Assembly: GCA_001800605.1 (NCBI GenBank)
Contig: MGVS01000068.1
Span: forward strand, 14,028 to 78,027
From: Elusimicrobia bacterium RIFOXYD2_FULL_34_15
GTDB lineage: Bacteria; Elusimicrobiota; UBA8919
Direction: 5' to 3'
DNA: 64,000 nt
Shown: piece after piece, positions 1 through 64,000 of the stretch
How positions within the stretch are numbered: the first letter of the stretch is position 1
Layout: each line of letters begins with the position of its first letter
Notes under the pieces: generated by a model
Databases searched by the model: none
The model's input: only the letters and a program-made list of their open reading frames with translations
Told to the model about the DNA's origin: nothing
Program-made: the position numbers and the translations under genes

Positions 1-108
1 CTTAAAGAAAAAGAAACAATAACACCGGAAGAAAAGAAAACGATAATTTCAAAAGCAGAATCTATTTCCAAAGATTCTTTGGTATCACCTGTAAGTTTTA
101 AAATATGA
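1..108 (+). CDS. 3' end of an unidentified upstream gene (partial; frame 1 reads ...LKEKETITPEEKKTIISKAESISKDSLVSPVSFKI then stop)
   Basis: Open frame running from the window edge to TGA at 106-108. Too short to assign a family. Confidence 0.25.
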   Translation, partial: LKEKETITPEEKKTIISKAESISKDSLVSPVSFKI

Positions 109-223
109 TAATTTTTAAAAATTATAAAAAAGTGAAGCTTACTGCTTTGTTCGGTTTTAGACGAGCAATTTAACTTATTTCTGTACCTCAAACAAAAAAT
201 TTTCTTTTAAAGCAAAAAAATGC

Positions 224-252
224 TTGACAATTAATGAATTATTCTTTATAAT
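224..252 (+). promoter_or_regulatory. Near-consensus sigma70 promoter upstream of pilM (TTGACA 224-229, 17-nt spacer, TATAAT 247-252)
   Basis: Exact -35 and -10 hexamers with a 17-nt spacer. The -10 ends 9 nt before the pilM ATG at 262, which implies a leaderless or near-leaderless transcript. Confidence 0.6.
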
Positions 253-261
253 TTTCTCATC

Positions 262-1422
262 ATGCAAACGACAGCGCAATTAAAAGGTATTACTGAAAAA
301 TTTAAAAACGTAAAACTTCCTTTCGGAAAACCAAAAGAAGTTGTTGCAGTTGATATTGGAAGTCATTCAGTTAAAATTGTTCAATTAAAACATACCGGTG
401 AAAAGTGGACGCTTGAAAAATATGCTTCCGCAATAGCCACTAGTCTCGATTCCGCTGAAGTAACACCTCTAGAAAGAAAACAAGTTGCTATTAACGCTAT
501 TAAAAAGTTACTTTCAGAAAATAAAATCTCAGCAAAAGACGCAGTAACTTCTGTCTCCGGTAATTCAGTTATTGTAAGATATGTAAAATTTCCAAAGCTC
601 ACACCGGAACAACTTTCAAAAACAATCCAATTTGAAGCAGAACCATTCATTCCTTTTCCAATTCAAGACGTAAACATCAGTTTCCAGATACTAGGCGACG
701 TAACAGAAGAAGGTTCGCAAAAAATGGAAACCATTTTAGTTGCAGCCAAAAAAGAAATAATACAAAATAAACTTGACATATTAATGGAAGCAGGTTTAAT
801 ACCTGTGGTTGTTGATGTCGATTCATTCGCACTTGAAAATGCAATATCAATAAATGCAACTGAAGAAGAAATAAAACAGGTATATTTAATAATAAATTGC
901 GGTATGTCTACAACAAATATAAGTATTGTTGAAGACGGCACTTCTCGCGTTGTAAGAGACGTGTTCACTGCTTCTTCGAGTTTCACAAAAGCAATTCAGA
1001 GAAATCTACAAGCTGACTGGAAACAATCAGAAGAAAAGAAATTTAAACATGGAATTCTTGTAACTCCTGAACAAAAAGAAGAAGCTCTCGCAAAAGGGAA
1101 TGATGAAGCGTTGCAAATTTCGACAATACTGATATCGGCCGTTAAAGAATTGGTTGCCGAATGCCAAAGATCTATTGATTTTTACCAAACGCAATCTGCT
1201 GCAGAAAAACCTGTAAACAAAATATATCTATGCGGCGGCGGTGCTCTACTTAAAGGTTTGGATAAATACATTGAGTCACAACTGCATTTACCTGTCGAAA
1301 TATTAAATCCTTTTGCAAAATTAACTGATAAAGCCGGCATTCCGGATGAAGAAATAAGGAAATTTTCACAGTATGCTGTTGCAGTAGGCCTGGCAACAAG
1401 AAGAAGAGGGGACGTAAAATAG
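262..1422 (+). CDS. pilM: Type IV pilus assembly ATPase-fold protein PilM
   Basis: 386 aa. N-terminal VVAVDIGSHSVKIV actin-like/FtsA-like fold typical of PilM. First gene of a pilMNOPQ order. Confidence 0.88.
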   Translation: MQTTAQLKGITEKFKNVKLPFGKPKEVVAVDIGSHSVKIVQLKHTGEKWTLEKYASAIATSLDSAEVTPLERKQVAINAIKKLLSENKISAKDAVTSVSGNSVIVRYVKFPKLTPEQLSKTIQFEAEPFIPFPIQDVNISFQILGDVTEEGSQKMETILVAAKKEIIQNKLDILMEAGLIPVVVDVDSFALENAISINATEEEIKQVYLIINCGMSTTNISIVEDGTSRVVRDVFTASSSFTKAIQRNLQADWKQSEEKKFKHGILVTPEQKEEALAKGNDEALQISTILISAVKELVAECQRSIDFYQTQSAAEKPVNKIYLCGGGALLKGLDKYIESQLHLPVEILNPFAKLTDKAGIPDEEIRKFSQYAVAVGLATRRRGDVK

Positions 1423-1429
1423 AATAAAT

Positions 1430-1993
1430 ATGACTAAAATAAACCTTATACCTAAGGAATCTATTATAAAAGAAAGCCATCCTGAGATGACTGCTCTTTT
1501 GTTAACTATAATTTCTTTATTAATTTTAGTTCTTGGTTATACATATATAGCCAAACTAACAAAGCGTTCCTCAATCAAAAAAGAAATTGTTGTTGTTGAT
1601 AGTGAATTAGCACAATTACAAACAGTAATAGATCAAATAGCCCGTATAAAAGCACAAAAAGATGCAATTAACGCAAAGAAAACTGCTCTTGAATCTTTGA
1701 ATAAATCACGATTAGTATATCCTATATTTATGGAAGATCTGGTAAAAATATTACCACCTGGAATGTGGCTTTTAAATTTAAATACAAAATCAGTTGAATC
1801 TATTATGCAAATTAATTTTAATGCATCTGCTTATGATAACTATATAATAGCTGATCTGCTTCAAGCTCTAGAAAATTCAAACAAATTTAATAGTCCGGAA
1901 ATTAGCGGAATAACAACTTCAGTTTCAGCTGATAGAGGAATAATAAAACAATTTTCTATAACGGTAAATTACATAAATCAGGAGTGGAAATAA
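1430..1993 (+). CDS. pilN: Type IV pilus inner-membrane assembly protein PilN
   Basis: 187 aa. Single N-terminal TM helix followed by a coiled-coil and periplasmic domain. Position between pilM and pilO. Confidence 0.8.
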   Translation: MTKINLIPKESIIKESHPEMTALLLTIISLLILVLGYTYIAKLTKRSSIKKEIVVVDSELAQLQTVIDQIARIKAQKDAINAKKTALESLNKSRLVYPIFMEDLVKILPPGMWLLNLNTKSVESIMQINFNASAYDNYIIADLLQALENSNKFNSPEISGITTSVSADRGIIKQFSITVNYINQEWK

Positions 1994-1999
1994 TATAAT

Positions 2000-2542
2000 A
2001 TGAAAAAACTAACCAACCAGGAAAAAGGTGCTCTACTAATTATAACTGTTGTTGGTTTATGGGCGTATTGGAAATATCTCTATTCACCAATAACACGTGA
2101 AATTACAGGTTTGCAGAGTGAGTTATCGGAAAAGCAAGCAAAACTTGAGGCAACCCGTCAGGCGGCACAAGAACTAGAAGTTTTACAGGCAGAATTCAAA
2201 ATAATAGAGATAGAAGCAAGAGAAATGGAAAAGAAACTACCAAAATCTAAGGATTTGCCAAAATTAATAAGAGATATAACAAGAGCGATGGAAAGGCATA
2301 GAATTAACGCTCAATCATTCACTCCTTCAAAAGAAATACAAAAAACTTATTTTTCTGAGATCCCAATAACACTAGCTGCAAGTTGTAATTATCATAACCT
2401 TGCTAATTTTATAGCTGATATCGGGCAATTTGAAAGAATAATTAATACATTTGATGTTGTTATGACTCCAAAACAAGCTACAAAAGAATCGCCAGATTCA
2501 TTAACAGTAAATTTTAGGCTTGCAACATACATGGCAAAATAA
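2000..2542 (+). CDS. pilO: Type IV pilus assembly protein PilO
   Basis: 180 aa. N-terminal TM helix, coiled coil and PilO-like C-terminal domain. Synteny. Confidence 0.78.
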   Translation: MKKLTNQEKGALLIITVVGLWAYWKYLYSPITREITGLQSELSEKQAKLEATRQAAQELEVLQAEFKIIEIEAREMEKKLPKSKDLPKLIRDITRAMERHRINAQSFTPSKEIQKTYFSEIPITLAASCNYHNLANFIADIGQFERIINTFDVVMTPKQATKESPDSLTVNFRLATYMAK

Positions 2543-2548
2543 AATATT

Positions 2549-3073
2549 ATGAAAATAAATAATAAAATTTGTTTATTACTAAATTTTTTGTTCCTAACTT
2601 CGTTGATAGTTAATTTCGGATGTAGTAAGAAAAAAGCTACGGATGATGCTCAGCAGGTTACTGCTCCCCGTCCAAAACCAAAAATTCCGGAATATGTCCC
2701 ACCGGTTCCTCCACGCAAATATATTTACAAAGGTGCTGCTTATCGTGACCCTTTGTTACCAGGCGGTGGCGGTATGGCTTATTCAGCTTTGGCTGAAAGT
2801 GGCGAAGGTACCGAAACGTTCACAAGTGAAAAATTAGCTACATTGCAATTAAAAGGAATATTTAGAGATAAGAATTCCAGACAAGCAATAGCCATGATAG
2901 GTGATTCTTCCGGTGGATCCTATATGTTAAAGGAAGGAAAACTCTATAATAGAAGAAACAAAATAGTTAATGACGTATCCGGTGTTGTAGGACAAAAATC
3001 AATTACTCTCATTTGTAATGATATTAAAGTTGAATTATCTTTGAAAAAATCTGAGGAGGAAAAAGAAAAATGA
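2549..3073 (+). CDS. pilP: Type IV pilus assembly lipoprotein PilP
   Basis: 174 aa. Lipoprotein signal (LIVNFGCSKKK), Pro-rich linker and C-terminal beta domain. Immediately precedes the secretin. Confidence 0.72.
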   Translation: MKINNKICLLLNFLFLTSLIVNFGCSKKKATDDAQQVTAPRPKPKIPEYVPPVPPRKYIYKGAAYRDPLLPGGGGMAYSALAESGEGTETFTSEKLATLQLKGIFRDKNSRQAIAMIGDSSGGSYMLKEGKLYNRRNKIVNDVSGVVGQKSITLICNDIKVELSLKKSEEEKEK

Positions 3074-4809
3074 AAATTAAATTATCTGAAATCCCTAAAA
3101 AGGTTCGTTTTACCTGTGCAACTTTTTCAATGATGTTTGTACTAATCTCATGCAGTATAGCTTCACAACTAACAGATATAATAACAAAATCGGAACCGAA
3201 TAGTGACTCTATCTCTATCATAGTTTCATCGAAAACAAAATTCAACGTTTATAGAATACAGGAACCCAATAGAATAGTAATTGAACTATCAAGTTGCGAA
3301 TATGTATCAGACAAAAAAGATTTGCAAGTAAATTCGCAATTCATTAAATCAATACGCGGCGGACAATATACAGACGCTCCTGTAAAAAAATCAAGAATAA
3401 TTGTTGATTTAAGTAAACCTGCAAAATATTCTTCAAAAGCAACTGCCACAGAAATAACAATTGATTTAACCGCAAAAGTTACTAATTCGAAAACAGCTAC
3501 ACCAAAAGCTAAAAAGGTTGAAACAGCAAAAACTGATCCAGCTCCTGGAAATACACCAGTGGACGGCCAAAAACCTGCTGCAAAAAAAGTAATCAAAGAG
3601 AAAACATTGCCTATTAAAAAAATAGTGCAAAAACCTATTAAACACGGTGAACTTCCAAAAGATATTGTAACTTTAGATTTTAATAATGCTGATATTAAAG
3701 ATGTATTTCAAATACTTGCAATAAAAACCGGAATGAATATAATTTATAGCGATGATGTTTCTGGAAATTTGACTATTCATCTCGAAAATGTCCCTTTCAA
3801 TGAAGCAATGAATCTTATTCTTCAAATGCAAGGCTTAATACTTCAGCAGGTTGGATCTAATGTAATTCGTATAATGACACCTGCGACTTTAGCCAAAGAA
3901 CGTGCAGATGCCATTCAGGTTTCACAAGTATTCCGTTTAAATTATTCAAAAGCTGTTGATATTAGCGGTAAAATTTCATCTATAATGAGTGCTGAAGGGC
4001 AAAAAGTAAGTTTACAAACTGATGAAAGAACAAATAGTATCATAGTTACCTCAACTCCTGAAGGCATTCAGGCTGCATTATCTTTAATGAACAAATTAGA
4101 TGTTAAACCTGAACAGGTAGTAATTGAAGCAAAAATTGTGGAAATATCAATAGGCGATACAAAAGATATTGGTATCGACTGGTCTTTAACGCGAGATATA
4201 ATGAATAATTCAAATTCAAGAATATCTGAAAATGCTCAGTCGCAAACACCCTCACAATCACAAGTTGGTTCTTTTACATTTGGATATTTGCGTAGTGATA
4301 TAGAACTCACGGCACGTCTTGCTGCAGCACAATCCAAGGGAAGAGCTAAAATATTATCACAACCCAGAATTGCTACTCTTAATAATATGTTGGCAAAAAT
4401 CGTTGTAGGCGGGCAGATACCATATACACAAACAAGTATTGGCTCTGGAGGCGTTTCGACTACGTCAACTGCTTTCATGACAGTTGGAATTCAGCTTGAA
4501 GTTACACCTACAATAAATGTTGATGGAAGAATAACAATGTTAGTAAGACCGAATGTATCCAATGTAACAAGGATTTCCGCTATAGGACCTGAAACAACTA
4601 CCAAAGAAGCAGAAACTACTGTACTAGTCAAAAACGGAGAGACTATAGTAATTGGCGGATTAATAACTAATAATGAAAGAAAAGATGCATCTCAAATACC
4701 ATTACTTGGCGATGTACCAATTTTAGGCCAATTCTTCAAGAGTTATCATGATGATAAACAAAATACTGAACTTATTATATTTGTAACCCCTTACATAATG
4801 AAAGACTAA
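3070..4809 (+). CDS. pilQ: Type IV pilus secretin PilQ (AMIN + N0/N1 + secretin domains)
   Basis: 579 aa. N-terminal AMIN-like region and a Lys/Pro-rich linker. C-terminal secretin signature (VVIGGLITNNERKDASQIPLLGDVPILGQFF). Confidence 0.9.
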   Translation: MKIKLSEIPKKVRFTCATFSMMFVLISCSIASQLTDIITKSEPNSDSISIIVSSKTKFNVYRIQEPNRIVIELSSCEYVSDKKDLQVNSQFIKSIRGGQYTDAPVKKSRIIVDLSKPAKYSSKATATEITIDLTAKVTNSKTATPKAKKVETAKTDPAPGNTPVDGQKPAAKKVIKEKTLPIKKIVQKPIKHGELPKDIVTLDFNNADIKDVFQILAIKTGMNIIYSDDVSGNLTIHLENVPFNEAMNLILQMQGLILQQVGSNVIRIMTPATLAKERADAIQVSQVFRLNYSKAVDISGKISSIMSAEGQKVSLQTDERTNSIIVTSTPEGIQAALSLMNKLDVKPEQVVIEAKIVEISIGDTKDIGIDWSLTRDIMNNSNSRISENAQSQTPSQSQVGSFTFGYLRSDIELTARLAAAQSKGRAKILSQPRIATLNNMLAKIVVGGQIPYTQTSIGSGGVSTTSTAFMTVGIQLEVTPTINVDGRITMLVRPNVSNVTRISAIGPETTTKEAETTVLVKNGETIVIGGLITNNERKDASQIPLLGDVPILGQFFKSYHDDKQNTELIIFVTPYIMKD

Positions 4810-4823
4810 CTTCAGGAGGAAAT

Positions 4824-5708
4824 ATGATAATCAAAAAGGAAATAACTAAAATGAAAAAATTATTGTTAATTGTTGTTTTATCTGTATTTGTTCTTATTCC
4901 TACTTTTACATTTTCTGAAGTTTTTGTTGAACCCTATGTTGGTTATAATTCATTCCAAAAAATCAATGCTCTAAATAATTTGATAGAAAATTATACATTT
5001 TTTGCTAATCCTCCTGCTACATTTTCAATAATTAAAGGCGGATGGGATTTTGGAGCAAAATTAGGAATTGAAATAACAAAACAGAAAAATTTGTTCCTTA
5101 CTGGAAAAATGTCATATCTTGATGCAGAAACAGATATGAGATATTTACAGCAAGTTAATGTTCCTGTAAACCAAGGAACACTGAATTGGTTTTTGGGTTA
5201 TCCTGACAATTTCAAAGTAAGTCTTTTGACAGGGCAAGTAGGTCTTCGGATTACACCTTATCAAACAAAGAAAGCTTCAGTTGGTTTTGATGTATCCGGT
5301 GGTCCTGCATCAGGTGAAGTAACAGTTGATGGAACCGGACTATTTTTCAATGGAACAAGTTCATTTACTTATACATTTGATAGTCCTTATAAAAAAACAT
5401 CAAGCGTATTTGAAGTTTCTGTTATATTTGAACTTAAACCATTTACCGCATCTTATGATAAACCAGATGATTTAACAAGCGGCGAACTATTCCCGGTAAA
5501 GGAAACAACTTTAACGCTAGCCATTGGAAGCAGATTTGCTAATATCGGAGATCTGAAATCTACCAAAAATATAGATTTAAACAGTGATGGAGTAATTGAT
5601 ATTCCTAAAGGTACTACGTTGAAAAATACTCTAATTAATCTTGGTGATCCTTTAAAATTGGATCTATCATCGTTATTTTTTAATGTCGGAGTTAATGTTA
5701 AGTTTTAA
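4824..5708 (+). CDS. Secreted/outer-membrane beta-barrel-like hypothetical protein (C-terminal Phe)
   Basis: 294 aa. Signal peptide MKKLLLIVVLSVFVLIPTFTFS, beta-rich composition, terminal ...NVKF aromatic residue typical of OMPs. Confidence 0.4.
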   Translation: MIIKKEITKMKKLLLIVVLSVFVLIPTFTFSEVFVEPYVGYNSFQKINALNNLIENYTFFANPPATFSIIKGGWDFGAKLGIEITKQKNLFLTGKMSYLDAETDMRYLQQVNVPVNQGTLNWFLGYPDNFKVSLLTGQVGLRITPYQTKKASVGFDVSGGPASGEVTVDGTGLFFNGTSSFTYTFDSPYKKTSSVFEVSVIFELKPFTASYDKPDDLTSGELFPVKETTLTLAIGSRFANIGDLKSTKNIDLNSDGVIDIPKGTTLKNTLINLGDPLKLDLSSLFFNVGVNVKF

Positions 5709-6319
5709 TGCCTACTAACGAGGAAATCCTTACCTATATAAAACAAGGCGACTCATTTAAACAATCCGATAATTTAACCGCGGCTATATCTGAGTTTCAA
5801 AAAGCATTAAAAATAGCACCTGATAATGTAGAAGTACTCTATAAACTTGGCCAAATTTACGAAATCAAAGGTGACCAGGAAGAAGAATCTGCATTTTATG
5901 TTCTTTCTCAACATGCATATGAAAAAGTAGTCACAAAAGATCCAAATAATGCTGAAGCGCATAATGCACTAATAACTCTCGGGGTCAAGCAAAACCGCAT
6001 TGATGAACTAATTAAATTATACAAGGAAAAACTTACCAAATATCCTGATAATAAGATAATAGCAGATTCAGTAAAAAAGTTAACAACAATATCTTTTGTA
6101 AGTATACCTCCCAGCTCTACAGATAGAGGCGACAGAAGGGGGTGTGCAAAGATTTTTCTTGATTATATTTTTCCTTTTATCGGAATAGTGCCATTGTTAC
6201 TCGGTACTATGATACCTAAAATAAAAATACTGCAGTCTCTAGGAATAATAATTTTACTAACCTACCTATTATATAAGTTTTCCACAGCAAAAAAATCAAG
6301 TAAACGTAAAAAGTGGTAA
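5708..6319 (+). CDS. TPR-repeat protein with C-terminal transmembrane anchor
   Basis: 203 aa. TPR-like N-terminus (ALKIAPDNVEVLYKLGQIY...) and two hydrophobic helices at the C-terminus. Confidence 0.5.
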   Translation: MPTNEEILTYIKQGDSFKQSDNLTAAISEFQKALKIAPDNVEVLYKLGQIYEIKGDQEEESAFYVLSQHAYEKVVTKDPNNAEAHNALITLGVKQNRIDELIKLYKEKLTKYPDNKIIADSVKKLTTISFVSIPPSSTDRGDRRGCAKIFLDYIFPFIGIVPLLLGTMIPKIKILQSLGIIILLTYLLYKFSTAKKSSKRKKW

Positions 6320-7779
6320 TTAATCTTTTTTTAACAATTATCCTAACAATCACACCATTATTTAGTGCTTCCTGGAATTTGTGGACACAAATAATAATTC
6401 ATATTTTATTATATCTTTGTCTGTTGCTCCTCATTTTAAAAAAAGAAATATCTATACCTTTTTATAAATATACAACTATACCTCTGCTTATTTTTGTGTT
6501 TTTCTGTTTTATATCTATCTTTACATCAGCTAATATTTATGAATCAAGAAATGGCTTTTTAAATATAATTGATTGTATAATAATTTATTTTCTTGCAAAA
6601 AACTCAGACGAAAAAACAATATTAACATCGATTCTTATTAGTGGTTCTATCTTATCACTCTACGCCATCTATCAAAGAATATTCATTAGTAATTACATTC
6701 CATCTTTAATGGTTAATCCTAACATTTTTGCCGGTTATCTAGTAGGTATTATATGCTTAACATTTAGTCTATTTTTTAAAAACTTGAATAAACAACAATT
6801 TATAAAAAATATATTCTATTTATTATTATTTTTGCTTTTTATAACAGCACTTTTTCTAACAAATTCTATTGCTGCTTGGTTATCAGTTATTTTTGGAATC
6901 TATATATTTTTGTATTTAAATAATATAAAAATTTCTTCTAAATATCGATTAATAATAATTACTGTGTCAATTTCACTGTTGATTTATAAAATCATTGAAA
7001 AGGACTCTTATAATCGAGTTATTTGGTGGCTATCAGCATTCAAAATGATATGGAAAAACCCTCTTTCCGGTGTAGGACTATCTGCATTTGGAGATGCATA
7101 CCAGAAATATAAAATAAGCGGCCTCAATTCAATCTATGCTCATAATTATTACTTGCAAATCGCTGCTGAAATAGGTATATTCGGGTTTTTTTCACTTATT
7201 TATTTTTTTAAAAAAATATTTTCAGAAATTAAAACAAACGATACTATACCATTTTTTATTGCAATTGGTGCGATGTTATTTCACGGGATTTTTGATTATT
7301 CATTAGCTATTCCGGCAAACGCTATTCTTTTTTGGACATTTGCAGGATTTACATCAAAAAATGAAGAAAAATATATTTTTAAAATTAAGGGGAATAAAAG
7401 AACAATTATTAATTGGTTAACTGTTTTCTTAATTTCATTGGGTGTTTATTCTTCGATAAATATTTTTTTAGGCAGCAGAGAAATGGCCCGAGGCAAATAT
7501 TTTCTGGATGAAAAAAACCTTGATATAGCTCAAGAACATATTGAAAAATCCTTAAACTTCGATAAATACAATCCGCAAACCTATCTTTATTTATCGGATA
7601 TATATCAACAGCTTTTTAAAATTACAAAATATCAATCATATTTGTATGAATCAGAAATTGAGCTTGAAAAAGCTTCAAAATTGCAAAAATATAACTCAAA
7701 AGTATATTTTGACACATATCTTAATAATGAAAGAAAAGACCTTAAAACAGCGTTATATGGGCTTAAAAAAGGCTTATGA
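6313..7779 (+). CDS. O-antigen ligase-like (Wzy_C/WaaL family) polytopic membrane protein with C-terminal TPR domain
   Basis: 488 aa. Many TM helices. The periplasmic-loop motif YAHNYYLQIAAEIGIFG is diagnostic of the Wzy_C/O-antigen ligase family. The soluble C-terminal tail is TPR-like. Confidence 0.72.
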   Translation: MVINLFLTIILTITPLFSASWNLWTQIIIHILLYLCLLLLILKKEISIPFYKYTTIPLLIFVFFCFISIFTSANIYESRNGFLNIIDCIIIYFLAKNSDEKTILTSILISGSILSLYAIYQRIFISNYIPSLMVNPNIFAGYLVGIICLTFSLFFKNLNKQQFIKNIFYLLLFLLFITALFLTNSIAAWLSVIFGIYIFLYLNNIKISSKYRLIIITVSISLLIYKIIEKDSYNRVIWWLSAFKMIWKNPLSGVGLSAFGDAYQKYKISGLNSIYAHNYYLQIAAEIGIFGFFSLIYFFKKIFSEIKTNDTIPFFIAIGAMLFHGIFDYSLAIPANAILFWTFAGFTSKNEEKYIFKIKGNKRTIINWLTVFLISLGVYSSINIFLGSREMARGKYFLDEKNLDIAQEHIEKSLNFDKYNPQTYLYLSDIYQQLFKITKYQSYLYESEIELEKASKLQKYNSKVYFDTYLNNERKDLKTALYGLKKGL

Positions 7780-7831
7780 ATCATCACCCAAATCTTTATA
7801 CCCCATTAGAGATTAGTTTATAAACTTATCT

Positions 7832-9562
7832 ATGAAATATAAAATAAATATAGAGATAATTAGATATTTGTTGTTATTTATATTAGTATCTGCACCATTT
7901 TTTAACGGTTTAAAAGATCCTGTTCCTCTTTTTGTATTTGAAACATTAGTTTTCATCTTGTCTTTTATTTTTATGTATTTTTTCAAAGTTAAAAAAACAG
8001 CTTTAGATTTACCGATTACTTTATTCTTTACTTTTTTGGCAATTTCCACTTCAACTTCGGTTTACTTTAATGCTTCCCTGAATACTATGTTAATGCTTCT
8101 ATCTTTCGTATTTCTCTTTTATGTAACTATATCAGTCTATGATGATAAATTTAAAAAATATTTTTATTATTGTTTTATATCCGTTTCTTTTATCATTTCA
8201 ATAATAATTATGGTACAGAGTTTTTTATCATATATCCCTAAGGCAACTTTGCCTAATCCAAATTTAGCAGCTGGGTATATTGCATGTGCATCAACAATTA
8301 TATTCTCATATACTATTTCTAATAAAATTTCAATCAAATTTAAAATTCTTAATGTTATTTTTTTTCTATTTCTTTGTTTTTCAATAATATTAACACATTC
8401 ACGTGGTGGCTTTTTTGCTTTAATCTGTGGAATATCATTTAATATTATATTGAAATTTAAAAAATGGGGAATTATATTAACGATTTTTACAGCTTTATTT
8501 ACATTTGTTATTTTACCTGCAAATTTTGTAAAAAATATAGCTAAAATTGATACTGGAGATACTTATTCATTAAAAAGAAGTGAAATTTGGAAATCAGCTA
8601 TAAAAATAATCATTGAAAAACCGTTTTTTGGCACCGGGCCCGGTAATTTTGAACTTTTGTTTTTCAAATATAATTTTCCTGTCGATAATGGAATTTCACG
8701 CTTCGGTAAACATACAAGATTTGCCCATAATGAATTTTTGCAAATTGCTGCTGAAAGCGGTATTTTCTCACTTTTTGCATTTATTTTCGTAATATTTATA
8801 ATATTTAAAAATATGAAAGGCAATCCAGTTTTCACGTCTGCTTTGATCGCAATCATTTCACATTCACTGGTAGACTTTAATCTTCACTTACCTGCAATTA
8901 CTATAATTGCTATATTTCTAACAGCTGATATTCTTTATAAAATAGAATATAACGATAATAACATTAATTCTAAATATTTAAAAATATTTTTGTTAATAAT
9001 CATAGTATTTAATTCAATAAATTTCTTTTTTAAACCTTTTGACTCTGTAAAATACAAGAAAACTGCAGATAAACTTATCGATAGATATCCTGAAAAAAGT
9101 CTCGAACTTTATAAAAAAGTAATTGAATTTTCACCTGACGATTTTGAATACAGAAGAATAATCGGTGAATTGTTTTATTCCAATAATAATAAATTACAAG
9201 CAATTGAGAACTTAAACATATCTATAAAACTTAATCCAAACAGTCCGTTTGCCATAACTTCACTTGCAAATATTTATTTTAATTTAAAAGAGTTTAACAA
9301 AGCCGAACCTTATTTTTTGAGAGCTTTGGAAATTGAACCCAACTATCTTCTTCCAAGATATTTTCTGGCAAAAATAGATGAAAGAAGGGGCAAAATTGAT
9401 TCTGCTACAAACGAATATAAAAATATAATTCTGACATATAATTATTTCAAAAATAATTATATGTCATTTTCAGGTTATGAGAAATTGCTGTTTTATATTG
9501 ATATTTCTTCTGTAAATAATTCTTTAAAATCAATTTCAGAATCTAAAGGCAAAACCCGTTAG
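7832..9562 (+). CDS. O-antigen ligase-like (Wzy_C family) membrane protein with C-terminal TPR repeats (paralog)
   Basis: 576 aa. Motifs HSRGG and FAHNEFLQIAAESGIFS (Wzy_C). C-terminal TPR repeats (NLNISIKLNPNSPFAITSLANIYFNLKEFNKAEPYFLRALEIEPN). Confidence 0.72.
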   Translation: MKYKINIEIIRYLLLFILVSAPFFNGLKDPVPLFVFETLVFILSFIFMYFFKVKKTALDLPITLFFTFLAISTSTSVYFNASLNTMLMLLSFVFLFYVTISVYDDKFKKYFYYCFISVSFIISIIIMVQSFLSYIPKATLPNPNLAAGYIACASTIIFSYTISNKISIKFKILNVIFFLFLCFSIILTHSRGGFFALICGISFNIILKFKKWGIILTIFTALFTFVILPANFVKNIAKIDTGDTYSLKRSEIWKSAIKIIIEKPFFGTGPGNFELLFFKYNFPVDNGISRFGKHTRFAHNEFLQIAAESGIFSLFAFIFVIFIIFKNMKGNPVFTSALIAIISHSLVDFNLHLPAITIIAIFLTADILYKIEYNDNNINSKYLKIFLLIIIVFNSINFFFKPFDSVKYKKTADKLIDRYPEKSLELYKKVIEFSPDDFEYRRIIGELFYSNNNKLQAIENLNISIKLNPNSPFAITSLANIYFNLKEFNKAEPYFLRALEIEPNYLLPRYFLAKIDERRGKIDSATNEYKNIILTYNYFKNNYMSFSGYEKLLFYIDISSVNNSLKSISESKGKTR

Positions 9563-9658
9563 AGATTAGTTTATAATATGAATACAGATATTTTTTAGTA
9601 TCACTGAAGCCGTAGGAAATGCTTCCTATCTCCTACGGGGTATATTCAAAAAGTACTT

Positions 9659-11578
9659 ATGAAAAAGAAAGATATTATTTGGATTATATTTATTTTAATT
9701 ATTGTTGTTTTTCAATATAATGAAATTATTTTTCATAAAAAAATATTTTTTATGCGAGATTTAACATATCTTTTTCATCCTTGGAAGACCGCAGTATCAG
9801 AATCATTACTAAAAGGAAACATACCTTTATGGAACCCTTATTCATACTGTGGAATGCCTCTTTTAGCCAATTTCCAATCAGCAGTTTTTTATCCTTTTTC
9901 AATACTTTTTTATGTCTTTGGATTTATCAACGGTTTAAAACTTTTTACAATATTACATACTTTTTTAGGATCTCTATTTGTTTTTTTGTATTTTCGCAAT
10001 AAGAAATTCAAAATAATGCCTTCTTTTACAGTTGGGATAATATTCTCATTAGGCGGTTATTTAATAACAAAAATAGAATTTTTAAGCTTATATGGAACAA
10101 CCATCTGGCTTCCCTTGTTTCTTATGCTTTCTCTAAATTCTAATATATTTATAGGAGCATTGGTTTTCTCTTTTATTATATTTGCAGGATATCCACCTAT
10201 TATAATATTTTTCTTGACTTTATTATTTATTGAAGCATTTTTTGATAAGAAATTAAAAAATATTTTATTAATATTACTTTCCGGGCTTTTAGTATCATCT
10301 ATCCAAATTTTACCTTCGATAGAACTAATTTTAAACTCTATAAGAAAAAGCGGTTTGTCTATAACAGACACAACTGTTTGGTCGGCAAATTTTTCTGATA
10401 TTATATCACTAATTTCACCTATATTTTTAAAAGTTGAACAAACAGGCCTGTTCAGTGGTGAAAAATATTTTTGGTTAAAATCATTTTGGATAGGATTTAT
10501 CGCAGCTTTTATGGCAATCCTTGGAATAATTATCACAATATTTAATAAAGATTTTTATTTAAATAGAAAAAAGTCTATCGTATATTTGTGTTTGGTTCTG
10601 TTTTCGCTGTTTTTCTCACTTGGCAGTAAAACACCAATTTATATTTTTATATATAAATATATACCCGTATTTAATTTAATCCGGTATCCAGCTTATATAT
10701 TGTTAATTCCTTTCTTTATATTTATAATCTATATTGCAACCGGACTTAATAATATAAAAAAAGCATCATTTTTACTTACTTTTTTAATAGTTTTTGAACT
10801 TTTAATATATACTCACAAAATACATCCGACAATAGAATATAATTACTATTCTGAAAAAGGTTCAATTACCAATTTTCTTCAGAAAGATAAAGATTATTTC
10901 AGGTTCTTTCTGACTCCAAAAACTGCTTGGTCCGAAAAAATAAAGATACCTGATTACGGGAATATCGGATGGTATATTCTAAAGGATCGTCTTCCGGGAA
11001 TAACGTCAATAACATCGCACCTTTTTGATGCAGGAGGAATAGGGGAACCCATTGAAACAATAGAACATTCAAGATTTATTAATCAAATTCAATTAAAAAA
11101 CAGTGCTGATGATGCAAATGAACTTTTATCAGATGCAAATGTAAAATATCTTTTATGCGATGATATTATTAATTCAAAATTCTGGAAATTAGCATATAAA
11201 TCGCATCTATTTATTTACAAAAATAGTAATTTTGTTGAAAGAAGTTTTGTCATAGATAAAAATAATAAAAAAAGGGCATCAAATATTATTTATTATTCAC
11301 CTGACAAAATAAAAGTTGAGACAGTAAATTCGGGTAATCTTTTATTTTTAGATTCTTATTATCCGGGCTGGCAGGCATATATCAATGGTAAAAAAAGCGC
11401 TATTCGTAAAGATAACTATATCTTCCGTGCAATAACTTTAAAAAATTCAGATAAATATTTAATACATTTTCTCTATCGTCCTATTTTATTTACTATTGGT
11501 GTGTTGATTTCTCTTATATCAATTTGTATAATTATAATCTGTGATATACTTACTTTTACCGGCATTCAACGAAGCTGA
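9659..11578 (+). CDS. YfhO-like GT-C fold membrane glycosyltransferase
   Basis: 639 aa polytopic protein. N-terminal motif NIPLWNPYSYCGMPLLANFQSAVFYPF matches the YfhO family signature. Large C-terminal extracytoplasmic domain. Confidence 0.6.
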   Translation: MKKKDIIWIIFILIIVVFQYNEIIFHKKIFFMRDLTYLFHPWKTAVSESLLKGNIPLWNPYSYCGMPLLANFQSAVFYPFSILFYVFGFINGLKLFTILHTFLGSLFVFLYFRNKKFKIMPSFTVGIIFSLGGYLITKIEFLSLYGTTIWLPLFLMLSLNSNIFIGALVFSFIIFAGYPPIIIFFLTLLFIEAFFDKKLKNILLILLSGLLVSSIQILPSIELILNSIRKSGLSITDTTVWSANFSDIISLISPIFLKVEQTGLFSGEKYFWLKSFWIGFIAAFMAILGIIITIFNKDFYLNRKKSIVYLCLVLFSLFFSLGSKTPIYIFIYKYIPVFNLIRYPAYILLIPFFIFIIYIATGLNNIKKASFLLTFLIVFELLIYTHKIHPTIEYNYYSEKGSITNFLQKDKDYFRFFLTPKTAWSEKIKIPDYGNIGWYILKDRLPGITSITSHLFDAGGIGEPIETIEHSRFINQIQLKNSADDANELLSDANVKYLLCDDIINSKFWKLAYKSHLFIYKNSNFVERSFVIDKNNKKRASNIIYYSPDKIKVETVNSGNLLFLDSYYPGWQAYINGKKSAIRKDNYIFRAITLKNSDKYLIHFLYRPILFTIGVLISLISICIIIICDILTFTGIQRS

Positions 11579-12272
11579 AGGTATTGAAGTTTTAGTAAGA
11601 AATATTTCTTTTCAGCTTTCTAATCAGCAACATTCCATAATTATTGTCAATGATGGTTCTTTCGACAACACTCCAGATATATTAAAAAAACTACAACCAG
11701 AATTAAATCTTAATATAATAAATCACGAAAAAAATCTTGGTTTAGGTAAGGCGATGCAAACCGGAATAAATTATGTTTCATCAGTCATTAATAAAAACGA
11801 TATTCTAATCACTATGGATGCTGATAATACCCACCCTGTTGATTTAATGCAAAAACTTGAAGAGAAAATCAATAACGGTTATGATATTGCGATTGCTTCA
11901 AGATATGCATCCGGAGGAAAAGAAGTAGGATTGAAAAAGTATAGAAAGATTTTAAGCGGCGGTGCAGGAATAATTTTAAAACTTTTTTTCCCGATAAACA
12001 ATGTATCGGATTATACAAGCGGTTACCGTGCATATTCCGGAAATATAATTAAAAAAGCAAAAGATTTTTACGGGCAAAAGCTAGTAACAGTCTCAGGTTT
12101 TACTTGCATGGCTGAAATCCTTATAAAACTATCTAAAATAAACGCCTCTATATCAGAAGTCGGCCTAGTTTTACGTTACGACCTGAAAAGGGGGAAAAGC
12201 AAAATAAAAATCTTAAAAACTATTTTAGCATATTTTCATCTTATTTTGAGGTTAAAATTTGAAAAAGGCTAA
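11541..12272 (+). CDS. GT2 family polyprenyl-phosphate sugar synthase (DPM1/CsbB/GtrB-like)
   Basis: 243 aa. LPAFNEAEG, VNDGSFDNT and MDADNTHP (DxD) motifs of GT-A family 2 enzymes. It has a 38-nt overlap with the upstream YfhO-like gene. Confidence 0.75.
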   Translation: MIYLLLPAFNEAEGIEVLVRNISFQLSNQQHSIIIVNDGSFDNTPDILKKLQPELNLNIINHEKNLGLGKAMQTGINYVSSVINKNDILITMDADNTHPVDLMQKLEEKINNGYDIAIASRYASGGKEVGLKKYRKILSGGAGIILKLFFPINNVSDYTSGYRAYSGNIIKKAKDFYGQKLVTVSGFTCMAEILIKLSKINASISEVGLVLRYDLKRGKSKIKILKTILAYFHLILRLKFEKG

Positions 12273-13833
12273 AGTATTATTGTTATTTTCAATATTAGTA
12301 TTGTTTTTCTTTTACGATATAATATTTACAGATAAAATGTATCTTTTCAGAGATATATTGAATTTATTTATGCCATACCGGCTTTTTGCAGCAGAAAATA
12401 TTCAAAATGGAACTGTACCTATATGGAACCCTTATTCTTTTTTTGGTCAACCTTTTTTAGCTAATCCGGAAACTTCTTTATTTTATCCTTTTACAATTCT
12501 TTTTTATCTTTTCAAATTCACAATCGCATATAAAGTTTTTGTCATTTTGCATTTCTATCTAGCTTCAATATTTTTTTATTTTTTGGCAAAAACTCTTAAA
12601 ATAAAAAATTCATATGCTATATTTGGTTCAATTTGCTGGGCATTTGGCGGATATCTAATCACCCGTGTTGAATTTTTAAGTATTCTTGGCGCAGCGATTT
12701 GGCTTCCTCTTGCATTGATTTTTTTAATGAATAAAAATAAAATTTTACTCGGCTTGGTATTTGTTATGCAAATTTTTGCAGGCCACCCTCAAATTATATT
12801 TTATACAATTTTGCTGCTTTTATTTTTTCTTAAGAAAAATATTATTTATACGTTTATATTTTCTATTTTTTTTGCTTTGTTTTTGTCGTCTATTCAGATA
12901 ATACCTTCGTTTGAATTTATTCGCAGTTCAAACAGAGCAAAAGGAATTACTTATCAGGAAGCTTCGAGTGTTTCAATTTCACCTGCTGAAATTATCAAAA
13001 ACATTTTACCAATGAAAAATATAGATATTACAGGCAATTTTTGGCTTAAATCATTTTATGTCGGTTTGATTCCTTTAATATTTATTTTTACTTACTTTTT
13101 TAATAGCGATAAAAAGCTTCTCTTGCCTCTGATTGTAATATTAATTTTGGCATTAGGCAGAAATACTCCGGTTTATGAATTTCTATACAAATATTTGTTA
13201 CCTTTTTCAAGAATAAGATACCCGGCAGCAATAATGTTTCTATTCTCGTTCATAATCTGTTTAATGATTTCTAAATCAAATATTTACGATCTTTCAAAAT
13301 TTACACCTTTATTTATTATACTTACAATTTTTGATTTATATTTATATTCATATAAGCTTAATCCTAAAATATCTTCGGAATTTATAAATATTAAAACTAA
13401 AAATATATTAAACCTTCAAAAAAATACTGATGACGGAAAATATCTTGTTTTGCCCGACGTTTATTCAAACACATTGAACTATTACGATTTTATTAATACT
13501 TTACCTGCAAATGTTAATATACCTCATCATATTTTTAATGCTTCAGGGTATGACCCTCTAACGACAGAAGGGATAGAAACATTTGTTGAAAAGTTAAAAA
13601 ATGATACCAATGCCAAGGAATTATCTAAATATAATATCAAATATGTAATAACAAATAAGAATATTGATAATGGCTGGCGAAAATTGAAAAATAATATTTT
13701 CGAAAATAAATATTACAATACAAGTATATCTATAAATCCGCAAACATTTCGGCCTTGTCATATTTACTTTTTAGTTGGAATATGCTTAACTATATTTAGT
13801 ACCGTATTTCTTGCACTATACATTAAAATATGA
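12259..13833 (+). CDS. YfhO-like GT-C fold membrane glycosyltransferase (paralog)
   Basis: 524 aa. Motif TVPIWNPYSFFGQPFLANPETSLFYPF as in 9659..11578. Polytopic. Confidence 0.6.
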   Translation: MKKAKVLLLFSILVLFFFYDIIFTDKMYLFRDILNLFMPYRLFAAENIQNGTVPIWNPYSFFGQPFLANPETSLFYPFTILFYLFKFTIAYKVFVILHFYLASIFFYFLAKTLKIKNSYAIFGSICWAFGGYLITRVEFLSILGAAIWLPLALIFLMNKNKILLGLVFVMQIFAGHPQIIFYTILLLLFFLKKNIIYTFIFSIFFALFLSSIQIIPSFEFIRSSNRAKGITYQEASSVSISPAEIIKNILPMKNIDITGNFWLKSFYVGLIPLIFIFTYFFNSDKKLLLPLIVILILALGRNTPVYEFLYKYLLPFSRIRYPAAIMFLFSFIICLMISKSNIYDLSKFTPLFIILTIFDLYLYSYKLNPKISSEFINIKTKNILNLQKNTDDGKYLVLPDVYSNTLNYYDFINTLPANVNIPHHIFNASGYDPLTTEGIETFVEKLKNDTNAKELSKYNIKYVITNKNIDNGWRKLKNNIFENKYYNTSISINPQTFRPCHIYFLVGICLTIFSTVFLALYIKI

Positions 13834-14972
13834 AACTAAAAATTTGCATGTTATTAGAAAGATTTCATCCTGTATTCGGTGGTACCGAATTGCAGGCACA
13901 AAGATTGGCAAGATCGCTTATAAACTCAGGGAATGATGTCTTTATACTTACTGCACGGCTTAAAAAGCTAAATAAATATGAATTATTGGATAATCTTCCA
14001 ATCTATAGAACCTTTTCTATTGGAAAAGGCCTTTTATCTTCTATTTGTTTCTTTATCTCATCTTTTTTATTTCTCTTTATTAATCGCAATAAATACGAAA
14101 TTATACATGTTCATTTAGCTTCTTCACATGCATTCTCTGCAATTTTAATAAAGAAGCTTTTTAAAAAAAGAATTATTTTAAAATTTGGCGGTGCAAGGAG
14201 CACAGGCGATATTGCTACTTCACTATCTAAACCTTTAGGAAAACTAAAACTAAATATACTAAAAAAATATTTTGATATTTACATTGTTCCTAGTAAAGAG
14301 GTTTTTGATGAAATAATTTCCGAAGGATTTTCTATAGATAAAACCCTTATAATTCCAAACGGCGTAAACACCGATATTTTTAAGCGAGTGGATTTGAATG
14401 AAAAAATAAACTTAAGAAAAGTTCTTGGTTTGCCTATTGACAAACAAATCTGTATCTATGTCGGAAGAATTGAAGAAGGGAAGGGTATTAATCTCCTTTT
14501 AAACATATGGAAAAATGTTACAGAAAATTACGTTCTTTTAATAATAGGTTCCGGTTCTTTACTTGAAAAATTTAAAAAATCTTTTCAAAATAAAAATATT
14601 GTTTTTTTGGGATTCAAGAATAATGTTAATAATTATTTACAAGCATCGGATTTATTCATACTGCCGTCTTTTGGTGAGGGCCTTTCCAACGCAATTCTTG
14701 AAGCAATGTCATGCGGTCTTGTTGCAGTAGCAAATAAAATACCCTCAAATGAGGAAATCATAATCGATAGGGACAATGGTATTCTTATAAATATAGATAC
14801 AATTAAGGATTTTCCCAATCTAATCAATCAGATTTTTTCAAACAAAGAAATGTTCAACAAATTATCTTTCTCTGCAGTTAAAACAATAGAAAATAGATTT
14901 TCTATTAATATCGTTACAAATTCATATATAAAACTATATAGAAACATTTTATCCAATTATAAACAAGCTTGA
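13830..14972 (+). CDS. Glycosyltransferase family 4 (GT-B, Glycos_transf_1)
   Basis: 380 aa. C-terminal EGLSNAILEAMSCGLVAVA motif typical of GT4. Confidence 0.8.
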   Translation: MKLKICMLLERFHPVFGGTELQAQRLARSLINSGNDVFILTARLKKLNKYELLDNLPIYRTFSIGKGLLSSICFFISSFLFLFINRNKYEIIHVHLASSHAFSAILIKKLFKKRIILKFGGARSTGDIATSLSKPLGKLKLNILKKYFDIYIVPSKEVFDEIISEGFSIDKTLIIPNGVNTDIFKRVDLNEKINLRKVLGLPIDKQICIYVGRIEEGKGINLLLNIWKNVTENYVLLIIGSGSLLEKFKKSFQNKNIVFLGFKNNVNNYLQASDLFILPSFGEGLSNAILEAMSCGLVAVANKIPSNEEIIIDRDNGILINIDTIKDFPNLINQIFSNKEMFNKLSFSAVKTIENRFSINIVTNSYIKLYRNILSNYKQA

Positions 14973-15049
14973 TAAATTTTATTTTATAAGTTAAATTAGT
15001 GACGAAAATAACAGATTTCTGTTCTTACTCTAAAGATTACTAACCAAAT

Positions 15050-16615
15050 ATGAAAATAACATTAATTTCAGTAACAGATGATATAACTGCATTCGGGTTA
15101 AGAAGTATTTCATCCTATTTAAAAAAGGCGGGACATTCCGTACGGATGATTTTCCTGCCTCAACCATTTTACAAAGGGCAACTTTCCGCAAAATATCCGG
15201 ATAATATTATTGACGAAGCGGTAAATCTATCTAAAGACTCCGATTTGATAGGTATATCTTTAATGACTAATCATTTTGAAAGGGCTGTGCAGATAACTCA
15301 AAATTTAAAAAAACATTTTGACATCCCGGTCATCTGGGGCGGAATTCATCCAACTGTTAAACCCGACGAAAGCCTAGAATACGCCGATATAGTTATTATT
15401 GGCGAAGGTGAGGAAACTTTGCAGGACTTAACTTCAAAAATAGATGAACTTCATAAAGTAAAAGGGATATACTTTAAAGATACGTCAGGTAAAATTGTAA
15501 AAAATGAAATGAGACCGCTAATCTGTGATTTGGACACAATACCGCCGCCAGATTATGATATTGAAGACCATTTTGTAATTGAAGGGAATAAAATTTACAA
15601 CATGAATGTTCCTCTTTTTAGAAAATATTTAGCAAGAACTTACAAACCCGATACTTACTACACAATGGCTACGCGGGGATGTATTATGAATTGTTCTTAT
15701 TGCTGCAACAATTTTTATTCTAGATATTATTCCGAACAGAAGAAATTCAGAAAAAGAAGCACAAAACATATAATTGACGAATTGAAAGCTATTTTGAAAA
15801 AATTCGATTTTATTAAGGTAATAGCATATTCAGATGATAGTTTTTTTTCAATTAGTTTCGACGAAATGAAGGATTTTTGCATTGAATACAAAAAAAATAT
15901 AGGAATGCCCCTTCAAATACCGGGCGTCTCTTACTGGAACTTCAGCGAAGAGAAACTTAAGCTTTGCCTTGATGCGGGACTTGAAAGAATACGTCTTGGA
16001 ATACAAACCTGCAGCGAGCGTACAAACAGAGAAATCTACAAACGTAATGTTTCAAATAAAAAATTGCTTGATATTATTAAAACTATAGATAAATACAAAT
16101 CACTTATGGAACCGCCGATGTACGATTTAATTCTTGATAATCCATGGGAGACCGATGATGATATAATCGAAACGTTAACTTTTTTGATTGAAATACCGAA
16201 ACCATATCATCTTTCTTTACATTCATTAACATTTTTTCCAGGAACTGAACTCTATGAAAGAGCAAAAAAAGAGAAACTAATTATTGATGATTTAAACGAT
16301 GTTTACCGTAAATACTATTGTGATTTTAAAAGAAATACTTATTTGAATAATTTATTTTTGCGCTTCTGGCTATGGAATATACCGAAACCTGTAGAAAAAT
16401 TACTAATAAATAAAACTCTCATTTCGACCGGATTGTATCGCGTTACTAACTTAATGATTAATTTTATAAGGTTAATCGAACTATTTTTCAAAGGATTAAA
16501 ATCTTTATTTAGGGGAAACTTATCTTCAATTTATTCTTACTTATTAGAGAGAATAAATACCTACAGAATAACAAAATCGTTATACAAAACATCCCGTAAA
16601 ACCGCTAAAAAATAG
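15050..16615 (+). CDS. B12-binding domain radical SAM enzyme (class B, candidate methyltransferase)
   Basis: 521 aa. N-terminal cobalamin-binding Rossmann domain (VIWGGIHPT, IIGEGEET) and CIMNCSYC (Cx3Cx2C) radical-SAM cluster motif. Confidence 0.85.
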   Translation: MKITLISVTDDITAFGLRSISSYLKKAGHSVRMIFLPQPFYKGQLSAKYPDNIIDEAVNLSKDSDLIGISLMTNHFERAVQITQNLKKHFDIPVIWGGIHPTVKPDESLEYADIVIIGEGEETLQDLTSKIDELHKVKGIYFKDTSGKIVKNEMRPLICDLDTIPPPDYDIEDHFVIEGNKIYNMNVPLFRKYLARTYKPDTYYTMATRGCIMNCSYCCNNFYSRYYSEQKKFRKRSTKHIIDELKAILKKFDFIKVIAYSDDSFFSISFDEMKDFCIEYKKNIGMPLQIPGVSYWNFSEEKLKLCLDAGLERIRLGIQTCSERTNREIYKRNVSNKKLLDIIKTIDKYKSLMEPPMYDLILDNPWETDDDIIETLTFLIEIPKPYHLSLHSLTFFPGTELYERAKKEKLIIDDLNDVYRKYYCDFKRNTYLNNLFLRFWLWNIPKPVEKLLINKTLISTGLYRVTNLMINFIRLIELFFKGLKSLFRGNLSSIYSYLLERINTYRITKSLYKTSRKTAKK

Positions 16616-16806
16616 TCTTAAATCAATTAACTGTTTTATAGTGTAAATAAGTTTTCAATTTATATTGTTACGAATTTATATCTAAAACTCTACCGGGACA
16701 TCCTATCAAAATGAGTTATAGAGTTTATTGAGTTCTTAGAGTTTTAGCGTTAGAATCCTATAACCCTATAACCCAAAAACCTATAAACTTCCTCTAAAAA
16801 AAGAGC

Positions 16807-16835
16807 TTGACAAATATTGAAATATTGTTTATACT
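16807..16835 (+). promoter_or_regulatory. Sigma70-type promoter (TTGACA 16807-16812, 17-nt spacer, TATACT 16830-16835) upstream of the GbsR-like regulator
   Basis: Direct sequence match in a 253-bp AT-rich intergenic region that also contains short CTATAACC-like direct repeats. Confidence 0.55.
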
Positions 16836-16867
16836 ATATTTAGAACGTTTAATACGTTTTAAACAAT

Positions 16868-17386
16868 ATGAATACTGATAATTTAAATATTAATTTTATA
16901 AGAATAATCGGCGAACTCGGCGCAAACTTGGGGTTAAACAGAAGTGTGGGCCAAATATACGGTCTTCTTTATATGAATGACGAACCATTATCACTTGATG
17001 ATATAGTCATTAAACTTAAAATGAGTAAAGGGAGTGTAAGTTTAAATATCCGTGAATTAGAAAGGTGGGAAGCTGTAAAAAAAATATGGGTAAGGGGTTC
17101 CCGCAAGGATTTCTATGAAGTTAATCCGGATTTTATTAATGTCATATACAAAAGAACGAATATCAGGACTAAGAAAATCTTAAATAGTTTTAATTCTGCT
17201 ATATCAGATTTCGAAAAAAACAATTCACTTAGTAAGGTTCAAAAAGAAAGACTCGTACAAATAAAAAAAATACAGGGTATTTTTCAAAGTATTTCAAATA
17301 ATTTGCCCGAGAATATTTCATTAAATATTATTTCAAAATTATCCTCATCATTATCAGTTTTAAAATCTATATTACCTAAAAAATAA
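16868..17386 (+). CDS. GbsR/MarR-family winged-helix transcriptional regulator
   Basis: 172 aa. The core RSVGQIYGLLYMNDEPLSLDDIVIKLKMSKGSVSLNIRELERWEAVKKIWVRGSRKDFYEV closely follows the GbsR-type MarR pattern (..GxxYGLLYLS..PLSLDEI...L..SKASVS...RELE.W..V..V). Confidence 0.7.
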   Translation: MNTDNLNINFIRIIGELGANLGLNRSVGQIYGLLYMNDEPLSLDDIVIKLKMSKGSVSLNIRELERWEAVKKIWVRGSRKDFYEVNPDFINVIYKRTNIRTKKILNSFNSAISDFEKNNSLSKVQKERLVQIKKIQGIFQSISNNLPENISLNIISKLSSSLSVLKSILPKK

Positions 17387-17395
17387 AGGTGAAAA

Positions 17396-18964
17396 ATGAG
17401 TACAAATATAAAAATTGCGAAAGCTTATGTCATTCTTATTACCGCAAGTGTTGTCGGCAGTATTTTGAGCTTAGGCAAAGAAATGCTTGTTGCCAAGTAT
17501 TTCGGAATTTCAAAAGCAATGGATGCTTTTTATACTGCTTTAACTATACCAAATTCTATTAACGCTATTACCGTCTCTACTTTTGGAATAACTTTTCTTC
17601 CTATTTTCGTGCAGTATAAAACTAAAGATAAAGAGGAAGCAAACCATCTGGCAAGTATTGCAATAAACTATATGTTTATTTTTCTTTTCTTAATTGCAAT
17701 AATTCTTTTTATTTTTTCTAAACAAATTGTAACTAATTTTTTTAATGGGTTGAACCCAGAAACATCTATGCTTGCAATAAATATATTGAAGATATTAAGC
17801 ATAACAATGATATTTACCGGTTTGGTCGGCACAATTACCTGGATATTAAACGCATTTGAAAATTTTTCTGCACCTTCATTTTCACAGATGTTTATAACAA
17901 TAAGCATTATAACCTTTATTTTCTTTTTTACTAAGAGTATGGGCGTTTATATTTTTGCATGGGGAACTCTTGCTGGTTTATTTATTCAATTTGTCTTTCT
18001 ACTGCCTTTTTTAAAAAGGAAAGGTTATAAACATTATTTTGATTTTAACATACGGCATCCTGCAATGAAAAAAACATTAAATTTCAGTTTGACATTTTTT
18101 TTGCTAGGAGTTATTTCAAGTTTGACAGCCATAATAAACAGATCTATGGCATCATGGCTGCCGTCCGGAAGTATTGCAGCGTTAGGCTATGCCGATAAAC
18201 TGGTGCAGGTGCCTTTGGTAATTTTTTCAGGTTCAATTGCAACCGCCATATACCCTTTTTTTGCGAGTCAATTTGCTGAAAATAAAATAGAGGACATGAA
18301 AGACACTCTTGCAACCAGCATAAAAATGACCGGTTTCATCTTTATACCTTTAGCCGTAGTTATGATTATTCTGTCAAAACCCACAATTCAAGCTCTATTT
18401 CAAAGGGGTGTTTTTGACGAACACGCAACAAATTTAACATCTATAATTTTTATATGCTATACACTTCAGCTTTTTTCCAATTTCGCAGTAGTAGTTATGG
18501 CAAGATTACTTCTTGTATTTCAGGATATGTTGAGTTATGTAAAAATAACAATAACCGGCATAGTGTTAACGGTAATACTAAATTTTATTTTTATTAAAAC
18601 GGTTAATCCGCCGGCAGCAGGAATCGCTCTTTCAACTTCCTTGGTGTGTCTAATTACTGCTATTCTTTATTTCATATATTTGAAGAAAAAAATACATAAT
18701 TTACATGGAATATCTATACTTAAATCGTTGAGTAAAACAACTTTTTTTGCTATAATATCAGGAATAATTATTTTTGTCGTTTTCCGAGAATTAAATGCAT
18801 TGATTCCAAAAATTTCACTTTTCAACCGGCTTTTTAAAATAATTTGTTCGGCATCTATAGGAATGGCATCTTTTATTGCAATATCATTTTTATTGAAATT
18901 TGAAGAAGCAGATAAAATTTATAAACTTGTAAAAACAAAAATTAGGAGTTTTGTTAAAAGATAA
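17396..18964 (+). CDS. MurJ/MviN-family (MOP superfamily) lipid-linked oligosaccharide flippase
   Basis: 522 aa with about 14 TM helices. N-terminal region ...GSILSLGKEMLVAKYFGISKAMDAFYTALTIPN matches MurJ/Wzx-type flippases. Confidence 0.75.
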   Translation: MSTNIKIAKAYVILITASVVGSILSLGKEMLVAKYFGISKAMDAFYTALTIPNSINAITVSTFGITFLPIFVQYKTKDKEEANHLASIAINYMFIFLFLIAIILFIFSKQIVTNFFNGLNPETSMLAINILKILSITMIFTGLVGTITWILNAFENFSAPSFSQMFITISIITFIFFFTKSMGVYIFAWGTLAGLFIQFVFLLPFLKRKGYKHYFDFNIRHPAMKKTLNFSLTFFLLGVISSLTAIINRSMASWLPSGSIAALGYADKLVQVPLVIFSGSIATAIYPFFASQFAENKIEDMKDTLATSIKMTGFIFIPLAVVMIILSKPTIQALFQRGVFDEHATNLTSIIFICYTLQLFSNFAVVVMARLLLVFQDMLSYVKITITGIVLTVILNFIFIKTVNPPAAGIALSTSLVCLITAILYFIYLKKKIHNLHGISILKSLSKTTFFAIISGIIIFVVFRELNALIPKISLFNRLFKIICSASIGMASFIAISFLLKFEEADKIYKLVKTKIRSFVKR

Positions 18965-18993
18965 CTAATTAATACAGAAATTCTAGGTAAAAT

Positions 18994-20595
18994 ATGAATA
19001 CTAAACCGAAAGTGTTATTGGTTCATCCGGCAAGTAAATCAAGAGGGTTTGCTTTTCCCATAGGATTGCTTTATGTTGCGCAATCGCTGATTAAAACAGA
19101 TATTGACGTTTCATTTGTTCATCTTGGAATTGACAGTGTTAAAAACATAAAACTTGAAAATTACCTTTTTGTCGGAATTAGTATGCTTACCAGCAAGATG
19201 ATATTGGACGGATTACATGTTGCAAAATTAGTAAAAAATTACAATAAAAATATCCCTATTGTTCTTGGCGGGGTTCATCCGTCGCTGCTCCCTGAAGAAT
19301 CCCTGCAAAACGAACTCGTTGATATTGTCGTTATAGGAGAAGGGGAAAAAACGGTACAAGAACTTGCCGTCTGCCTGCAAAATAAAGGTGATTTATCTAA
19401 AATAAACGGAATTGCCTTTAAAGACAATACAGGAAAAATAGTTGTGAATCCACCCCGTGATTTTATTGATATGAATGAATTGGACTTTGACCTTCCGTAT
19501 CACCTTTTGGGTAATAACATTTCATTATCGTATGAGCTTCCTCTTCACACTTCTCGGGGTTGTCCTTATAAATGCAGTTTTTGTTACAGTCCAGCTTTTC
19601 ATAAACGAAAATACAGATGTAAGAGTGCCGAGAGAGTTGTTGAGGAAATAGAATATCTTTATAAAAAATATAATATAAAAAGATTCGATGCCGGATATGA
19701 GGATGAATTCTTTCTAGATGTCAACAGAACTTATAAAATATTTAGTACTATTCTTAAAAAGGGATTAAAAATTCGTTGGAGTTCCTTCTGTAGATTTGAC
19801 ACATTTGATAATGCAGTTAAAAAATTTGGTGCTGATTTTGTAGATACAATAAAAAAATCCGGGTGCGACTATCTGGCTCTAGGCGCAGAATCAGGCTCTC
19901 AAAGATTATTGGATGAAATTATTAAGAAAGATATTAAAATTGAACAAATTTTAAGAGCTGTTGATTGGCTGAAAAAATATAACATACCTCACAGAGTAGG
20001 TTTTACATGCTGTTATCCTACCGAAACACAAGAAGATTTAAACGCTACCTTTGATCTTATTGATAAAATATCTTATAACAATTCAAATATGATATTAGGA
20101 ATTGGAAGGTTGATTCCATTGCCCGGAACTTCGGTTTTTGAATTATTAAAAAAAGAATATAACTACAAACCACCTTCTACCTTAGTAGGTTGGGGTGAAT
20201 ATAATCCATTTGATTCGTATAAAGAAGCTACATGGCTTTCTGAAAAACATGTAAAAATGTGTCATAATATGAGTTTATTAGCCGCCCCAGGTTTTGTTTT
20301 TTACAAAGATTTCAAATCTTATAAAATGTACAGAGAATTTATTTCCAGTTCAAATTCCGCTACCGTTTACCCGACAGGATATGTAGGTTATCTGATAACT
20401 AAAATTCAAAGATGGCGGTATAAGAAAAGAAAATTTAATAATATGATAGAGTCAATTTTATTTAATAAATTTAGAAAAATGCAGTTTTCTATGAAAAGAT
20501 ATATTGTCAATATTATTCTTAGAAAATATTTATCTCAAAAAGCCTACCAAAGATTGAAAATTTGGTTTGGCAATAAAAATGTGACAGAAAAATAG
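18994..20595 (+). CDS. B12-binding domain radical SAM enzyme
   Basis: 533 aa. LGGVHPS and VIGEGEKT B12-domain motifs. CPYKCSFC radical-SAM motif. Confidence 0.85.
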   Translation: MNTKPKVLLVHPASKSRGFAFPIGLLYVAQSLIKTDIDVSFVHLGIDSVKNIKLENYLFVGISMLTSKMILDGLHVAKLVKNYNKNIPIVLGGVHPSLLPEESLQNELVDIVVIGEGEKTVQELAVCLQNKGDLSKINGIAFKDNTGKIVVNPPRDFIDMNELDFDLPYHLLGNNISLSYELPLHTSRGCPYKCSFCYSPAFHKRKYRCKSAERVVEEIEYLYKKYNIKRFDAGYEDEFFLDVNRTYKIFSTILKKGLKIRWSSFCRFDTFDNAVKKFGADFVDTIKKSGCDYLALGAESGSQRLLDEIIKKDIKIEQILRAVDWLKKYNIPHRVGFTCCYPTETQEDLNATFDLIDKISYNNSNMILGIGRLIPLPGTSVFELLKKEYNYKPPSTLVGWGEYNPFDSYKEATWLSEKHVKMCHNMSLLAAPGFVFYKDFKSYKMYREFISSSNSATVYPTGYVGYLITKIQRWRYKKRKFNNMIESILFNKFRKMQFSMKRYIVNIILRKYLSQKAYQRLKIWFGNKNVTEK

Positions 20596-20602
20596 GATAT
20601 TT

Positions 20603-21601
20603 ATGATTATAACAAGAACGCCTCATAGAATATCGTTTTTCGGCGGCGGAACAGATTATCCTTCATGGTATCTAAAAAACGACGGGAAAGTGCTCGGCGT
20701 TGCAATTGATAAGTATTGCTATCTAATCGTCCGTAAACTGCCGCCTTTTTTTGAAAATAAATACAAAATTGTATATTCGCAGATGGAATTTCCAAAAACC
20801 ATAGACGAAATTAAACATCCTTCTGTAAGAGAAACTCTTAAATATTTTAATTATAAAGAAGGAGTTTCTATACACCACGACGGCGATATTCCTGCAAGAT
20901 CCGGGATGGGTTCAAGCTCTGCTTTTACCGTAGGTTTATTAAAAGCTATGTATGCGCTTGAAGGGAATATTATTTCGAAAAGTGATTTATTTAAACTTGC
21001 AATAAATATTGAACAAAATATCATAAAAGAAAATGTCGGTTCCCAGGACCAGGTTTTTGCTGCTTATGGGGGATTAAATAAGATTGATTTTTTAAAAAGC
21101 GGTGAAATCGTTGTAACTCCGGTAGTTTTAAAACAAGAAAATTTATCACTGTTCGACAAAAAATTTATGCTTTTTTTTACTGGAATATCGCGTAACGCAT
21201 CCGATATAGCAGAAGAACAGATAAAAAATACAAATAAAAATGAAAATGAACTTTTTAAACTAAGCAAACTTGTTGACGATGCTTATGATATTTTAACATC
21301 ATCAAAACCTGAGTTTGGATTATTCGGGAAACTTCTTAACGAAACATGGAAATTAAAACGAAGCCTGTCGGCAAAAATAAGCAATAGTTTAATAGATAAT
21401 ATTTATGATACTGCTATGAAAAATGGAGCAGCAGGAGGAAAATTGCTTGGTGCGGGAGGCGGCGGTTTTATGCTTTTTTATGTAGAACCTGAAAATCAAG
21501 TGAAAGTAAAAAATGCATTGAAAAATTTAATTAATATAACTTTTGAGTTTGATTTTTCCGGTTCTGAAATAATAGTTTATAAACCGGAATTTTATAAATA
21601 A
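20603..21601 (+). CDS. GHMP-family sugar kinase (HddA / fucokinase-like)
   Basis: 332 aa. PARSGMGSSSAFTVGL ATP-binding GHMP motif. C-terminal GAGGGGF motif. Confidence 0.75.
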   Translation: MIITRTPHRISFFGGGTDYPSWYLKNDGKVLGVAIDKYCYLIVRKLPPFFENKYKIVYSQMEFPKTIDEIKHPSVRETLKYFNYKEGVSIHHDGDIPARSGMGSSSAFTVGLLKAMYALEGNIISKSDLFKLAINIEQNIIKENVGSQDQVFAAYGGLNKIDFLKSGEIVVTPVVLKQENLSLFDKKFMLFFTGISRNASDIAEEQIKNTNKNENELFKLSKLVDDAYDILTSSKPEFGLFGKLLNETWKLKRSLSAKISNSLIDNIYDTAMKNGAAGGKLLGAGGGGFMLFYVEPENQVKVKNALKNLINITFEFDFSGSEIIVYKPEFYK

Positions 21602-21603
21602 TT

Positions 21604-22023
21604 ATGAATAAGAGTTTTGAAATATACAAACATAAAAATGAAGTTATAGCAATAGTGATAAGAAGCAATTTTAAAGGCAAAGATATGCGGTTCTTTACTG
21701 AAGACAGTTCTTCGCAGCAACTTGCATTTATATCGCATAAAAAGGGGAAAATAATAGAACCGCACAGGCATAATAAAATTAAAAGAGAAATATATTACAC
21801 ACAGGAAGTAGACATTCTAAAGAAAGGAAAGATAAAAGTATATCTTTATACAAAAAATGGTGAATTTTTCAAAAATGTAATTCTTAACAGCGGCGATTTA
21901 ATACTATTTGCTTCCGGCGGACACGGTTATAGGGTTATTAAGGATATCGAGATGATACTTGTTAAACAAGGTCCCTATGCGGGAGATAAAGATAAAACAT
22001 ACATAGACGATGATTTATCTTAA
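21604..22023 (+). CDS. Small cupin-fold protein (WbuC/sugar-isomerase-like)
   Basis: 139 aa. HRH..K motif followed by a beta-rich region ending GGHGYRV. This size and cupin character are common in O-antigen loci. Confidence 0.4.
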   Translation: MNKSFEIYKHKNEVIAIVIRSNFKGKDMRFFTEDSSSQQLAFISHKKGKIIEPHRHNKIKREIYYTQEVDILKKGKIKVYLYTKNGEFFKNVILNSGDLILFASGGHGYRVIKDIEMILVKQGPYAGDKDKTYIDDDLS

Positions 22024-22029
22024 TTTTTT

Positions 22030-22962
22030 ATGAATAAAGATTCTAAAATTTATATCGCAGGGCATAACGGACTTGTAGGTTCCGCCTTGGTTAAAAAATT
22101 AAAAGAAGAGGGCTTTCTAAATATCATTACCCGCTCTTCATTAGAATTGAATCTTGTAAATCAAAAAGAAGTAGAGGATTTTTTTAATAATGAAAAACCC
22201 GATTATGTATTTTTACTTGCAGCAAGCGTCGGAGGCATTATTGAAAACAGAGAAAAACCGGCTAATTTCATTTATCCTAATTTATTAATAGAAAGTAACA
22301 TAATTAACTCCGCATGGAAATCAAATGTAAAAAAGTTAATATTTTTGGCTTGTTCAATTATTTATCCGAAAGAATGCCAGCAACCGTTAAAAGAGGAATA
22401 TCTACTATCCGGTTATCCTGAGCCGACTAATCTTGCACATACCATTGCCAAAATTGCAGGTATTGTATTATGCCAATCTTATAACAAACAATACAAAACA
22501 AATTTTATCTCCTGTGTAGCGTCAAACATATTCGGTCCTAATGATAATTTCGATCAAACAGCAGGGCATGTAATACCCGCTTTTATAAGTAAATTTCATA
22601 ATGCAAAAATAAATAATGAACCAAGCGTAACTATGTGGGGAACGGGAAAACCGTTGAGAGATTTTATTTATGTAGATGATGTTGTAAATGCATGCCTATT
22701 TCTTACAGAAAAATATGATTCTTCTGAAATTATAAATGTCGGCTCAGGGAAAGATATTTCCATAGGAGAACTTGCAGAATTAATTAAAGAAGTTACAGGA
22801 TATAATGGTAAAATTATATTTGATACCACAAAACCTGACGGTGCACCCAAAAGATTACTTGATAACAGCAAGATAAGTTTGTTGGGTTGGCAATTAAATG
22901 TTCCATTAAAAGAAGGTTTAGAAAATACTTATAATTGGTGGCTGAATAAGTTTTTAAAGTGA
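22030..22962 (+). CDS. fcl: GDP-L-fucose synthase (GDP-4-keto-6-deoxy-D-mannose 3,5-epimerase/4-reductase, Fcl/WcaG family)
   Basis: 310 aa. N-terminal KIYIAGHNGLVGSAL. YPEPTNLAHTIAKIAGIVLCQSYNKQY (YxxxK region) and FGPNDNF are collinear with E. coli Fcl. Confidence 0.85.
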   Translation: MNKDSKIYIAGHNGLVGSALVKKLKEEGFLNIITRSSLELNLVNQKEVEDFFNNEKPDYVFLLAASVGGIIENREKPANFIYPNLLIESNIINSAWKSNVKKLIFLACSIIYPKECQQPLKEEYLLSGYPEPTNLAHTIAKIAGIVLCQSYNKQYKTNFISCVASNIFGPNDNFDQTAGHVIPAFISKFHNAKINNEPSVTMWGTGKPLRDFIYVDDVVNACLFLTEKYDSSEIINVGSGKDISIGELAELIKEVTGYNGKIIFDTTKPDGAPKRLLDNSKISLLGWQLNVPLKEGLENTYNWWLNKFLK

Positions 22963-22972
22963 GGATTAGAAA

Positions 22973-23950
22973 ATGAAAGTATTAATTACCGGTATTACCG
23001 GATTTGCCGGAAGTTATTTAGCTGATTATATTTTAGGCTTGGATAAAAATATTGAGGTTTACGGTACTAAAAGATATACTAGCTCGCTTAAAAATATAAA
23101 ACATATTCAAAATAAAATTACATTGTTGGAATGTGAATTACGGGATCAGAATTGTGTTGACGAAATTGTTTCAAAAATAAGACCCGATAAGATATTTCAC
23201 TTAGCAGCACAAACATATATTCCTGCAAGTTTCGCATATCCTCTAGATACTATTGTTACTAATATAACCAGCACAATGGCACTTTTAGAAGCTGTAAGAA
23301 AGTTTAAAACTGAATCTATTATTCATTTTTGCAGCAGTTCGGAAGTCTATGGCAGAGTTGAAAAATACGAAGTTCCTATTAACGAAAATAATCAAATGCG
23401 GCCTCAAAACCCGTATGCAGTAAGTAAATCCGCCTGTGATTTACTTGTCCAGCAATATTATGCTTCATATAAACTAAAAGTGTTAATAAGTAGAACCTTT
23501 GGATATATAGGACCCAGGGCAAAAGACGTTTTTGCATATTCTTCTTTTGCTAAACAAATTGTCGAGATTGAAAAAGGATTGAGAGAACCCGTTATTTACG
23601 TCGGAAATCTAAAATCTGTCAGAACTTTTCTGGATATCCGGGATGTAGCGGAAGCATACTGGCTTTTAACGGAGAAGTGCACTTACGGAGATGTTTATGT
23701 AATCGGCAGCAATGTTACAATGGAAATAAGTGAACTTTTATATAAATTACTTGATTTAAGCACTGTCGGTAAAAAGGTAAAAGTTGAAGTTGATAAAAAA
23801 TTACTGCGTCCTTCAGATGTCACACTACAGATTCCTGATAGTTCAAAATTCATTAAACAAACCGGTTGGACTCCTAAAATTTCTTTTGAACAAAGTATGC
23901 AGGATTTGCTAAATTATTGGAGAAATGAACTTGGAGATAACAAATGCTAA
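22973..23950 (+). CDS. GMD-family short-chain dehydratase/reductase (GDP-mannose 4,6-dehydratase-like / Rmd-like 4-reductase)
   Basis: 325 aa. VLITGITGFAGSYLADYIL N-terminus and TYIPASFAYPLDT region resemble GMD/Rmd. It is shorter than canonical GMD. Confidence 0.6.
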   Translation: MKVLITGITGFAGSYLADYILGLDKNIEVYGTKRYTSSLKNIKHIQNKITLLECELRDQNCVDEIVSKIRPDKIFHLAAQTYIPASFAYPLDTIVTNITSTMALLEAVRKFKTESIIHFCSSSEVYGRVEKYEVPINENNQMRPQNPYAVSKSACDLLVQQYYASYKLKVLISRTFGYIGPRAKDVFAYSSFAKQIVEIEKGLREPVIYVGNLKSVRTFLDIRDVAEAYWLLTEKCTYGDVYVIGSNVTMEISELLYKLLDLSTVGKKVKVEVDKKLLRPSDVTLQIPDSSKFIKQTGWTPKISFEQSMQDLLNYWRNELGDNKC

Positions 23951-24879
23951 AAATACTTGTTACAGGCGGGGCCGGTTATATCGGTTCCGTTTTGGTTCCT
24001 AAATTGTTACAAAATGGATTTGAAGTTGCTGTTGTCGATAATTTTACATATTCACAAAATTCCCTTGCTGATTGCTGTTACAATGACAATTTCAGTGTTA
24101 TACGCGGTGATGTACGCGACGAAAATCTTATGAAGTCGTTGCTTGAAAGTCCGGATATCATTATACCATTAGCTGCACTTGTCGGTGCTCCTTTATGTGA
24201 TAATGACAGAATTGGCGCAAAAACTATTAATACAGATGCGGTAAAATTTATCGCCGATAATACAAGCAAAAATCAACGGATTATAATACCGACTACTAAC
24301 AGCGGATACGGTATCGGACAAAAAGACAAATTTTGTACAGAAAAAACACCTTTAAATCCGATATCATTATACGGAACAACAAAAATGGAAGCTGAAAAAT
24401 CCGTATTGGATAGAGGTAATTCTATCAGTTTCCGCCTGGCAACAGTATTCGGAATGTCACCGAGAATGCGGCTTGATTTGATGGTCAACGATTTTGTTTA
24501 TCGTGCTGTTAACGACAGGTTTATCGTTTTATTTGAGGGGCATTTTAAAAGAAATTTTATACATATAAGAGATGTTGTTCGTGCATTCGAACATGCTATA
24601 AAGAATTTCGAAAAAATGAAAAATGAACCCTATAATGTCGGATTATCTGAAGCGAACCTTTCTAAACTTGAACTTTGTGAAAAAATAAAAAAATATATTC
24701 CGGATTTTGTTTACCTTGAAGCACCGGTAGGTGAAGATAAAGATAAAAGAGATTATATTGTCTCAAACGAAAAAATAGAAAAAACCGGTTTTAAACCGGA
24801 ATTTTCTCTCGATATTGGCATAAAAGAACTAATCAAGGGTTATAAAATAATAAAAAATACAAAATATGGAAACGTTTAA
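23944..24879 (+). CDS. NAD-dependent epimerase/dehydratase family protein
   Basis: 311 aa. ILVTGGAGYIGS Rossmann motif. YGTTK (YxxxK). Confidence 0.75.
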   Translation: MLKILVTGGAGYIGSVLVPKLLQNGFEVAVVDNFTYSQNSLADCCYNDNFSVIRGDVRDENLMKSLLESPDIIIPLAALVGAPLCDNDRIGAKTINTDAVKFIADNTSKNQRIIIPTTNSGYGIGQKDKFCTEKTPLNPISLYGTTKMEAEKSVLDRGNSISFRLATVFGMSPRMRLDLMVNDFVYRAVNDRFIVLFEGHFKRNFIHIRDVVRAFEHAIKNFEKMKNEPYNVGLSEANLSKLELCEKIKKYIPDFVYLEAPVGEDKDKRDYIVSNEKIEKTGFKPEFSLDIGIKELIKGYKIIKNTKYGNV

Positions 24880-24885
24880 AAATAT

Positions 24886-25725
24886 ATGATTCATCAAATA
24901 TGTAAAGATATTATAAAGCAGTTAAATATCAATAAATTTATTGAAACCGGCACTCACTTAGGCGGAACCGTCGCTGAAGTCAGCAGCTGGTTCCAAAACC
25001 TGGATCCGGATTTTGGAACTATTAAAACCAGCATAGCCGGTCCGCAACTTAACAAATTTGTCAGCCCTGAACAAAATATTTACCGTTATCCGGTTTTTGA
25101 AAATTCTTCTGATAAAGCAAAAACAAAACTTTATTCTATAGATATAGATAAACAAAGACAAAATATATTGCAAACTTTGTTTCAGAGCAATCCTAATATA
25201 AAATTAATTTCTGACTATTCTGATAAGTTCATAAAAAAAATGATAGATACAAATTTGATTTCGGATGAAGATAATTGTTTTTTTTATCTTGATGCACACG
25301 GAGGCGAATCCTGGCCTCTTAGAGATGAAATAAGTGAAATACTGAAATTAAAACGTTCTATTATTTCTATTGATGATTTTGTTGTACCTTTCCAGCCTAA
25401 TGCAGGATTTGATGTCTATGGAAATAAAATTTGCGACTGGTATTATATCAAAGATTTGTTTGAAAACCATAAAACATATTTATATTATCCTAATAAACCT
25501 GATACTGATAACAGGGGAAAGGTTTTCATTTTTGTAGGATACAACAAGAACGAATTAAAGTTTATGGAAAAATTACCCTGTTTTAAACCTCTATTTAAAG
25601 GCGATTTGTATATAACAACCTTAAAAGTCAGGTTGATTCATACCAAATTATATTCTTCAATAGAAAAAACAAAACTTTATTCTTTAATAAGAAAGAATAT
25701 ATTTAAGAAAATAGGAATATCATAA
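24886..25725 (+). CDS. Hypothetical protein, possible TylF/CmcI-like SAM-dependent O-methyltransferase
   Basis: 279 aa. The segment FIETGTHLGGTVAEV resembles the E-x-G-x-x-x-G-x-S motif of TylF/CmcI methyltransferases. Weak. Confidence 0.3.
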   Translation: MIHQICKDIIKQLNINKFIETGTHLGGTVAEVSSWFQNLDPDFGTIKTSIAGPQLNKFVSPEQNIYRYPVFENSSDKAKTKLYSIDIDKQRQNILQTLFQSNPNIKLISDYSDKFIKKMIDTNLISDEDNCFFYLDAHGGESWPLRDEISEILKLKRSIISIDDFVVPFQPNAGFDVYGNKICDWYYIKDLFENHKTYLYYPNKPDTDNRGKVFIFVGYNKNELKFMEKLPCFKPLFKGDLYITTLKVRLIHTKLYSSIEKTKLYSLIRKNIFKKIGIS

Positions 25726-25728
25726 TTT

Positions 25729-26634
25729 ATGCGTTCACCTACTTACGGAATTATCCCGAATATAGCAAAATCTATCAAGAGCGACATATTGCTTCAAATT
25801 TTCAATAATATGTGTCGTGTCAGATATTTTGAGTTAGGTTTGATTGAAGCATTCAAAGAAAAAATTTTTGATAAATTTGTATATCTTTCCTCCGGTCAGG
25901 AATCCATTGCTGCATCAATGTCCCTTGTAATTCCTGATTTTATGATTTTTGCGCAGCATAGATGCCACTCTACTTATTTGTCATTTGGAGGAGATCCTGT
26001 CGCATTACGCGATGAATTGATAGGCCTGCCCAGCGGTACCAGCGGAGGCAGGGCGGGATCAAACTGCCTGCAATATCACAAAAACAACATGACTATGTTC
26101 GGACATCACGGATTAATCGGGGAAAACGTTCCTTTCGGGGTCGGAGCTGCACTTGGAAGCGGAAAACCTGTGGTGTGTTTCTTTGGTGACGGAGCTGCAG
26201 AAGAGGATTATGTTTTTGCGGCAATGGGGTTTGCCGTAACACATAAACTGCCGGTATTTTTTGTATGTGAAGATAATAATCTGTCGGTCCTTACCACTAT
26301 TGATAAGCGGCGGTCATGGAGCATGACAGAAGTAGCAAAAGGACTTGGAATGCCTGCTGTGGATATTACGGATGACCCTTGGACCGTTTACAGAAAAACA
26401 CAGGAATTAAAAGATACTCTTCCGGCTTTTATTAATATCTATACCTGCAGGGCGTATTGGCACAATAGCGTAGGAACAGACGGGCCTCCCGAATGGGACA
26501 GGTTTAAAATAGTAAAAGATGAATTAATCAAATTGGGAATGGGAAAACAAATCGAAGAGATAGAAAATAAAATTAAAACTTCAATGGAACAAATATGGGA
26601 CAAAAAACTGTTGCAGAAACTATTAAAGAAATAA
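25729..26634 (+). CDS. Thiamine-diphosphate-dependent dehydrogenase E1 component, alpha subunit (standalone)
   Basis: 301 aa. SGQESIAASMSL, GDGAAEEDYVFAAMGFA and CEDNN motifs of the E1_dh family. Confidence 0.75.
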   Translation: MRSPTYGIIPNIAKSIKSDILLQIFNNMCRVRYFELGLIEAFKEKIFDKFVYLSSGQESIAASMSLVIPDFMIFAQHRCHSTYLSFGGDPVALRDELIGLPSGTSGGRAGSNCLQYHKNNMTMFGHHGLIGENVPFGVGAALGSGKPVVCFFGDGAAEEDYVFAAMGFAVTHKLPVFFVCEDNNLSVLTTIDKRRSWSMTEVAKGLGMPAVDITDDPWTVYRKTQELKDTLPAFINIYTCRAYWHNSVGTDGPPEWDRFKIVKDELIKLGMGKQIEEIENKIKTSMEQIWDKKLLQKLLKK

Positions 26635-27488
26635 CAAGAAAACATTTGACTGAAGACAACGGGCTTCTTCTGGGAGAAAGCATTACCGCCGTAGGATGGG
26701 TTAATAATACCGTTCCGGATTGTAAAGGTATTATTGAGCTTCCAATGACAGATGTTGCAGGCGCCGGCATTGCGGTTGGCGCTGCAATGGTCGGACGACG
26801 CCCGATATTTGTTATAAGATTTCAGGATTTTTTGGTTTTGAACGGTAGCCCTTTGATTTTCTTTGCGGCAAAAATAAAGGAACTGCACGGTAATTGCGCG
26901 CCTGTTTTTGTCAGGGCGATAGCGGCAGAAAATTTCGGGCCTTGCCACTCGGGAGTCCTTCATAGCATTTTTATGCATTTTCCCGGTTTCCGTGTCTGTT
27001 CACCGATGACGCCTGGAGAATATGAAAAAATCTGGCAGGATTATATGGAACATGACGACCCTATGATTGTTAGCGAACACCGCGCGAGCTATAAAAATAC
27101 GGAAGAGTTGAATGATGTCTTAGAAAAAAATGCAGATATAACACTTTACCCGGTTTCAGCAACAAGATTTGAAGCTGTAAAGGCGGCACAAATGCTGAAA
27201 AAGGAAGGAATAATATGCAACATTATAAATATTCTATGGCTGAAACCTTTCGAACTGACTAAACGTCTTATCGATCCTTTGACTGAAACAAAGAAAGGAC
27301 TGGTTATAGATCCGGGCCATGAAATAGCTGGCGCTTCCCGCTCAATCGCTTACGAACTTATGTATGCAACAAATTGTAAAGTCGGAGCGCTGGGTTTAGA
27401 AGATAAAACCAAATGTCTTTATGAACCGCTGCAAAACAAATATCCTGACGCGGAAAAAATTTACAAAGCAGTTAAAAATATGATTTAG
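26595..27488 (+). CDS. Thiamine-diphosphate-dependent dehydrogenase E1 component, beta subunit (transketolase-like pyrimidine-binding + C-terminal domain)
   Basis: 297 aa. Overlaps the alpha subunit by 40 nt. Pyrimidine-binding-domain-like N-terminus. No E2 or E3 nearby. Confidence 0.7.
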   Translation: MGQKTVAETIKEITRKHLTEDNGLLLGESITAVGWVNNTVPDCKGIIELPMTDVAGAGIAVGAAMVGRRPIFVIRFQDFLVLNGSPLIFFAAKIKELHGNCAPVFVRAIAAENFGPCHSGVLHSIFMHFPGFRVCSPMTPGEYEKIWQDYMEHDDPMIVSEHRASYKNTEELNDVLEKNADITLYPVSATRFEAVKAAQMLKKEGIICNIINILWLKPFELTKRLIDPLTETKKGLVIDPGHEIAGASRSIAYELMYATNCKVGALGLEDKTKCLYEPLQNKYPDAEKIYKAVKNMI

Positions 27489-27513
27489 ACATCCTATAAA
27501 GAAAAGGATGTCT
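27487..27513 (+). terminator. Perfect 9-bp inverted repeat (AGACATCCT-N9-AGGATGTCT) overlapping the E1-beta stop codon; terminator-like hairpin
   Basis: Seen directly in the sequence. No strong U-tract follows, so an intrinsic terminator is not certain. Confidence 0.4.
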
Positions 27514-27657
27514 GATTACACTGATTAAAAGGCAGATTACACAGATTATTTTAAAGGGTTCAGGTTCTAATCAGTGTAATCGGTGTTAAAAATCCCTGCC
27601 TGCCGGTAGGCAGGTGTGTAATCAGATATAATGTTAATTATATCAGGAGAAATAATT
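27514..27657 (+). promoter_or_regulatory. Structured leader/repeat element copy A: four GATTACAC/GTGTAATC octamers in both orientations, a GC-rich palindrome CCTGCC-N8-GGCAGG, a TATAAT box (27627-27632) and an AGGAG RBS (27645-27649)
   Basis: 60-bp core 27574-27633 is 100% identical to 39030-39089, followed by a shared ATTATATCAGGAG. Confidence 0.6.
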
Positions 27658-28203
27658 ATGAAAAGAGCTGTGATAATAACAGGACAAAATTTTCAGGATG
27701 AAGAATTCATTTACCCTTTTTACCGTTTGCAGGAAGCCGGATTCAAAGTGGATGTCGCAATTAAAGACAAAGTAATCACTAAAGGAAAATACGGCGTTCC
27801 GGCCAAACCAACCATTGACACAAAAGATTTAAAGGAATCGGATTATGATTTAGTAATATTACCCGGAGGCCATGAAGCGCCGGACAGAGTAAGACAGATT
27901 AAAGAGGTTTTGGACTTTGTGAAAGCCATGTATGATAAAGGTAAAGTAATTTCCACGATTTGTCACGGCCCCTGGATCCTTATCTCTGCCGGTATCGTAA
28001 AAGGTAAAAAAATATCCGGTTATATAGGGATTAAAGACGATATTATTAACGCAGGTGCAGAATACGTCGACGCTCCTGTGGTTGTTGACGGTAACATAAT
28101 CTCTTCTCCTCACTACAAATATAACGGCGACTGGATGAGAGAAACCCTAAAAATAATAGAAGCGGATCCTTCAACTTCGCTCAGGACAAGTAAACGCGGA
28201 TAA
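27658..28203 (+). CDS. DJ-1/PfpI-family protein (class I glutamine amidotransferase-like)
   Basis: Start moved from the track's 27631 to ATG 27658, which lies 8 nt after AGGAG. The track start sits inside the repeat element. The catalytic-elbow region ICHGPWILISAGI is typical of DJ-1/PfpI. Confidence 0.75.
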   Translation: MKRAVIITGQNFQDEEFIYPFYRLQEAGFKVDVAIKDKVITKGKYGVPAKPTIDTKDLKESDYDLVILPGGHEAPDRVRQIKEVLDFVKAMYDKGKVISTICHGPWILISAGIVKGKKISGYIGIKDDIINAGAEYVDAPVVVDGNIISSPHYKYNGDWMRETLKIIEADPSTSLRTSKRG

Positions 28204-28276
28204 AGAAAGCTGATTTTACGCAGATGACACAAAATGTCATCCTGAGCCATAGGCTAAGGATCCAGGAAGTAATTTT

Positions 28277-30004
28277 ATGAATAAAAATGATAAAATATAT
28301 GTTGCGGGACATAAAGGACTAGTGGGTTCTGCGATACTCCGCCGGCTTGAAAAAGACCGTTATAAAAATATCATAACAAAGGAACATGCCGAGCTGGATT
28401 TATGCGATCAGTATCAAGTTAAAGCATTTTTTGAAAGGGAAAAACCTAAATATGTGTTCCTTGCAGCTGCTAAAGTCGGCGGTGTTTTTGCAAACAATAC
28501 TTACCGCGCCGATTATATCTATGAAAACTTGATAATACAAAGTAACGTTATTCATCATTCTTTTTTAAATGAAGTTAGTAAACTTCTCTTTTTAAATTCT
28601 GCTGATGCTTATCCAAAAGACCATCAAAAATGCGCAAAAGAGGAAGATCTGCTAAAAGGCCCTTTGGAACCTACGTGCGAACCTTTCGCCACAGCTAAAA
28701 TTGCGGGAATTAAAATGTGTGAATCTTATAATCGCCAGTACGGGACCGATTTTATAGTAGTTACCGCGCCTAATGTTTACGGACCACACCAGCATTATGA
28801 CATACTCAATGCGCAGGTATTGCCTTCTCTGGTTAAGAAATTTCACGAAGCTAAAATTGCGGGTTCTAAAGAGGTTGTCATCTGGGGATCCGGCGGTGCT
28901 GTAAGAGATTTTTTATTTGTAGATGACCTTGCTGATGCGTGCATCTTTTTGATGAATAATTCTTCCGGCTGTGACTCTTTCAATACGGGAACCGGAAAAG
29001 GCCATACAATCCTTGAGTTAGCTGAAACAATTAAAAAGGTTATAGGATTCAAAGGTAGAATTTTATTTGATAAAACAAAACCAGAAGGCGTCAGCAAAAA
29101 ACTTCTGGACATATCGAAAATACGAAGTTTAGGCTGGAAATCAAAAACTAAACTGGAAGACGGAGTGAAAAACAGTTATAGTTCTTTTTTAGACGAGTTA
29201 GACAAGAAAGAAGTTAGGGTTTCAAAGATATTGAATATAAAAATCTGTGATAAAGATATCATTGCTTTAAACAGACTGAAATCGATTAAAAAAACTATTT
29301 CTGTAAGCGTTCAGCCGGATAATTATAAAAATAAGATTGTTGTAAAACCATGGGGGCATGAATTTTTAGTTTTTGAAAACGAAAAAACAGCGGTTTGGCT
29401 TTTATACATAGAAAAAGGCAACTCAACATCCATGCACTGCCACCCGCAAAAAAAGACATCGCTTATCATTTTATCCGGAAAAGCGATGAGCAATACCTTC
29501 CAATCTAAAAATTATTTGAAGGGCGGGGATACTATTATCATTGAGAAAGGAGTATTTCATTCCACTAAAGTTTTATCCGATAACGGACTTTTCATGTTAG
29601 AGATAGAATCTCCGCCGATTAAGACCGACCTTGTAAGGCTGGAGGACAGATATGGGCGGGAAACTTCCGGCTATGAAGGCATTGCAGAAATGGAAACTAA
29701 AAATCTTACTGAATACGGATATTTCAGTTTTGATGAATCTGATTGTTATAAAAAATATATTAAAGAAACCGAAAGATTTATTGTAAAATTTGAGGTTTTT
29801 CCCGATAATAAAGAATTTCAAAAACATTTTGAAACCAATGAAAACGGACTCTATACATCATGCAGAGGCAAGCTTATGGATAAAGAAAATAATATTGTAC
29901 TAAACCTTGCTGATACTCAAAAAACTTACAGTCTTTCAAATGTAAAAAAAATTCACATTTCCGAAAAAACTGTTCTATTAAAAACCATAACAAAGGATAA
30001 ATAA
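28277..30004 (+). CDS. Fusion protein: N-terminal GDP-L-fucose synthase-like domain (~310 aa) + C-terminal cupin domain
   Basis: 575 aa. N-terminal KIYVAGHKGLVGSAILRRL...EPTCEPFATAKIAGIKMCESYNRQYGTDF is strongly collinear with Fcl. Where E. coli Fcl has SSCIYPK (epimerase Cys) this protein has SADAYPK. The C-terminal PWGHEF...SMHCHPQKKTS matches the cupin G(x)5HxH...E metal-binding motifs. Confidence 0.8.
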   Translation: MNKNDKIYVAGHKGLVGSAILRRLEKDRYKNIITKEHAELDLCDQYQVKAFFEREKPKYVFLAAAKVGGVFANNTYRADYIYENLIIQSNVIHHSFLNEVSKLLFLNSADAYPKDHQKCAKEEDLLKGPLEPTCEPFATAKIAGIKMCESYNRQYGTDFIVVTAPNVYGPHQHYDILNAQVLPSLVKKFHEAKIAGSKEVVIWGSGGAVRDFLFVDDLADACIFLMNNSSGCDSFNTGTGKGHTILELAETIKKVIGFKGRILFDKTKPEGVSKKLLDISKIRSLGWKSKTKLEDGVKNSYSSFLDELDKKEVRVSKILNIKICDKDIIALNRLKSIKKTISVSVQPDNYKNKIVVKPWGHEFLVFENEKTAVWLLYIEKGNSTSMHCHPQKKTSLIILSGKAMSNTFQSKNYLKGGDTIIIEKGVFHSTKVLSDNGLFMLEIESPPIKTDLVRLEDRYGRETSGYEGIAEMETKNLTEYGYFSFDESDCYKKYIKETERFIVKFEVFPDNKEFQKHFETNENGLYTSCRGKLMDKENNIVLNLADTQKTYSLSNVKKIHISEKTVLLKTITKDK

Positions 30005-31549
30005 ATGTTAGATCTTCAAAATATTGCGATTGTCATATCCGAAAAGGATAATGTAGCTGTCGCAAAAACAAATATAAAAAAAGGCGTTATCGTCAAATAT
30101 GTAAGCGATACCTTTAAAATTTTAAATAATATTTCAAAAGGATTCAGATTTTCTATAAAAGACATTAAGAAAAACGAATTGGTTAAACAATATGGATATC
30201 CATTCGGAATATCCAAAGGTATAAAAAAGGGACAATTAATCAGTGCGGATAACGTCAAAGAATATTTTGTTAATTACAATAAAGTAATTAAACCTTCTCA
30301 AATAAATAAATATCAACACAAAAAAAATATTTTAAACAAAACCTTCAAAGGTTATGTAAGATCTAACGGGCAAGTAGGGACAAGAAATTATTATCTTATA
30401 GTACCTACATCCATGTGCGCAAGCGATGTCACTTCTAAAATTGCAAATTCTTTAGATAATGACAAATTATTAAAAAGTAAATATAAAAATATTGACGGAT
30501 TTGTAGCAGCCGCCCACACCGAAGGATGCGGTTGTAATGACGGCGATATCATAAACAGATTAATGCTAACCCTAAAAAACACAATCATTCATCCTAATGT
30601 TGGAGGAGCATTAATTGTTGATTTAGGTTGTGAGAAAACAAATAAATCGGTTATTTCTAAATATTTAGGAAATCTAAATAAATATAAAAAACCTATAGAC
30701 TTTATTACTATTCAGGATTTAGGCGGTACAGGTAAAGCAATAACATCAGGTCAAAATATAATTCTTAGCAGACTAAGTAAAGTTAATAACTTTTATAGGC
30801 AAGAAGTTGCTTTAAAACATCTTAAAATAGGGACTGAATGTGGCGCGTCTGATTCATTCTCCGGTATTACAGCAAATCCTTTAATCGGAAATACTGTAGA
30901 CAAAATAATCGATTTGGGCGGTTCAGCGATATTATCAGAAATCCCTGAGATGATAGGTGCAGAAGCAAACCTGATACAAAGAATGTTAAATAATCAAACC
31001 GTTAAAAAATTTAAAAACGGTATAAATTATTATAAAAATTTAGCCAGAACATTAAACGTATCAATGGACGGAAATCTTGTGGACGCCAATAAAAAAGGCG
31101 GATTGATAACCGTAACCTTAAAAAGTTTGGGAGCAATATTGAAAGGCGGTAGTTCAGAAGTTGTCGATTTTCTCGATTATGCAGAACTAATAAAAAAACA
31201 CGGTTTAAATATAATGAACGGACCAGGTAATGATTTAGAATCTATGACGGGTATAGTTGCTTCCGGAGCAAATCTAATCCTATTTTCTACAGGCTTGGGT
31301 GCTACTGAAGGAAGTTTAACTGCTCCTGTAATAAGAATTACTTCAACAACTGAACTTTATAATAAAATACCGGATGATATGGATTTCAACGCGGGTCGCC
31401 TGCTTGATGATAATAATACATCTTTAGACAAGTTAAGCAATGAACTCCTTGATTTAGTAATTGCTATTGCTTCAGGTCAGCGGTCTTGTTCAGAAGTCTG
31501 GAAAAAAAGGTCGTTCCAGATATGGACAGCCGGTAAATTATCTTTATGA
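30005..31549 (+). CDS. UxaA-family sugar-acid dehydratase (altronate/galactarate dehydratase-like; SAF + GD_AH_C domains)
   Basis: 514 aa. N-terminal SAF-like IAIVISEKDNVAVAKTNIKKG. AAAHTEGCGCNDGD cysteine cluster as in UxaA. Confidence 0.7.
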   Translation: MLDLQNIAIVISEKDNVAVAKTNIKKGVIVKYVSDTFKILNNISKGFRFSIKDIKKNELVKQYGYPFGISKGIKKGQLISADNVKEYFVNYNKVIKPSQINKYQHKKNILNKTFKGYVRSNGQVGTRNYYLIVPTSMCASDVTSKIANSLDNDKLLKSKYKNIDGFVAAAHTEGCGCNDGDIINRLMLTLKNTIIHPNVGGALIVDLGCEKTNKSVISKYLGNLNKYKKPIDFITIQDLGGTGKAITSGQNIILSRLSKVNNFYRQEVALKHLKIGTECGASDSFSGITANPLIGNTVDKIIDLGGSAILSEIPEMIGAEANLIQRMLNNQTVKKFKNGINYYKNLARTLNVSMDGNLVDANKKGGLITVTLKSLGAILKGGSSEVVDFLDYAELIKKHGLNIMNGPGNDLESMTGIVASGANLILFSTGLGATEGSLTAPVIRITSTTELYNKIPDDMDFNAGRLLDDNNTSLDKLSNELLDLVIAIASGQRSCSEVWKKRSFQIWTAGKLSL

Positions 31550-31604
31550 ATGCACAGGGTCTGATAAACACAAATAAAAGGGACAATAATCTTTATTTAT
31601 TTAA

Positions 31605-32237
31605 ATGAAAAAATATAAAGCTGTATTATTTGATTTTGACGGGGTTATCGGTAAAACAATGGATGACAATTATAATGCCTGGAGATATGCACTTTCAAAA
31701 TATAATATAGATATTACTAAAAATGAATATTTTCAATTAGAAGGTATGAGCACTACAAAAACTGCTGAATATTTTTTAAGTGAAAACTCTAAAAGTATCC
31801 GTAAAGCGAAAGAAGTAGTCGAAGATAAAGAAGATTATTTTTTAAAAAACAACAAATTTTCCGTCTATACTGATGTTAAATCTTTGCTTCCTTATTTAAA
31901 AAAGAAGGGTTATTCACTCGGATTAGTATCCGGCGGTTCTTTTAAAAGAATTGCTAAATCTTTAAGTAATAAATTACTCAAGTACTTTGACGTTGTTTTA
32001 ACGAGCGATAGAGTAAAAAAATGCAAACCGCATCCCGAACCTTATTTGACAGCGGCAAAAATGCTTTCAGTAAAACCTTATTATTGTTTAGCTGTAGAAA
32101 ATGCACCTTTAGGCATCGAATCGGCAAAAAGGGCTAAAATGGATTGCATAGCAATAACTTCAACTTTGGATAAAAAATATTTAAAAAAAGCAGATAAAAT
32201 AATAAAAAAACTGGGAGAACTTCGTAGAATACTTTAA
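31605..32237 (+). CDS. HAD-superfamily (subfamily IA) phosphatase/phosphomutase
   Basis: 210 aa. VLFDFDGVIGKT motif I (DxD). GLVSGGS motif. Confidence 0.8.
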   Translation: MKKYKAVLFDFDGVIGKTMDDNYNAWRYALSKYNIDITKNEYFQLEGMSTTKTAEYFLSENSKSIRKAKEVVEDKEDYFLKNNKFSVYTDVKSLLPYLKKKGYSLGLVSGGSFKRIAKSLSNKLLKYFDVVLTSDRVKKCKPHPEPYLTAAKMLSVKPYYCLAVENAPLGIESAKRAKMDCIAITSTLDKKYLKKADKIIKKLGELRRIL

Positions 32238-32238
32238 T

Positions 32239-33231
32239 ATGGCAGAAAACAACAATTATCTGAATAATAAAACTATCTTCTTAGCAGGTGCAACCGGTTC
32301 TGTAGGCAGCGCAATTATACAATATATAATTGACAATTATCCGTCAACAAAAATCCGGGCTGCTTATAGAAAAACAAAACCTTTTATCGAACACGAACGC
32401 ATTGAATATATAAAAGGTGATTTACGGCTAATAGAAGATTGTAGAAAAATAGCAAATGGATGCGATTGCGCTATAATGGCTGCTTCTCATTCCGGCGGTT
32501 CAAAAGTAATGACATCGGAACCATGGACGTTTTTAAATGACAATATAATAATGAATACGCAGATGTTAGAAGCATTCTTTCGGGAAAACGTTAAACGTGT
32601 TTTATATATCGGCACTTCGACAGTATACCAGGAATTTGAAGGTTATATCAAAGAAAATGAGCTGGACTTTAACAAAGAACCCAATTCCGCATATTTCGGG
32701 GTCGGCTGGATATCAAGATTTATTGAAAAACTATGCGAGTTCTGGCATATGAAAACCGGTATGGAAACGATGATGGTCAGGGCATCTAACATTTTCGGGC
32801 CATATTCAAGCTTTGATCCTTCATCATCTTATTTTGTACCGGCAATTATAAGAAAAGCAGAGAGCAAAATGGATCCTTTTGAAGTTTGGGGCAGTCCTGA
32901 TGTAACAAGGGATGTTATTTATTCGGAAGATTTTGCATCGGCAATTACTACGATCCTTAGTGCTGATAATTTAAAATTTGAAGTTTTTAATGTCGGTTCC
33001 GGAACAAAAACAACCGTCGGAGATGTGGTTAATTATTCAATTAAATATGCAGATTATAAACCTTCAAAAATAAATTATGATTTAAGTAAACCGACTACAA
33101 TTAAATTTAGGGCATTGGATATTTCAAAAGCGAAAAAAATATTGAATTGGCAGCCAAAGTATTCTACAGGAGACGGCATCAAAAAAACCATGGACTGGTG
33201 GATAAAAAATAAGGGAAACTGGAAAAAATGA
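32239..33231 (+). CDS. NAD-dependent epimerase/dehydratase family protein
   Basis: 330 aa. FLAGATGSVGSAI Rossmann motif. SDR-extended fold. Confidence 0.7.
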   Translation: MAENNNYLNNKTIFLAGATGSVGSAIIQYIIDNYPSTKIRAAYRKTKPFIEHERIEYIKGDLRLIEDCRKIANGCDCAIMAASHSGGSKVMTSEPWTFLNDNIIMNTQMLEAFFRENVKRVLYIGTSTVYQEFEGYIKENELDFNKEPNSAYFGVGWISRFIEKLCEFWHMKTGMETMMVRASNIFGPYSSFDPSSSYFVPAIIRKAESKMDPFEVWGSPDVTRDVIYSEDFASAITTILSADNLKFEVFNVGSGTKTTVGDVVNYSIKYADYKPSKINYDLSKPTTIKFRALDISKAKKILNWQPKYSTGDGIKKTMDWWIKNKGNWKK

Positions 33232-34187
33232 AAAAGAAAATTTTAATTTGCGGAAGTACAGGTCTATTAGGCAGGAACGTGGCCGAATCATTTGCAGAAA
33301 ATGACGATTTTGAAGTTTACGGAACTTATCTAAAATCCAAACCTTTAGATAATCCTAAAATCAAAATGATAAAAGCAGATCTTACAGATAAAAATGACGT
33401 AAACAACGTAATAAAGGGAATGGATATCATTATTCAGGCAGCTGCAACAACTTCCGGTGTAAAAGATATTCTCTCAAAACCATATTACCATGTTACGGAT
33501 AATACCATAATGAACGCGCTTATATTCAGGGCAGCGTTTGACCACAAAGTATCTCATTTATTATTTTTAAGCTGTACCGTAATGTATCAATCAAGCGATA
33601 AACCGCTCAAAGAAACAGATTTTGACGCTAATAAAGAAATGTACCCAAGTTATTTTGGCGGAGCATGGATGAAAGTTTACAACGAAAAAATGTGCGAGTT
33701 CTATTCCAGGATAGGAACAACTAAATTTACCGTTGTCAGACATTCCAATATCTACGGACCATACGACAAATACGACCTGGAAAGATCCCATGTTTTTGGA
33801 GCTACCATTACCAAAGTTATGACAACAAAGGATGGAGGAAAAATTAAGGTCTGGGGAGAAGGAACCGAAGAAAGAGATTTGATGCACGTTGACGATGTTG
33901 TCGATTTTATAAAACTTGCACTTAGTAAGCAGACAAGTAAATTTGAACTTTTTAACGCCGGATGCGGTAGTTCTATCTCCGTGAGCAATCTTATTAAAAA
34001 AATTATTCAAATTTCCGGTAAAAATATATCCATTGAATATGACCTTACAAAACCAACGGTAAAAACTAAAGTATGTCTTGATTCCACAAAAGCAAAAAAT
34101 ATGCTCGGATGGGAATCAAAAATTTCACTGGATGAAGGTATTAAAAAAACCATAGACTGGTATAAGAATAATTTTAAAGTGATATAA
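33228..34187 (+). CDS. NAD-dependent epimerase/dehydratase family protein
   Basis: 319 aa. ILICGSTGLLGRNV Rossmann motif. 4-nt overlap with the upstream gene. Confidence 0.7.
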   Translation: MKKKILICGSTGLLGRNVAESFAENDDFEVYGTYLKSKPLDNPKIKMIKADLTDKNDVNNVIKGMDIIIQAAATTSGVKDILSKPYYHVTDNTIMNALIFRAAFDHKVSHLLFLSCTVMYQSSDKPLKETDFDANKEMYPSYFGGAWMKVYNEKMCEFYSRIGTTKFTVVRHSNIYGPYDKYDLERSHVFGATITKVMTTKDGGKIKVWGEGTEERDLMHVDDVVDFIKLALSKQTSKFELFNAGCGSSISVSNLIKKIIQISGKNISIEYDLTKPTVKTKVCLDSTKAKNMLGWESKISLDEGIKKTIDWYKNNFKVI

Positions 34188-34191
34188 CTAT

Positions 34192-34785
34192 TTGGTTATG
34201 AATAAAATGAAATTAAAAAAACGGGATTCCAATAAATTCTGGAAAGTACTCTCGGAAAAAAAAGTTTTTGAATTTAAAAATAGATTTTCCGTTTCTATCC
34301 AAAAAGTTAAATTACCTGATGGAAGAATAATAAATGATTACCATCACATGGAATTCGCAGAATCCGCAGTAATTGTTGCGCGTACCGATAAAAGCAATAT
34401 ACTATTTTCAAGACAATATTTACACGGACCTGATGCCATAAGCTTTGTATTACCCGGAGGTAAAATAGAAAATAATGAAAAACCTTTGGTAGCAGCTAAA
34501 AGAGAATTGCTTGAAGAAACCGGATATGTTTCAAATAAATGGAAATTTCTCGGTGATTTTGTATTGCATATAAACTACGGCTGCGGAAGAGTGCATTTTT
34601 ATTTTGCCGATGATGTTAAAAAAACAGCTCCGCCAAAATCCGGTGACCTTGAAGAAATGGAAATATTGCAATTATCCGAACAGCAAATTATTAAAGCTTT
34701 GAAAAAAGGGAATATTCTTTGTCTAGCCAGCATTTCAGCTTTGATGCTGGGAAAAGTATTTATCAGCAAAGGTGAATTATGTTAA
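34192..34785 (+). CDS. NUDIX hydrolase
   Basis: 197 aa. Nudix box PGGKIENNEKPLVAAKRELLEETGY (Gx5Ex7REUxEExGU). Confidence 0.85.
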   Translation: MVMNKMKLKKRDSNKFWKVLSEKKVFEFKNRFSVSIQKVKLPDGRIINDYHHMEFAESAVIVARTDKSNILFSRQYLHGPDAISFVLPGGKIENNEKPLVAAKRELLEETGYVSNKWKFLGDFVLHINYGCGRVHFYFADDVKKTAPPKSGDLEEMEILQLSEQQIIKALKKGNILCLASISALMLGKVFISKGELC

Positions 34786-36104
34786 AAATCGGTTTTATTT
34801 TTCCAAGCAGTGAATATCTGCACGACCCTTTCAGGGGTGACCCGCATACACATTTTCAAATATTGACCGTTTTAGAATCTCATTTCGGTAAAAAAGTTGA
34901 CCTTTCATTGATTGATTTAAGGGGTATTAAAAAAGAGTTTGCAATATATCATATACCCGAATGCGATGTTTATCTTCATTCAATTTACACTCTTGATTAT
35001 GCAGAGCAAGAATCGATTGTAAGTAATTTGCGTGCACGTTATCCAAAGGCCAAGCATATTGCAGGCGGGCCGCACGCCGCAGTTTTTCAGAAAAAAAGTT
35101 TAAAAGTATTTGATGCACTAATTCTCGGAGATGGAGAAGAATCGATTATTAAAGCAATTCAGGATATTTTGAAGTCAAAACTTAAAAAGATTTATGAACA
35201 AAACAAAATAATAGATATAAACCGCTATCCGTATCCAAGCAGAAAATATTTGCCGGAATCTACCATAGCCAGAAAGGGATTGATATCTTTAAAAGATACA
35301 AGGGGTTACGAAGATTTGTTAAGTACTACCGTTATTTTTAGCAGAGGTTGTCCCTATAACTGTGCCTTCTGTGCAATGCCGCAAATAAAAAAATATAATC
35401 CGCAAGTACGTTATAAACACCCTCATCTTGTTGAAGAAGAAATTGAATATTTAAAACGGGACTACGGTATAAAAGCTATCAGCCTACTCGACGAAATCGC
35501 TATACCGCCCAACCCTAAAAAAGCTATTCCTTATTTAGAAGCTATCGGCAGGACAGGAATAATATGGAAAGCGCAGTGCAGAGTTGACAGCATTACTCCT
35601 GAAATAGCAAAATTACTGAAGAAAACCGGTTGTGTAATCATGTGCTTTGGAATTGAGAGCGTTTGTCAAAATTCGTTAGATATTATAAATAAAAAGATTA
35701 ACATTGAAAGAACAAAAGAATCAATAAAACTTATGAAACAAAACGGCATTGAATGCAGAGTATATATGATTATCGGCCTTCCAAATGAACCCGAAGATAT
35801 AGTTGAGCAAACATGGTCGTTCATTAAAGAAACTGCGCCTGATTTAGTTTATTTATGCCTGTTAACCATAAGACCCGGGACTGTAATGTACAATAATCCG
35901 GAAAAATTTGGGATTAAAAATATAACAAACGACTGGTCAAAAACAATGCATATGTATAGCCGGTATGATAGTGAAATGCCAAGCCTGACATTTGAATACG
36001 AAAAAAATACACCTTGGGGAAAGGGAACAAGCCAGGAAAAGATAATAAAAAACTATTTAGAATTGCAGAGAAGATTAAAAGAAGCTAACCTGGCTATCAG
36101 ATAA
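34779..36104 (+). CDS. B12-binding domain radical SAM enzyme
   Basis: 441 aa. AGGPHAA and ILGDGEES B12-domain motifs. CPYNCAFC radical-SAM motif. Confidence 0.85.
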   Translation: MLKIGFIFPSSEYLHDPFRGDPHTHFQILTVLESHFGKKVDLSLIDLRGIKKEFAIYHIPECDVYLHSIYTLDYAEQESIVSNLRARYPKAKHIAGGPHAAVFQKKSLKVFDALILGDGEESIIKAIQDILKSKLKKIYEQNKIIDINRYPYPSRKYLPESTIARKGLISLKDTRGYEDLLSTTVIFSRGCPYNCAFCAMPQIKKYNPQVRYKHPHLVEEEIEYLKRDYGIKAISLLDEIAIPPNPKKAIPYLEAIGRTGIIWKAQCRVDSITPEIAKLLKKTGCVIMCFGIESVCQNSLDIINKKINIERTKESIKLMKQNGIECRVYMIIGLPNEPEDIVEQTWSFIKETAPDLVYLCLLTIRPGTVMYNNPEKFGIKNITNDWSKTMHMYSRYDSEMPSLTFEYEKNTPWGKGTSQEKIIKNYLELQRRLKEANLAIR

Positions 36105-36105
36105 A

Positions 36106-37518
36106 ATGAAAATACTTTTAGTTAATCCTCCGGTACCTGAAACATATTATAACAGGGAATTTTATGTTCCTTCAGGCCTATTATATTTGGCCTCCGTTTT
36201 GAAGAAAAACGGAGAAGAAGTAAAACTGCTAGATTTGAAATGCCCAAAATATGAATCTAAAATTAATCGGCACAAACATTTTGAAGAAATATTGATTGAT
36301 ACAGTCGCTTCTTATAAACCGTATATTATCGGTTTTGGGTGTTTATTTTCCGGTAATTTTCCTGACGTTTTAAAATTCACGGAGACAACGAAAAAAGCCT
36401 TCAGCAATATTCCGATTATTATCGGCGGAATTCATCCGACCATCTATCCGGAAAAAATTCTGGGTAACTGCCCGTCTATTGATTGGCTTATTTTGGGTGA
36501 AGGAGAACAAGCTATAGTGCAATTGATTAATACTATTAAGAATAAATCATTCGAGTTTGATAAAATTGACGGTTTTGCATACAGAAATAACGGCAAAATA
36601 TTCGTCAATCCTAAAAAATGTTTTATTGAAAATATTGATACTATACCTTTCCCTGCATACGATATTATAGATTTGAAAGATTATTATATTGATACTTCTG
36701 ACTGGTACAATCCAAAAAATCTTCCTATAAACACATCCATCCCGATTATTTCCAGCAGGAGCTGTCCAAACAGATGCAACTTTTGTTCTATGTATACCGT
36801 TATGGGACCGAGGTGGAGGGCAAGAACTCCCAAAAATGTAGTTGATGAAATAGAATTAGTTTATAAAAAATTTAAACTGCAGCATTTCTCAATTATGGAT
36901 GATAATTTTTCATTAAATAAAAAACGCGTGCTTGAAATTTGCAGTATGATAAAAGAAAGAAAATTAGATATCCTATTTGAAACTCCTAACGGACTTTCAA
37001 TAAATACTTTAGATGAAGAAGTGCTGGATGCATTGGTTTCTACCGGTTTAACAAGGGTTTCTTTAGCAATAGAAAGCGGTTCCGACTTCATACGCAATAA
37101 AGTAATGGGTAAACACCTTAGCAGGGAGAAAATATTCGAAATAATAAATATTACAAGAAAATATAAGGATTTATATGTCAAAGCCTTTTTTGTAATAGGT
37201 ATGCCTGAAGAGACCAGTGAAACATTAATGGAAACTTATAATCTGATAAAAGAAATAAATGTAGACAGAATATACTTGCATAATATTATACCTTTTCCCG
37301 GGACAAAAGTATTTGAACAGGCTTTAAGGGATAATCTCTTTATAGATATTAATCCAAATGAATTTTATAAATCCGACGATTTGTATATAACAAATTTTAA
37401 CCGTTTTTTTATTAAACCATATAAACTGACTTTGAAAGATTTACAAGAGTTCAGAAGTAAATGTGAAATATTAATCAATGAACTAAAAACAAATAGGATT
37501 GGATCTGTAATAAAATAA
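36106..37518 (+). CDS. B12-binding domain radical SAM enzyme
   Basis: 470 aa. IGGIHPT and ILGEGEQA B12-domain motifs. CPNRCNFC radical-SAM motif. Confidence 0.85.
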   Translation: MKILLVNPPVPETYYNREFYVPSGLLYLASVLKKNGEEVKLLDLKCPKYESKINRHKHFEEILIDTVASYKPYIIGFGCLFSGNFPDVLKFTETTKKAFSNIPIIIGGIHPTIYPEKILGNCPSIDWLILGEGEQAIVQLINTIKNKSFEFDKIDGFAYRNNGKIFVNPKKCFIENIDTIPFPAYDIIDLKDYYIDTSDWYNPKNLPINTSIPIISSRSCPNRCNFCSMYTVMGPRWRARTPKNVVDEIELVYKKFKLQHFSIMDDNFSLNKKRVLEICSMIKERKLDILFETPNGLSINTLDEEVLDALVSTGLTRVSLAIESGSDFIRNKVMGKHLSREKIFEIINITRKYKDLYVKAFFVIGMPEETSETLMETYNLIKEINVDRIYLHNIIPFPGTKVFEQALRDNLFIDINPNEFYKSDDLYITNFNRFFIKPYKLTLKDLQEFRSKCEILINELKTNRIGSVIK

Positions 37519-37547
37519 TGATGTTAGGGCAGAGAGGAGATAAGTTT

Positions 37548-38945
37548 ATGAACGATGCTAAAAACGAACTAAACGAAAAATTAATAATAGAATTAATGAA
37601 AAAATATAATGATGATTTATTTCCTATGTATGTGGAATTTCCGCACAAGAGTTTCTGGTCAGAAAAACTTAAAGAAGAAGATTATAAAAATGCCCTGAAA
37701 AATTTATTTTCTACTGATTATAAAAAAAAAGCTCCTTTATTGTTATATGTCCATATTCCTTATTGTCCTAAACAATGCTGGTTTTGCATATGCTATTCAA
37801 AAGTAACAAAAGATTACGAACAAGTAAAAAGGTATCTGGATTATCTTTTCCGGGAAATAGATATGTTAAAAAAGTTTTTTGACGAAAACGGAATAACACC
37901 TAACTTTCACGATATACATCTGGGCGGCGGTTCACCTACATATTTAAAAGAAGAAGATTTTGACAGTTTAATCGAAAAATTGAAATCTATTGTTGACTTC
38001 AAAAATATCAGAGAATTCACAATTGAGATTGATCCGAGAGCGGTTACGGGAGAAACACTGAAGTATTATCATTCAAAAGGGATTAACAGGATATCCCTCG
38101 GCATACAGGATTTTGACCCGGAAGTTCAAAAAGCGGTAAATAGAATACAGCCGGTCGAACTGATAGAAAAATTACTTACGCCTGAAATAAGAAAAAACTT
38201 CAGCGGCGTTAATTTTGACATACTATGCGGCCTGCCCAGGCAAACCAGAGAATCTTTCAGAAAAACAATAGAAACAGTTATAAAACTTTCGCCGGACCGT
38301 ATTTGCAACGTATTTGTCACCTACGCTACCAGCTATAGAAAACATCAAAAATTGATTAAAGAAAAGGAAGTTCCGGATATTTATGAAAGAACAATACTAT
38401 TTTATGAATCAGTCCAAACGCTTATAAAAAACGGTTATGTCCGTATAGGATTTGATCACTTTGCAAAATCTACGGATCAACTGGCAAAAGCATTCTCAAA
38501 CAAGTCTATTCATTGGAATGGTTTAGGTTATAGGGCAGGGGAGTTCATGGATACAATAGGTATCGGAACAAGCAGTGCAAGCCGGGTTACACCTTATTAT
38601 TATTCGCAAAACTATTATGAATTGCCTTTGTATGAAAAAGCTATTGACGAAGGTAAATTACCCATATACCGCGGATATAAAATGAATTCAAATGATGTTA
38701 TCCGACGGGAAATTATACATACGATGCGAAGTTTCTTTTCTCTTGATTTCCATAAAATTGAACAGTTATATAATATCAAATTCAAAGAATATTTTAAAAA
38801 AGAACTTAAAACTTTACAAATTTTTGAAAAAGATAATTTATTAAATGTCTCCGATGATATGATCGATATTACAGAACTTGGAAAATATTTTATATATCAA
38901 ATATGTCAAGTCTTTGACACTTATATTCCGTATAAATCAAAATAA
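37548..38945 (+). CDS. HemN-like (class C) radical SAM enzyme, coproporphyrinogen-III-oxidase family
   Basis: Start placed at ATG 37548, which lies 8 nt after GAGGAG. The track ORF begins at 37518. YVHIPYCPKQCWFCICY is a HemN-type Cx3Cx2C motif. Length (~465 aa) and the HemN_C-like tail also fit. Confidence 0.75.
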   Translation: MNDAKNELNEKLIIELMKKYNDDLFPMYVEFPHKSFWSEKLKEEDYKNALKNLFSTDYKKKAPLLLYVHIPYCPKQCWFCICYSKVTKDYEQVKRYLDYLFREIDMLKKFFDENGITPNFHDIHLGGGSPTYLKEEDFDSLIEKLKSIVDFKNIREFTIEIDPRAVTGETLKYYHSKGINRISLGIQDFDPEVQKAVNRIQPVELIEKLLTPEIRKNFSGVNFDILCGLPRQTRESFRKTIETVIKLSPDRICNVFVTYATSYRKHQKLIKEKEVPDIYERTILFYESVQTLIKNGYVRIGFDHFAKSTDQLAKAFSNKSIHWNGLGYRAGEFMDTIGIGTSSASRVTPYYYSQNYYELPLYEKAIDEGKLPIYRGYKMNSNDVIRREIIHTMRSFFSLDFHKIEQLYNIKFKEYFKKELKTLQIFEKDNLLNVSDDMIDITELGKYFIYQICQVFDTYIPYKSK

Positions 38946-38946
38946 T

Positions 38947-38973
38947 GAGATTGTTGAAAAACCCAACAATCTC
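38947..38973 (+). terminator. Perfect 10-bp inverted repeat (GAGATTGTTG-N7-CAACAATCTC) directly after the stop codon, followed by TGATTTC
   Basis: Seen directly in the sequence. The downstream T-tract is weak. Confidence 0.45.
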
Positions 38974-38996
38974 TGATTTCAATGATTAAACGACAA

Positions 38997-39111
38997 GATT
39001 ACACAGATTAGTACCAGACTGCAGTATCTGTGTAATCGGTGTTAAAAATCCCTGCCTGCCGGTAGGCAGGTGTGTAATCAGATATAATGAACATTATATC
39101 AGGAGTTTTAT
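38997..39111 (+). promoter_or_regulatory. Structured leader/repeat element copy B (GATTACACAGAT / ATCTGTGTAATC 12-bp inverted repeat, CCTGCC..GGCAGG palindrome, TATAAT 39083-39088, AGGAG RBS)
   Basis: 60-bp core 39030-39089 is identical to copy A. Sits upstream of the epimerase gene at 39112. Confidence 0.6.
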
Positions 39112-40107
39112 ATGATTAAGGATGAAGTATTATCAAGTTTTAAAAATAAAAATGTTCTGGTAACAGGCGGAACAGGGCTAATCGGAAGACAAGTGGTTGA
39201 TATTTTGAGCAACGCCGGAGCAAATATTAAAATAGTTTCTCTGGATAAAATAAAAGTAAATAATAAAGCTGAGCATATCATAGGTGATCTTACAAGTTTT
39301 GATTATTGCAAGGAAATAACAAAAGATATCGATTTTGTATTCCATTTGGCAGGCATTAAAGGTTCTATAGAAATAACAGAAAAAAAACCTGCAAGTATTT
39401 TTGTAACTATTTTGATGATGAATACAAATGTCCTTGAAGCTTGCAGAATAAATAAAGTAAAAAAGCTTGTATATACGAGCACTATCGGGACATATTCAAG
39501 TGCAGAAATATTTAAGGAATCGGAATATCGCCTGGACAGCATGCCCATGGAATTTACAAGCTGGAGCAAAAGAATGGCTGAACTGCAAATACAGGCTTAT
39601 AAAACTCAATATAATATGAATAATTTCGCTATAGTAAGGCCTGCTAACATATACGGACCCGGCGACAATTTCGATCCAAAAAATGCTATGGTAATACCAT
39701 CTCTTATGTACCGCATATATTCAAAAGAAGATCCTTTGATGGTGTGGGGCGACGGAACCGCTATAAGAGATTTCGCATTCAGCAGAGATGTCGCTGAAGG
39801 AGTTATACTAGCCCTGTATCACGGTACAAAATCATCTTTTGTAAATCTTGGCAGTAGTAAAGGTACTTCTATAAAAGAATTAGTTGAAACTCTACACAGT
39901 TTTATCGATTTCAATTATAAATTTGATACTACTAAACCTGCAGGCTTCCCGAGAAGGGTTATGGATATTTCTTTGGCAAAAAAAATAATTGATTATAATC
40001 CCACAACTTCCCTGGCAGACGGCTTGAAGGAAACATGGAACTGGTTTTTGAAAAATAAGGACGAATATCTTCAGAAAAAAAATTATTTTACCGACAATAC
40101 TTTTTAA
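39112..40107 (+). CDS. NAD-dependent epimerase/dehydratase family protein
   Basis: 331 aa. VLVTGGTGLIGRQV Rossmann motif. Confidence 0.75.
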   Translation: MIKDEVLSSFKNKNVLVTGGTGLIGRQVVDILSNAGANIKIVSLDKIKVNNKAEHIIGDLTSFDYCKEITKDIDFVFHLAGIKGSIEITEKKPASIFVTILMMNTNVLEACRINKVKKLVYTSTIGTYSSAEIFKESEYRLDSMPMEFTSWSKRMAELQIQAYKTQYNMNNFAIVRPANIYGPGDNFDPKNAMVIPSLMYRIYSKEDPLMVWGDGTAIRDFAFSRDVAEGVILALYHGTKSSFVNLGSSKGTSIKELVETLHSFIDFNYKFDTTKPAGFPRRVMDISLAKKIIDYNPTTSLADGLKETWNWFLKNKDEYLQKKNYFTDNTF

Positions 40108-40118
40108 ATTGATATATC

Positions 40119-41348
40119 ATGGATAAATCTAAAACTTTATTTCTTACACATTCATTCAACGAATCTACAATTGATTCCGTTAATAATATTGCAAAAGTTA
40201 TGATGGATAATAATGTTTATTGTTTAGATTATATGGAGCTTTATTATAAATACGGATATCGCGGTTTTCAGAATTTTTTACTAAATTATATAGATAAAAA
40301 TAAAATTAATACTATTATTTTCGCTTATTATTCAGCCGATTTTTACTTTGATTTGTCATTTCTAGAAAAACTCAGGAAAAACGTTTTTTTGGTAAGAATC
40401 TCCGGTGACACGGAACATTTTTTTGAAGTAAAAGATCAATATGATGCGCAGACAATGGATTTAACCCTCGTTAACAGCCCTTTTGCACAAGCTAAATTGA
40501 AACAGATGGGTTTTAATTCAATTGTTTATTTTGAATGGTTTAATGGGGATAGGTTAAAAAAATATGAGAATATACAAAAAAATATTGACGTATCCTTTGT
40601 CGGACTTATAACTGGAAGGGAAAAAAGATCAAACTATATAAATTTCCTTTTAGATAACGGGATAAAAGTCCAATATTTCGGCTATGGTTCGCCTCACGGC
40701 ATAGTATCTATTGAAGAAAAAGCAAAAATTTTTAATAACAGTAAAATAAACCTGAATTTTAGCGATGTTGCGGAACAAACAATCTTAACCAGAAATCATA
40801 AAATATCCAGACATCTTAAAGGCATCAAAGGGAATAATTTTGAAATTGCCCTCTGCGGGGGATTCATATTGTCGGAATACGCATTTGGAATTGAAAACTT
40901 TTTTAAAATAGATAATGAAATAACCGTTTTCCACGGCAAGGCTGATTTGCTCGAAAAAATCAAATACTATCTTGCACATGAAAAAGAGAGGGAACAAATT
41001 GCATTAAACTGTTATGAAAAAGCGGTAAAGTATTTTAACGCGACATTAACTATCCCTAAATTGCTGTCGACAATAGACGAATTTAGAATGAAAAAAACTT
41101 ACTGTTCTACAGAGATATATCTTGACGAAGAATTTATCAGAAACCATACAACTTTCAGAGTTCTTTTAATATTGAAATTTTTAAAAACAGGAAAATTGAA
41201 ATTTGCATTAGAAGAATTAAATATTATTATAAAATATAGAAAACTCGACTGGTATCAAATATCTGAATTTTTAAAAGAAGAATTCTTGGATAGTTTTCCG
41301 AAAATTAAATCGGTATTAAAGTTTCTATTTAAAAAGAAAAAAGCATAA
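40119..41348 (+). CDS. CgeB-like glycosyltransferase (DUF3880 + Glyco_trans_1_2-like) / hypothetical
   Basis: 409 aa. The C-terminal region EIALCGGFILSEY...ITVFHGKADLLEKIKYYLAHEKEREQIALNCYEKAVKYF resembles the CgeB/Glyco_trans_1_2 family. Confidence 0.45.
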   Translation: MDKSKTLFLTHSFNESTIDSVNNIAKVMMDNNVYCLDYMELYYKYGYRGFQNFLLNYIDKNKINTIIFAYYSADFYFDLSFLEKLRKNVFLVRISGDTEHFFEVKDQYDAQTMDLTLVNSPFAQAKLKQMGFNSIVYFEWFNGDRLKKYENIQKNIDVSFVGLITGREKRSNYINFLLDNGIKVQYFGYGSPHGIVSIEEKAKIFNNSKINLNFSDVAEQTILTRNHKISRHLKGIKGNNFEIALCGGFILSEYAFGIENFFKIDNEITVFHGKADLLEKIKYYLAHEKEREQIALNCYEKAVKYFNATLTIPKLLSTIDEFRMKKTYCSTEIYLDEEFIRNHTTFRVLLILKFLKTGKLKFALEELNIIIKYRKLDWYQISEFLKEEFLDSFPKIKSVLKFLFKKKKA

Positions 41349-41359
41349 AAATATTATTT

Positions 41360-42535
41360 ATGGAAAAGAAAGAATTTAACATAGTTAAAAAAATTAAATT
41401 TACGCTTAAAAACCCGAAAATAGTCTTGTGGCTGATTAAATGTAGAATCAGAAACCTGATCTTTTCAAAATTCGGGTACAGATTCCTATCTGAACATAGC
41501 TCTCCTCCGGTCAACATATTTTTGTATCCTACCCTCAAATGCAATTTATTTTGCAAAATGTGCGATATAGGTTTTTCAAGAAAAAGTAAGTTGACCGATT
41601 CCTATAAAGATATCTCGTTAAAAGATGAACTCAGCGCAGATAAGTACGAACCTTTCATAAAAGAACTGACTCAATTCAAACCAAATATTTCAATAACTGG
41701 TGGAGAACCTCTTCTATATTCTGATTTGAAAAATCTTTTATACCTTTTAATTTCTAAATATAAATTAACAACATCCATTATTACTAACGGTTTATTGTTA
41801 GAAAAAAACGCAGAAATGCTGGTTGATGCCGGCCTTCGCGAACTAATGATTTCAATTGATGGGCTCGACGAAACCGTTGATAAGATCCGCGGCGTTAAAG
41901 GCTTGTTTAAAAAAACTGTTTCCGGATTAGAAAAAGTTTTGGAACTCAAAAAAATTCAAAATAGCCGTTTAAAAATAATATTAAATTTTACGATAACACC
42001 TATAAATGTTTCCGAATTAGTAAAATTTGTGGAATTCTTCTCAAAATATGACATTGAATCAATAACATTTTTTCATATGCTTTTCAAAACTAATGAAATG
42101 ATAAGCCAGTATACCTGCCAATATCCTAACATGAGCAATGAATATATCCTTAAACCGTCCTCAATATCAGAAATAAATCCGAAAGATATGGATATTGACA
42201 TCTTAAGACATGAAATCGAGCAAATTAAAACCAAATATTCAAAATATAAAATAAATTTCGCTCCTGAAATTTTAGGCAATAATTTAAATGTTCACTATCA
42301 GGAACATGATAAATTTACATTTAGAAAAAAATGCTTTATGCCGTGGAACAATGCGTATATAGCAGCTAACGGTGATGTCCAAACATCATTATTGTGTTTT
42401 CATAAAATTATGGGAAATATTTTGAAGGAACCTTTTTTAAAAATCTGGAATAATGAGGAGTATAAAAAATTAAGGAAATTGCTGATTAAAGAAGGTGCCT
42501 TTCCGGTCTGTTCAAGATGCTGCAACATTTTTTAG
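41360..42535 (+). CDS. Radical SAM protein with SPASM-like C-terminal cysteine-rich domain
   Basis: 391 aa. YPTLKCNLFCKMC (Cx3Cx2C). C-terminal CFMPW...C.....FPVCSRCCN auxiliary-cluster-like motifs. Confidence 0.7.
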   Translation: MEKKEFNIVKKIKFTLKNPKIVLWLIKCRIRNLIFSKFGYRFLSEHSSPPVNIFLYPTLKCNLFCKMCDIGFSRKSKLTDSYKDISLKDELSADKYEPFIKELTQFKPNISITGGEPLLYSDLKNLLYLLISKYKLTTSIITNGLLLEKNAEMLVDAGLRELMISIDGLDETVDKIRGVKGLFKKTVSGLEKVLELKKIQNSRLKIILNFTITPINVSELVKFVEFFSKYDIESITFFHMLFKTNEMISQYTCQYPNMSNEYILKPSSISEINPKDMDIDILRHEIEQIKTKYSKYKINFAPEILGNNLNVHYQEHDKFTFRKKCFMPWNNAYIAANGDVQTSLLCFHKIMGNILKEPFLKIWNNEEYKKLRKLLIKEGAFPVCSRCCNIF

Positions 42536-42572
42536 ATTTAAAATATTCAAAATTATAACTTAAGGTGTAAAT

Positions 42573-44063
42573 ATGATTGCTCTTGTAAATATTACCTCAA
42601 AATTTCGCGGAGTAGAAGATACTACCAGACCTCCGTCTGGACTGTTGTATTTGGGCAACTCTCTTAAAAAAGCGGGATATGAAGTGACAGTTTTTCACAT
42701 TGTTGAAAATGAAATTGATGAGACAGTTGAAAAAATTATTAATTTAAAACCTTCATATGTAGGGTTTTCCGTCTTTACCGGATACCCTTGTTATACTTCG
42801 TCAATAATGTCCAAAAAAATAAAAGAACGCAACAGCAATATTCCGGTCATCTGGGGCGGTATACATCCTTCTCTCACTCCTGAAGAATGCTTAAAAGAAA
42901 AATTCATAGATTTAGTGGTTATTGGTGAAGGCGAAGAAACAATTCTTGAGTTAAGTCAAGAACTTTTAGGAAATCATAATTATGAAAATATTAAAGGAAT
43001 AGGTTATAAAAAAGCAGGGGCAATTAAAATAAATCCGCGAAGAGAACTTATTGCAAACTTAGACAATTATAAAATGGACTGGTCATTAGTTAATATAAAT
43101 AATTATATTCGACCGGGCAGCGATAACGAAAAAACACTATGCTTTATTACATCCAGAGGATGTCCGTTCAATTGCGGATTTTGTTATAACGAAAAATTCA
43201 ATAACCGCAAATGCCGCGCTCACTCAATTGATTTTGTCATTAATGAAGTAAAAGCGTTAAAAGAAAAGACTGGGATAACAAGAATATCCTTTGACGATGA
43301 TCATTTTATGGTTAATATTAAAAGAGGTTTTTCAATTTTATCGGAGTTAAAAAAAATAGGAATTACATGCGATTGGATGGAATTTCACCTGGATTTCGTG
43401 ACTAATGAAAACATGGAAAAATTAGCAGATTTGGGCGTAAAAAGGATTTTCTTCGGTTGGGAATCAGGGAATAACAGGATACTGAAGTTAATCAATAAAC
43501 ACTTTACAAAAGAAATTATATTAGATAAATGTAAAATTCTGGCTAAATTCCCGAACATAAACTATGATGCATCCGCTATTATAGGTTTTCCTACGGAAAC
43601 TTGGAAAGATGTAGCAATTACGATAGATACGGCATTGGAAATGGCAGAAATTCTACCGAATGTCAATTTTAATTTAGGAACTTATATGCCTTACCCCGGT
43701 ACTCCTCTTTATAATTTAACAATTAAAGAAGGATTCAACCCGCCGACAAATGTCGAGGGATGGAAAGAATTTGATATGCTTGAAGGTAAAGTCAATATTG
43801 ACTGGCTGCCATGGGCAAATATTAAAACAAAAAAAATATTTTCTTTAATAGATGCTTACGCAAAATGCTTGGATGTTCCAAAAAAAATGTCTGAAAAGAA
43901 AAGTATGTTTAAAAGAACCGGAAAATTATTTCTTTACTTTTTAGCAAAGTGGCGTTTAAAAAGAAAGTTCTTTCTTTTTCCTTTTGAAATATATTTTTAT
44001 GCGTTATGGATGAAAAAAAGCATTGCCAGAAATATAAAAAAATTTAAAACAAGTAATAACTAA
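42573..44063 (+). CDS. B12-binding domain radical SAM enzyme
   Basis: 496 aa. VIWGGIHPS and VIGEGEET B12-domain motifs. CPFNCGFC radical-SAM motif. Confidence 0.85.
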   Translation: MIALVNITSKFRGVEDTTRPPSGLLYLGNSLKKAGYEVTVFHIVENEIDETVEKIINLKPSYVGFSVFTGYPCYTSSIMSKKIKERNSNIPVIWGGIHPSLTPEECLKEKFIDLVVIGEGEETILELSQELLGNHNYENIKGIGYKKAGAIKINPRRELIANLDNYKMDWSLVNINNYIRPGSDNEKTLCFITSRGCPFNCGFCYNEKFNNRKCRAHSIDFVINEVKALKEKTGITRISFDDDHFMVNIKRGFSILSELKKIGITCDWMEFHLDFVTNENMEKLADLGVKRIFFGWESGNNRILKLINKHFTKEIILDKCKILAKFPNINYDASAIIGFPTETWKDVAITIDTALEMAEILPNVNFNLGTYMPYPGTPLYNLTIKEGFNPPTNVEGWKEFDMLEGKVNIDWLPWANIKTKKIFSLIDAYAKCLDVPKKMSEKKSMFKRTGKLFLYFLAKWRLKRKFFLFPFEIYFYALWMKKSIARNIKKFKTSNN

Positions 44064-44069
44064 AAATAT

Positions 44070-45176
44070 ATGCATATTACACTCATTATTTCTTCTTTAT
44101 CACCGGGCGGTGCAGAGAAAGTCATGGCTGCTATGGCTAACTACTGGGCAGGAAATAATCAGGATATAACATTAATAACTTTCGATTCAAGAAACAGTGA
44201 CTCTTACATTTTTAATGACAGGATAAAACGGCATGCTTTGGAACTATTAACAGACTCAAAAAATATTTTGGAAAGCCTTGCTAATAATTATAAACGCATT
44301 AAACGCCTGCGTAGCATACTTGTTGATTCCAAACCGGATATAATTATAAGTTTCATTGATAAAACAAATATTCTTGCTATTTTATCCAACATAGGGCTAA
44401 AATATCCGTTAATTATATGTGAAAGAGTAAACCCGAGAAAATACCGCATAGGCCGGTTCTGGCGCTTACTACAAAAAATGTTATATCCGCTATCCGATGC
44501 TTTAGTTGTACAAACAGAGGCTACAAAATTATGGTTTAAACAGAAATTGAAATTCCCGGAAGAAAAAACTTATGTGATACCAAATCCTGTTATTATTTCT
44601 TCTCAAAATAGTAAAAATATTATAAAAGAAAAATTAAACATCATTTCTATGGGAAGATTAGTCCGGCAAAAAGGATTTGATATTCTTTTAGACTCTTTCT
44701 CTAAAATAGCTGAAAAATATCCTGACTGGACGCTAACGATAATAGGTAAAGGTGAAGAAGAGAATAATTTAAAATCTCAGGCAAAATATCTTGGGATTGA
44801 AAAACAGGTCATTTTTACAGGATTTATAAAAAATCCTTTCGAATACCTTCAAAATGCGGATTTATTTGTTATGCCGTCCCGTTTTGAAGGTTTTCCAAAT
44901 GCACTTATAGAAGCGATGTCTTATGGTTTAGCAGCAATCAGTTTTAATTGCCCAAGCGGCCCGTCTGATATAATCAGAAATGGTACGGACGGTATTTTAG
45001 TAAATTGTGAAGATACTGACGGATTGACTGCCGCAATGGATGATTTAATGTCAAATAAAGAAAAAAGAGGACAGTTTTCCAAACGGGCAAGAGAAGTAAG
45101 CGAGCGGTTCAAACTGGAAAAAATAATAGGAATGTGGAATAATTTATTAGAAGAAGTTATCCGGAGAAAAAAATGA
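44070..45176 (+). CDS. Glycosyltransferase family 4 (GT-B)
   Basis: 368 aa. GGAEKV N-terminus. EGFPNALIEAMSYGLAAIS motif. Confidence 0.8.
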   Translation: MHITLIISSLSPGGAEKVMAAMANYWAGNNQDITLITFDSRNSDSYIFNDRIKRHALELLTDSKNILESLANNYKRIKRLRSILVDSKPDIIISFIDKTNILAILSNIGLKYPLIICERVNPRKYRIGRFWRLLQKMLYPLSDALVVQTEATKLWFKQKLKFPEEKTYVIPNPVIISSQNSKNIIKEKLNIISMGRLVRQKGFDILLDSFSKIAEKYPDWTLTIIGKGEEENNLKSQAKYLGIEKQVIFTGFIKNPFEYLQNADLFVMPSRFEGFPNALIEAMSYGLAAISFNCPSGPSDIIRNGTDGILVNCEDTDGLTAAMDDLMSNKEKRGQFSKRAREVSERFKLEKIIGMWNNLLEEVIRRKK

Positions 45177-45973
45177 ATGAAAAAAGTAATGAGCGGTTCA
45201 AATTTGGTGACAACTGGAAACATTTTTTAAAACATCTAGACAATGAGCGGATATCGTCAGCTGAAAAATCACTTCGTGAAATGTTGGAAACAGATAATTT
45301 AAAAAAGAAAAATTTCATTGATGTCGGTTCCGGCAGTGGGTTATTTTCGCTTGCTGCCATGAATTTAGGCGCTGAAAGCGTTTTTTCATTTGACTATGAT
45401 ACACAAAGTGTCGCATGCACAAAAGAAACCAAGCAAAGGTATTTACCAAATGCTAAAAACTGGAATATTGAACAGGGTTCTGTATTAGACCAGGATTATC
45501 TAAAAAAGCTCGGACAGTTTGATATAGTTTATTCGTGGGGTGTTTTACATCATACAGGTGAGATGTGGAAAGCGCTAGAAAATGTCATTCCTCTAGTGAA
45601 AAACGGCGGTAAATTATTTATAGCTATATATAATGATCAGGGTGGAACTAGTCAGCGATGGAAAAAAGTTAAAATTCTTTACAATAAATTACCCAAAGTT
45701 TTAAAATTCTTATATGTAGTTTTAATAATGATTCCTTTCGAATTTAAATACGCTTTGGCACGCTTATTAAAAGGCAAATCTCCGTTTCCTCCGAAAGATG
45801 AACGGGGAATGAAAAAATATTACGATTGGGTAGACTGGATCGGCGGGTATCCGTTTGAAGTTGCAAAACCAGAAGAAATTTTTCAGTTTTACAAGAATAA
45901 AGGATTCCTGCTAGAGAAACTAAAAACTTGCGGCGGCGGTTTGGGAAATAATGAGTTCGTATTTATAAGATGA
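45173..45973 (+). CDS. Class I SAM-dependent methyltransferase
   Basis: 266 aa. Motif I DVGSGSGLFSLAAMNLGAESVFSFDYD. Confidence 0.8.
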   Translation: MNEKSNERFKFGDNWKHFLKHLDNERISSAEKSLREMLETDNLKKKNFIDVGSGSGLFSLAAMNLGAESVFSFDYDTQSVACTKETKQRYLPNAKNWNIEQGSVLDQDYLKKLGQFDIVYSWGVLHHTGEMWKALENVIPLVKNGGKLFIAIYNDQGGTSQRWKKVKILYNKLPKVLKFLYVVLIMIPFEFKYALARLLKGKSPFPPKDERGMKKYYDWVDWIGGYPFEVAKPEEIFQFYKNKGFLLEKLKTCGGGLGNNEFVFIR

Positions 45974-47538
45974 ATAAAAACTTGTCAGAAAAAAACTTTC
46001 ATATAGTTATAATATCACTGTATAGTTACGGTGCTTTTGGTAGCAGGATTTTAAAAGATATTTTGAAAAACAACGGTTATACGGTATCATGCATATATTT
46101 CAAGAAAGACAAAACTAACTCCATGGGATTACCGTCAGAACACGAAAACACTTTATTATTAGAACTTATTAAGAAACTAAAACCCAACCTTATCGGTATT
46201 AGTACTCGTTCCACATTTTTTCCTGTTGCAAAAGATATTACAAAAAAAATGAAAGATATCACTAATTCACCTATAATTTGGGGAGGGGCTCATCCGACAA
46301 TCTGTTCGGAAGAATCAATTCAATTCGCGGATATGATTTGTATCGGCGAAGGTGAAAAAACAATACTTGAATTAGCAAATAAACTTTATAAACACGAGGA
46401 TATTTCCAAAATTAAAGGTCTCTGGGTTAAAAATAACAATTCTATTATAAAAAACGAACCCAACTTTTTATTTGAGGATTTAAATACATTGCCTTTTCCT
46501 GATTTTGACAATAAAGATACTTACGCGATTGAAAACAACTGTATTATTGAACACGATCCGTTATATAACGACGATTTGACATATTATAATTTTATGAGCG
46601 GAAGGGGATGTCCTTTCCATTGTTACTTTTGCAGTAACAGCATATTAAAAAAAATCTTTGATGACAAAGGACATTTTATAAGACAAAGAACCGTCGAAAA
46701 TGTCATTGAAGAATTAAAAATTGCAAAAAATCGCTTTAAAAAACTTAAAGTTGTTTCAAGTAATGACGAGGTTTTTACATTAAACAAAGAATGGCTGAAA
46801 GAGTTCTGCGAAAAATATAAAAAAGAAATTGGTTTACCCTTTCACTGCGATATACATCCGAATTACGTAAATGAAAACATAATAGAATATTTAAAATACG
46901 CCGGCTTGAAAACAATTACAATGGGAATACAGAGTGGCTCCGAAAGAATACGTACGGATTTATACGGCAGAAAAACACCTGATGCGATACTGGAAAAAAA
47001 TGCTCAAATTCTCAAAAAATTTAAAATATTTCCTTCTTTTGACCTGATATTTGATAATCCCCTTGAAACTGAGAATGACATAAAAACAACTTATGAATTC
47101 ATGTTAAAATTGCCAAGACCTTATAGAATAAATATGTATTCAATGCAACATCATCCAAAAACAAAACTAACGGAAATGCTTTTAAATGAAAAGCTAATAA
47201 CCTCAAACGATGTAGATGGTATTTCTACTAAGGGATTTGATCAATGGCATGTAAATTTTGATTATAAAAAAAGTAAACCGGAATTAATACATTACTACAA
47301 ACTTTTTGAATTATTATCCAGTTTTATTGTATTAAGTAAAAATAATCCGGGAAAGGTAATTTTTGTTTTTCCAAAGTGGTTTATCCGTTTTATTGAAAAT
47401 AGTAAATTTTTCAAAAGATACCCTCGCTCAACCGATTGGATAGCATTAATGCCTAAGATAACTTTTGGTTTGGGTTTATTAATTCAGGGAGAATATAAAA
47501 GATTATTCAAAAGTGCTAAGAGTTTTTTAGCGAATTAA
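45970..47538 (+). CDS. B12-binding domain radical SAM enzyme
   Basis: 522 aa. IIWGGAHPT and CIGEGEKT B12-domain motifs. CPFHCYFC radical-SAM motif. Confidence 0.85.
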   Translation: MNKNLSEKNFHIVIISLYSYGAFGSRILKDILKNNGYTVSCIYFKKDKTNSMGLPSEHENTLLLELIKKLKPNLIGISTRSTFFPVAKDITKKMKDITNSPIIWGGAHPTICSEESIQFADMICIGEGEKTILELANKLYKHEDISKIKGLWVKNNNSIIKNEPNFLFEDLNTLPFPDFDNKDTYAIENNCIIEHDPLYNDDLTYYNFMSGRGCPFHCYFCSNSILKKIFDDKGHFIRQRTVENVIEELKIAKNRFKKLKVVSSNDEVFTLNKEWLKEFCEKYKKEIGLPFHCDIHPNYVNENIIEYLKYAGLKTITMGIQSGSERIRTDLYGRKTPDAILEKNAQILKKFKIFPSFDLIFDNPLETENDIKTTYEFMLKLPRPYRINMYSMQHHPKTKLTEMLLNEKLITSNDVDGISTKGFDQWHVNFDYKKSKPELIHYYKLFELLSSFIVLSKNNPGKVIFVFPKWFIRFIENSKFFKRYPRSTDWIALMPKITFGLGLLIQGEYKRLFKSAKSFLAN

Positions 47539-47540
47539 TT

Positions 47541-49427
47541 ATGTGCGGAATAATCGGACTTTATAATTTTGGAAATAGCAAACCTATAGAAAAACACATT
47601 TTGCAGAAAATGTGTGATGTAATTAAACACCGCGGACCTGATTCCGAAGGCATTTTTTTTAATAATTCGACCGGGCTTGGAATACGCCGGCTGGCTATTA
47701 TTGATTTGCAGACGGGGAACCAGCCAATCCACAACGAAGATAAAACCCTTTGGTTGGTTTTAAACGGCGAAATTTACAATTTCCTTGAACTACGCGAAAA
47801 GTTGGAAAAAAACCATACTTTTTACACCAAAACCGATACGGAAGTTATTATTCATCTTTATGAACAATACGGCGAAAAATGTGTAGAACACTTGAGAGGG
47901 ATGTTTGCTTTTGCAATATGGGACGAGAAAAATAAAAAATTATTTGTAGCAAAAGATCGGGTCGGCAAAAAACCTCTTTATTATACCTCAGTAAATGGTT
48001 CTTTCATATTTGCTTCAGAAATAAAATCTATATTGGAATATTTAAATAAAACACCCGAGATAGACCTGGAGGCTATTGACCTTTATTTAACATACCAGTA
48101 TATTCCTTCACCCAAAACAATATTTAAAAATATTAAATCACTTTTACCGGCACATACACTAACTTGTGATAAGAACGGGAATATAAATACCGAAAAATAC
48201 TGGGATTTAGACTTTACTCGGAAAACCGATTTATCTTTTGGCGAAGCATGCGAGAAGACAAAATCGATACTCACGGAAGCAACAAAACTTAGAATGATTT
48301 CAGACGTACCTTTAGGTGCATTTCTATCAGGCGGCCACGATTCAAGCATTATCGTAGGCCTTATGAGCCGGCTTTCTACACAACCTGTAAAAACATTTTC
48401 TATCGGTTTTGACGAAGCCGAGTTTTCGGAATTGAAATATGCAAAAATTGTTGCAAACCATTTCAAAACGGATCATCATGAATTTATTGTAAAAGCTAAT
48501 TTTATAGACATATTGCCTAAACTCGCATGGCATTACGGCCAGCCGTATGCCGATTCATCGGCGTTACCGTCATATTTTGTTTCAAACGAAACCAGGAAAC
48601 ATGTAACGGTCGCTCTAAACGGTGACGGGGGAGACGAAACTTTCGGCGGATATTTAAGGTACAAAGCGATGAAAGGTTCTATGTTTTTCTCTTTTCCGTT
48701 TCAGATGCTAGGAAGTAATTTAACAAAAAAAATAGCGTCTTTTATACCTTATTCCGAAGAGAAAAGATTCTTCAGATATATGAAACGTATGATTTCCGCG
48801 CTATCAAACTCGCCTGAATTAAGGAATCTTCAATGGCATTATTATTTTTCTAATGAAGCAAAAGAAAAACTATATACAAATTCAATGAAACAGAATTTTA
48901 ATAATAACACGTATAAGTATCTTGCGGGAATTTTCAAAAACGCACCGGCAAACAATACAATGGACAGGACTTTTTACACGGACATTAAAGCTTACTTGCC
49001 GGAATGCCTGCTTGTTAAGATGGATATTGCATCTATGGCAAATTCACTGGAAGCAAGAAGCCCGTTTTTAGACCACAAAGTTATGGAATTTTCGGCGTCT
49101 CTTCCGCCTTCGTGGAAGGTACACGGATTAACGACAAAATATATCCTTAAAAAAACATTCAATAATTTTTTACCAAAAGAAATTATAAATAGAAAAAAAA
49201 TGGGGTTTGGAATACCTGTCGGTAAATGGTTCAGAAATGAATGGAAAAATTATTTTATTGAAACCGTAATGTCAAAAAAAGCGTTAGAACGCGGATATTT
49301 TAAAAAAGAATCTTTAGAACAACTATTTAAAGAACATCAGGAAAGTAAAAGAGATAACGGTTACCGTTTGTGGGCGTTATTAATGCTGGAACTGTGGCAC
49401 AGAGTTTATGTTGACAAATCTGTGTAA
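47541..49427 (+). CDS. asnB: Asparagine synthase (glutamine-hydrolysing) family amidotransferase (AsnB/WbpS-like)
   Basis: 628 aa. N-terminal MCGIIG Ntn-Cys. SGGHDSS PP-loop motif. Confidence 0.88.
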   Translation: MCGIIGLYNFGNSKPIEKHILQKMCDVIKHRGPDSEGIFFNNSTGLGIRRLAIIDLQTGNQPIHNEDKTLWLVLNGEIYNFLELREKLEKNHTFYTKTDTEVIIHLYEQYGEKCVEHLRGMFAFAIWDEKNKKLFVAKDRVGKKPLYYTSVNGSFIFASEIKSILEYLNKTPEIDLEAIDLYLTYQYIPSPKTIFKNIKSLLPAHTLTCDKNGNINTEKYWDLDFTRKTDLSFGEACEKTKSILTEATKLRMISDVPLGAFLSGGHDSSIIVGLMSRLSTQPVKTFSIGFDEAEFSELKYAKIVANHFKTDHHEFIVKANFIDILPKLAWHYGQPYADSSALPSYFVSNETRKHVTVALNGDGGDETFGGYLRYKAMKGSMFFSFPFQMLGSNLTKKIASFIPYSEEKRFFRYMKRMISALSNSPELRNLQWHYYFSNEAKEKLYTNSMKQNFNNNTYKYLAGIFKNAPANNTMDRTFYTDIKAYLPECLLVKMDIASMANSLEARSPFLDHKVMEFSASLPPSWKVHGLTTKYILKKTFNNFLPKEIINRKKMGFGIPVGKWFRNEWKNYFIETVMSKKALERGYFKKESLEQLFKEHQESKRDNGYRLWALLMLELWHRVYVDKSV

Positions 49428-49796
49428 TAATATAGAATCTAATAAACTTCATGTTTTTGGAAATTCGGAAATTGGAGCTCCAAATGATAGTCATTAAATA
49501 GAATACCTTATACGCTTTGGAGCGGAAATCCCTGCCTACAGGCAGTGTAGTTGTTCAGTATTTTGGTAGCAGTTTTTAGGTATTTCATCAAGTGTAGTCA
49601 TTGCGAGGAATAAAATGACGAAGCAATCTCATGAAATATTTGTCCGACTAAGGAAAGATTGCCGCATCCGATTTTATCGGCTTCGCAATGACAACTTAAT
49701 TTGGTAAACAGATGTTACCGAAATTGTGAAGTACTACACGGCAGGCAGGCGCGAGGCGATCCCGATACTTTATCGGGACGCGAAGGCGGACAACAT
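49428..49796 (+). promoter_or_regulatory. 369-bp highly structured intergenic region (candidate leader RNA/regulatory region) upstream of the GT2 gene
   Basis: Contains a degenerate copy of the CCTGCC..GGCAG palindrome (49531-49545), a long-range inverted repeat GTCATTGCGAgG / CTTCGCAATGAC (~49599/49681), the hairpin CCGATtttATCGG, and a GC-rich segment with the hairpin ATCCCGATacttTATCGGGAC (49759-49779). Confidence 0.45.
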
Positions 49797-50498
49797 ATGA
49801 TTAAAAAACTTTCAATAATTATTCCCTGTTACAATGAAGAAGATACAATACTGCAAGTCGTAGATAAAATAAAACATGTACCGTTAAATTTAGAAAAAGA
49901 AATAATTATCGTATGCGACGGTTCAAGCGACGGCACGAAAGAACTTCTGCAAAAGCATTTTCCCTTGCAGGATAAAAATATTAAAACGGTATTTCACGAA
50001 AAGAATATGGGAAAAGGCAAGGCTGTTAAAACAGGGATTGAGGTTGCAACAGGGGATTACCTGATAGTACAGGATGCCGACCTTGAGTTAAACCCGGACG
50101 ATTACATTGCTTTACTTCAACCTATACAGAGCGGTAACGCTACCGTTGTTTTCGGTTCCCGTAAAGCAAAAGGTTTTAAAAAACTTTATTTTCATTCCGT
50201 TTTCGCCAATTTTGTCGTAACTTTCCTGACAAATTTTTTATACGGTTCAAAACTTACCGACCAGGCCTGCGGTTATAAAATATTACCGGTTTCACTGTTT
50301 AAATCTCTGGATTTAGAATCATTCGGATTTGAATTTTGTTCCGAACTAACCGCAAAGATTCTAAGAACCAAAAAATATATAATAAGCGAAGTTGACGTGG
50401 ATTATTTTCCGAGAACATACAAACAAGGCAAGAAGATAAGCTGGAAAGACGGTTTTATTGCCATTTGGACTTTGCTTAAATATAAAATAACCAAATGA
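49797..50498 (+). CDS. GT2 family glycosyltransferase (DPM1/GtrB-like)
   Basis: Start moved from the track's 49701 to ATG 49797 ([16 protein letters not shown]). VCDGSSDGT and QDADLE (DxD) motifs. Confidence 0.8.
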
Positions 50499-50614
50499 AG
50501 TTCCATCCCGATAACAATCGGGATAATATTTTTTTGCTTCTGGATTCTACGGAGCGTCCGCCACGGCGGATGCCCGCCAAGGCTTCGGACTTGACTGGCT
50601 GCATTATAAATTTT
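50496..50614 (+). repeat. ~120-bp GC-rich direct repeat, copy 1 (contains the hairpin ATCCCGATaacaATCGGGAT); left boundary of the islet
   Basis: About 85% identical over ~120 bp to 55248-55365. Both copies end immediately at a start codon. Confidence 0.7.
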
Positions 50615-52195
50615 ATGAAAAAAAATAATTCAAATGGTGGAAATATTGGTTTTGAAGAGAAACTGTGGAAAACAGCGGATAAACTGCGTAATAATATGGA
50701 TGCTGCTGAGTATAAGCATATAGTATTAGGTCTGATTTTTCTTAAGTATATCTCTGACGCATTTGAAGAACGTTATAAAATACTTGAAAAAGAAGTTACT
50801 GATCCAAAAAGTAATCAATACATAAAAGAACCAAAAGTCCTACATGAAATAATGGAAGATAGAGATGAATATAAATCTGTTAATGTGTTTTATGTTCCGG
50901 AGAAATCTCGTTGGTCACGTCTACAGAAAAATGCAAAACAACCCACAATAGGTAAAATCATAGATGATGCAATGGATGTCTTAGAAAAGGAAAATTCAAC
51001 CCTTAAAGGTGTTCTTCCTAAAAATTATGCAGACCCTAAACTTGATAAACAACGTCTTGGTGAACTGATAGACCTTATAGGTACAATTAGTTTAGGAGAT
51101 TACGAAAATCGCAGTAAGGATATTTTAGGTAGAGTTTACGAATATTTTTTAGGACAATTTGCAGATTCGGAAGGTAAACGAGGCGGACAATTTTACACTC
51201 CTCGAAGTATAGTGCAATTACTTGTTGAAATGATGGAGCCATATAAAGGCCGTATTTTTGATCCCTGCTGCGGTTCCGGCGGTATGTTTGTGCAAAGCGA
51301 AAAATTTGTAAAAATACACGGTGGTAAATTAGGCGATATTGCTATTAACGGACAGGAATCCAATCAAACCACCTGGCGTCTCTGCAAAATGAACTTAGCA
51401 ATCCGCGGCATAGATGCAAATATAGCCTGGAATAACGAAGGTAGTTTCTTAAAAGATGAACATAAAGATTTAAAAGCAGATTTTATATTAGCCAATCCAC
51501 CGTTTAATGACAGCGACTGGAAGGGCGAGCAATTAAGAGATGATGTAAGATGGAAATACGGCGTCCCGCCGACAGGCAATGCTAATTTCGCTTGGGTTCA
51601 GCATTTTATTTATCATCTATCGCCAAAAGGCATAGCAGGTTTTGTATTAGCAAACGGTTCTATGTCTTCTAACCAGTCAAACGAAGGTGAAATAAGAAAA
51701 AATATAATTGAGGCAGACATAGTGGATTGTATGGTTTCTTTACCAACACAACTTTTCTACAATGTAATGATACCTGCTTGTCTGTGGTTTGTTTCCCGTG
51801 ATAAGAAAAATCACAAATTCAAAGACAGAAGAGGCAAAGTTCTTTTCATCGATGCTAGGAAAATGGGGCTAATGATTGACCGCAGACACAGGGAACTAAC
51901 TGAAAAAGAAATAAATAAAATTGCTGATATTTATCACGCTTGGCGTGGAGAAGGCGGCAGGTATAAAGATGAAAAGGGCTTCTGTAAATCGACAACTCTT
52001 GAAGAAATAAAATCACAGGGCTATATTTTGACTCCCGGAAGATATGTAGGCACAGAAGAAGTGGAAGAAGACGATGAAAAGTTTAATGAAAAAATGAAAC
52101 GACTTACCAAAGAACTTTCAGAACAATTCGAAAAATCCATCGAACTTGAAAAAGAAATAAAAAAAAATCTGAAGGGTTTGGGCTATGAAATATGA
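50615..52195 (+). CDS. hsdM: Type I restriction-modification system N6-adenine DNA methyltransferase subunit HsdM (orphan: no HsdS or HsdR present)
   Basis: Start moved from the track's 50495 to ATG 50615; upstream of it the frame merely reads through the repeat. HsdM_N domain ([34 protein letters not shown]). Motif [12 protein letters not shown]. Catalytic NPPF (ILANPPFN). Confidence 0.88.
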
Positions 52196-52971
52196 AATTT
52201 ACAATTATTTGTGATGAAAGTGGTACTGAGAATAGGCATTTGGTTATAGGGGCACTTGTTATTCCAAGAATTAACCATACTTTACTTATTGAGGAGATGA
52301 AAACCTTAAAGAAAGAGTTACATCTGCGATGGGAAGGTGAAATCAAATGGGGTAAAGTGAGCAAAAAATATATTGAAAAATATAAGAAAATCACCGAGTG
52401 GTTTTTCAATCACCTTAAGTCAAACCATTTAAAATTCCGTGCTCATGTGATTGATACCGCAAAGAAAGAATACCGCGAATATGGGGAAGGCGACAAAGAG
52501 AATTCTTTTTATAAGGTTTTCTTTCATCTCCTTATGCAATGCATTAAACGGTTGGCTATAGAAGAAGAAGGTAGCAATGTGCTGATACTATTAGATGATA
52601 AAAAGAATAGATATCCTTTTAGATTACCACTTTTAAAGAAAACTTTAAATAAAGCGTTAAAAAGGGATTTGAAATTACACGAAATAGTGGCTAATGTAGA
52701 ACCAAGACATTCCAGCGGTAACCGAGTAGAAGGACTTATACAAATAGTAGATGTTTTGATTGGAGCTATTGGATATGTTAGGAATGAATCTTGTAAATTA
52801 CCAAATGCGTCACCTGCAAAAGTAGAAATGATTGGCTTTTTGGAAAATCTGATTGGCACAAAGTTTGAATACGATACTAATGCAGGGGCACTATTTAATA
52901 TTTGGACATTTGATGTTACTGTGCCGTTAGAAAAGAAAAAGTATTATAAAAAAAATCGCCCTATCACCTAG
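52192..52971 (+). CDS. DUF3800-family protein
   Basis: 259 aa. N-terminal [13 protein letters not shown] is characteristic of DUF3800. ATGA overlap with the hsdM stop suggests translational coupling. Confidence 0.65.
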
Positions 52972-53138
52972 CTCCCAAAAGAGCACCCCTTTCGGGGAAC
53001 TACGCCATAAGGCGTAGGTTTCAGTAATAGTAGCGACTTATAAGTTTAGTATACATAAAAAAAAATAAAAAGCAATAAAATAAAAAAACAAAAATATTTT
53101 TTTAATTGTAGGAACGGTTCACGCAATAGTCCAATAGT

Positions 53139-53687
53139 AATATTACAGGAAAGGACAGAATAGAAATATTCAATCCCGGTCAATTTCCTTATGAATATGA
53201 GCCGGAAGATTTTTTTAAAGGCAATCTTCCGAGCGTGCCGCGCAATCCGTTGATTGCAGAAGTGTTTTATCTTTCCGAAGATATTGAAAAATGGGGCTCC
53301 GGCTTGCGCCGTATAAGTCAGGAATGTAAAACAGCAGGAGTCAAAGTTATTTTTAAGAAGATTAAAAGCGGATTTGTTGTTACTTTTTACCGTCCTAATA
53401 TTACCGGCATACCGGCAAAAGAAGAGGAAGGCAAGAATGTAAAAGACACTGTAAAAGACACTGTAAAAGACACTGTAAAAATGCTCAGTGAAAAAGAAAA
53501 TAAGATTTTGGAAATATTGAATAAAGAACCGAAAACTACTGCCAGAATGCTTGCAGAAGTTTTGAAAATCAATTTAAGAAATACCAAAAAATACCTATCC
53601 ATGTTACAAGAACAAGGGTTGCTTAAACGCATCGGCTCCGATAAAAGCGGCCGCTGGGAAGTGATTTTAAGAGGTATGGAAAAATGA
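53139..53687 (+). pseudogene. 5'-truncated remnant of an AlbA_2/HATPase_c_4 ('RecG C-terminal-like ATP-binding transcriptional regulator') gene
   Basis: The open frame begins right after a stop at 53136-53138. It reads ...DRIEIFNPGQFPYEYEPEDFFKGNLPSVPRNPLIAEV, which is the ERIEIxNPG core of HATPase_c_4. The N-terminal AlbA_2 domain is absent. The track's Met start at 53235 is internal. Confidence 0.6.
53439..53480 (+). repeat. 12-bp tandem repeat (GTAAAAGACACT x3.5) encoding KDTVKDTVKDTVK
   Basis: Seen directly in the sequence inside the truncated gene. Confidence 0.8.
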
Positions 53688-54142
53688 AAGACAATCAGAC
53701 AATAAAAATTTATATTTTTGAGATCTGGCTTGAGGAAAATGAGGGAAAAGTCTCCCGCCGGATTCAGATTGCCGGGAAGGATGCTCTTTACAATTTCGCC
53801 AAAATTATAACCAAATCCTTTGGTTTTTATTTTGACCATTGTTTCGGATTTTATGATAATTTTAATCGTCTTAACAATTCAACGAAAGCATTTGAATTAT
53901 TTGTTGATGTCGGTGAAACACCTTTATCAGAAATCACCAAGGGCGTTAAAAAGACAAAAGTCAGTCAGGCATTTGAAAATATCGGAGAGAAAATGCTTTT
54001 CTTTTTTGATTATGGTGATGAATGGCGGTTTACGGTAAAACTAATAGATATAAAAGATGTTTCAAAAGATATAAAAATAAAACCGGCAGTATTACAAAAA
54101 ATTGGCAAATCTCCTATGCAGTATCCGTCTTGTGATGAATGA
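53684..54142 (+). CDS. Plasmid pRiA4b ORF-3-like (PRiA4_ORF3 family) protein
   Basis: 152 aa. IKIYIFEIWL...FFFDYGDEWRFTVKLIDI matches the family's Y.FDFGD.W.H.I signature. Confidence 0.55.
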   Translation: MKDNQTIKIYIFEIWLEENEGKVSRRIQIAGKDALYNFAKIITKSFGFYFDHCFGFYDNFNRLNNSTKAFELFVDVGETPLSEITKGVKKTKVSQAFENIGEKMLFFFDYGDEWRFTVKLIDIKDVSKDIKIKPAVLQKIGKSPMQYPSCDE

Positions 54143-54247
54143 ATAATTAATATCGGTGCGTTCGTGGAACGCACCCTACAATGAAATCTGAAAAAAATGG
54201 CAAAAATAAAAATCAAGCACACCTAATTAATTGACATAATAGAAACT

Positions 54248-54925
54248 ATGAAACCAAGCTATATTGGGCATCGGAAGAGGCTCAAGGAAAAATACAAAAA
54301 AAACGGAATAAACGGCTGGCTTGATTACGAAGTGTTGGAACTGGCATTATCATATGCGATTCCGCGCAAAGATACAAAACCGATTGCAAAGGAACTGATT
54401 AGCAGGTTTAAGACCATTAATGGAGTGTTGGATGCAGATAGAAAATATTTAGAAGAAGTTAAAGGAATTTCTGAACATACCGCATTTTTTCTAAAATTGT
54501 TGAAAGATGTAGCAATTCTATATATGGAGAAAGGTATTCATAATAAAGATTTGCTTTCGTCACCGCAGCTTGTTTATGATTATTTGAAAACTTCTCTAAG
54601 AGGTGCATCTGACGAAGAATTTAAAATACTTTTTTTGGATAATAGGAACAAGCTGATTGGTATTGAGACCTTTGAAAGCGGTACTGTGAACCACGCTGTT
54701 GTATATCCAAGAAAGGTTGTTGAGAGAGCACTATATAATCATGCGGTTGGCGTTATTATTGCACATAATCATCCGTCAGGAGCGTTACAACCGTCACAGG
54801 ATGATATAGATGTAACTAAAACCATTAAGAATGCTCTCAGAACAGTTGAAATAACATTATTGGATCATATCATTATTGGTCATAACGATTATTACAGCTT
54901 TAAAAATAAAAACGAAACTCTTTAG
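54248..54925 (+). CDS. radC: RadC-like JAB/MPN-domain protein
   Basis: 225 aa. JAMM motif HNHPSGALQPSQDDIDVTK. N-terminal helix-hairpin-helix-like region. Confidence 0.85.
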   Translation: MKPSYIGHRKRLKEKYKKNGINGWLDYEVLELALSYAIPRKDTKPIAKELISRFKTINGVLDADRKYLEEVKGISEHTAFFLKLLKDVAILYMEKGIHNKDLLSSPQLVYDYLKTSLRGASDEEFKILFLDNRNKLIGIETFESGTVNHAVVYPRKVVERALYNHAVGVIIAHNHPSGALQPSQDDIDVTKTIKNALRTVEITLLDHIIIGHNDYYSFKNKNETL

Positions 54926-55247
54926 GGAAAGGGGAAACAAAAGAAGATTTTAATGAAACTCTTGAAATTGCTAAATCCGTAGGATTTGAAATTATAGATT
55001 ATCCCACCATATCCCGCAATTATTCCGCAGTATTAGGAAGTAGTGGCAAGATATCCTTGCCTAAAACGGTGTTGAAATTTATTTGTGCATTGGGATAATG
55101 GGGATAAAACCAACTATTTTTAATGGAACCACCTAATTGCGACAGCTTTTGGCGAGTATTACTTGAAAAAGAAAACAAATTAAATATAATGGTTTTATAA
55201 GGGATTAAGTTAATATCAGAAATTCAAGATTCAAGACCTGCCCTCTT

Positions 55248-55365
55248 AATGAAGCTCCATCCCGATAACAATCGGGATTATAACATCTACCTTAAGGATT
55301 CTAGGAGCGTCCGCTGCGACGGATGCCCGCCAAGGTCCCGGCCTTGACTGGATGCAGGATACATT
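55248..55365 (+). repeat. ~120-bp GC-rich direct repeat, copy 2 (hairpin ATCCCGATaacaATCGGGAT at 55258-55279); right boundary of the islet, directly upstream of the radical SAM gene
   Basis: Aligns with 50496-50614 with compensatory differences in internal hairpins. Confidence 0.7.
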
Positions 55366-56814
55366 ATGTTAAATGTTTTACTAATCAGTGCTCCGTATGT
55401 TGATTTATATGGACCCATTAAGTCCGCAGCCGGGAGGTATTTTCCTTTAGGCTTGGGATATATCGCATCTTTCCTTAAAAAAAACGGGTACTCAGTATCT
55501 CTTTACGAACCTGAAGCTCAAAAATTAAACATAGAAGAAATAAGTAAAATCTTCGCCGAAAAGAAACCTGACATAGTCGGTATCGGCAGTGCAACACCCA
55601 ATTTTTACAACGCCGTTGAACTGGCAAAACTAGCTAAAAAAACCTGCAATTGCAAGGTAATACTCGGAGGTATTCACGCGAGCGCTATTCCAGAATTCAT
55701 CATTGAAAAATATCATACTTGCTTTGACTATTTAGTTGTCGGTGAAGGTGAATACACAATGCTGGAACTCTTAAAATGCCTGGAAAATAAACAAATGCCT
55801 GATAGTGTTCCCGGCCTATGTTTTTGGCATGAAAATAAGGTTAATTTAACTCCATGCCGTCCATTCATCATGGATTTAGATAGTTTGCCTTATCCTGCCA
55901 GGGATATGATACCGCAAGAACTGTTTTATCCAAATTTACACAACGCAAGATACAGCAAGTGTTTTACTATACTTACCAGCAGAGGATGTCCTTTTAATTG
56001 TTCTTTTTGTGCTTCCGGATTAACTTTAGGTAAAAAATACAGGGTTAACAGTGCAGAATATGTGCTTGGTGAAATGTCTATGTTAAAAGAACAGTACGGG
56101 GCCAGGCAACTACTAATTACAGATGATACTTTCACTATCAATAAAAATAGATTACTTGAAATATGCGAAGGTATGATAAAAAAGAAACTGAACCTGGAAT
56201 GGTTTTGTTTTTCTCAGATAACTGCTGTAGATGAAGAAACCTTAAAACTAATGAAACGTGCGGGTTGCTATAATATAGGTTTCGGTATAGAATCGGCATC
56301 TCCGAGAATTTTGAAAATAATGGGCAAGCCGTATTCTCCGCAACAATGCAAAACTGTTATTGACGCCGCTAACCGTTTGGGAATGAAAACGCAGGCGTTT
56401 TTTGTTTTCGGCGAACCGGAAGAAACCATAGAAGAAATTAACAGTACGGTTAATTTTGCTATCGATATTAATCCGACATTATCATTTTTCAATATGCTGG
56501 TTCCGTATCCCGGCACAAAAGATTTCCAATATTTTTTCAAAGATATACCGCTGGATCAGATTGACTGGAAAAACTTTGTTGCTATAGGAACTAAATCCGT
56601 TATCAATAAAAATAGCAATTTAGATTTGGAAAAAATAGTCTTTAACGCCAATTTAAAATTTTATATGAGACCGCGCCAATTATTACATATCATATCAAAA
56701 ATTAAAACTTTTCATGAACTCTATTCGTATATTAAAGGCGGCTTAGGACTGCTCGCACAAATGATAACTTGGAAAACAGAAACCCGGCAAACAGATGAAA
56801 ATACTCTTAATTAA
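55366..56814 (+). CDS. B12-binding domain radical SAM enzyme
   Basis: 482 aa. ILGGIHAS and VVGEGEYT B12-domain motifs. CPFNCSFC radical-SAM motif. Confidence 0.85.
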   Translation: MLNVLLISAPYVDLYGPIKSAAGRYFPLGLGYIASFLKKNGYSVSLYEPEAQKLNIEEISKIFAEKKPDIVGIGSATPNFYNAVELAKLAKKTCNCKVILGGIHASAIPEFIIEKYHTCFDYLVVGEGEYTMLELLKCLENKQMPDSVPGLCFWHENKVNLTPCRPFIMDLDSLPYPARDMIPQELFYPNLHNARYSKCFTILTSRGCPFNCSFCASGLTLGKKYRVNSAEYVLGEMSMLKEQYGARQLLITDDTFTINKNRLLEICEGMIKKKLNLEWFCFSQITAVDEETLKLMKRAGCYNIGFGIESASPRILKIMGKPYSPQQCKTVIDAANRLGMKTQAFFVFGEPEETIEEINSTVNFAIDINPTLSFFNMLVPYPGTKDFQYFFKDIPLDQIDWKNFVAIGTKSVINKNSNLDLEKIVFNANLKFYMRPRQLLHIISKIKTFHELYSYIKGGLGLLAQMITWKTETRQTDENTLN

Positions 56815-58216
56815 TCCGCCAAACACAAACATGATTTTAACGCATTTACCTTCATATATCGATGAAGAATCCGGTATTTTTCCGCCATTGGGATTGATGT
56901 ATCTTGCCTCGTCTTTATCAAATAAGACCGGCATAAATGTTGAAATTCTGGATGCACTTTTAAATAAAATAAGCCTAAATAATATAGCAAATAAAATTAC
57001 AAATTATTTGCCGGACTTAGTAGGAATAACCGCGACTTCTTTCACGCTTATAGATGCTTTACTTATTGCCAAAACAGTAAAAGAAGTCAATCAAAATATA
57101 CATGTCACTATGGGCGGACCTCATGTAAGTATTTATCCTAATGAGACACTTTTGCAGAAAGATGTTGATTCTGTAGTCATCGGAGAGGGGGAAAAGACAT
57201 TCTCCGATTTAGTCAATAATTTAAACGAAGGAAAAAATCTTGAAGGAATTCCGGGATTAGCATTTAAAAATAAACAGGGACAAATAATAAATAACGGATA
57301 CAGGGATTTTATTGAAAATTTAGATGAGATTCCTTTACCCGACCGGAATCTTACTCCGTATAAAGAATATTATTCCATACTCGGAGAAAAACATCCTATT
57401 ACTACAATCATCACAAGCCGAGGCTGTCCGTTTAGATGCTCTTTTTGCTATCATTTCCTGGGTAAAAAATGGAGAACACGCTCTGCTAAAAACGTAATTG
57501 AAGAATTAGAGTCTTGCGTAAATATAGGAATTAGAGAATTCTGGTTTTTTGATGAAACATTTACAATTGATAAAAAAAGAGTCCTGGACATATGTGACGG
57601 TATAATCTCAAAAAAATTAAATATAAAATGGAATATCCGTAGCAGGGTAGATACAATCGATAAAAACATGATGGAGAGATTAAAACTGGCCGGCTGCGAA
57701 AAAATCTCATTTGGCATAGAATCGGCATTATCCAAGACTTTAAAAGTATTGCAGAAAGAAATAAATCCTGATAAATCCAAAGAAATTGTTTTACTGGCGA
57801 AATCATTAGGATTCGAAACTTCCACAGATTTTATGATAGGTTCCCCGGGAGAAACACGTGAAGACATTTTAGAAACAATATCTTTTTCATTAAAATTAGA
57901 CCCGGATTATGCCACATTTTCCATAACCACGCCTTTTCCTTGTACACAACTTTATAATTCATTGCTTGAAAATAAATTTTTTGACCGTGATTATTGGAAA
58001 GATTTCAGCATTTCACCAAGTAAAGATTTTATACCTAACCTTTGTAATGAATATTTATCCAGGGAAGAATTAGCTCATTTGCAGAATTATGCTTATAAAA
58101 AATTCTATCTGCGCCCGAAATATATTTTAAAGAAAATGTTAAAGCTAAAATCACCGATTGATTTTCTCAGAAAAGCAAAGGTTTCGCTAAGAATGCTTGC
58201 AAGCCGGGAAAAATGA
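56795..58216 (+). CDS. B12-binding domain radical SAM enzyme
   Basis: 473 aa. MGGPHVS and VIGEGEKT B12-domain motifs. CPFRCSFC radical-SAM motif. 20-nt overlap with the upstream paralog. Confidence 0.85.
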   Translation: MKILLINPPNTNMILTHLPSYIDEESGIFPPLGLMYLASSLSNKTGINVEILDALLNKISLNNIANKITNYLPDLVGITATSFTLIDALLIAKTVKEVNQNIHVTMGGPHVSIYPNETLLQKDVDSVVIGEGEKTFSDLVNNLNEGKNLEGIPGLAFKNKQGQIINNGYRDFIENLDEIPLPDRNLTPYKEYYSILGEKHPITTIITSRGCPFRCSFCYHFLGKKWRTRSAKNVIEELESCVNIGIREFWFFDETFTIDKKRVLDICDGIISKKLNIKWNIRSRVDTIDKNMMERLKLAGCEKISFGIESALSKTLKVLQKEINPDKSKEIVLLAKSLGFETSTDFMIGSPGETREDILETISFSLKLDPDYATFSITTPFPCTQLYNSLLENKFFDRDYWKDFSISPSKDFIPNLCNEYLSREELAHLQNYAYKKFYLRPKYILKKMLKLKSPIDFLRKAKVSLRMLASREK

Positions 58217-59790
58217 AGAAAACCATAATTTTATTAGTTATTCTTATCGCAAGTGCCGTCATACGGTTAACAGGAATCCAATGGGGACTGCCAAATAAGT
58301 TTCATACCGTAACATATCATCCCGATGAAAATACTCATCTTGTAAAACTTCAGGCAATGAATCCTTCAAAATTAAATTTTAACCCGGTTAGCGAAAGAGA
58401 CCCTTATGCTTTAGGAGAAGGTACTTTTTTCCTTTATCAATACGCTGCTACTTTAAAAATTTTGTCTTTTATTAAATATATTAAAATTGTAAACAATGAA
58501 GAATATTATTTCAATAATATCAATGAATGGAGAAAATTCTTTTTAGTCGGCCGTTTACTTTCAGTTATTTACGGGGTTTTAACCATTTTGGTTACTTTTA
58601 TAGTCGCAAAAAAAATGTACGGATTCAGAACCGGTATTCTTGCGGCGCTTTTTTTAGGTCTTGCACCGGTCCACGTAACCTATTCACAGTACCTGTTAAT
58701 GAATGTACCGGGAGTTCTCTGGATTGTCCTTGCTTTTGTTTTCTTTAAAAATATTTTAGATTCCGGAAAACAAAAAGATTATATTTTAGCCGGGGTATGC
58801 ATCGGTTTTGCGATTTCAACACGGTACTCTGCAGGGCCTTTATTATTAGTATTAATTGTCACACACTTTCTACGCAAAGAAATAAAAGAATTAAAAAAAC
58901 TGGTTTTCGGCCTGACAGCAATGGTTTTTTCTTTTTTAATCGGCACTCCTTATGCAATTCTCGATTATCCTAATTTTATAAAAGGGATAAAATCGCCGAT
59001 AGCTGTAGCAGGCATATCTTCCGCTAATTATTCGATTTTACCGCTGTATGGAAGTTTTTTGGAAAGCTTTGGAATATTTTTACTTATTTTATGCCTGATA
59101 GGTATTTTATATGCAATAATAAAAAGAAAATCAGAAGATTATATTATTCTTACATGGATTTTTATTTTACTTTTCTTTTTTATAAGAGCAGGAGTAAACG
59201 CTTTTCCAGGTAGAATACTGCCAATTGTTCCTTTTTTAATAATTCTGGGGGCAAATCTAACAAATAATATATGGAATAAAAAAGCTGTTTTAGGTCTGTT
59301 TATGACTATATTAATTCTTCTTACTATTTTACCTTTTTCGCTTGCCTTGTTAAAATTAAGAACCGAACCCGATTTAAGGGATGTTTCTTCCGAATGGATA
59401 GAAAATAATATCACTGCGGGCTCAAGCATCGGACTGCTCCGCGAACCGTCGTGGTTTTCACCTGGTATAGTTGATAGAAAATACCGGCATCCGGAGTATT
59501 TAAACTTGCCTAATTATAAGTTTATACTATTAAACGGAGATTTACCTTCTTATCCCGGATATATCAAACTTAAAAAAAATTTACCTGATTACTTAATAAT
59601 AAGTGATGTTGAAATTAATTTGCTAAATGAACCTGGATTCCTAAATAAACTAAAAGAAAAATATCACTATGAAAATATCGAAAATTTTGATAAAAGTTTC
59701 AGTATTTTCAATATACGAGTAAACCGGCAAATACCCGAGATGATTCGCGTACCGAACTACATATCAATCTTCAAGAAAAACAAATCTTAA
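58213..59790 (+). CDS. GT-C fold membrane glycosyltransferase (ArnT/PMT_2-like)
   Basis: 525 aa with about 11 TM helices. First-loop motif YHPDENTH (DE) as in ArnT/PMT-type GT-C enzymes. C-terminal soluble domain. Confidence 0.5.
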   Translation: MKKTIILLVILIASAVIRLTGIQWGLPNKFHTVTYHPDENTHLVKLQAMNPSKLNFNPVSERDPYALGEGTFFLYQYAATLKILSFIKYIKIVNNEEYYFNNINEWRKFFLVGRLLSVIYGVLTILVTFIVAKKMYGFRTGILAALFLGLAPVHVTYSQYLLMNVPGVLWIVLAFVFFKNILDSGKQKDYILAGVCIGFAISTRYSAGPLLLVLIVTHFLRKEIKELKKLVFGLTAMVFSFLIGTPYAILDYPNFIKGIKSPIAVAGISSANYSILPLYGSFLESFGIFLLILCLIGILYAIIKRKSEDYIILTWIFILLFFFIRAGVNAFPGRILPIVPFLIILGANLTNNIWNKKAVLGLFMTILILLTILPFSLALLKLRTEPDLRDVSSEWIENNITAGSSIGLLREPSWFSPGIVDRKYRHPEYLNLPNYKFILLNGDLPSYPGYIKLKKNLPDYLIISDVEINLLNEPGFLNKLKEKYHYENIENFDKSFSIFNIRVNRQIPEMIRVPNYISIFKKNKS

Positions 59791-59871
59791 ACATTCCTCC
59801 TTTTAGAAGCATTTTCAGTCATTAAAATTGCTTGAATTAAATCGAAATAAAATATATAATAATATAAATAT

Positions 59872-60861
59872 ATGCAAAATAAAAAAATTACAATCGGACT
59901 GATTGGTTTTGGATATTGGGGTCCTATTTTATTACGGAATTTTCATAATAATGAAAATTTTGAGGTTCTAAAAGTTTGTGATCATAATTCCGAAAAACTT
60001 TCAAATGTTGTTGATATTTCTAAAAACATTAAAACCTGCCTTGATTACAAAGATATACTTAAAGATAAAGAAATTGATACCGTTGTTATTGATACACAGG
60101 CACGCTCACATTATAGCCTGATTCGGGAAGCTTTAATAAATAACAAAAATATTTTTGTAGAAAAACCTTTTACGTTAAGTTCAAAAGAAGCTTTGGATAT
60201 TATTAAACTGAACCAAAAGAAAAAAAAGATAATAATGGTAGATCATTCATATTTATTCACTCCACAATACAGAATATTAAAAAAATTAATTAAAAACAAA
60301 TATTTAGGCAACATTCTGCATTTTCACTCAACCAGGGCTGATTTCGGGTTATTTCAAAAAGATACCAATATATTATGGCATCTTTTATATCATGATGCTT
60401 ATATCTTGCTGGATCTTTTTGGAAAACAAAAAATAACGAATATTAAAACGAGCGGTTTTTCACATATAGTAGATAAAGTTGCGGATACGGCATATACTTC
60501 ATTTCAATACGATTCCGGATTTAGCGCTGAAGTTTTAGTTAATATGCTATTCCCTGTGAAGGAGAGAAAAATAGTTATTACAGGAACTAAAAGAATTCTT
60601 TACTGGGATGATACCGCAGCAGATAAATTGAAAATTTACAATAAATCTGCCGTTTTCGATACAAAAAGCAAAACTTTCAAATATAAACTTGAAAAAGATT
60701 TTGAGACAGTCGCAGTTCCTAAGGCAGAAGCGATAAAAACAGAAGTTGAATATTTTTCTAATTGTTTAAAGAATAAAATAACTCCCGCAAATGATGAAAA
60801 CTCAGCTTACAGTGTAGTTAAATTAATAGAAAAGCTGGAATCTTCAGTGCATAAGAATTAG
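59872..60861 (+). CDS. Gfo/Idh/MocA-family NAD(P)-dependent oxidoreductase
   Basis: 329 aa. ITIGLIGFGYWGP Rossmann N-terminus. EKP motif. Confidence 0.8.
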   Translation: MQNKKITIGLIGFGYWGPILLRNFHNNENFEVLKVCDHNSEKLSNVVDISKNIKTCLDYKDILKDKEIDTVVIDTQARSHYSLIREALINNKNIFVEKPFTLSSKEALDIIKLNQKKKKIIMVDHSYLFTPQYRILKKLIKNKYLGNILHFHSTRADFGLFQKDTNILWHLLYHDAYILLDLFGKQKITNIKTSGFSHIVDKVADTAYTSFQYDSGFSAEVLVNMLFPVKERKIVITGTKRILYWDDTAADKLKIYNKSAVFDTKSKTFKYKLEKDFETVAVPKAEAIKTEVEYFSNCLKNKITPANDENSAYSVVKLIEKLESSVHKN

Positions 60862-60873
60862 TCCGGTTAAAAT

Positions 60874-61620
60874 ATGAAAAATTTAAGTTTGGAAATAACT
60901 ATTCCTGTACTCAACGAAGAAAAAAGGCTGGAATACGGCTTGTCTACAACAATAGAATTTCTTCAGAAAAATAACATATCTAATTATAAAATTGTTATAG
61001 CAGATAACGGTTCGAAAGACAGAACCGAAGAAATAGCAACATTGCTTGAAAAAAAATATCCCCAGGTACGTTATATTAAAGTTGGGCAAAAAGGGGTTGG
61101 TTTAGCATTAAAAAAATCATGGAATGCTTCAAATGCCGACATCATTGGATATATGGACGTTGATCTGGCTACTGATCTTACCCATCTATTAGATGTAATT
61201 AGTAAGATGCAAAATGATGAAATAGATATAGTAAACGGTTCAAGAATACTGCCTGGTTCTAAAGTCATTAATAGGTCAGCATTGAGAGAAACCACTTCCA
61301 GAGGATTTAATTTTATTTTGAAAGCTATTCTTAACGTTAATTTTTCAGACGGTATGTGCGGTTTTAAATTTATAAAAAGAACTGCATTTAACAAATTGAT
61401 GAAAGCCGGTATTGATAATAATGACTGGTTTTTTTGTACCGAAATGCTTATTAAAGCTGAATGGTCAGGATTGAATATTTATGAACTTCCGGTTCAATGG
61501 AAAGATGACGGGGATTCAAGGGTTGATATTTCAAAAACTATTTACAAATACATGAAAGAAATATTTAAGTTGAGATTTAGTAAAAACTTATGGCTAAAGA
61601 AAACTACTTCGATTTCGTAA
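60874..61620 (+). CDS. GT2 family polyprenyl-phosphate sugar synthase (ArnC/DPM1-like)
   Basis: 248 aa. ITIPVLNEEKRL, ADNGSKDRT and MDVDLATD motifs. Confidence 0.78.
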   Translation: MKNLSLEITIPVLNEEKRLEYGLSTTIEFLQKNNISNYKIVIADNGSKDRTEEIATLLEKKYPQVRYIKVGQKGVGLALKKSWNASNADIIGYMDVDLATDLTHLLDVISKMQNDEIDIVNGSRILPGSKVINRSALRETTSRGFNFILKAILNVNFSDGMCGFKFIKRTAFNKLMKAGIDNNDWFFCTEMLIKAEWSGLNIYELPVQWKDDGDSRVDISKTIYKYMKEIFKLRFSKNLWLKKTTSIS

Positions 61621-62723
61621 TTTTTGGAGCAGGCATTTACGGATTTTATGCTTCTTATTTATTAGCTAAGAAAAATCTTAATGTTGCTTTAATTGAATGC
61701 GATAACGAAGTCTTTAAAAGAGCGTCGGATATAAATCAGAGACGGGTTCATAAAGGATATCATTACTTGCGAAGTGTAAGTACTGCTAAGACATCTTCAA
61801 AGTATTTCAACCGATTCTGTGAAGAATTTAAACCCGCCATTCACTCTTCATTTAAAAAAATTTATGCGGTATCCAACAGGAATTCTTATACATCACACAG
61901 GCAATTTTTGAAATTTTGCGAATTTTGTGAAATTCCTGTTTTAGAAGTGAATCCGTCTATCTATTTCAATCCGGGTACAATTGAGGGTGCTTATGAAACG
62001 GAAGAATACGCTTTTGATTCGGAAATAATAAAAGACGTGCTTGTTCAGAAGGTTAACAATTTTGACAACTTTAAATTATTTTTAAATAAGCGGGTTGTTA
62101 AAACTGAAAAAGATAACGAATTTTATTATTTGACTTTTGAAGACGGTTCACGTATTAAAACAAAAGGCGTCTTTAACTGTACTTATGCCAGCGTAAATCA
62201 GATCTTAAGCTTATTTGGCTTTGAATTATTTGATTTGAAATATGAGATTTGCGAAGTGATTTTATGCAGTGTAAACCAGCAGCTTAAAAATATAGGGATA
62301 ACGGTAATGGACGGCCCTTTTTTTTCGACCATGCCTTATGGAAAGAGCGGTTATCATTCCCTTACAGCCGTTGAATTTACTCCGCATAATACATCTTATA
62401 ACCGCTTGCCTGTTTTTAAATGCCAGAAGGTTAATACATCCTGCACAGCAAATGTTTTGCAAAATTGTAATACTTGTAAAACTAGGCCCAAAGAATCATA
62501 CGTTTATATGAGACAATTAGCATACAAATATCTTAAACCGGCATATGAACTCAATTTTAAAGAATCACTTTTTTCAATTAAGCCAATTATGATGGCATCT
62601 GAAATAGACGATTCCCGTCCTACTGTTATAAAAAAATATAATGAAAGTCCTTTATTTATTTCTGTATTATCAGGTAAAATTAATACAATTTATGAATTGG
62701 AGGAGATAATCAATGCAATATAA
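61590..62723 (+). CDS. FAD-dependent oxidoreductase
   Basis: 377 aa. N-terminal dinucleotide-binding motif FVIFGAGIYGFYASYLLAKKNLNVALIE. Confidence 0.6.
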   Translation: MAKENYFDFVIFGAGIYGFYASYLLAKKNLNVALIECDNEVFKRASDINQRRVHKGYHYLRSVSTAKTSSKYFNRFCEEFKPAIHSSFKKIYAVSNRNSYTSHRQFLKFCEFCEIPVLEVNPSIYFNPGTIEGAYETEEYAFDSEIIKDVLVQKVNNFDNFKLFLNKRVVKTEKDNEFYYLTFEDGSRIKTKGVFNCTYASVNQILSLFGFELFDLKYEICEVILCSVNQQLKNIGITVMDGPFFSTMPYGKSGYHSLTAVEFTPHNTSYNRLPVFKCQKVNTSCTANVLQNCNTCKTRPKESYVYMRQLAYKYLKPAYELNFKESLFSIKPIMMASEIDDSRPTVIKKYNESPLFISVLSGKINTIYELEEIINAI

Positions 62724-63645
62724 AGAAAAACCTTTTGTTTCAATCGTGGTTTATTTACACAATTCTTCAAAAGAAATAGAAACTTTTATCAAAAATATTA
62801 ATCAGGTTATTTCATCTAAATTTGAAAATTATGAATATATACTTGTTGATGATTTTTCGCAAGACGGAACATACGAAAAAGCGGTTGAAGTTACTAAATT
62901 GATGAAAATCAAGGTATCCATCATCCGGCTTGCCCGCAAACATAATAAAGAACTTGCACTGCTTGCCGGCGCAGATAAATCTGTAGGCGATTACATCTTT
63001 GAATTCGAGACTCCGACCATTGATTATCCCTTGGAGTTGATTAATGAAATGTACGACAGAACCAAAAAGGGTTATGATGTTGTTACCCTTGAACCGACAA
63101 AAAGGGCATTTTTTACAAAAGTATTTTACTTTCTATTCAACAAATTTTCCTATATTGACTCTGATGTATATTCTGAACGGATTATTTTTTATAGCAGGCG
63201 CGCTATGAATTCCATATTAAATATAAACGAGAAAATCCGCAACAGAAAAGCACTTTTATTTTTAACAGGTTTCATGAAAACAAATATTAGATTTAAACCA
63301 GTAAATAATGATTATAAAGATACAAGAAAGTTCTTTGAGAAGGTTCAAATAGCAGTTGAGTTTCTTGTTTCTTATTCAAGTATAGGAACAAAACTTCCGA
63401 TTTTTCTTTCAATTGTATTTATTCTGTTTTCGATTTGTGCTTCACTGTTCGCCGTATATATCAGGTTTTTTAAGGCAGGGATCGTAAGCGGCTGGGCAAG
63501 CATGATAATTTTTCTTTCTATCTCTTTTGCCGGTCTGTTTTTTATATTGGGAATACTAAGTGAATATATTTCAAAGATATTAAAAGAAAGTATCAATATT
63601 CCTTTATATACAATTCAAAAAATGTATTCCGGCAATGACATTTAA
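62713..63645 (+). CDS. GT2 family glycosyltransferase with C-terminal TM helices (GtrB/bactoprenol-sugar synthase-like)
   Basis: 310 aa. VSIVVYLHNSSKEI...VDDFSQDGT. Two C-terminal hydrophobic helices as in GtrB. Confidence 0.75.
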   Translation: MQYKEKPFVSIVVYLHNSSKEIETFIKNINQVISSKFENYEYILVDDFSQDGTYEKAVEVTKLMKIKVSIIRLARKHNKELALLAGADKSVGDYIFEFETPTIDYPLELINEMYDRTKKGYDVVTLEPTKRAFFTKVFYFLFNKFSYIDSDVYSERIIFYSRRAMNSILNINEKIRNRKALLFLTGFMKTNIRFKPVNNDYKDTRKFFEKVQIAVEFLVSYSSIGTKLPIFLSIVFILFSICASLFAVYIRFFKAGIVSGWASMIIFLSISFAGLFFILGILSEYISKILKESINIPLYTIQKMYSGNDI

Positions 63646-63669
63646 TCCTATCAGTATTTAAAATTAATT

Positions 63670-64000
63670 ATGGATGTTCTGTTAGTTCAACCGGTAAAAA
63701 ATAAAAATCATACAATAAATCTAACACCTCCTTTGGGATTGGGATATTTAGCTTCTTCTATAAGAAAGCAGCACAATGTAAGAATTTTAGATTGTGTAAA
63801 AGAAGGGCTTGATCTTGACAGTTTTAGAGATTATGTGCAAAAAAATCCGACTGATGTTATAGGTTTTAATGTATATTCCTGTGATATTGAAAATGTAAAA
63901 AAAAGCATCGAGATAGTTAATGAGATAAATCCCGATATAATAACTCTTGCCGGCGGGCCGCATCCGTCCGGTGATCCGGAAGAGACGATGCTTTACTTAG
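63670..64000 (+). CDS. B12-binding domain radical SAM enzyme (partial; continues past the window end)
   Basis: N-terminal B12 domain. LGLGYLASS...LAGGPHPSGDPEET follows the same pattern as the other eight paralogs. Confidence 0.7.
   Translation, partial: MDVLLVQPVKNKNHTINLTPPLGLGYLASSIRKQHNVRILDCVKEGLDLDSFRDYVQKNPTDVIGFNVYSCDIENVKKSIEIVNEINPDIITLAGGPHPSGDPEETMLYL

Follow-up and report, generated by a model that had tools for sequence, protein, structure and literature searches.

A 4.6-kb islet of partly decayed restriction-modification (R-M) and defence genes splits a glycan module in the Rifle MAG Elusimicrobia bacterium RIFOXYD2_FULL_34_15. The islet is bracketed by two copies of a dispersed repeat, and this foreign, decayed patch probably entered the locus by way of those repeats. 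We analysed a 64-kb stretch of the genome, referred to below as the window; the features at the islet are listed in Table 1. We infer that the repeats mediated the insertion; the islet amounts to ordinary scarring of the genome and is no new type of mobile island.

Table 1. Coordinates of the islet, its bordering repeats and the flanking glycan genes in the window
Feature	Coordinates	Strand	Basis or description
GT2 glycosyltransferase, upstream flank	49797..50498	+	Pfam Glycos_transf_2, E 8.5e-36
Left repeat copy	50494..50614	+	Starts in GT2 stop TGA (50496-50498), runs up to hsdM ATG (50615)
hsdM	50615..52195	+	Full-length type I R-M methyltransferase subunit; Pfam N6_Mtase and HsdM_N
DUF3800 gene	52192..52971	+	Pfam; PADLOC candidate defence family PDC-M04A
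Non-coding stretch	52972..53143	+	Homologous to DUF3800-hsdS spacer of relatives
AlbA_2/HATPase_c_4 + wHTH 3' remnant	53235..53687	+	150 aa, against ~470 aa intact
PRiA4_ORF3-like gene	53684..54142	+	Pfam E 2.9e-15
radC	54248..54925	+	Full-length, canonical RadC/YicR type; Pfam RadC E 3e-45
Non-coding spacer, apparently decayed	54926..55247	+	~320 nt
Right repeat copy	55248..55365	+	Nearer family consensus than left copy; linker TATAACATCTACCTTAAGGATTCTAGGAGCG
B12-binding radical SAM gene 1 (rSAM1), downstream flank	55366..56814	+	Pfam
B12-binding radical SAM gene 2	56795..58216	+	Pfam; orthologue (48-52% aa) of relatives' post-GT2 rSAM
PMT_2	58213-59790		Follows B12-binding radical SAM gene 2

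An interrupted glycan module

The islet splits a GT2, B12-rSAM, PMT_2 module of a sugar-polymer operon. All four relatives compared (GT2 64-69% identical) have a B12-rSAM gene and PMT_2, in that order, after GT2, and in three of them GT2 and rSAM are directly adjacent. Two of these junctions are ATGA overlaps and one is a 7-nt gap; in the fourth relative a methyltransferase gene lies in between. This conserved adjacency identifies the islet as an interruption of the glycan locus, as the original prediction had held. The relatives are distant and their GT2-adjacent rSAM is the orthologue of the second rSAM gene of the window (rSAM1 is only 31-32% identical to it), and the ancestral junction is therefore not defined to the base. 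The C-terminus of GT2 is equal in length to that of its orthologues. Three of the four relatives have ATGAA either at the GT2/rSAM junction or where rSAM starts, and none has repeat-like sequence at that junction. Farther along the same scaffold lies an uninterrupted GT2-rSAM-rSAM-PMT_2 module. None of the 8 and 12 contigs with identical GT2 and rSAM1 presents an empty site; they are either filled or end short.

Gene content of the islet

Pfam recovered the gene content first proposed for the islet, from hsdM and DUF3800 through a C-terminal HATPase_c_4/HTH_24 remnant of an AlbA_2 gene and a PRiA4_ORF3 (pRiA4b-ORF3-like) gene to RadC (RadC/JAB). It likewise found no integrase or transposase domain in these five ORFs, in agreement with the original prediction, and the whole 64-kb window is free of integrase, tRNA and tmRNA genes.

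The hsdM gene (PADLOC MTase_I, E 7e-222) starts with ATGAA and shares 82-84% nucleotide identity with its counterparts in relatives, where the type I loci are complete or partial; the homology begins at 50613/50614. The left repeat is in frame with hsdM, which is why gene callers give a 566-aa HsdM. A 94%-identical HsdM (P0122) also has the 40-aa extension contributed by the repeat, with a single substitution; the repeat-hsdM junction is therefore not brand new.

The first two islet genes are a truncated type I R-M operon. Type I loci with accessory defence genes have the form hsdM-X-hsdS-...-hsdR (hsdM-459aa-hsdS-...-Fic-hsdR in a sister genome), and the islet pair is collinear with the hsdM-DUF3800-hsdS-TIR_2 locus of the relative L151: by blastn, 50614-53143 is 83.6% identical to L151/L152 over 2531 nt. 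In contrast to complete loci, the islet locus stops 170 nt past DUF3800, the homology ending at 53143, the truncation point, where hsdS begins in L151. Neither hsdS nor hsdR was found at the islet or within the ~77 kb examined, and the locus is therefore a remnant, or else an orphan M subunit that would need an S subunit encoded elsewhere.

The AlbA_2-type gene is also truncated; its remnant matches positions 39-89 of the 89 in HATPase_c_4, plus HTH_24, and intact relatives of it sit upstream of hsdM in L151 and L153. The PRiA4_ORF3-like gene has no PADLOC or NCBIfam match, and radC scores 203 bits against NCBIfam PRK00024 (cut-off, 180). In the spacer that follows, weak consensus matches at 55072-55099 and 55163-55190 mark putative sigma-70-like promoters, and an open frame at 54928-55098 with a weak radical-SAM "GETxED" look may be a pseudogene.

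A shift in GC skew or k-mer usage had been suggested as a possible sign of insertion, and the two measures part ways here. GC skew is 0.16 in the islet, above every same-size segment elsewhere in the 64 kb (maximum, 0.125), whereas tetranucleotide distance is no outlier; nor is GC content (0.35, against 0.32 elsewhere).

The repeats at the islet borders

Both of the ~120-bp direct repeats originally predicted are real, with an identity slightly below the ~85% first given. Their 110-nt core, from AATGAAG to TGCA (50494-50603 against 55248-55356), is ~83% identical when counted by hand on the alignment, with one 1-nt indel. The alignment tool returns 79% global identity over the originally predicted intervals because their register is 2 nt off (50496 corresponds to 55250). 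The 64 kb contain exactly two occurrences of each of two diagnostic blocks of the repeat, where chance would give 0.00-0.01, and searching the window with an nhmmer family profile adds no third copy, not even at E<=10.

The left copy wholly fills the gap between GT2 and hsdM. It reads AATGAAGTTCC, a P1 hairpin (ATCCCGAT-AACA-ATCGGGAT), a T-rich linker, GGAGCG, a P2 hairpin (TCCGCC-ACG-GCGGA), TGCCCG, a P3 hairpin (CAAGGC-UUCG-GACUUG) and CTGGCTGCATTATAAA; P1 and the T run score as an intrinsic-terminator-like site. The right copy ends with GCAGGATACATT directly before the rSAM1 ATG, or 5 nt from it as its end is also given, and its AGGA could serve rSAM1 as a ribosome-binding site. Differences between the two copies affect ~17% of positions and fall in module-like blocks: their linkers resemble two different subtypes of the family and their hairpin loops differ. 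Common to both are the extra P2 hairpin and the P3 type, a combination absent from all 12 other units.

A dispersed family of intergenic elements

The window repeats belong, as two diverged copies, to a mosaic family of non-coding, hairpin-rich intergenic elements in groundwater Elusimicrobia. An alignment of 14 distinct units reveals invariant blocks with swapped hairpins. The unit, 105-125 nt long, is made up in order of GCTCC, the P1 hairpin, a ~25-nt linker, GGAGCG, either AAATCC or an extra hairpin, TGCCCG and a variable hairpin P3, followed by CTGGMTGCAGGAT(G/A)AA. Every copy with a readable 5' border has ATGAA there (TTGAA once), and every copy ends in ATRAA, the right-end border being ATGAA or ATAAA; ATGAA may be a target preference of the family. 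Of the cells in the consensus fold, 94% are paired; slid controls reach 27-47%. A search for terminal inverted repeats in the element gave scores no better than those of shuffled sequences, and no phage or plasmid match to the family was found. Among the matches listed from one genome scan and one metagenome scan, the whole element occurs only in Elusimicrobia UBA9627 and at 13 metagenome loci.

The family occupies at least eight unrelated loci in a sister species (UBA9627 type; ~72% nucleotide identity in syntenic DNA), and it is in this species that its dispersal is demonstrated; the source genome was covered over ~77 kb. The nhmmer profile finds singletons, head-to-tail arrays of two or three units and partial copies, in both orientations relative to adjoining genes. 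Their mutually unrelated neighbours, named by eye from translations rather than by family search, include gyrB, an ldh/mdh-like gene, a TonB receptor, an ECF sigma factor, a sigma-54-like gene, an OmpA-like gene, a HigBA-like pair and rSAM/GHMP kinase. Locus L138 is syntenic with 13590-21586 of the window (70-76% nucleotide identity) and has the element between its rSAM and GHMP-kinase genes, where the window has a mere 7-nt gap. This presence or absence at an orthologous site points to mobility; the family behaves as a small non-autonomous mobile element landing in intergenic gaps.

Landing sites are often stop/start junctions, at which the ends of the element supply TGA, AGGA and sometimes ATG. 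At one locus (L132), a 1.1-kb gene segment lies between two repeat arrays.

How the islet arrived

The placement of the repeats argues for their part in the insertion: only two copies occur in ~77 kb of the source genome, both exactly at the islet borders, which is a non-random distribution. A circle or donor segment with one repeat may have recombined with a resident copy at the GT2/rSAM junction. Otherwise, an enzyme acting in trans on the repeat family could have co-mobilised all DNA from the 5' end of one copy to the 3' end of the next. Neither route would require an integrase within the islet. Capture between copies of a dispersed element, one of the two mechanisms in the original prediction, is the best fit, although no donor locus with repeats on both sides of the islet, no empty site in a close strain and no recombinant junction turned up. 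The missing donor and empty site count against repeat-mediated entry, as do the demonstration of dispersal in a sister species rather than in the source genome and the distance of the relatives used to establish the gene adjacency. The hsdM genes of L148, L151 and L153 have no element before them and so give no sign that the donor R-M locus carried one, RecA-type recombination would work poorly on 118 bp of 83% identity, and no transposase able to act on the element was found.

These same hsdM genes would fit an unrelated arrival (by illegitimate recombination or a since-lost mobile element), after which two repeats landed separately at the borders, on ATGAA-like targets or at the only tolerated sites in the operon. 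The element does enter short intergenic gaps beside start codons at many unrelated loci, hsdM does start with ATGAA, and the different linker subtypes of the two copies are what two separate events would give. We nevertheless regard separate landings as unlikely. With ~60 intergenic junctions in the ~77 kb, the chance of finding both copies at the borders and in the same orientation is well below one in a hundred; L138, where the element sits among closely spaced glycan genes, shows that other junctions are permissive too; and the P2 and P3 types common to both copies occur together in no other unit.

It is doubtful that the repeats are structured 5'-UTR or inter-cistronic RNAs (riboswitch-like, antitermination or processing elements), repeated because hsdM and rSAM1 need the same control. 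Both copies have the orientation of the adjoining gene and stop 0-5 nt short of its start codon, as an RNA leader would, and co-orientation with neighbours recurs at L136, L138 and L134. Their fold is conserved, with compensatory changes in P3 and sense-strand folding z-scores of -3.2 and -1.7. Covariation is, however, lacking in the other helices, and no Rfam match was obtained even at E<=10. At about half of the other loci the element is either antisense to the genes on its two sides or placed downstream of convergent ones (L078/L132, L079, L133/L137 and L131). The head-to-tail arrays, the functionally unrelated downstream genes and the variable presence at an orthologous site also speak against a leader.

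Duplication of a ~120-bp att-like target, the other mechanism originally proposed, is very improbable. A site-specific recombinase would have put a circular islet into attB between GT2 and rSAM1, leaving attL and attR, and its gene would later have been lost; direct repeats at both ends of a mobile or defence-type gene block that interrupts a conserved module count in favour of this. Yet each side is a complete multi-copy element differing in module-like blocks, not a short identical core in unrelated arms, the junction in relatives has no such sequence, and integrase, tRNA and tmRNA are absent across the window. The element also stands at the eight or more sister-species loci without islets and in tandem arrays, and occurrence upstream of many unrelated genes had been named in advance as evidence against an insertion scar of this kind. 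Hardly more credible is an ancestral arrangement, in which old resident genes were lost from the relatives examined and the repeats are unrelated decoration: radC is of the type of most bacteria, GC and tetranucleotide usage are unremarkable and the relatives are distant, but the islet is missing from all four independent relatives, its R-M operon and AlbA_2 gene are truncated, its GC skew is extreme for the locus and the paralogous module in the same genome is intact.

Relation to known systems

Correia/NEMIS, ERIC/RU-1, RUP and the Coxiella MITEs are among the bacterial MITEs and similar small mobile repeats of intergenic DNA (reviewed in PMC3184786, PMC10969869). Like these, the Elusimicrobia element is ~100-150 bp long, non-coding, structured, intergenic in many copies and either orientation, and present or absent at orthologous sites, and it can lend adjacent genes RBS-like sequence, terminator-like hairpins and start or stop codons. 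Unlike them, it is without terminal inverted repeats, forms head-to-tail arrays and is bordered at every site by the same pentanucleotide (ATGAA/ATRAA), in place of a target duplication that is specific to each site.

IS200/IS605-family derivatives (PATEs) and REP/BIME sequences are moved by Y1 (RAYT) transposases. They share with our element the lack of TIRs, hairpins near both ends and mosaic copies. Similarly PATE- or REP-like are its resembling P1 and commonest P3 (TCCCGA...TCGGGA / GTGGGA) and the fixed short sequence directly 5' of it, a similar one forming its 3' end, which would explain the head-to-tail arrays. REP units are 20-40 bp long, have a GTAG or CGTC tag and are usually paired in opposite orientation (PMC3733652). 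The Elusimicrobia unit is by contrast 105-125 nt long, with two or three different hairpins, and forms direct arrays.

The BOX elements of Streptococcus pneumoniae are built from the modules boxA, boxB and boxC. In both modular families, conserved end modules enclose variable or repeated internal ones, and both are intergenic, stably folded and without a known transposase, but the sequences are unrelated, the phylum is another and boxA, boxB and boxC have no counterpart in the Elusimicrobia block order. Integron attC sites resemble the Elusimicrobia repeats as imperfect, structure-conserved direct repeats of ~60-140 bp bracketing promoter-less genes, and the gene segment between two arrays at L132 adds to the likeness. 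In contrast to integrons, the Elusimicrobia repeat ends lack RYYYAAC/GTTRRRY core sites and intI is absent; segments between copies contain several genes or housekeeping genes, and the copies themselves are found in either orientation as well as in direct tandem.

Repeat copies at the islet borders

The islet is bracketed by imperfect direct repeats in the same orientation, whose positions are listed with those of the other features in the table. The original prediction described repeats of about 120 bp at about 85% identity; repeats and coordinates were reproduced to within 2 nt, whereas identity proved lower, at 79% in a global alignment over the predicted coordinates and ~83%, by our own count on the alignment, within the core (110 nt, AATGAAG through TGCA). 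The core contains one 1-nt indel, which disrupts any common reading frame. Two blocks, one of 22 nt (CCATCCCGATAACAATCGGGAT) and one of 15 nt (GGATGCCCGCCAAGG), have exactly two occurrences each in the 64 kb, where ~0 are expected. Searches with a profile of the family found no third copy in the window, even at E<=10, and no further copy in the ~13 kb of the same scaffold beyond it.

Coordinates of features in the window and on related contigs
Feature	Sequence	Coordinates	Remark
pilMNOQ type IV pilus genes	window	262-4809	opens the window
Region syntenic with L138	window	13590-21586	70-76% nt identity
Second direct-repeat pair, first copy	window	27510-27650	gene start at 27631
Second direct-repeat pair, second copy	window	38965-39110	gene start at 39112
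Partial match to second pair	window	49527	motif AATCCCTGCC, upstream of GT2
Imperfect inverted repeat	window	49597-49692	in 274-nt gap upstream of GT2
GT2	window	49797-50498	left flank
Left repeat copy	window	50494-50614
Frame open through left repeat and hsdM	window	50495-52195
hsdM ATG	window	50615
Segment matching relative's locus	window	50614-53143	hsdM, DUF3800 gene, 170 nt beyond
Open frame KGETKEDFNETLEIAKSVGFEIIDYPTISRNYSAVLG...	window	54928-55098
Apparent deletion in L009	window	55053-55145	scaffold gap
Break of two assemblies	window	55146
Right repeat copy	window	55248-55365
Common start of four Logan contigs	window	55264	within right copy
rSAM1	window	55366-56814	right flank
rSAM2	window	56795-58216
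Complete type I locus (L148)	DMMW01000028.1	10001-20722	UBA9627
Two repeat arrays and enclosed segment	L132	13150-14712	= L078 61-1504
Glycan locus past window end	L157	10934-20933

The left copy starts within the TGA stop codon of GT2, which keeps its ancestral length with the stop now inside the repeat's first bases, and extends to the hsdM ATG; the right copy stops 5 nt short of the rSAM1 ATG. Differences between the two are module-like, the left linker resembling the subtype of units L078a and L078c and the right linker that of L130, and both carry an extra hairpin (P2) that is absent from the other 12 units of the family.

The left repeat is open in frame with hsdM, and HsdM as called (P0121) has 566 aa, the first 40 of which are translated repeat, as they are in a second protein at 94% identity (P0122). 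HsdM homologues begin at the downstream ATG, giving 526 aa; the spurious N terminus arises because gene callers read through the in-frame repeat. A protein search with the 40-aa translation, used as a census of window-type copies, returned no candidate.

The repeat also interrupts short-read assemblies at one fixed base. Four Logan contigs (L005, L006, L007 and L158) from three independent short-read assemblies start at the same position in the right copy, one 31-mer beyond the point at which that copy (..ACATCTACCTT|A) diverges from an L130-type copy (..ACATCTACCTT|C), which implies that another copy with the same 5' 44 nt was present in the same samples.

A decayed defence remnant in a glycan locus

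Pfam searches confirmed all of the islet genes named in the original prediction and found no integrase or transposase domain among them. The hsdM gene is full length, and the segment comprising it and the DUF3800 gene is 83.6% identical in nucleotide sequence to the matching locus of a relative, which runs on into hsdS and a TIR-domain gene. Homology begins one base before the hsdM ATG, directly 3' of the left repeat, and homology to the intact relative stops at the expected start of hsdS. Neither hsdS nor hsdR (Methylase_S, HSDR_N and ResIII domains) was found in the islet or among the called genes of the surrounding ~77 kb; unlike a type I restriction-modification system, which comprises hsdM, hsdS and hsdR, the islet has hsdM only. 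The DUF3800 gene matches the PADLOC candidate family PDC-M04A. The ORF that follows corresponds to the final third of an AlbA_2/HATPase_c_4-wHTH gene, complete examples of which sit upstream of hsdM in relatives, and beyond it lie PRiA4_ORF3, a canonical full-length radC and 322 nt of noncoding DNA. The truncated restriction-modification operon and the gene stump identify the islet as a mosaic of truncated defence-locus pieces and not a functioning mobile island; it is an ordinary decayed defence remnant. The check for a compositional shift that was proposed originally showed a GC skew in the islet (0.16) greater than in every same-size window elsewhere in the 64 kb, with tetranucleotide usage and GC content both unremarkable.

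An HsdM 87% identical to that of the islet is encoded in a complete type I locus of Elusimicrobia bacterium UBA9627 (L148), comprising hsdM, a 459-aa gene, hsdS, 262-aa and 307-aa genes, Fic and hsdR, and adjoining a UvrD/PD-(D/E)XK helicase-nuclease and RmuC. As one source assigns the same protein sequence to the genome from which the window comes, the Rifle groundwater MAG RIFOXYD2_FULL_34_15, that genome may encode, outside the islet, a paralogue of the orphan HsdM and an HsdS subunit to partner it. Toward the right end of the islet, an open frame reading KGETKEDFNETLEIAKSVGFEIIDYPTISRNYSAVLG... bears a weak, motif-level likeness to the "GETxED" region of radical SAM proteins encoded in this locus (E 0.01 against a database of 12 sequences; no hit in NCBIfam) and may be what is left of a radical SAM gene that the insertion destroyed. 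Two assemblies break nearby, and an apparent 93-bp deletion in contig L009 is a scaffold gap (a run of 10 N at L009 345-354) and no variant.

That the islet interrupts a glycan locus was borne out by four relatives in which GT2 (64 to 69% identical to that of the window) is followed by a B12-binding radical SAM gene and then by PMT_2. The GT2/rSAM junction is an ATGA overlap in two of the four and a 7-nt gap in one, with a methyltransferase intervening in the remaining one, and repeat-like sequence is absent from it. The relatives' rSAM is the orthologue of rSAM2 (48 to 52% amino acid identity, versus 31 to 32% with rSAM1); rSAM1 is plausibly native, since the same scaffold carries, farther on, a GT2-rSAM-rSAM-PMT_2 module that is not interrupted. 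The locus illustrates the tolerance of a very long glycan operon, all of it co-directional, for a foreign, decaying defence patch in a lineage of uncultured Elusimicrobia.

All ~55 genes of the window are on the + strand. After the initial pilus genes the remainder is glycan locus, extending more than 10 kb past the window end, with at least ten B12-binding radical SAM paralogues and recurring GT2-rSAM-rSAM-PMT_2-AsnB modules. This glycan-modification locus is unusually large and modular.

Architecture and dispersal of the repeat family

A scan of one genome per species with the first hairpin of the repeat (P1, TCCATCCCGAT-N4-ATCGGGAT) returned at least 119 loci, mostly in Bacteroidota. Among the matches listed, the rest of the element was present at only two, both in UBA9627; the others listed share the hairpin alone, none of those listed is from the source genome, and P1 by itself was rejected as a family probe. 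The palindrome, often extended to ...GGA and with AGCT as its most frequent loop (loci L011-L129), also occurs in Chloroflexota, Ignavibacteriota, Planctomycetota and other phyla, with flanks unrelated between loci and a chance expectation of ~4 matches (19 specified bases, 596 Gb). A terminator, or a hairpin of REP-like kind, that recurs widely is one possible reading.

A metagenome scan combining P1 with the 3' end (CTGGMTGCA) found 13 loci, and a profile built from these recovered complete as well as partial units and also head-to-tail arrays, each of two or three units. Once duplicate contigs were removed, no fewer than 14 distinct units remained, spread over 8 or more loci. Units are 105 to 125 nt long. 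Across the 14 aligned units the order of blocks is ATGAA, GCTCC, P1, linker, GGAGCG, AAATCC, TGCCCG, the hairpin P3 and CTGGMTGCAGGAT(G/A)AA. P1 exists in two unrelated hairpin versions, the linker in two subtypes and P3 in at least four hairpin versions; in both window copies AAATCC is replaced by the extra hairpin TCCGCC-N-GGCGGA, and one unit has a further inserted hairpin. In the RNAalifold consensus, GCUCC pairs with GGAGC around P1 and AUCCUGCCC with GG..GCAGGAU around P3, with 94% of cells paired, versus 27 to 47% when partners were slid. Compensatory changes are confined to P3, the other helices being invariant. Wobble-type changes occur for both strands, so that G-U wobbles do not point to a functional strand.

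The sister species, of the UBA9627 type, carries the repeat at 8 or more loci. The genes next to the repeat there, identified by eye from ORF translations, include gyrB, a lactate/malate dehydrogenase, a TonB-dependent receptor, an ECF sigma factor, a sigma-54-like gene, an OmpA-like protein, a HigBA-like pair and an rSAM/GHMP-kinase pair, and are mutually unrelated across loci; at about half of the loci the repeat runs in the same direction as these genes, and at the rest it is antisense or convergent. The further copies that the original prediction had proposed to look for were found at unrelated loci of the sister species, and the repeat's presence beside many unrelated genes there counts, by the prediction's own criterion, against an att-like insertion scar. 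Between the rSAM and GHMP-kinase genes, the sister-type contig L138 has the repeat where the syntenic stretch of the window has a 7-nt gap, indicating gain or loss at orthologous sites; with flanks ~72% identical, the two are too diverged to give a base-exact insertion junction.

A second example of genes between direct repeat copies is found directly after gyrB on contig L132, where a 1.1-kb segment with a 182-aa gene and a small zinc-ribbon-like ORF on the opposite strand is bracketed by two two-unit arrays in the same orientation. The same ~20 nt (TAGAACCGTCCCCATTAT) follow both arrays.

Class of the repeat and its border rule

The repeat is one more example of the small, structured repeats familiar from intergenic regions, and the findings leave the current understanding of mobile DNA unchanged in kind. 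The family itself appears undescribed. Rfam 15 gave no match in the whole window at gathering thresholds and nothing overlapping either repeat in 50300-55600 at E<=10; searches of phages, plasmids and viral contigs with the repeat found no match, and a literature search found nothing on Elusimicrobia repeats.

Its borders follow a suggestive rule. Eight of nine readable left borders are ATGAA and the ninth is TTGAA, while right ends are ATGAA or ATAAA, degenerate to ATACA in the right window copy. In arrays the terminal ATGAA of one unit doubles as the left border of the next. ATGAA is found at the GT2/rSAM overlap or the rSAM start in three of the four relatives, and if a repeat with ATRAA as its own end were inserted behind ATGAA, stop and start codons would stay intact and arrays could stack. 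Such behaviour would be expected of IS200/IS605-type single-strand transposons and their miniature derivatives (PATEs). The observations are compatible with such an element: terminal inverted repeats are absent, hairpins lie near both ends (P1 begins 5 nt from the left border and P3 stops 16 nt from the right end) and ATGAA is 5' of all nine borders but one. By this analogy the repeat might be an undescribed non-autonomous element of single-strand-transposon type (IS200/IS605, RAYT or entirely new), adapted to gene junctions and capable of carrying cargo, a reading that we consider unlikely. Its target, ATGAA, would coincide with the commonest gene start (ATG plus Lys), with ATGA where stop and start overlap, and with the 3' end of the element itself. 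Copies could then slip into operon junctions, regenerating a stop codon, an RBS-like AGGA and a start codon; insertion after itself would build head-to-tail arrays, and two copies could move several kilobases of genes, here the defence patch, with no need for an integrase within the cargo. If the rule reflects real targeting, the family would illustrate neatly how mobile DNA can adapt to the junctions within operons. Where a MITE would have target-site duplications that vary between sites, the ATGAA border (TTGAA once) is compatible with either a sequence of the element's own or a strict target.

With MITEs, which derive from DDE transposons, the repeat shares small size, absence of coding capacity and dispersal in multiple copies with presence/absence between genomes, but it lacks terminal inverted repeats (local alignments of the first with the reverse-complemented last 20 to 30 nt score 5 to 6, the shuffle mean). 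REPs are single palindromes of 20 to 40 bp with an unpaired GTAG or CGTC tag (PMC3733652), whereas the present unit has two or three different hairpins; no GTAG lies beside any stem, and CGTC occurs only within the P2 stem of the two window copies. Nor does the repeat resemble integron attC sites, which have RYYYAAC and GTTRRRY core sites and an adjacent intI: its ends are ATGAAGCTCC and GCAGGATRAA, and the islet ORFs contain no integrase domain.

Probable entry of the islet through the repeats and possible consequences for the operon

In ~77 kb with roughly 60 gene junctions, the only two repeat copies lie at the two islet borders. We estimate the chance of two independent insertions at exactly these junctions as well below 1%, and the association of repeat and islet looks non-random. 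This placement, with the P2 hairpin common to both copies, favours entry of the patch through the repeats. Copies might have recombined with each other, or the segment from the 5' end of one copy to the 3' end of the next might have been co-mobilised by an enzyme, of whatever kind, that moves the family. The contigs with an identical GT2 or rSAM1 revealed neither a donor locus nor an empty site, and no recombinant junction either. Since the 94%-identical HsdM of another assembly has the same repeat-derived extension, the junction on the left cannot be of recent date.

An integrase-borne genomic island is distinguished by its integrase, a short identical att core and often a tRNA, whereas here there is no integrase, precomputed Pfam lists for the flanking genes show glycan and pilus genes only, the window contains no tRNA or tmRNA, and full copies of a dispersed element stand in place of the core. 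The att-site duplication put forward originally is not supported: a multi-copy element is present in full on either side of the islet, its two copies diverge block by block in a module-like way, the corresponding junction in relatives lacks any such sequence, and no recombinase is present.

The insertion may have rewired transcription of the downstream rSAM and PMT genes, since P1 of the left copy, together with the T run behind it, resembles an intrinsic terminator placed after GT2, and two sigma-70-like sites lie 60 to 170 nt upstream of the right copy, whose AGGA stands 8 nt before the rSAM1 ATG (all consensus matches).

A second, unrelated intergenic direct-repeat pair occurs earlier in the locus, 95% identical over its last 80 nt, weaker over ~150 nt and partially matched upstream of GT2. 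Each copy comes after a hairpin resembling a terminator, ends in TATAAT...AGGAG immediately upstream of a gene start and contains GATTACAC/GTGTAATC motifs, in both orientations, on either side of a CCTGCCTGCC-GGTA-GGCAGG hairpin. The pair looks like a duplicated promoter/operator region dividing the giant glycan locus into sub-operons. The gap upstream of GT2 also holds a long imperfect inverted repeat (GTCATTGCGAGGAA...GAAGCAATCTC / GATTGCC...CTTCGCAATGAC), resembling a repeat common in metagenomic genomes.

Follow-up and report, generated by a model that had tools for sequence, protein, structure and literature searches.

Gene content of the islet

The window analysed here is a stretch of 64,000 nucleotides from Elusimicrobia bacterium RIFOXYD2_FULL_34_15. 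Within a polysaccharide gene cluster, it carries an insert of 4.75 kb bracketed by two 127-nt direct repeats, which are 80% identical to each other and are the only two copies found in the window by blastn. The initial annotation of this DNA had described a small mobile islet, and the repeats around the insert bear this out. The features of the islet are:

50494-50620, no strand: left direct repeat, 127 nt, from the stop of a GT2 gene through the hsdM ATG (repeat search)
50615-52195, plus strand: hsdM, 526 aa, intact N6-adenine methyltransferase subunit of type I restriction-modification (R-M)
52192-52971, plus strand: DUF3800 gene, 259 aa, predicted RNase H2-like nuclease, start overlapping the hsdM stop (ATGA)
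53039 to 52948, minus strand: small RNA (sRNA) of ~92 nt, convergent, three hairpins, DUF3800-IX-like variant
52972-53143, no strand: intergenic stretch homologous by blastn to the DUF3800-hsdS spacer of the relative L090; 53143, where this homology ends, corresponds to the L090 hsdS start codon
53048-53075, minus strand: putative sRNA promoter, with -10 TATACT at 53053 to 53048 and a degenerate -35 TTGCTT at about 53075 to 53070
53130-53687, plus strand: regulator fragment of the AlbA_2/HATPase_c_4/HTH type, 5′-truncated, with the C-terminal ~150-180 aa left
53684-54142, plus strand: PRiA4_ORF3-like gene, islet cargo (Pfam PF07929, 2.9e-15)
54248-54925, plus strand: RadC/JAB-domain gene, islet cargo (Pfam RadC, 3e-45; NCBIfam PRK00024, 203 bits)
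55248-55373, no strand: right direct repeat, 127 nt, reaching as far as the start codon (ATG) of the radical-SAM gene that follows

The full-length HsdM reported initially is confirmed by Pfam matches to N6_Mtase (2.3e-112) and HsdM_N (5.5e-27), by the motif [10 protein letters not shown] at 51257-51283, and by the catalytic NPPF at 51494-51505. In PADLOC, the protein matches MTase_I at 7e-222, and it is ~75-100% identical to the 120 relatives listed of 8000 at E<=1e-100. Judged by its sequence, the window HsdM is a standard M subunit. The gene is not taken to start at 50495, where a longer open reading frame (566 aa) begins, because the homology with L090 sets in exactly at the ATG at 50615. 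The N-terminal extension of this longer frame falls inside the 127-nt repeat. The hsdM gene is under purifying selection, with an omega (dN/dS) of 0.06 against L090, and an intact gene under such selection may still serve a function and need not be in decay. The ATGA overlap of the hsdM stop with the DUF3800 start is real and lies at 52192-52195.

HsdM is an orphan within the window, as had been noted at the outset. A tblastn search of the window with five HsdS and two HsdR seeds gives no match at E<=1e-6, and seed HMMs find neither subunit in its six-frame translation at E<=10. Of a complete type I R-M system, the locus therefore holds the HsdM subunit and neither HsdS nor HsdR. The nearest relatives, L090, L091, and L092, have an HsdM that is 85–88% identical, depending on the alignment, and a DUF3800 protein that is 93% identical. 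Their gene order is regulator, hsdM, ATGA, DUF3800, a 170-bp spacer, hsdS, and TIR. By blastn, window positions 50614-53143 correspond to L090 positions 10000-12490 at 83.6% identity. The L090 hsdS begins at 12489, and the homology of the window stops at that start codon. Position 53143 is thus evidently a deletion or replacement breakpoint. The regulator fragment that follows matches only positions 39-89 of the HATPase_c_4 profile, plus HTH_24, and its frame is open upstream of its GTG start. In L090, a full-length gene of 470 aa precedes hsdM, and the fragment shares 31% identity with residues 331-470 of its product. For the locus L004, the gene table suggested a different downstream context, which was rejected when blastn showed L004 to be identical to the window.

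An hsdS is present in all three type I R-M contexts of the DUF3800 subfamily other than the window (L090, L157, and L006). Among the HsdM relatives with inspected context (n = 5), hsdS is nearby in 5/5, and hsdR is found wherever the contig is long enough. The contigs of the two nearest relatives end soon after hsdS, before any hsdR is seen, so we infer rather than observe the completeness of the ancestral operon. The contents between hsdM and hsdS differ from relative to relative. The order in L085 is hsdM, a 459-aa gene, hsdS, two unannotated genes (262 and 307 aa), Fic, and hsdR. In L093 it is hsdM, YhcG, a 230-aa gene, hsdS, DUF6978, DUF1828, and hsdR, and in L157 it is hsdM, a second DUF3800, DUF3800, a 54-aa ORF, and hsdS. 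The slot between hsdM and hsdS is, on this comparison, a variable cargo space that can hold DUF3800, YhcG, or unannotated genes.

The DUF3800 protein and its genomic contexts

The 259-aa protein belongs to the DUF3800 family (PF12686), which it matches at 41.9 bits against a cut-off of 21, and it carries the N-terminal DE and the C-terminal QxxD motifs. The conserved residues are Asp8, Glu9, Asp135, Glu170, Gln184, and Asp187, of which Asp8, Glu9, Gln184, and Asp187 are kept in at least 90% of 28 sequences. The initial annotation had proposed a check for a nuclease-like or RNase H-like fold, and the fold is RNase H2-like. The carboxylates are placed on strand 1, on later strands, and on a helix, as in the RNase H-like superfamily (RNase H2/H3-like). 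The fold and the motifs agree with published descriptions (PMC7736814, PMC10910872). In the Pfam scan, the protein matches DUF3800 alone and not Methylase_S. The gene is under purifying selection, with an omega of 0.07.

The protein also matches the PADLOC candidate PDC-M04A at 3.6e-36. The PDC class was drawn up from genes that lie inside BREX, DISARM, or type I R-M loci (Payne et al. 2024, bioRxiv 10.1101/2024.01.29.577857). This match makes DUF3800 a plausible defence gene, and to that extent the initial proposal of an unclassified anti-phage module has merit. The second half of the proposal, that HsdM and DUF3800 form a fixed non-canonical pair, does not hold. A type I R-M context is seen in only 4/22 loci of the subfamily (the window, L090, L157, and L006), the other three of which retain hsdS. 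Sporadic co-occurrence, which had been named beforehand as the outcome that would speak against the pair, is therefore what has been found. The remaining contexts of the subfamily include Mrr with GmrSD, an integrase/TrwC element, a position upstream of a full R-M locus, and non-defence neighbours.

On viral contigs, only distant DUF3800 relatives occur, with identities of at most 32% and none belonging by identity to the subfamily of the window. One such locus, L172 (26% identity), carries a weak match to the model of the small RNA described below.

DUF3800 genes have been reported in retron type VII and in Cas12a2/Cas12a3/VI-F loci (PMC7736814, PMC10910872, PMC12669027). The window protein shares with these the Pfam family, the RNase H2-like fold, and the DE...QxxD motif, and in both settings DUF3800 is tied to immune systems and non-coding RNAs. 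On the other hand, no RT or cas genes are found among the annotated genes within ~3 kb on either side of the hsdM-DUF3800 pair, and the window DUF3800 has no TPR fusion. The locus is also not a type VII retron by its neighbours, which are hsdM and, downstream, the regulator fragment, PRiA4_ORF3, and RadC, with no Rfam msr/msd at gathering scores.

A convergent structured RNA at the 3′ end of DUF3800

The RNA is organised around a 16-bp stem, P1, which closes a junction holding the hairpins H3, H2, and H1; a U8 tail comes after it. Together with the U-run, the 3′ strand of P1 runs antisense to the final ~8 codons of DUF3800, stop codon included. The minimum free energy fold has a value of -41.2 kcal/mol, and the architecture is common to 17 loci. 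The first covariance model, R1, lacked the closing stem; an Rfam alignment exposed P1, and R2 was rebuilt to include it. Both models match solely the position and orientation of the sRNA. The RNA is found in every locus of the DUF3800 subfamily that has downstream sequence, and it has also been detected in loci outside the model training (L159, L109, L107, L172, and L023). The structure is strongly supported by covariation, with 95.3% of cells paired as compared with 35–49% for slid controls, and with double changes in 24/32 pairs (0/500 shuffles). The constant partner of the DUF3800 subfamily is the sRNA and not the methylase, and the association of the RNA with this subfamily appears exclusive.

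The conserved element past the stop codon could in principle belong to the DUF3800 mRNA as its 3′ UTR or terminator, read on the plus strand, and be no separate RNA. The element does begin at the stop codon, and its stems can also form on the plus strand. When read in this way, however, many pairs become A.C mismatches, and one P1 pair is U.G in 9/17 sequences on the minus strand. The GNRA loops, the G.U pairs, and the U-run after P1 are all features of the minus strand only, the conserved promoters face the minus strand, and the Rfam DUF3800-IX match is on the minus strand. We consider the 3′ UTR reading very improbable and reject it.

In 15/17 loci, a GTCAA box, which reads TTGAC on the minus strand, occurs at a constant 31–34 nt from the RNA 5′ end. 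The window has a degenerate GCAAT box in its place, 34 nt from the RNA 5′ end. Minus-strand promoters are called by the scan in L090, L016, and L006 (10–11/12 matches), and the same scan calls no sRNA promoter in the window. Because its -35 box is degenerate, the sRNA may be poorly expressed in the window. A simple terminator scan misses the P1 and U-run terminator in the window, L090, L016, and L006, since the "loop" of this terminator is a multi-helix junction.

The closest described RNA is DUF3800-IX, Rfam RF02968 (Weinberg et al. 2017, PMC5737381), which lies in the same orientation to a DUF3800 gene. The window RNA follows its structural plan, with a long closing stem, a GAA junction, the conserved hairpin (CC-UUAU-GG), and a U tail beside a DUF3800 gene. 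It differs from RF02968 in having an additional hairpin. That the RNA overlaps the ORF end and has a promoter of its own was worked out in the present analysis, apart from the original description. The RF02968 score is weak in the window, at 15.9 bits against a gathering score of 36.8, and reaches 33.3 bits (E 1e-5) in the relative L103. All of the subfamily RNAs checked stay below the gathering score, and at gathering thresholds Rfam calls no RNA family in the whole window and none in 7 loci. The kinship is visible only in short-range E-value searches.

Origin and possible role of the locus

The organism has a second type I system. The annotation of Elusimicrobia RIFOXYD2_FULL_34_15 lists both of the HsdM proteins OGS43585.1 and OGS45004.1, so that the same MAG has a second HsdM, 87% identical. 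The exact protein OGS43585.1 is found in complete hsdM-hsdS-hsdR loci at 5/5 places displayed (21 contigs read). This second locus has been seen on other contigs and is tied to the same organism through MAG binning and the identical protein.

We regard the locus as probably a decayed type I R-M operon that hosts an embedded DUF3800-sRNA cassette. The decay is read from three observations, which are the hsdS that follows the same pair in L090, the stop of the homology at the start of hsdS, and the truncated regulator. In the ancestral operon, the slot between hsdM and hsdS would have held the DUF3800 gene with its cognate convergent sRNA as an accessory cassette. In the lineage of the window, hsdS and everything downstream would have been lost or never transferred, leaving the break at ~53143 that the truncated regulator now abuts, and the whole 4.75-kb piece would have become lodged as an islet between the 127-nt repeats. 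HsdM is not expected to recognise DNA without HsdS and, if active, would have to borrow an HsdS from the second type I system. DUF3800 would not stand in for HsdS or HsdR, and the ATGA would only couple its expression to the transcription and translation of hsdM. DUF3800 and the sRNA together would be the functional unit. In this unit, the predicted Mg2+-dependent RNase H2-like nuclease would be controlled or partnered by the sRNA in the manner of a toxin-antitoxin (TA) or abortive-infection (Abi) system. The sRNA could bind the protein (type III-like), base-pair with the mRNA at its 3′ end (type I-like), or do both, and the nuclease activity would be triggered when infection perturbs the sRNA.

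It has also been considered that hsdM is a functional orphan methylase that pairs in trans with the paralogous HsdS, and perhaps with HsdR, and that DUF3800 and the sRNA are an addiction cassette stabilising the islet. The intact hsdM with its low omega and the TA-like anatomy of the cassette are consistent with this. So are the paralogous HsdMs, which share 86–98% identity in blocks of 50 aa, with the exception of residues 51-150 and the last 26 aa, and the HsdS proteins of L090 and L085, which can be aligned over their full length at 33% identity. However, residues 51-100 of the two HsdMs are just 62% identical, and cross-assembly with the paralogous HsdS is purely conjectural. The purifying selection was measured over both lineages and not since the loss of hsdS. 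We therefore hold this explanation to be rather unlikely.

Somewhat harder to sustain is the proposal that DUF3800 and the sRNA are a selfish mobile or addiction element without a defence role, landing in permissive mobile operons such as hsd loci. The cassette does occur in integrative elements and non-defence surroundings, and distant homologues lie on viral contigs. DUF3800 has a lower dS (0.50) than the hsdM next to it (1.24), a difference that hints at separate histories. In a Legionella Tn-seq study, a DUF3800 gene in a variable region scored as essential and antitoxin-like, an observation that fits poorly with DUF3800 as the toxic partner. Against a purely selfish element, type I R-M genes are found within the fetched flanks (<=10 kb) of 17/69 species-representative DUF3800 loci, and Mrr, GmrSD, SIR2, and TIR are among the further neighbours. 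The literature also ties DUF3800 to retron and CRISPR systems, and the cassette itself is not flanked by a transposase or by terminal repeats. On balance, an element of this kind is unlikely.

The initial idea, that HsdM and DUF3800 make up a dedicated two-gene system with DUF3800 providing the recognition or cleavage that normally comes from HsdS or HsdR, could draw on the ATGA coupling conserved in L090, on two intact genes under purifying selection, and on the nuclease-like fold, but it is largely refuted by context and retains hardly any credibility, since the sole other locus with the exact pairing has hsdS directly after it, the subfamily usually occurs without any hsdM, the HsdM is standard with hsdS near all five inspected relatives, and the DUF3800 protein has no Methylase_S match.

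The preferred reading, a decayed operon with an embedded cassette, places the locus in an arrangement of a known kind. Its precedents are PrrC/EcoprrI and the "guilt-by-embedding" genes (Payne et al. 2024), where a nuclease-type gene sits among hsd genes and is transcribed together with them. The window differs in that its host operon is incomplete, lacking hsdS and hsdR, and in that the cassette is often found outside R-M loci. PrrC has a functional link to its R-M enzyme, whereas DUF3800 is likened to it by gene position.

PDC-M04 consists of A, a DUF3800 protein, and B, a protein of ~170 aa without a Pfam family. The window protein is a homologue of PDC-M04A, and the DUF3800 loci of our scan of genome contigs, for which the window protein was the seed, are often within type I R-M loci, like those of PDC-M04. 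M04B was recognised by scanning the downstream partners of DUF3800 against PADLOC, and it is coupled downstream in 39/63 scan DUF3800 loci, all from the 22–32%-identity tail. By comparison, no M04B homologue is found among the downstream genes of the window, in its six-frame translation, or in any of the close-subfamily loci tested, and in the window subfamily the convergent sRNA takes the position of M04B. A literature search for "PDC-M04" was without result.

Convergent or structured RNA antitoxins are known from type I and type III TA systems such as txpA/RatA, bsrG/SR4, and ToxIN. The DUF3800-sRNA cassette resembles them in having a convergent small RNA that overlaps a putative toxic nuclease gene at its 3′ end and in being a compact, two-part, horizontally spread unit. 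It differs from type I systems in an RNA that is far more structured and conserved than typical antisense RNAs, and from ToxI in that the sRNA is not a tandem repeat. This likeness is drawn from anatomy and context at the sequence level. Tentatively, M04B and the ~90-nt sRNA could be interchangeable regulators or partners in the 3′ slot of DUF3800/PDC-M04A genes. On this view, the three-hairpin RNA of the window would represent a novel structural form of such an RNA partner, and the whole an RNA-controlled Abi/TA module riding in type I R-M operons.

Had DUF3800 replaced HsdS or HsdR, the locus would count as an R-M-like system of a new type, but the evidence speaks against this. What the locus does illustrate clearly is how the slot between hsdM and hsdS can carry accessory immune candidates as cargo, and how an operon of this kind decays. 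It also gives one DUF3800-associated RNA a well-supported anatomy, comprising its strand, a promoter in the relatives, a terminator-like end, the overlap with the ORF, and 32 covarying base pairs. The finding that the sRNA and M04B occur as alternatives downstream of DUF3800 offers a testable handle on the role of the DUF3800 nucleases in PADLOC candidates, retrons, and Cas12a2/a3 loci.

Anatomy and origin of the hsdM-DUF3800 pair

The pair consists of an intact hsdM, whose product matches Pfam N6_Mtase (2.3e-112) and HsdM_N (5.5e-27) and has MTase_I as its top PADLOC model, and a DUF3800 gene (PF12686, 41.9 bits vs. a cut-off of 21) whose ATG overlaps the TGA stop of hsdM. In the MAG of the window, Elusimicrobia bacterium RIFOXYD2_FULL_34_15, the two proteins are OGS45004.1 (HsdM) and OGS44959.1 (DUF3800). 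The features of the locus are:

50494-50620, first copy of a 127-nt direct repeat
50615-52195, hsdM, 526 aa
51257-51283, sequence motif of HsdM
51494-51505, NPPF motif of HsdM
52192-52971, DUF3800 gene, 259 aa
53039 to 52948, minus strand, structured RNA at the DUF3800 3' end (MFE -41.2 kcal/mol)
53070-53075, -35 box of this RNA, TTGCTT
55248-55373, second copy of the direct repeat

Five HsdS and two HsdR seeds gave no tblastn match in the 64-kb window, and HsdS and HsdR seed HMMs gave none in its six-frame translation. The initial annotation had described an intact hsdM overlapping DUF3800 with no HsdS or HsdR in the window, and the Pfam, tblastn, and HMM searches agree with this description. 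It had also placed the pair in an islet, and imperfect direct repeats (80% identical, two copies only in the window) indeed bracket a 4.75-kb insert within a long radical-SAM/glycosyltransferase/asparagine-synthase gene cluster. Each repeat copy stretches from a gene's TGA stop as far as the ATG of the gene that follows, and the repeat looks like the original intergenic region, duplicated upon insertion. The islet contains no integrase; its three other genes are a 5'-truncated regulator fragment, a PRiA4_ORF3-like gene, and radC. The regulator fragment has an open frame from about 53130 and matches only positions 39-89 of the HATPase_c_4 profile, in addition to an HTH domain. Its linker contains KDTV repeats encoded by ~3.5 tandem copies of a 12-nt unit (TGTAAAAGACAC) at 53438-53480.

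The cluster around the islet is of a surface-polysaccharide type and unusually rich in radical-SAM genes, with four paralogous B12-binding members interleaved with glycosyltransferase and methyltransferase genes on both sides of the islet (42573-47538 and 55366-58216). Upstream of a GT2 gene, at 49500-49790, there are GC-rich short palindromic or repeat-like segments (e.g., CATTGCGAGGAATAAAATGACGAAGCAATC), possibly REP-like elements, in a genome otherwise of 30-35% GC. A GC bump (0.39-0.44 vs. about 0.31 elsewhere) has also been observed at 26001-29000, inside a long same-strand gene array, and Rfam identifies no RNA family in it.

The nearest relative is another Elusimicrobia MAG (L090 to L092); BLAST gives 85% identity for its HsdM, which rises to 88% when 510 aligned codons are compared, and its DUF3800 is 93% identical. 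The ATGA-coupled pair is also present there; hsdS (372 aa, Methylase_S) begins 170 bp further on and a TIR gene comes next, after which the contig ends. At the DNA level, the window is homologous to L090 from the hsdM ATG (50614 = L090 10000) as far as 53143 (= L090 12490), precisely the hsdS start codon of L090. Past 53143, the window has the truncated regulator, the C-terminus of which is 31% identical to a full-length 470-aa regulator located upstream of hsdM in L090; at about 9800-9870, this homologue has four EKTR repeats at the corresponding linker position. The position at which homology ends, together with the truncated regulator beyond it, indicates that hsdS and anything after it have been deleted or replaced in the window's lineage. 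Judged from these alignments, the window pair appears to be a piece of a type I operon, and its HsdM is a normal M subunit stranded without S and R partners.

Both genes are under purifying selection in the comparison with L090 (omega of 0.06 for hsdM and 0.07 for DUF3800). The dS is 2.5-fold higher in hsdM than in the adjoining DUF3800 gene (1.24 vs. 0.50; window 50615-52971 against L090 10001-12318), suggesting separate histories of the cassette and hsdM, or recombination between the two.

Other close HsdM relatives also have hsdS in their loci, and the cargo that separates it from hsdM varies. Four of the loci L085 to L089 share the order hsdM, a 459-aa gene, hsdS, two unannotated genes (262 and 307 aa), Fic, and hsdR; in the fifth, L088, hsdS and hsdR are separated by just one gene, of 118 aa. 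Locus L093 contains hsdM, YhcG, a 230-aa gene, hsdS, DUF6978, DUF1828/1829, and hsdR. In L157, hsdM is followed by a second DUF3800 gene, a DUF3800 gene, a 54-aa ORF, hsdS, and two more genes, with no hsdR before the contig end. The HsdM of L085 (P0082) is 87% identical to that of the window, and its accession, OGS43585.1, belongs to the same MAG, so a complete type I system most likely exists elsewhere in this genome.

Genomic contexts of DUF3800

Homologues 45-93% identical to the window DUF3800 occupy varied neighbourhoods: upstream of an island with full R-M, SIR2, and DUF87 (L006), alone within an integrase and TrwC element (L009), between Mrr and GmrSD (L012), or amid non-defence genes (L159). 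Type I R-M genes occur in 4 of the 22 distinct contexts of this subfamily, and hsdS is present in all four except the window. The HsdM-DUF3800 pair is therefore not fixed as had been claimed, and its proposed role as a module replacing HsdS and HsdR is rejected, since the L090 pair is followed by hsdS. The cassette moves among defence and mobile contexts, often in the slot between hsdM and hsdS. Tandem DUF3800 genes of different subfamilies lie in this slot at L157 5042-6752 (the L094 locus, with L095 as a second contig).

Across the family as a whole, the retrieved flanks (up to 10 kb) contain type I genes in 17 of 69 species-representative loci and in 9 of 63 metagenome loci, which we estimate to be far above a rough chance expectation of ~1%. 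The PDC candidates of PADLOC go back to genes located inside BREX, DISARM, or type I R-M systems (Payne et al. 2024, 10.1101/2024.01.29.577857), and the type I proximity of DUF3800 fits this "guilt-by-embedding" picture. The window protein matches the DUF3800 component of one such phage defence candidate, PDC-M04A (3.6e-36). The other component, M04B, is absent from the window's subfamily. In 39 of 63 genome-scan loci (within L024-L076), all from the 22-32%-identity tail, a gene for a protein of ~170 aa is translationally coupled directly after DUF3800. PDC-M04B models match at least 37 of these 39 partners, and Pfam assigns no family to any of them; their conserved residues are F..H, R..R..W, and T.

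A convergent structured RNA

The sequence block right after the DUF3800 stop is conserved in every subfamily locus, regardless of what lies further on. Read on the minus strand, it has one architecture in 17/17 non-redundant examples:

P1, closing stem of 15-17 bp with one bulge
junction, invariant GAA
hairpin, 7 bp, topped by CC-UUAU-GG
additional hairpins, one or two, most of them GNRA-capped
3' tail, U-run after P1

Covariation has been counted over 32 pairs of a MAFFT alignment. Standard pairs fill 95.3% of cells, vs. 35-49% with the partners slid, and changes are seen on both sides in 24 of the 32 pairs; none of 500 shuffles reached the observed covariation values. GNRA loops and the U-run exist on the minus strand only, and the G.U pairs seen there, among them a P1 pair that is U.G in 9 of 17 sequences, would turn into A.C mismatches if the plus strand were read. 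In 15 of 17 loci, a TTGAC box keeps a fixed distance of 31-34 nt to the RNA 5' end, and in L090, L016, and L006 a scan with the promoter consensus (10-11 of 12 matches) places minus-strand promoters that stop 2-8 nt short of this end. These features together assign the RNA to the minus strand, and this convergent sRNA is an invariable neighbour of the subfamily's DUF3800 gene. The window has a degenerate version of the box 34 nt from the RNA 5' end; its -35 box reads TTGCTT, vs. TTGACT in L090, and almost every other locus has TTGAC. The scan of the window did not call the sRNA promoter, and expression of the RNA may be too low here, in a locus that has decayed. The P1 3' strand and the U-run lie antisense to the final ~8 codons of DUF3800 (stop codon included), which may explain the conserved Lys-rich C-terminal tail.

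In ~1.6 Mb of DUF3800 loci, our covariance models match only at the DUF3800 3' position and orientation. The P1-containing model also picks up members from outside its training set (82.6 bits for L159, 58.7 for L109, and 43 for L107, with weaker scores of 30 for the viral contig L172 and 22 for L023) and has no match beside M04B-type genes. The RNA and M04B have never been found together in the loci examined and are apparently either/or partners of DUF3800. In Rfam, DUF3800-IX (RF02968) matches the relative L103 on the minus strand (33.3 bits, E 1e-5). The window RNA scores 15.9 bits, under the gathering score of 36.8 because of its extra hairpin; the Rfam matches link the element to DUF3800-IX. 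DUF3800-IX belongs to a literature in which 11 unrelated RNA motifs have been described beside DUF3800 genes, with a functional hypothesis offered for none (Weinberg et al. 2017, PMC5737381). At L157, scanned on its L094/L095 copies, the DUF3800 gene of the other subfamily is accompanied by a DUF3800-V RNA (RF02964, 66.6 bits; L095 2430-2529, minus strand) between the tandem genes, and the second gene is followed by an IX-like RNA.

Protein fold and proposed function

The AlphaFold2 model of the window DUF3800, for which an alignment of 28 sequences served as input, has high confidence (pLDDT 91.8, pTM 0.90). Conservation is complete or nearly so at D8 and E9, where strand 1 ends, at D135 and E170, and at Q184 and D187, which are located on a helix. 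A "DE" on strand 1 is typical of RNase H2. The conserved residues also reproduce the DE...QxxD signature described for DUF3800 (PMC7736814). The model and these residues show a predicted RNase H2-like protein, and the suggested check for an RNase H-like nuclease fold is positive. Overall, a DUF3800 defence candidate with an RNase H-like fold in a real islet is retained from the initial annotation, and the fixed module replacing HsdS and HsdR is not.

DUF3800 and the sRNA may form a stand-alone module of two components, of toxin-antitoxin or abortive-infection type, in which the sRNA would bind and restrain the nuclease or act as its cofactor. The conserved RNA structure is elaborate and the family has many alternative RNA folds, both of which speak for the protein recognising the RNA. 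The sRNA may also pair with the mRNA 3' end, and M04B may fill its role in the two-protein version. In a Legionella Tn-seq study, a DUF3800 gene is listed among essential accessory genes next to antitoxins, so the assumed assignment of toxin and antitoxin could be the wrong way round. The ATGA coupling would simply place DUF3800 under hsdM expression. HsdM itself could still methylate if assembled with the HsdS of a paralogous system, although we consider this unlikely.

Accessory immune candidates embedded in type I operons are already known from PrrC and from Payne et al. (2024), DUF3800 is known as an RNase H-fold accessory in retrons and Cas12a2/a3/VI-F loci, and DUF3800-associated RNAs are known from Weinberg et al. 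(2017); the locus is therefore not a new system. What goes beyond the descriptions found is a three-hairpin variant of the IX-type RNA, the full gene anatomy of this RNA type, and its apparent either-or relationship with M04B.
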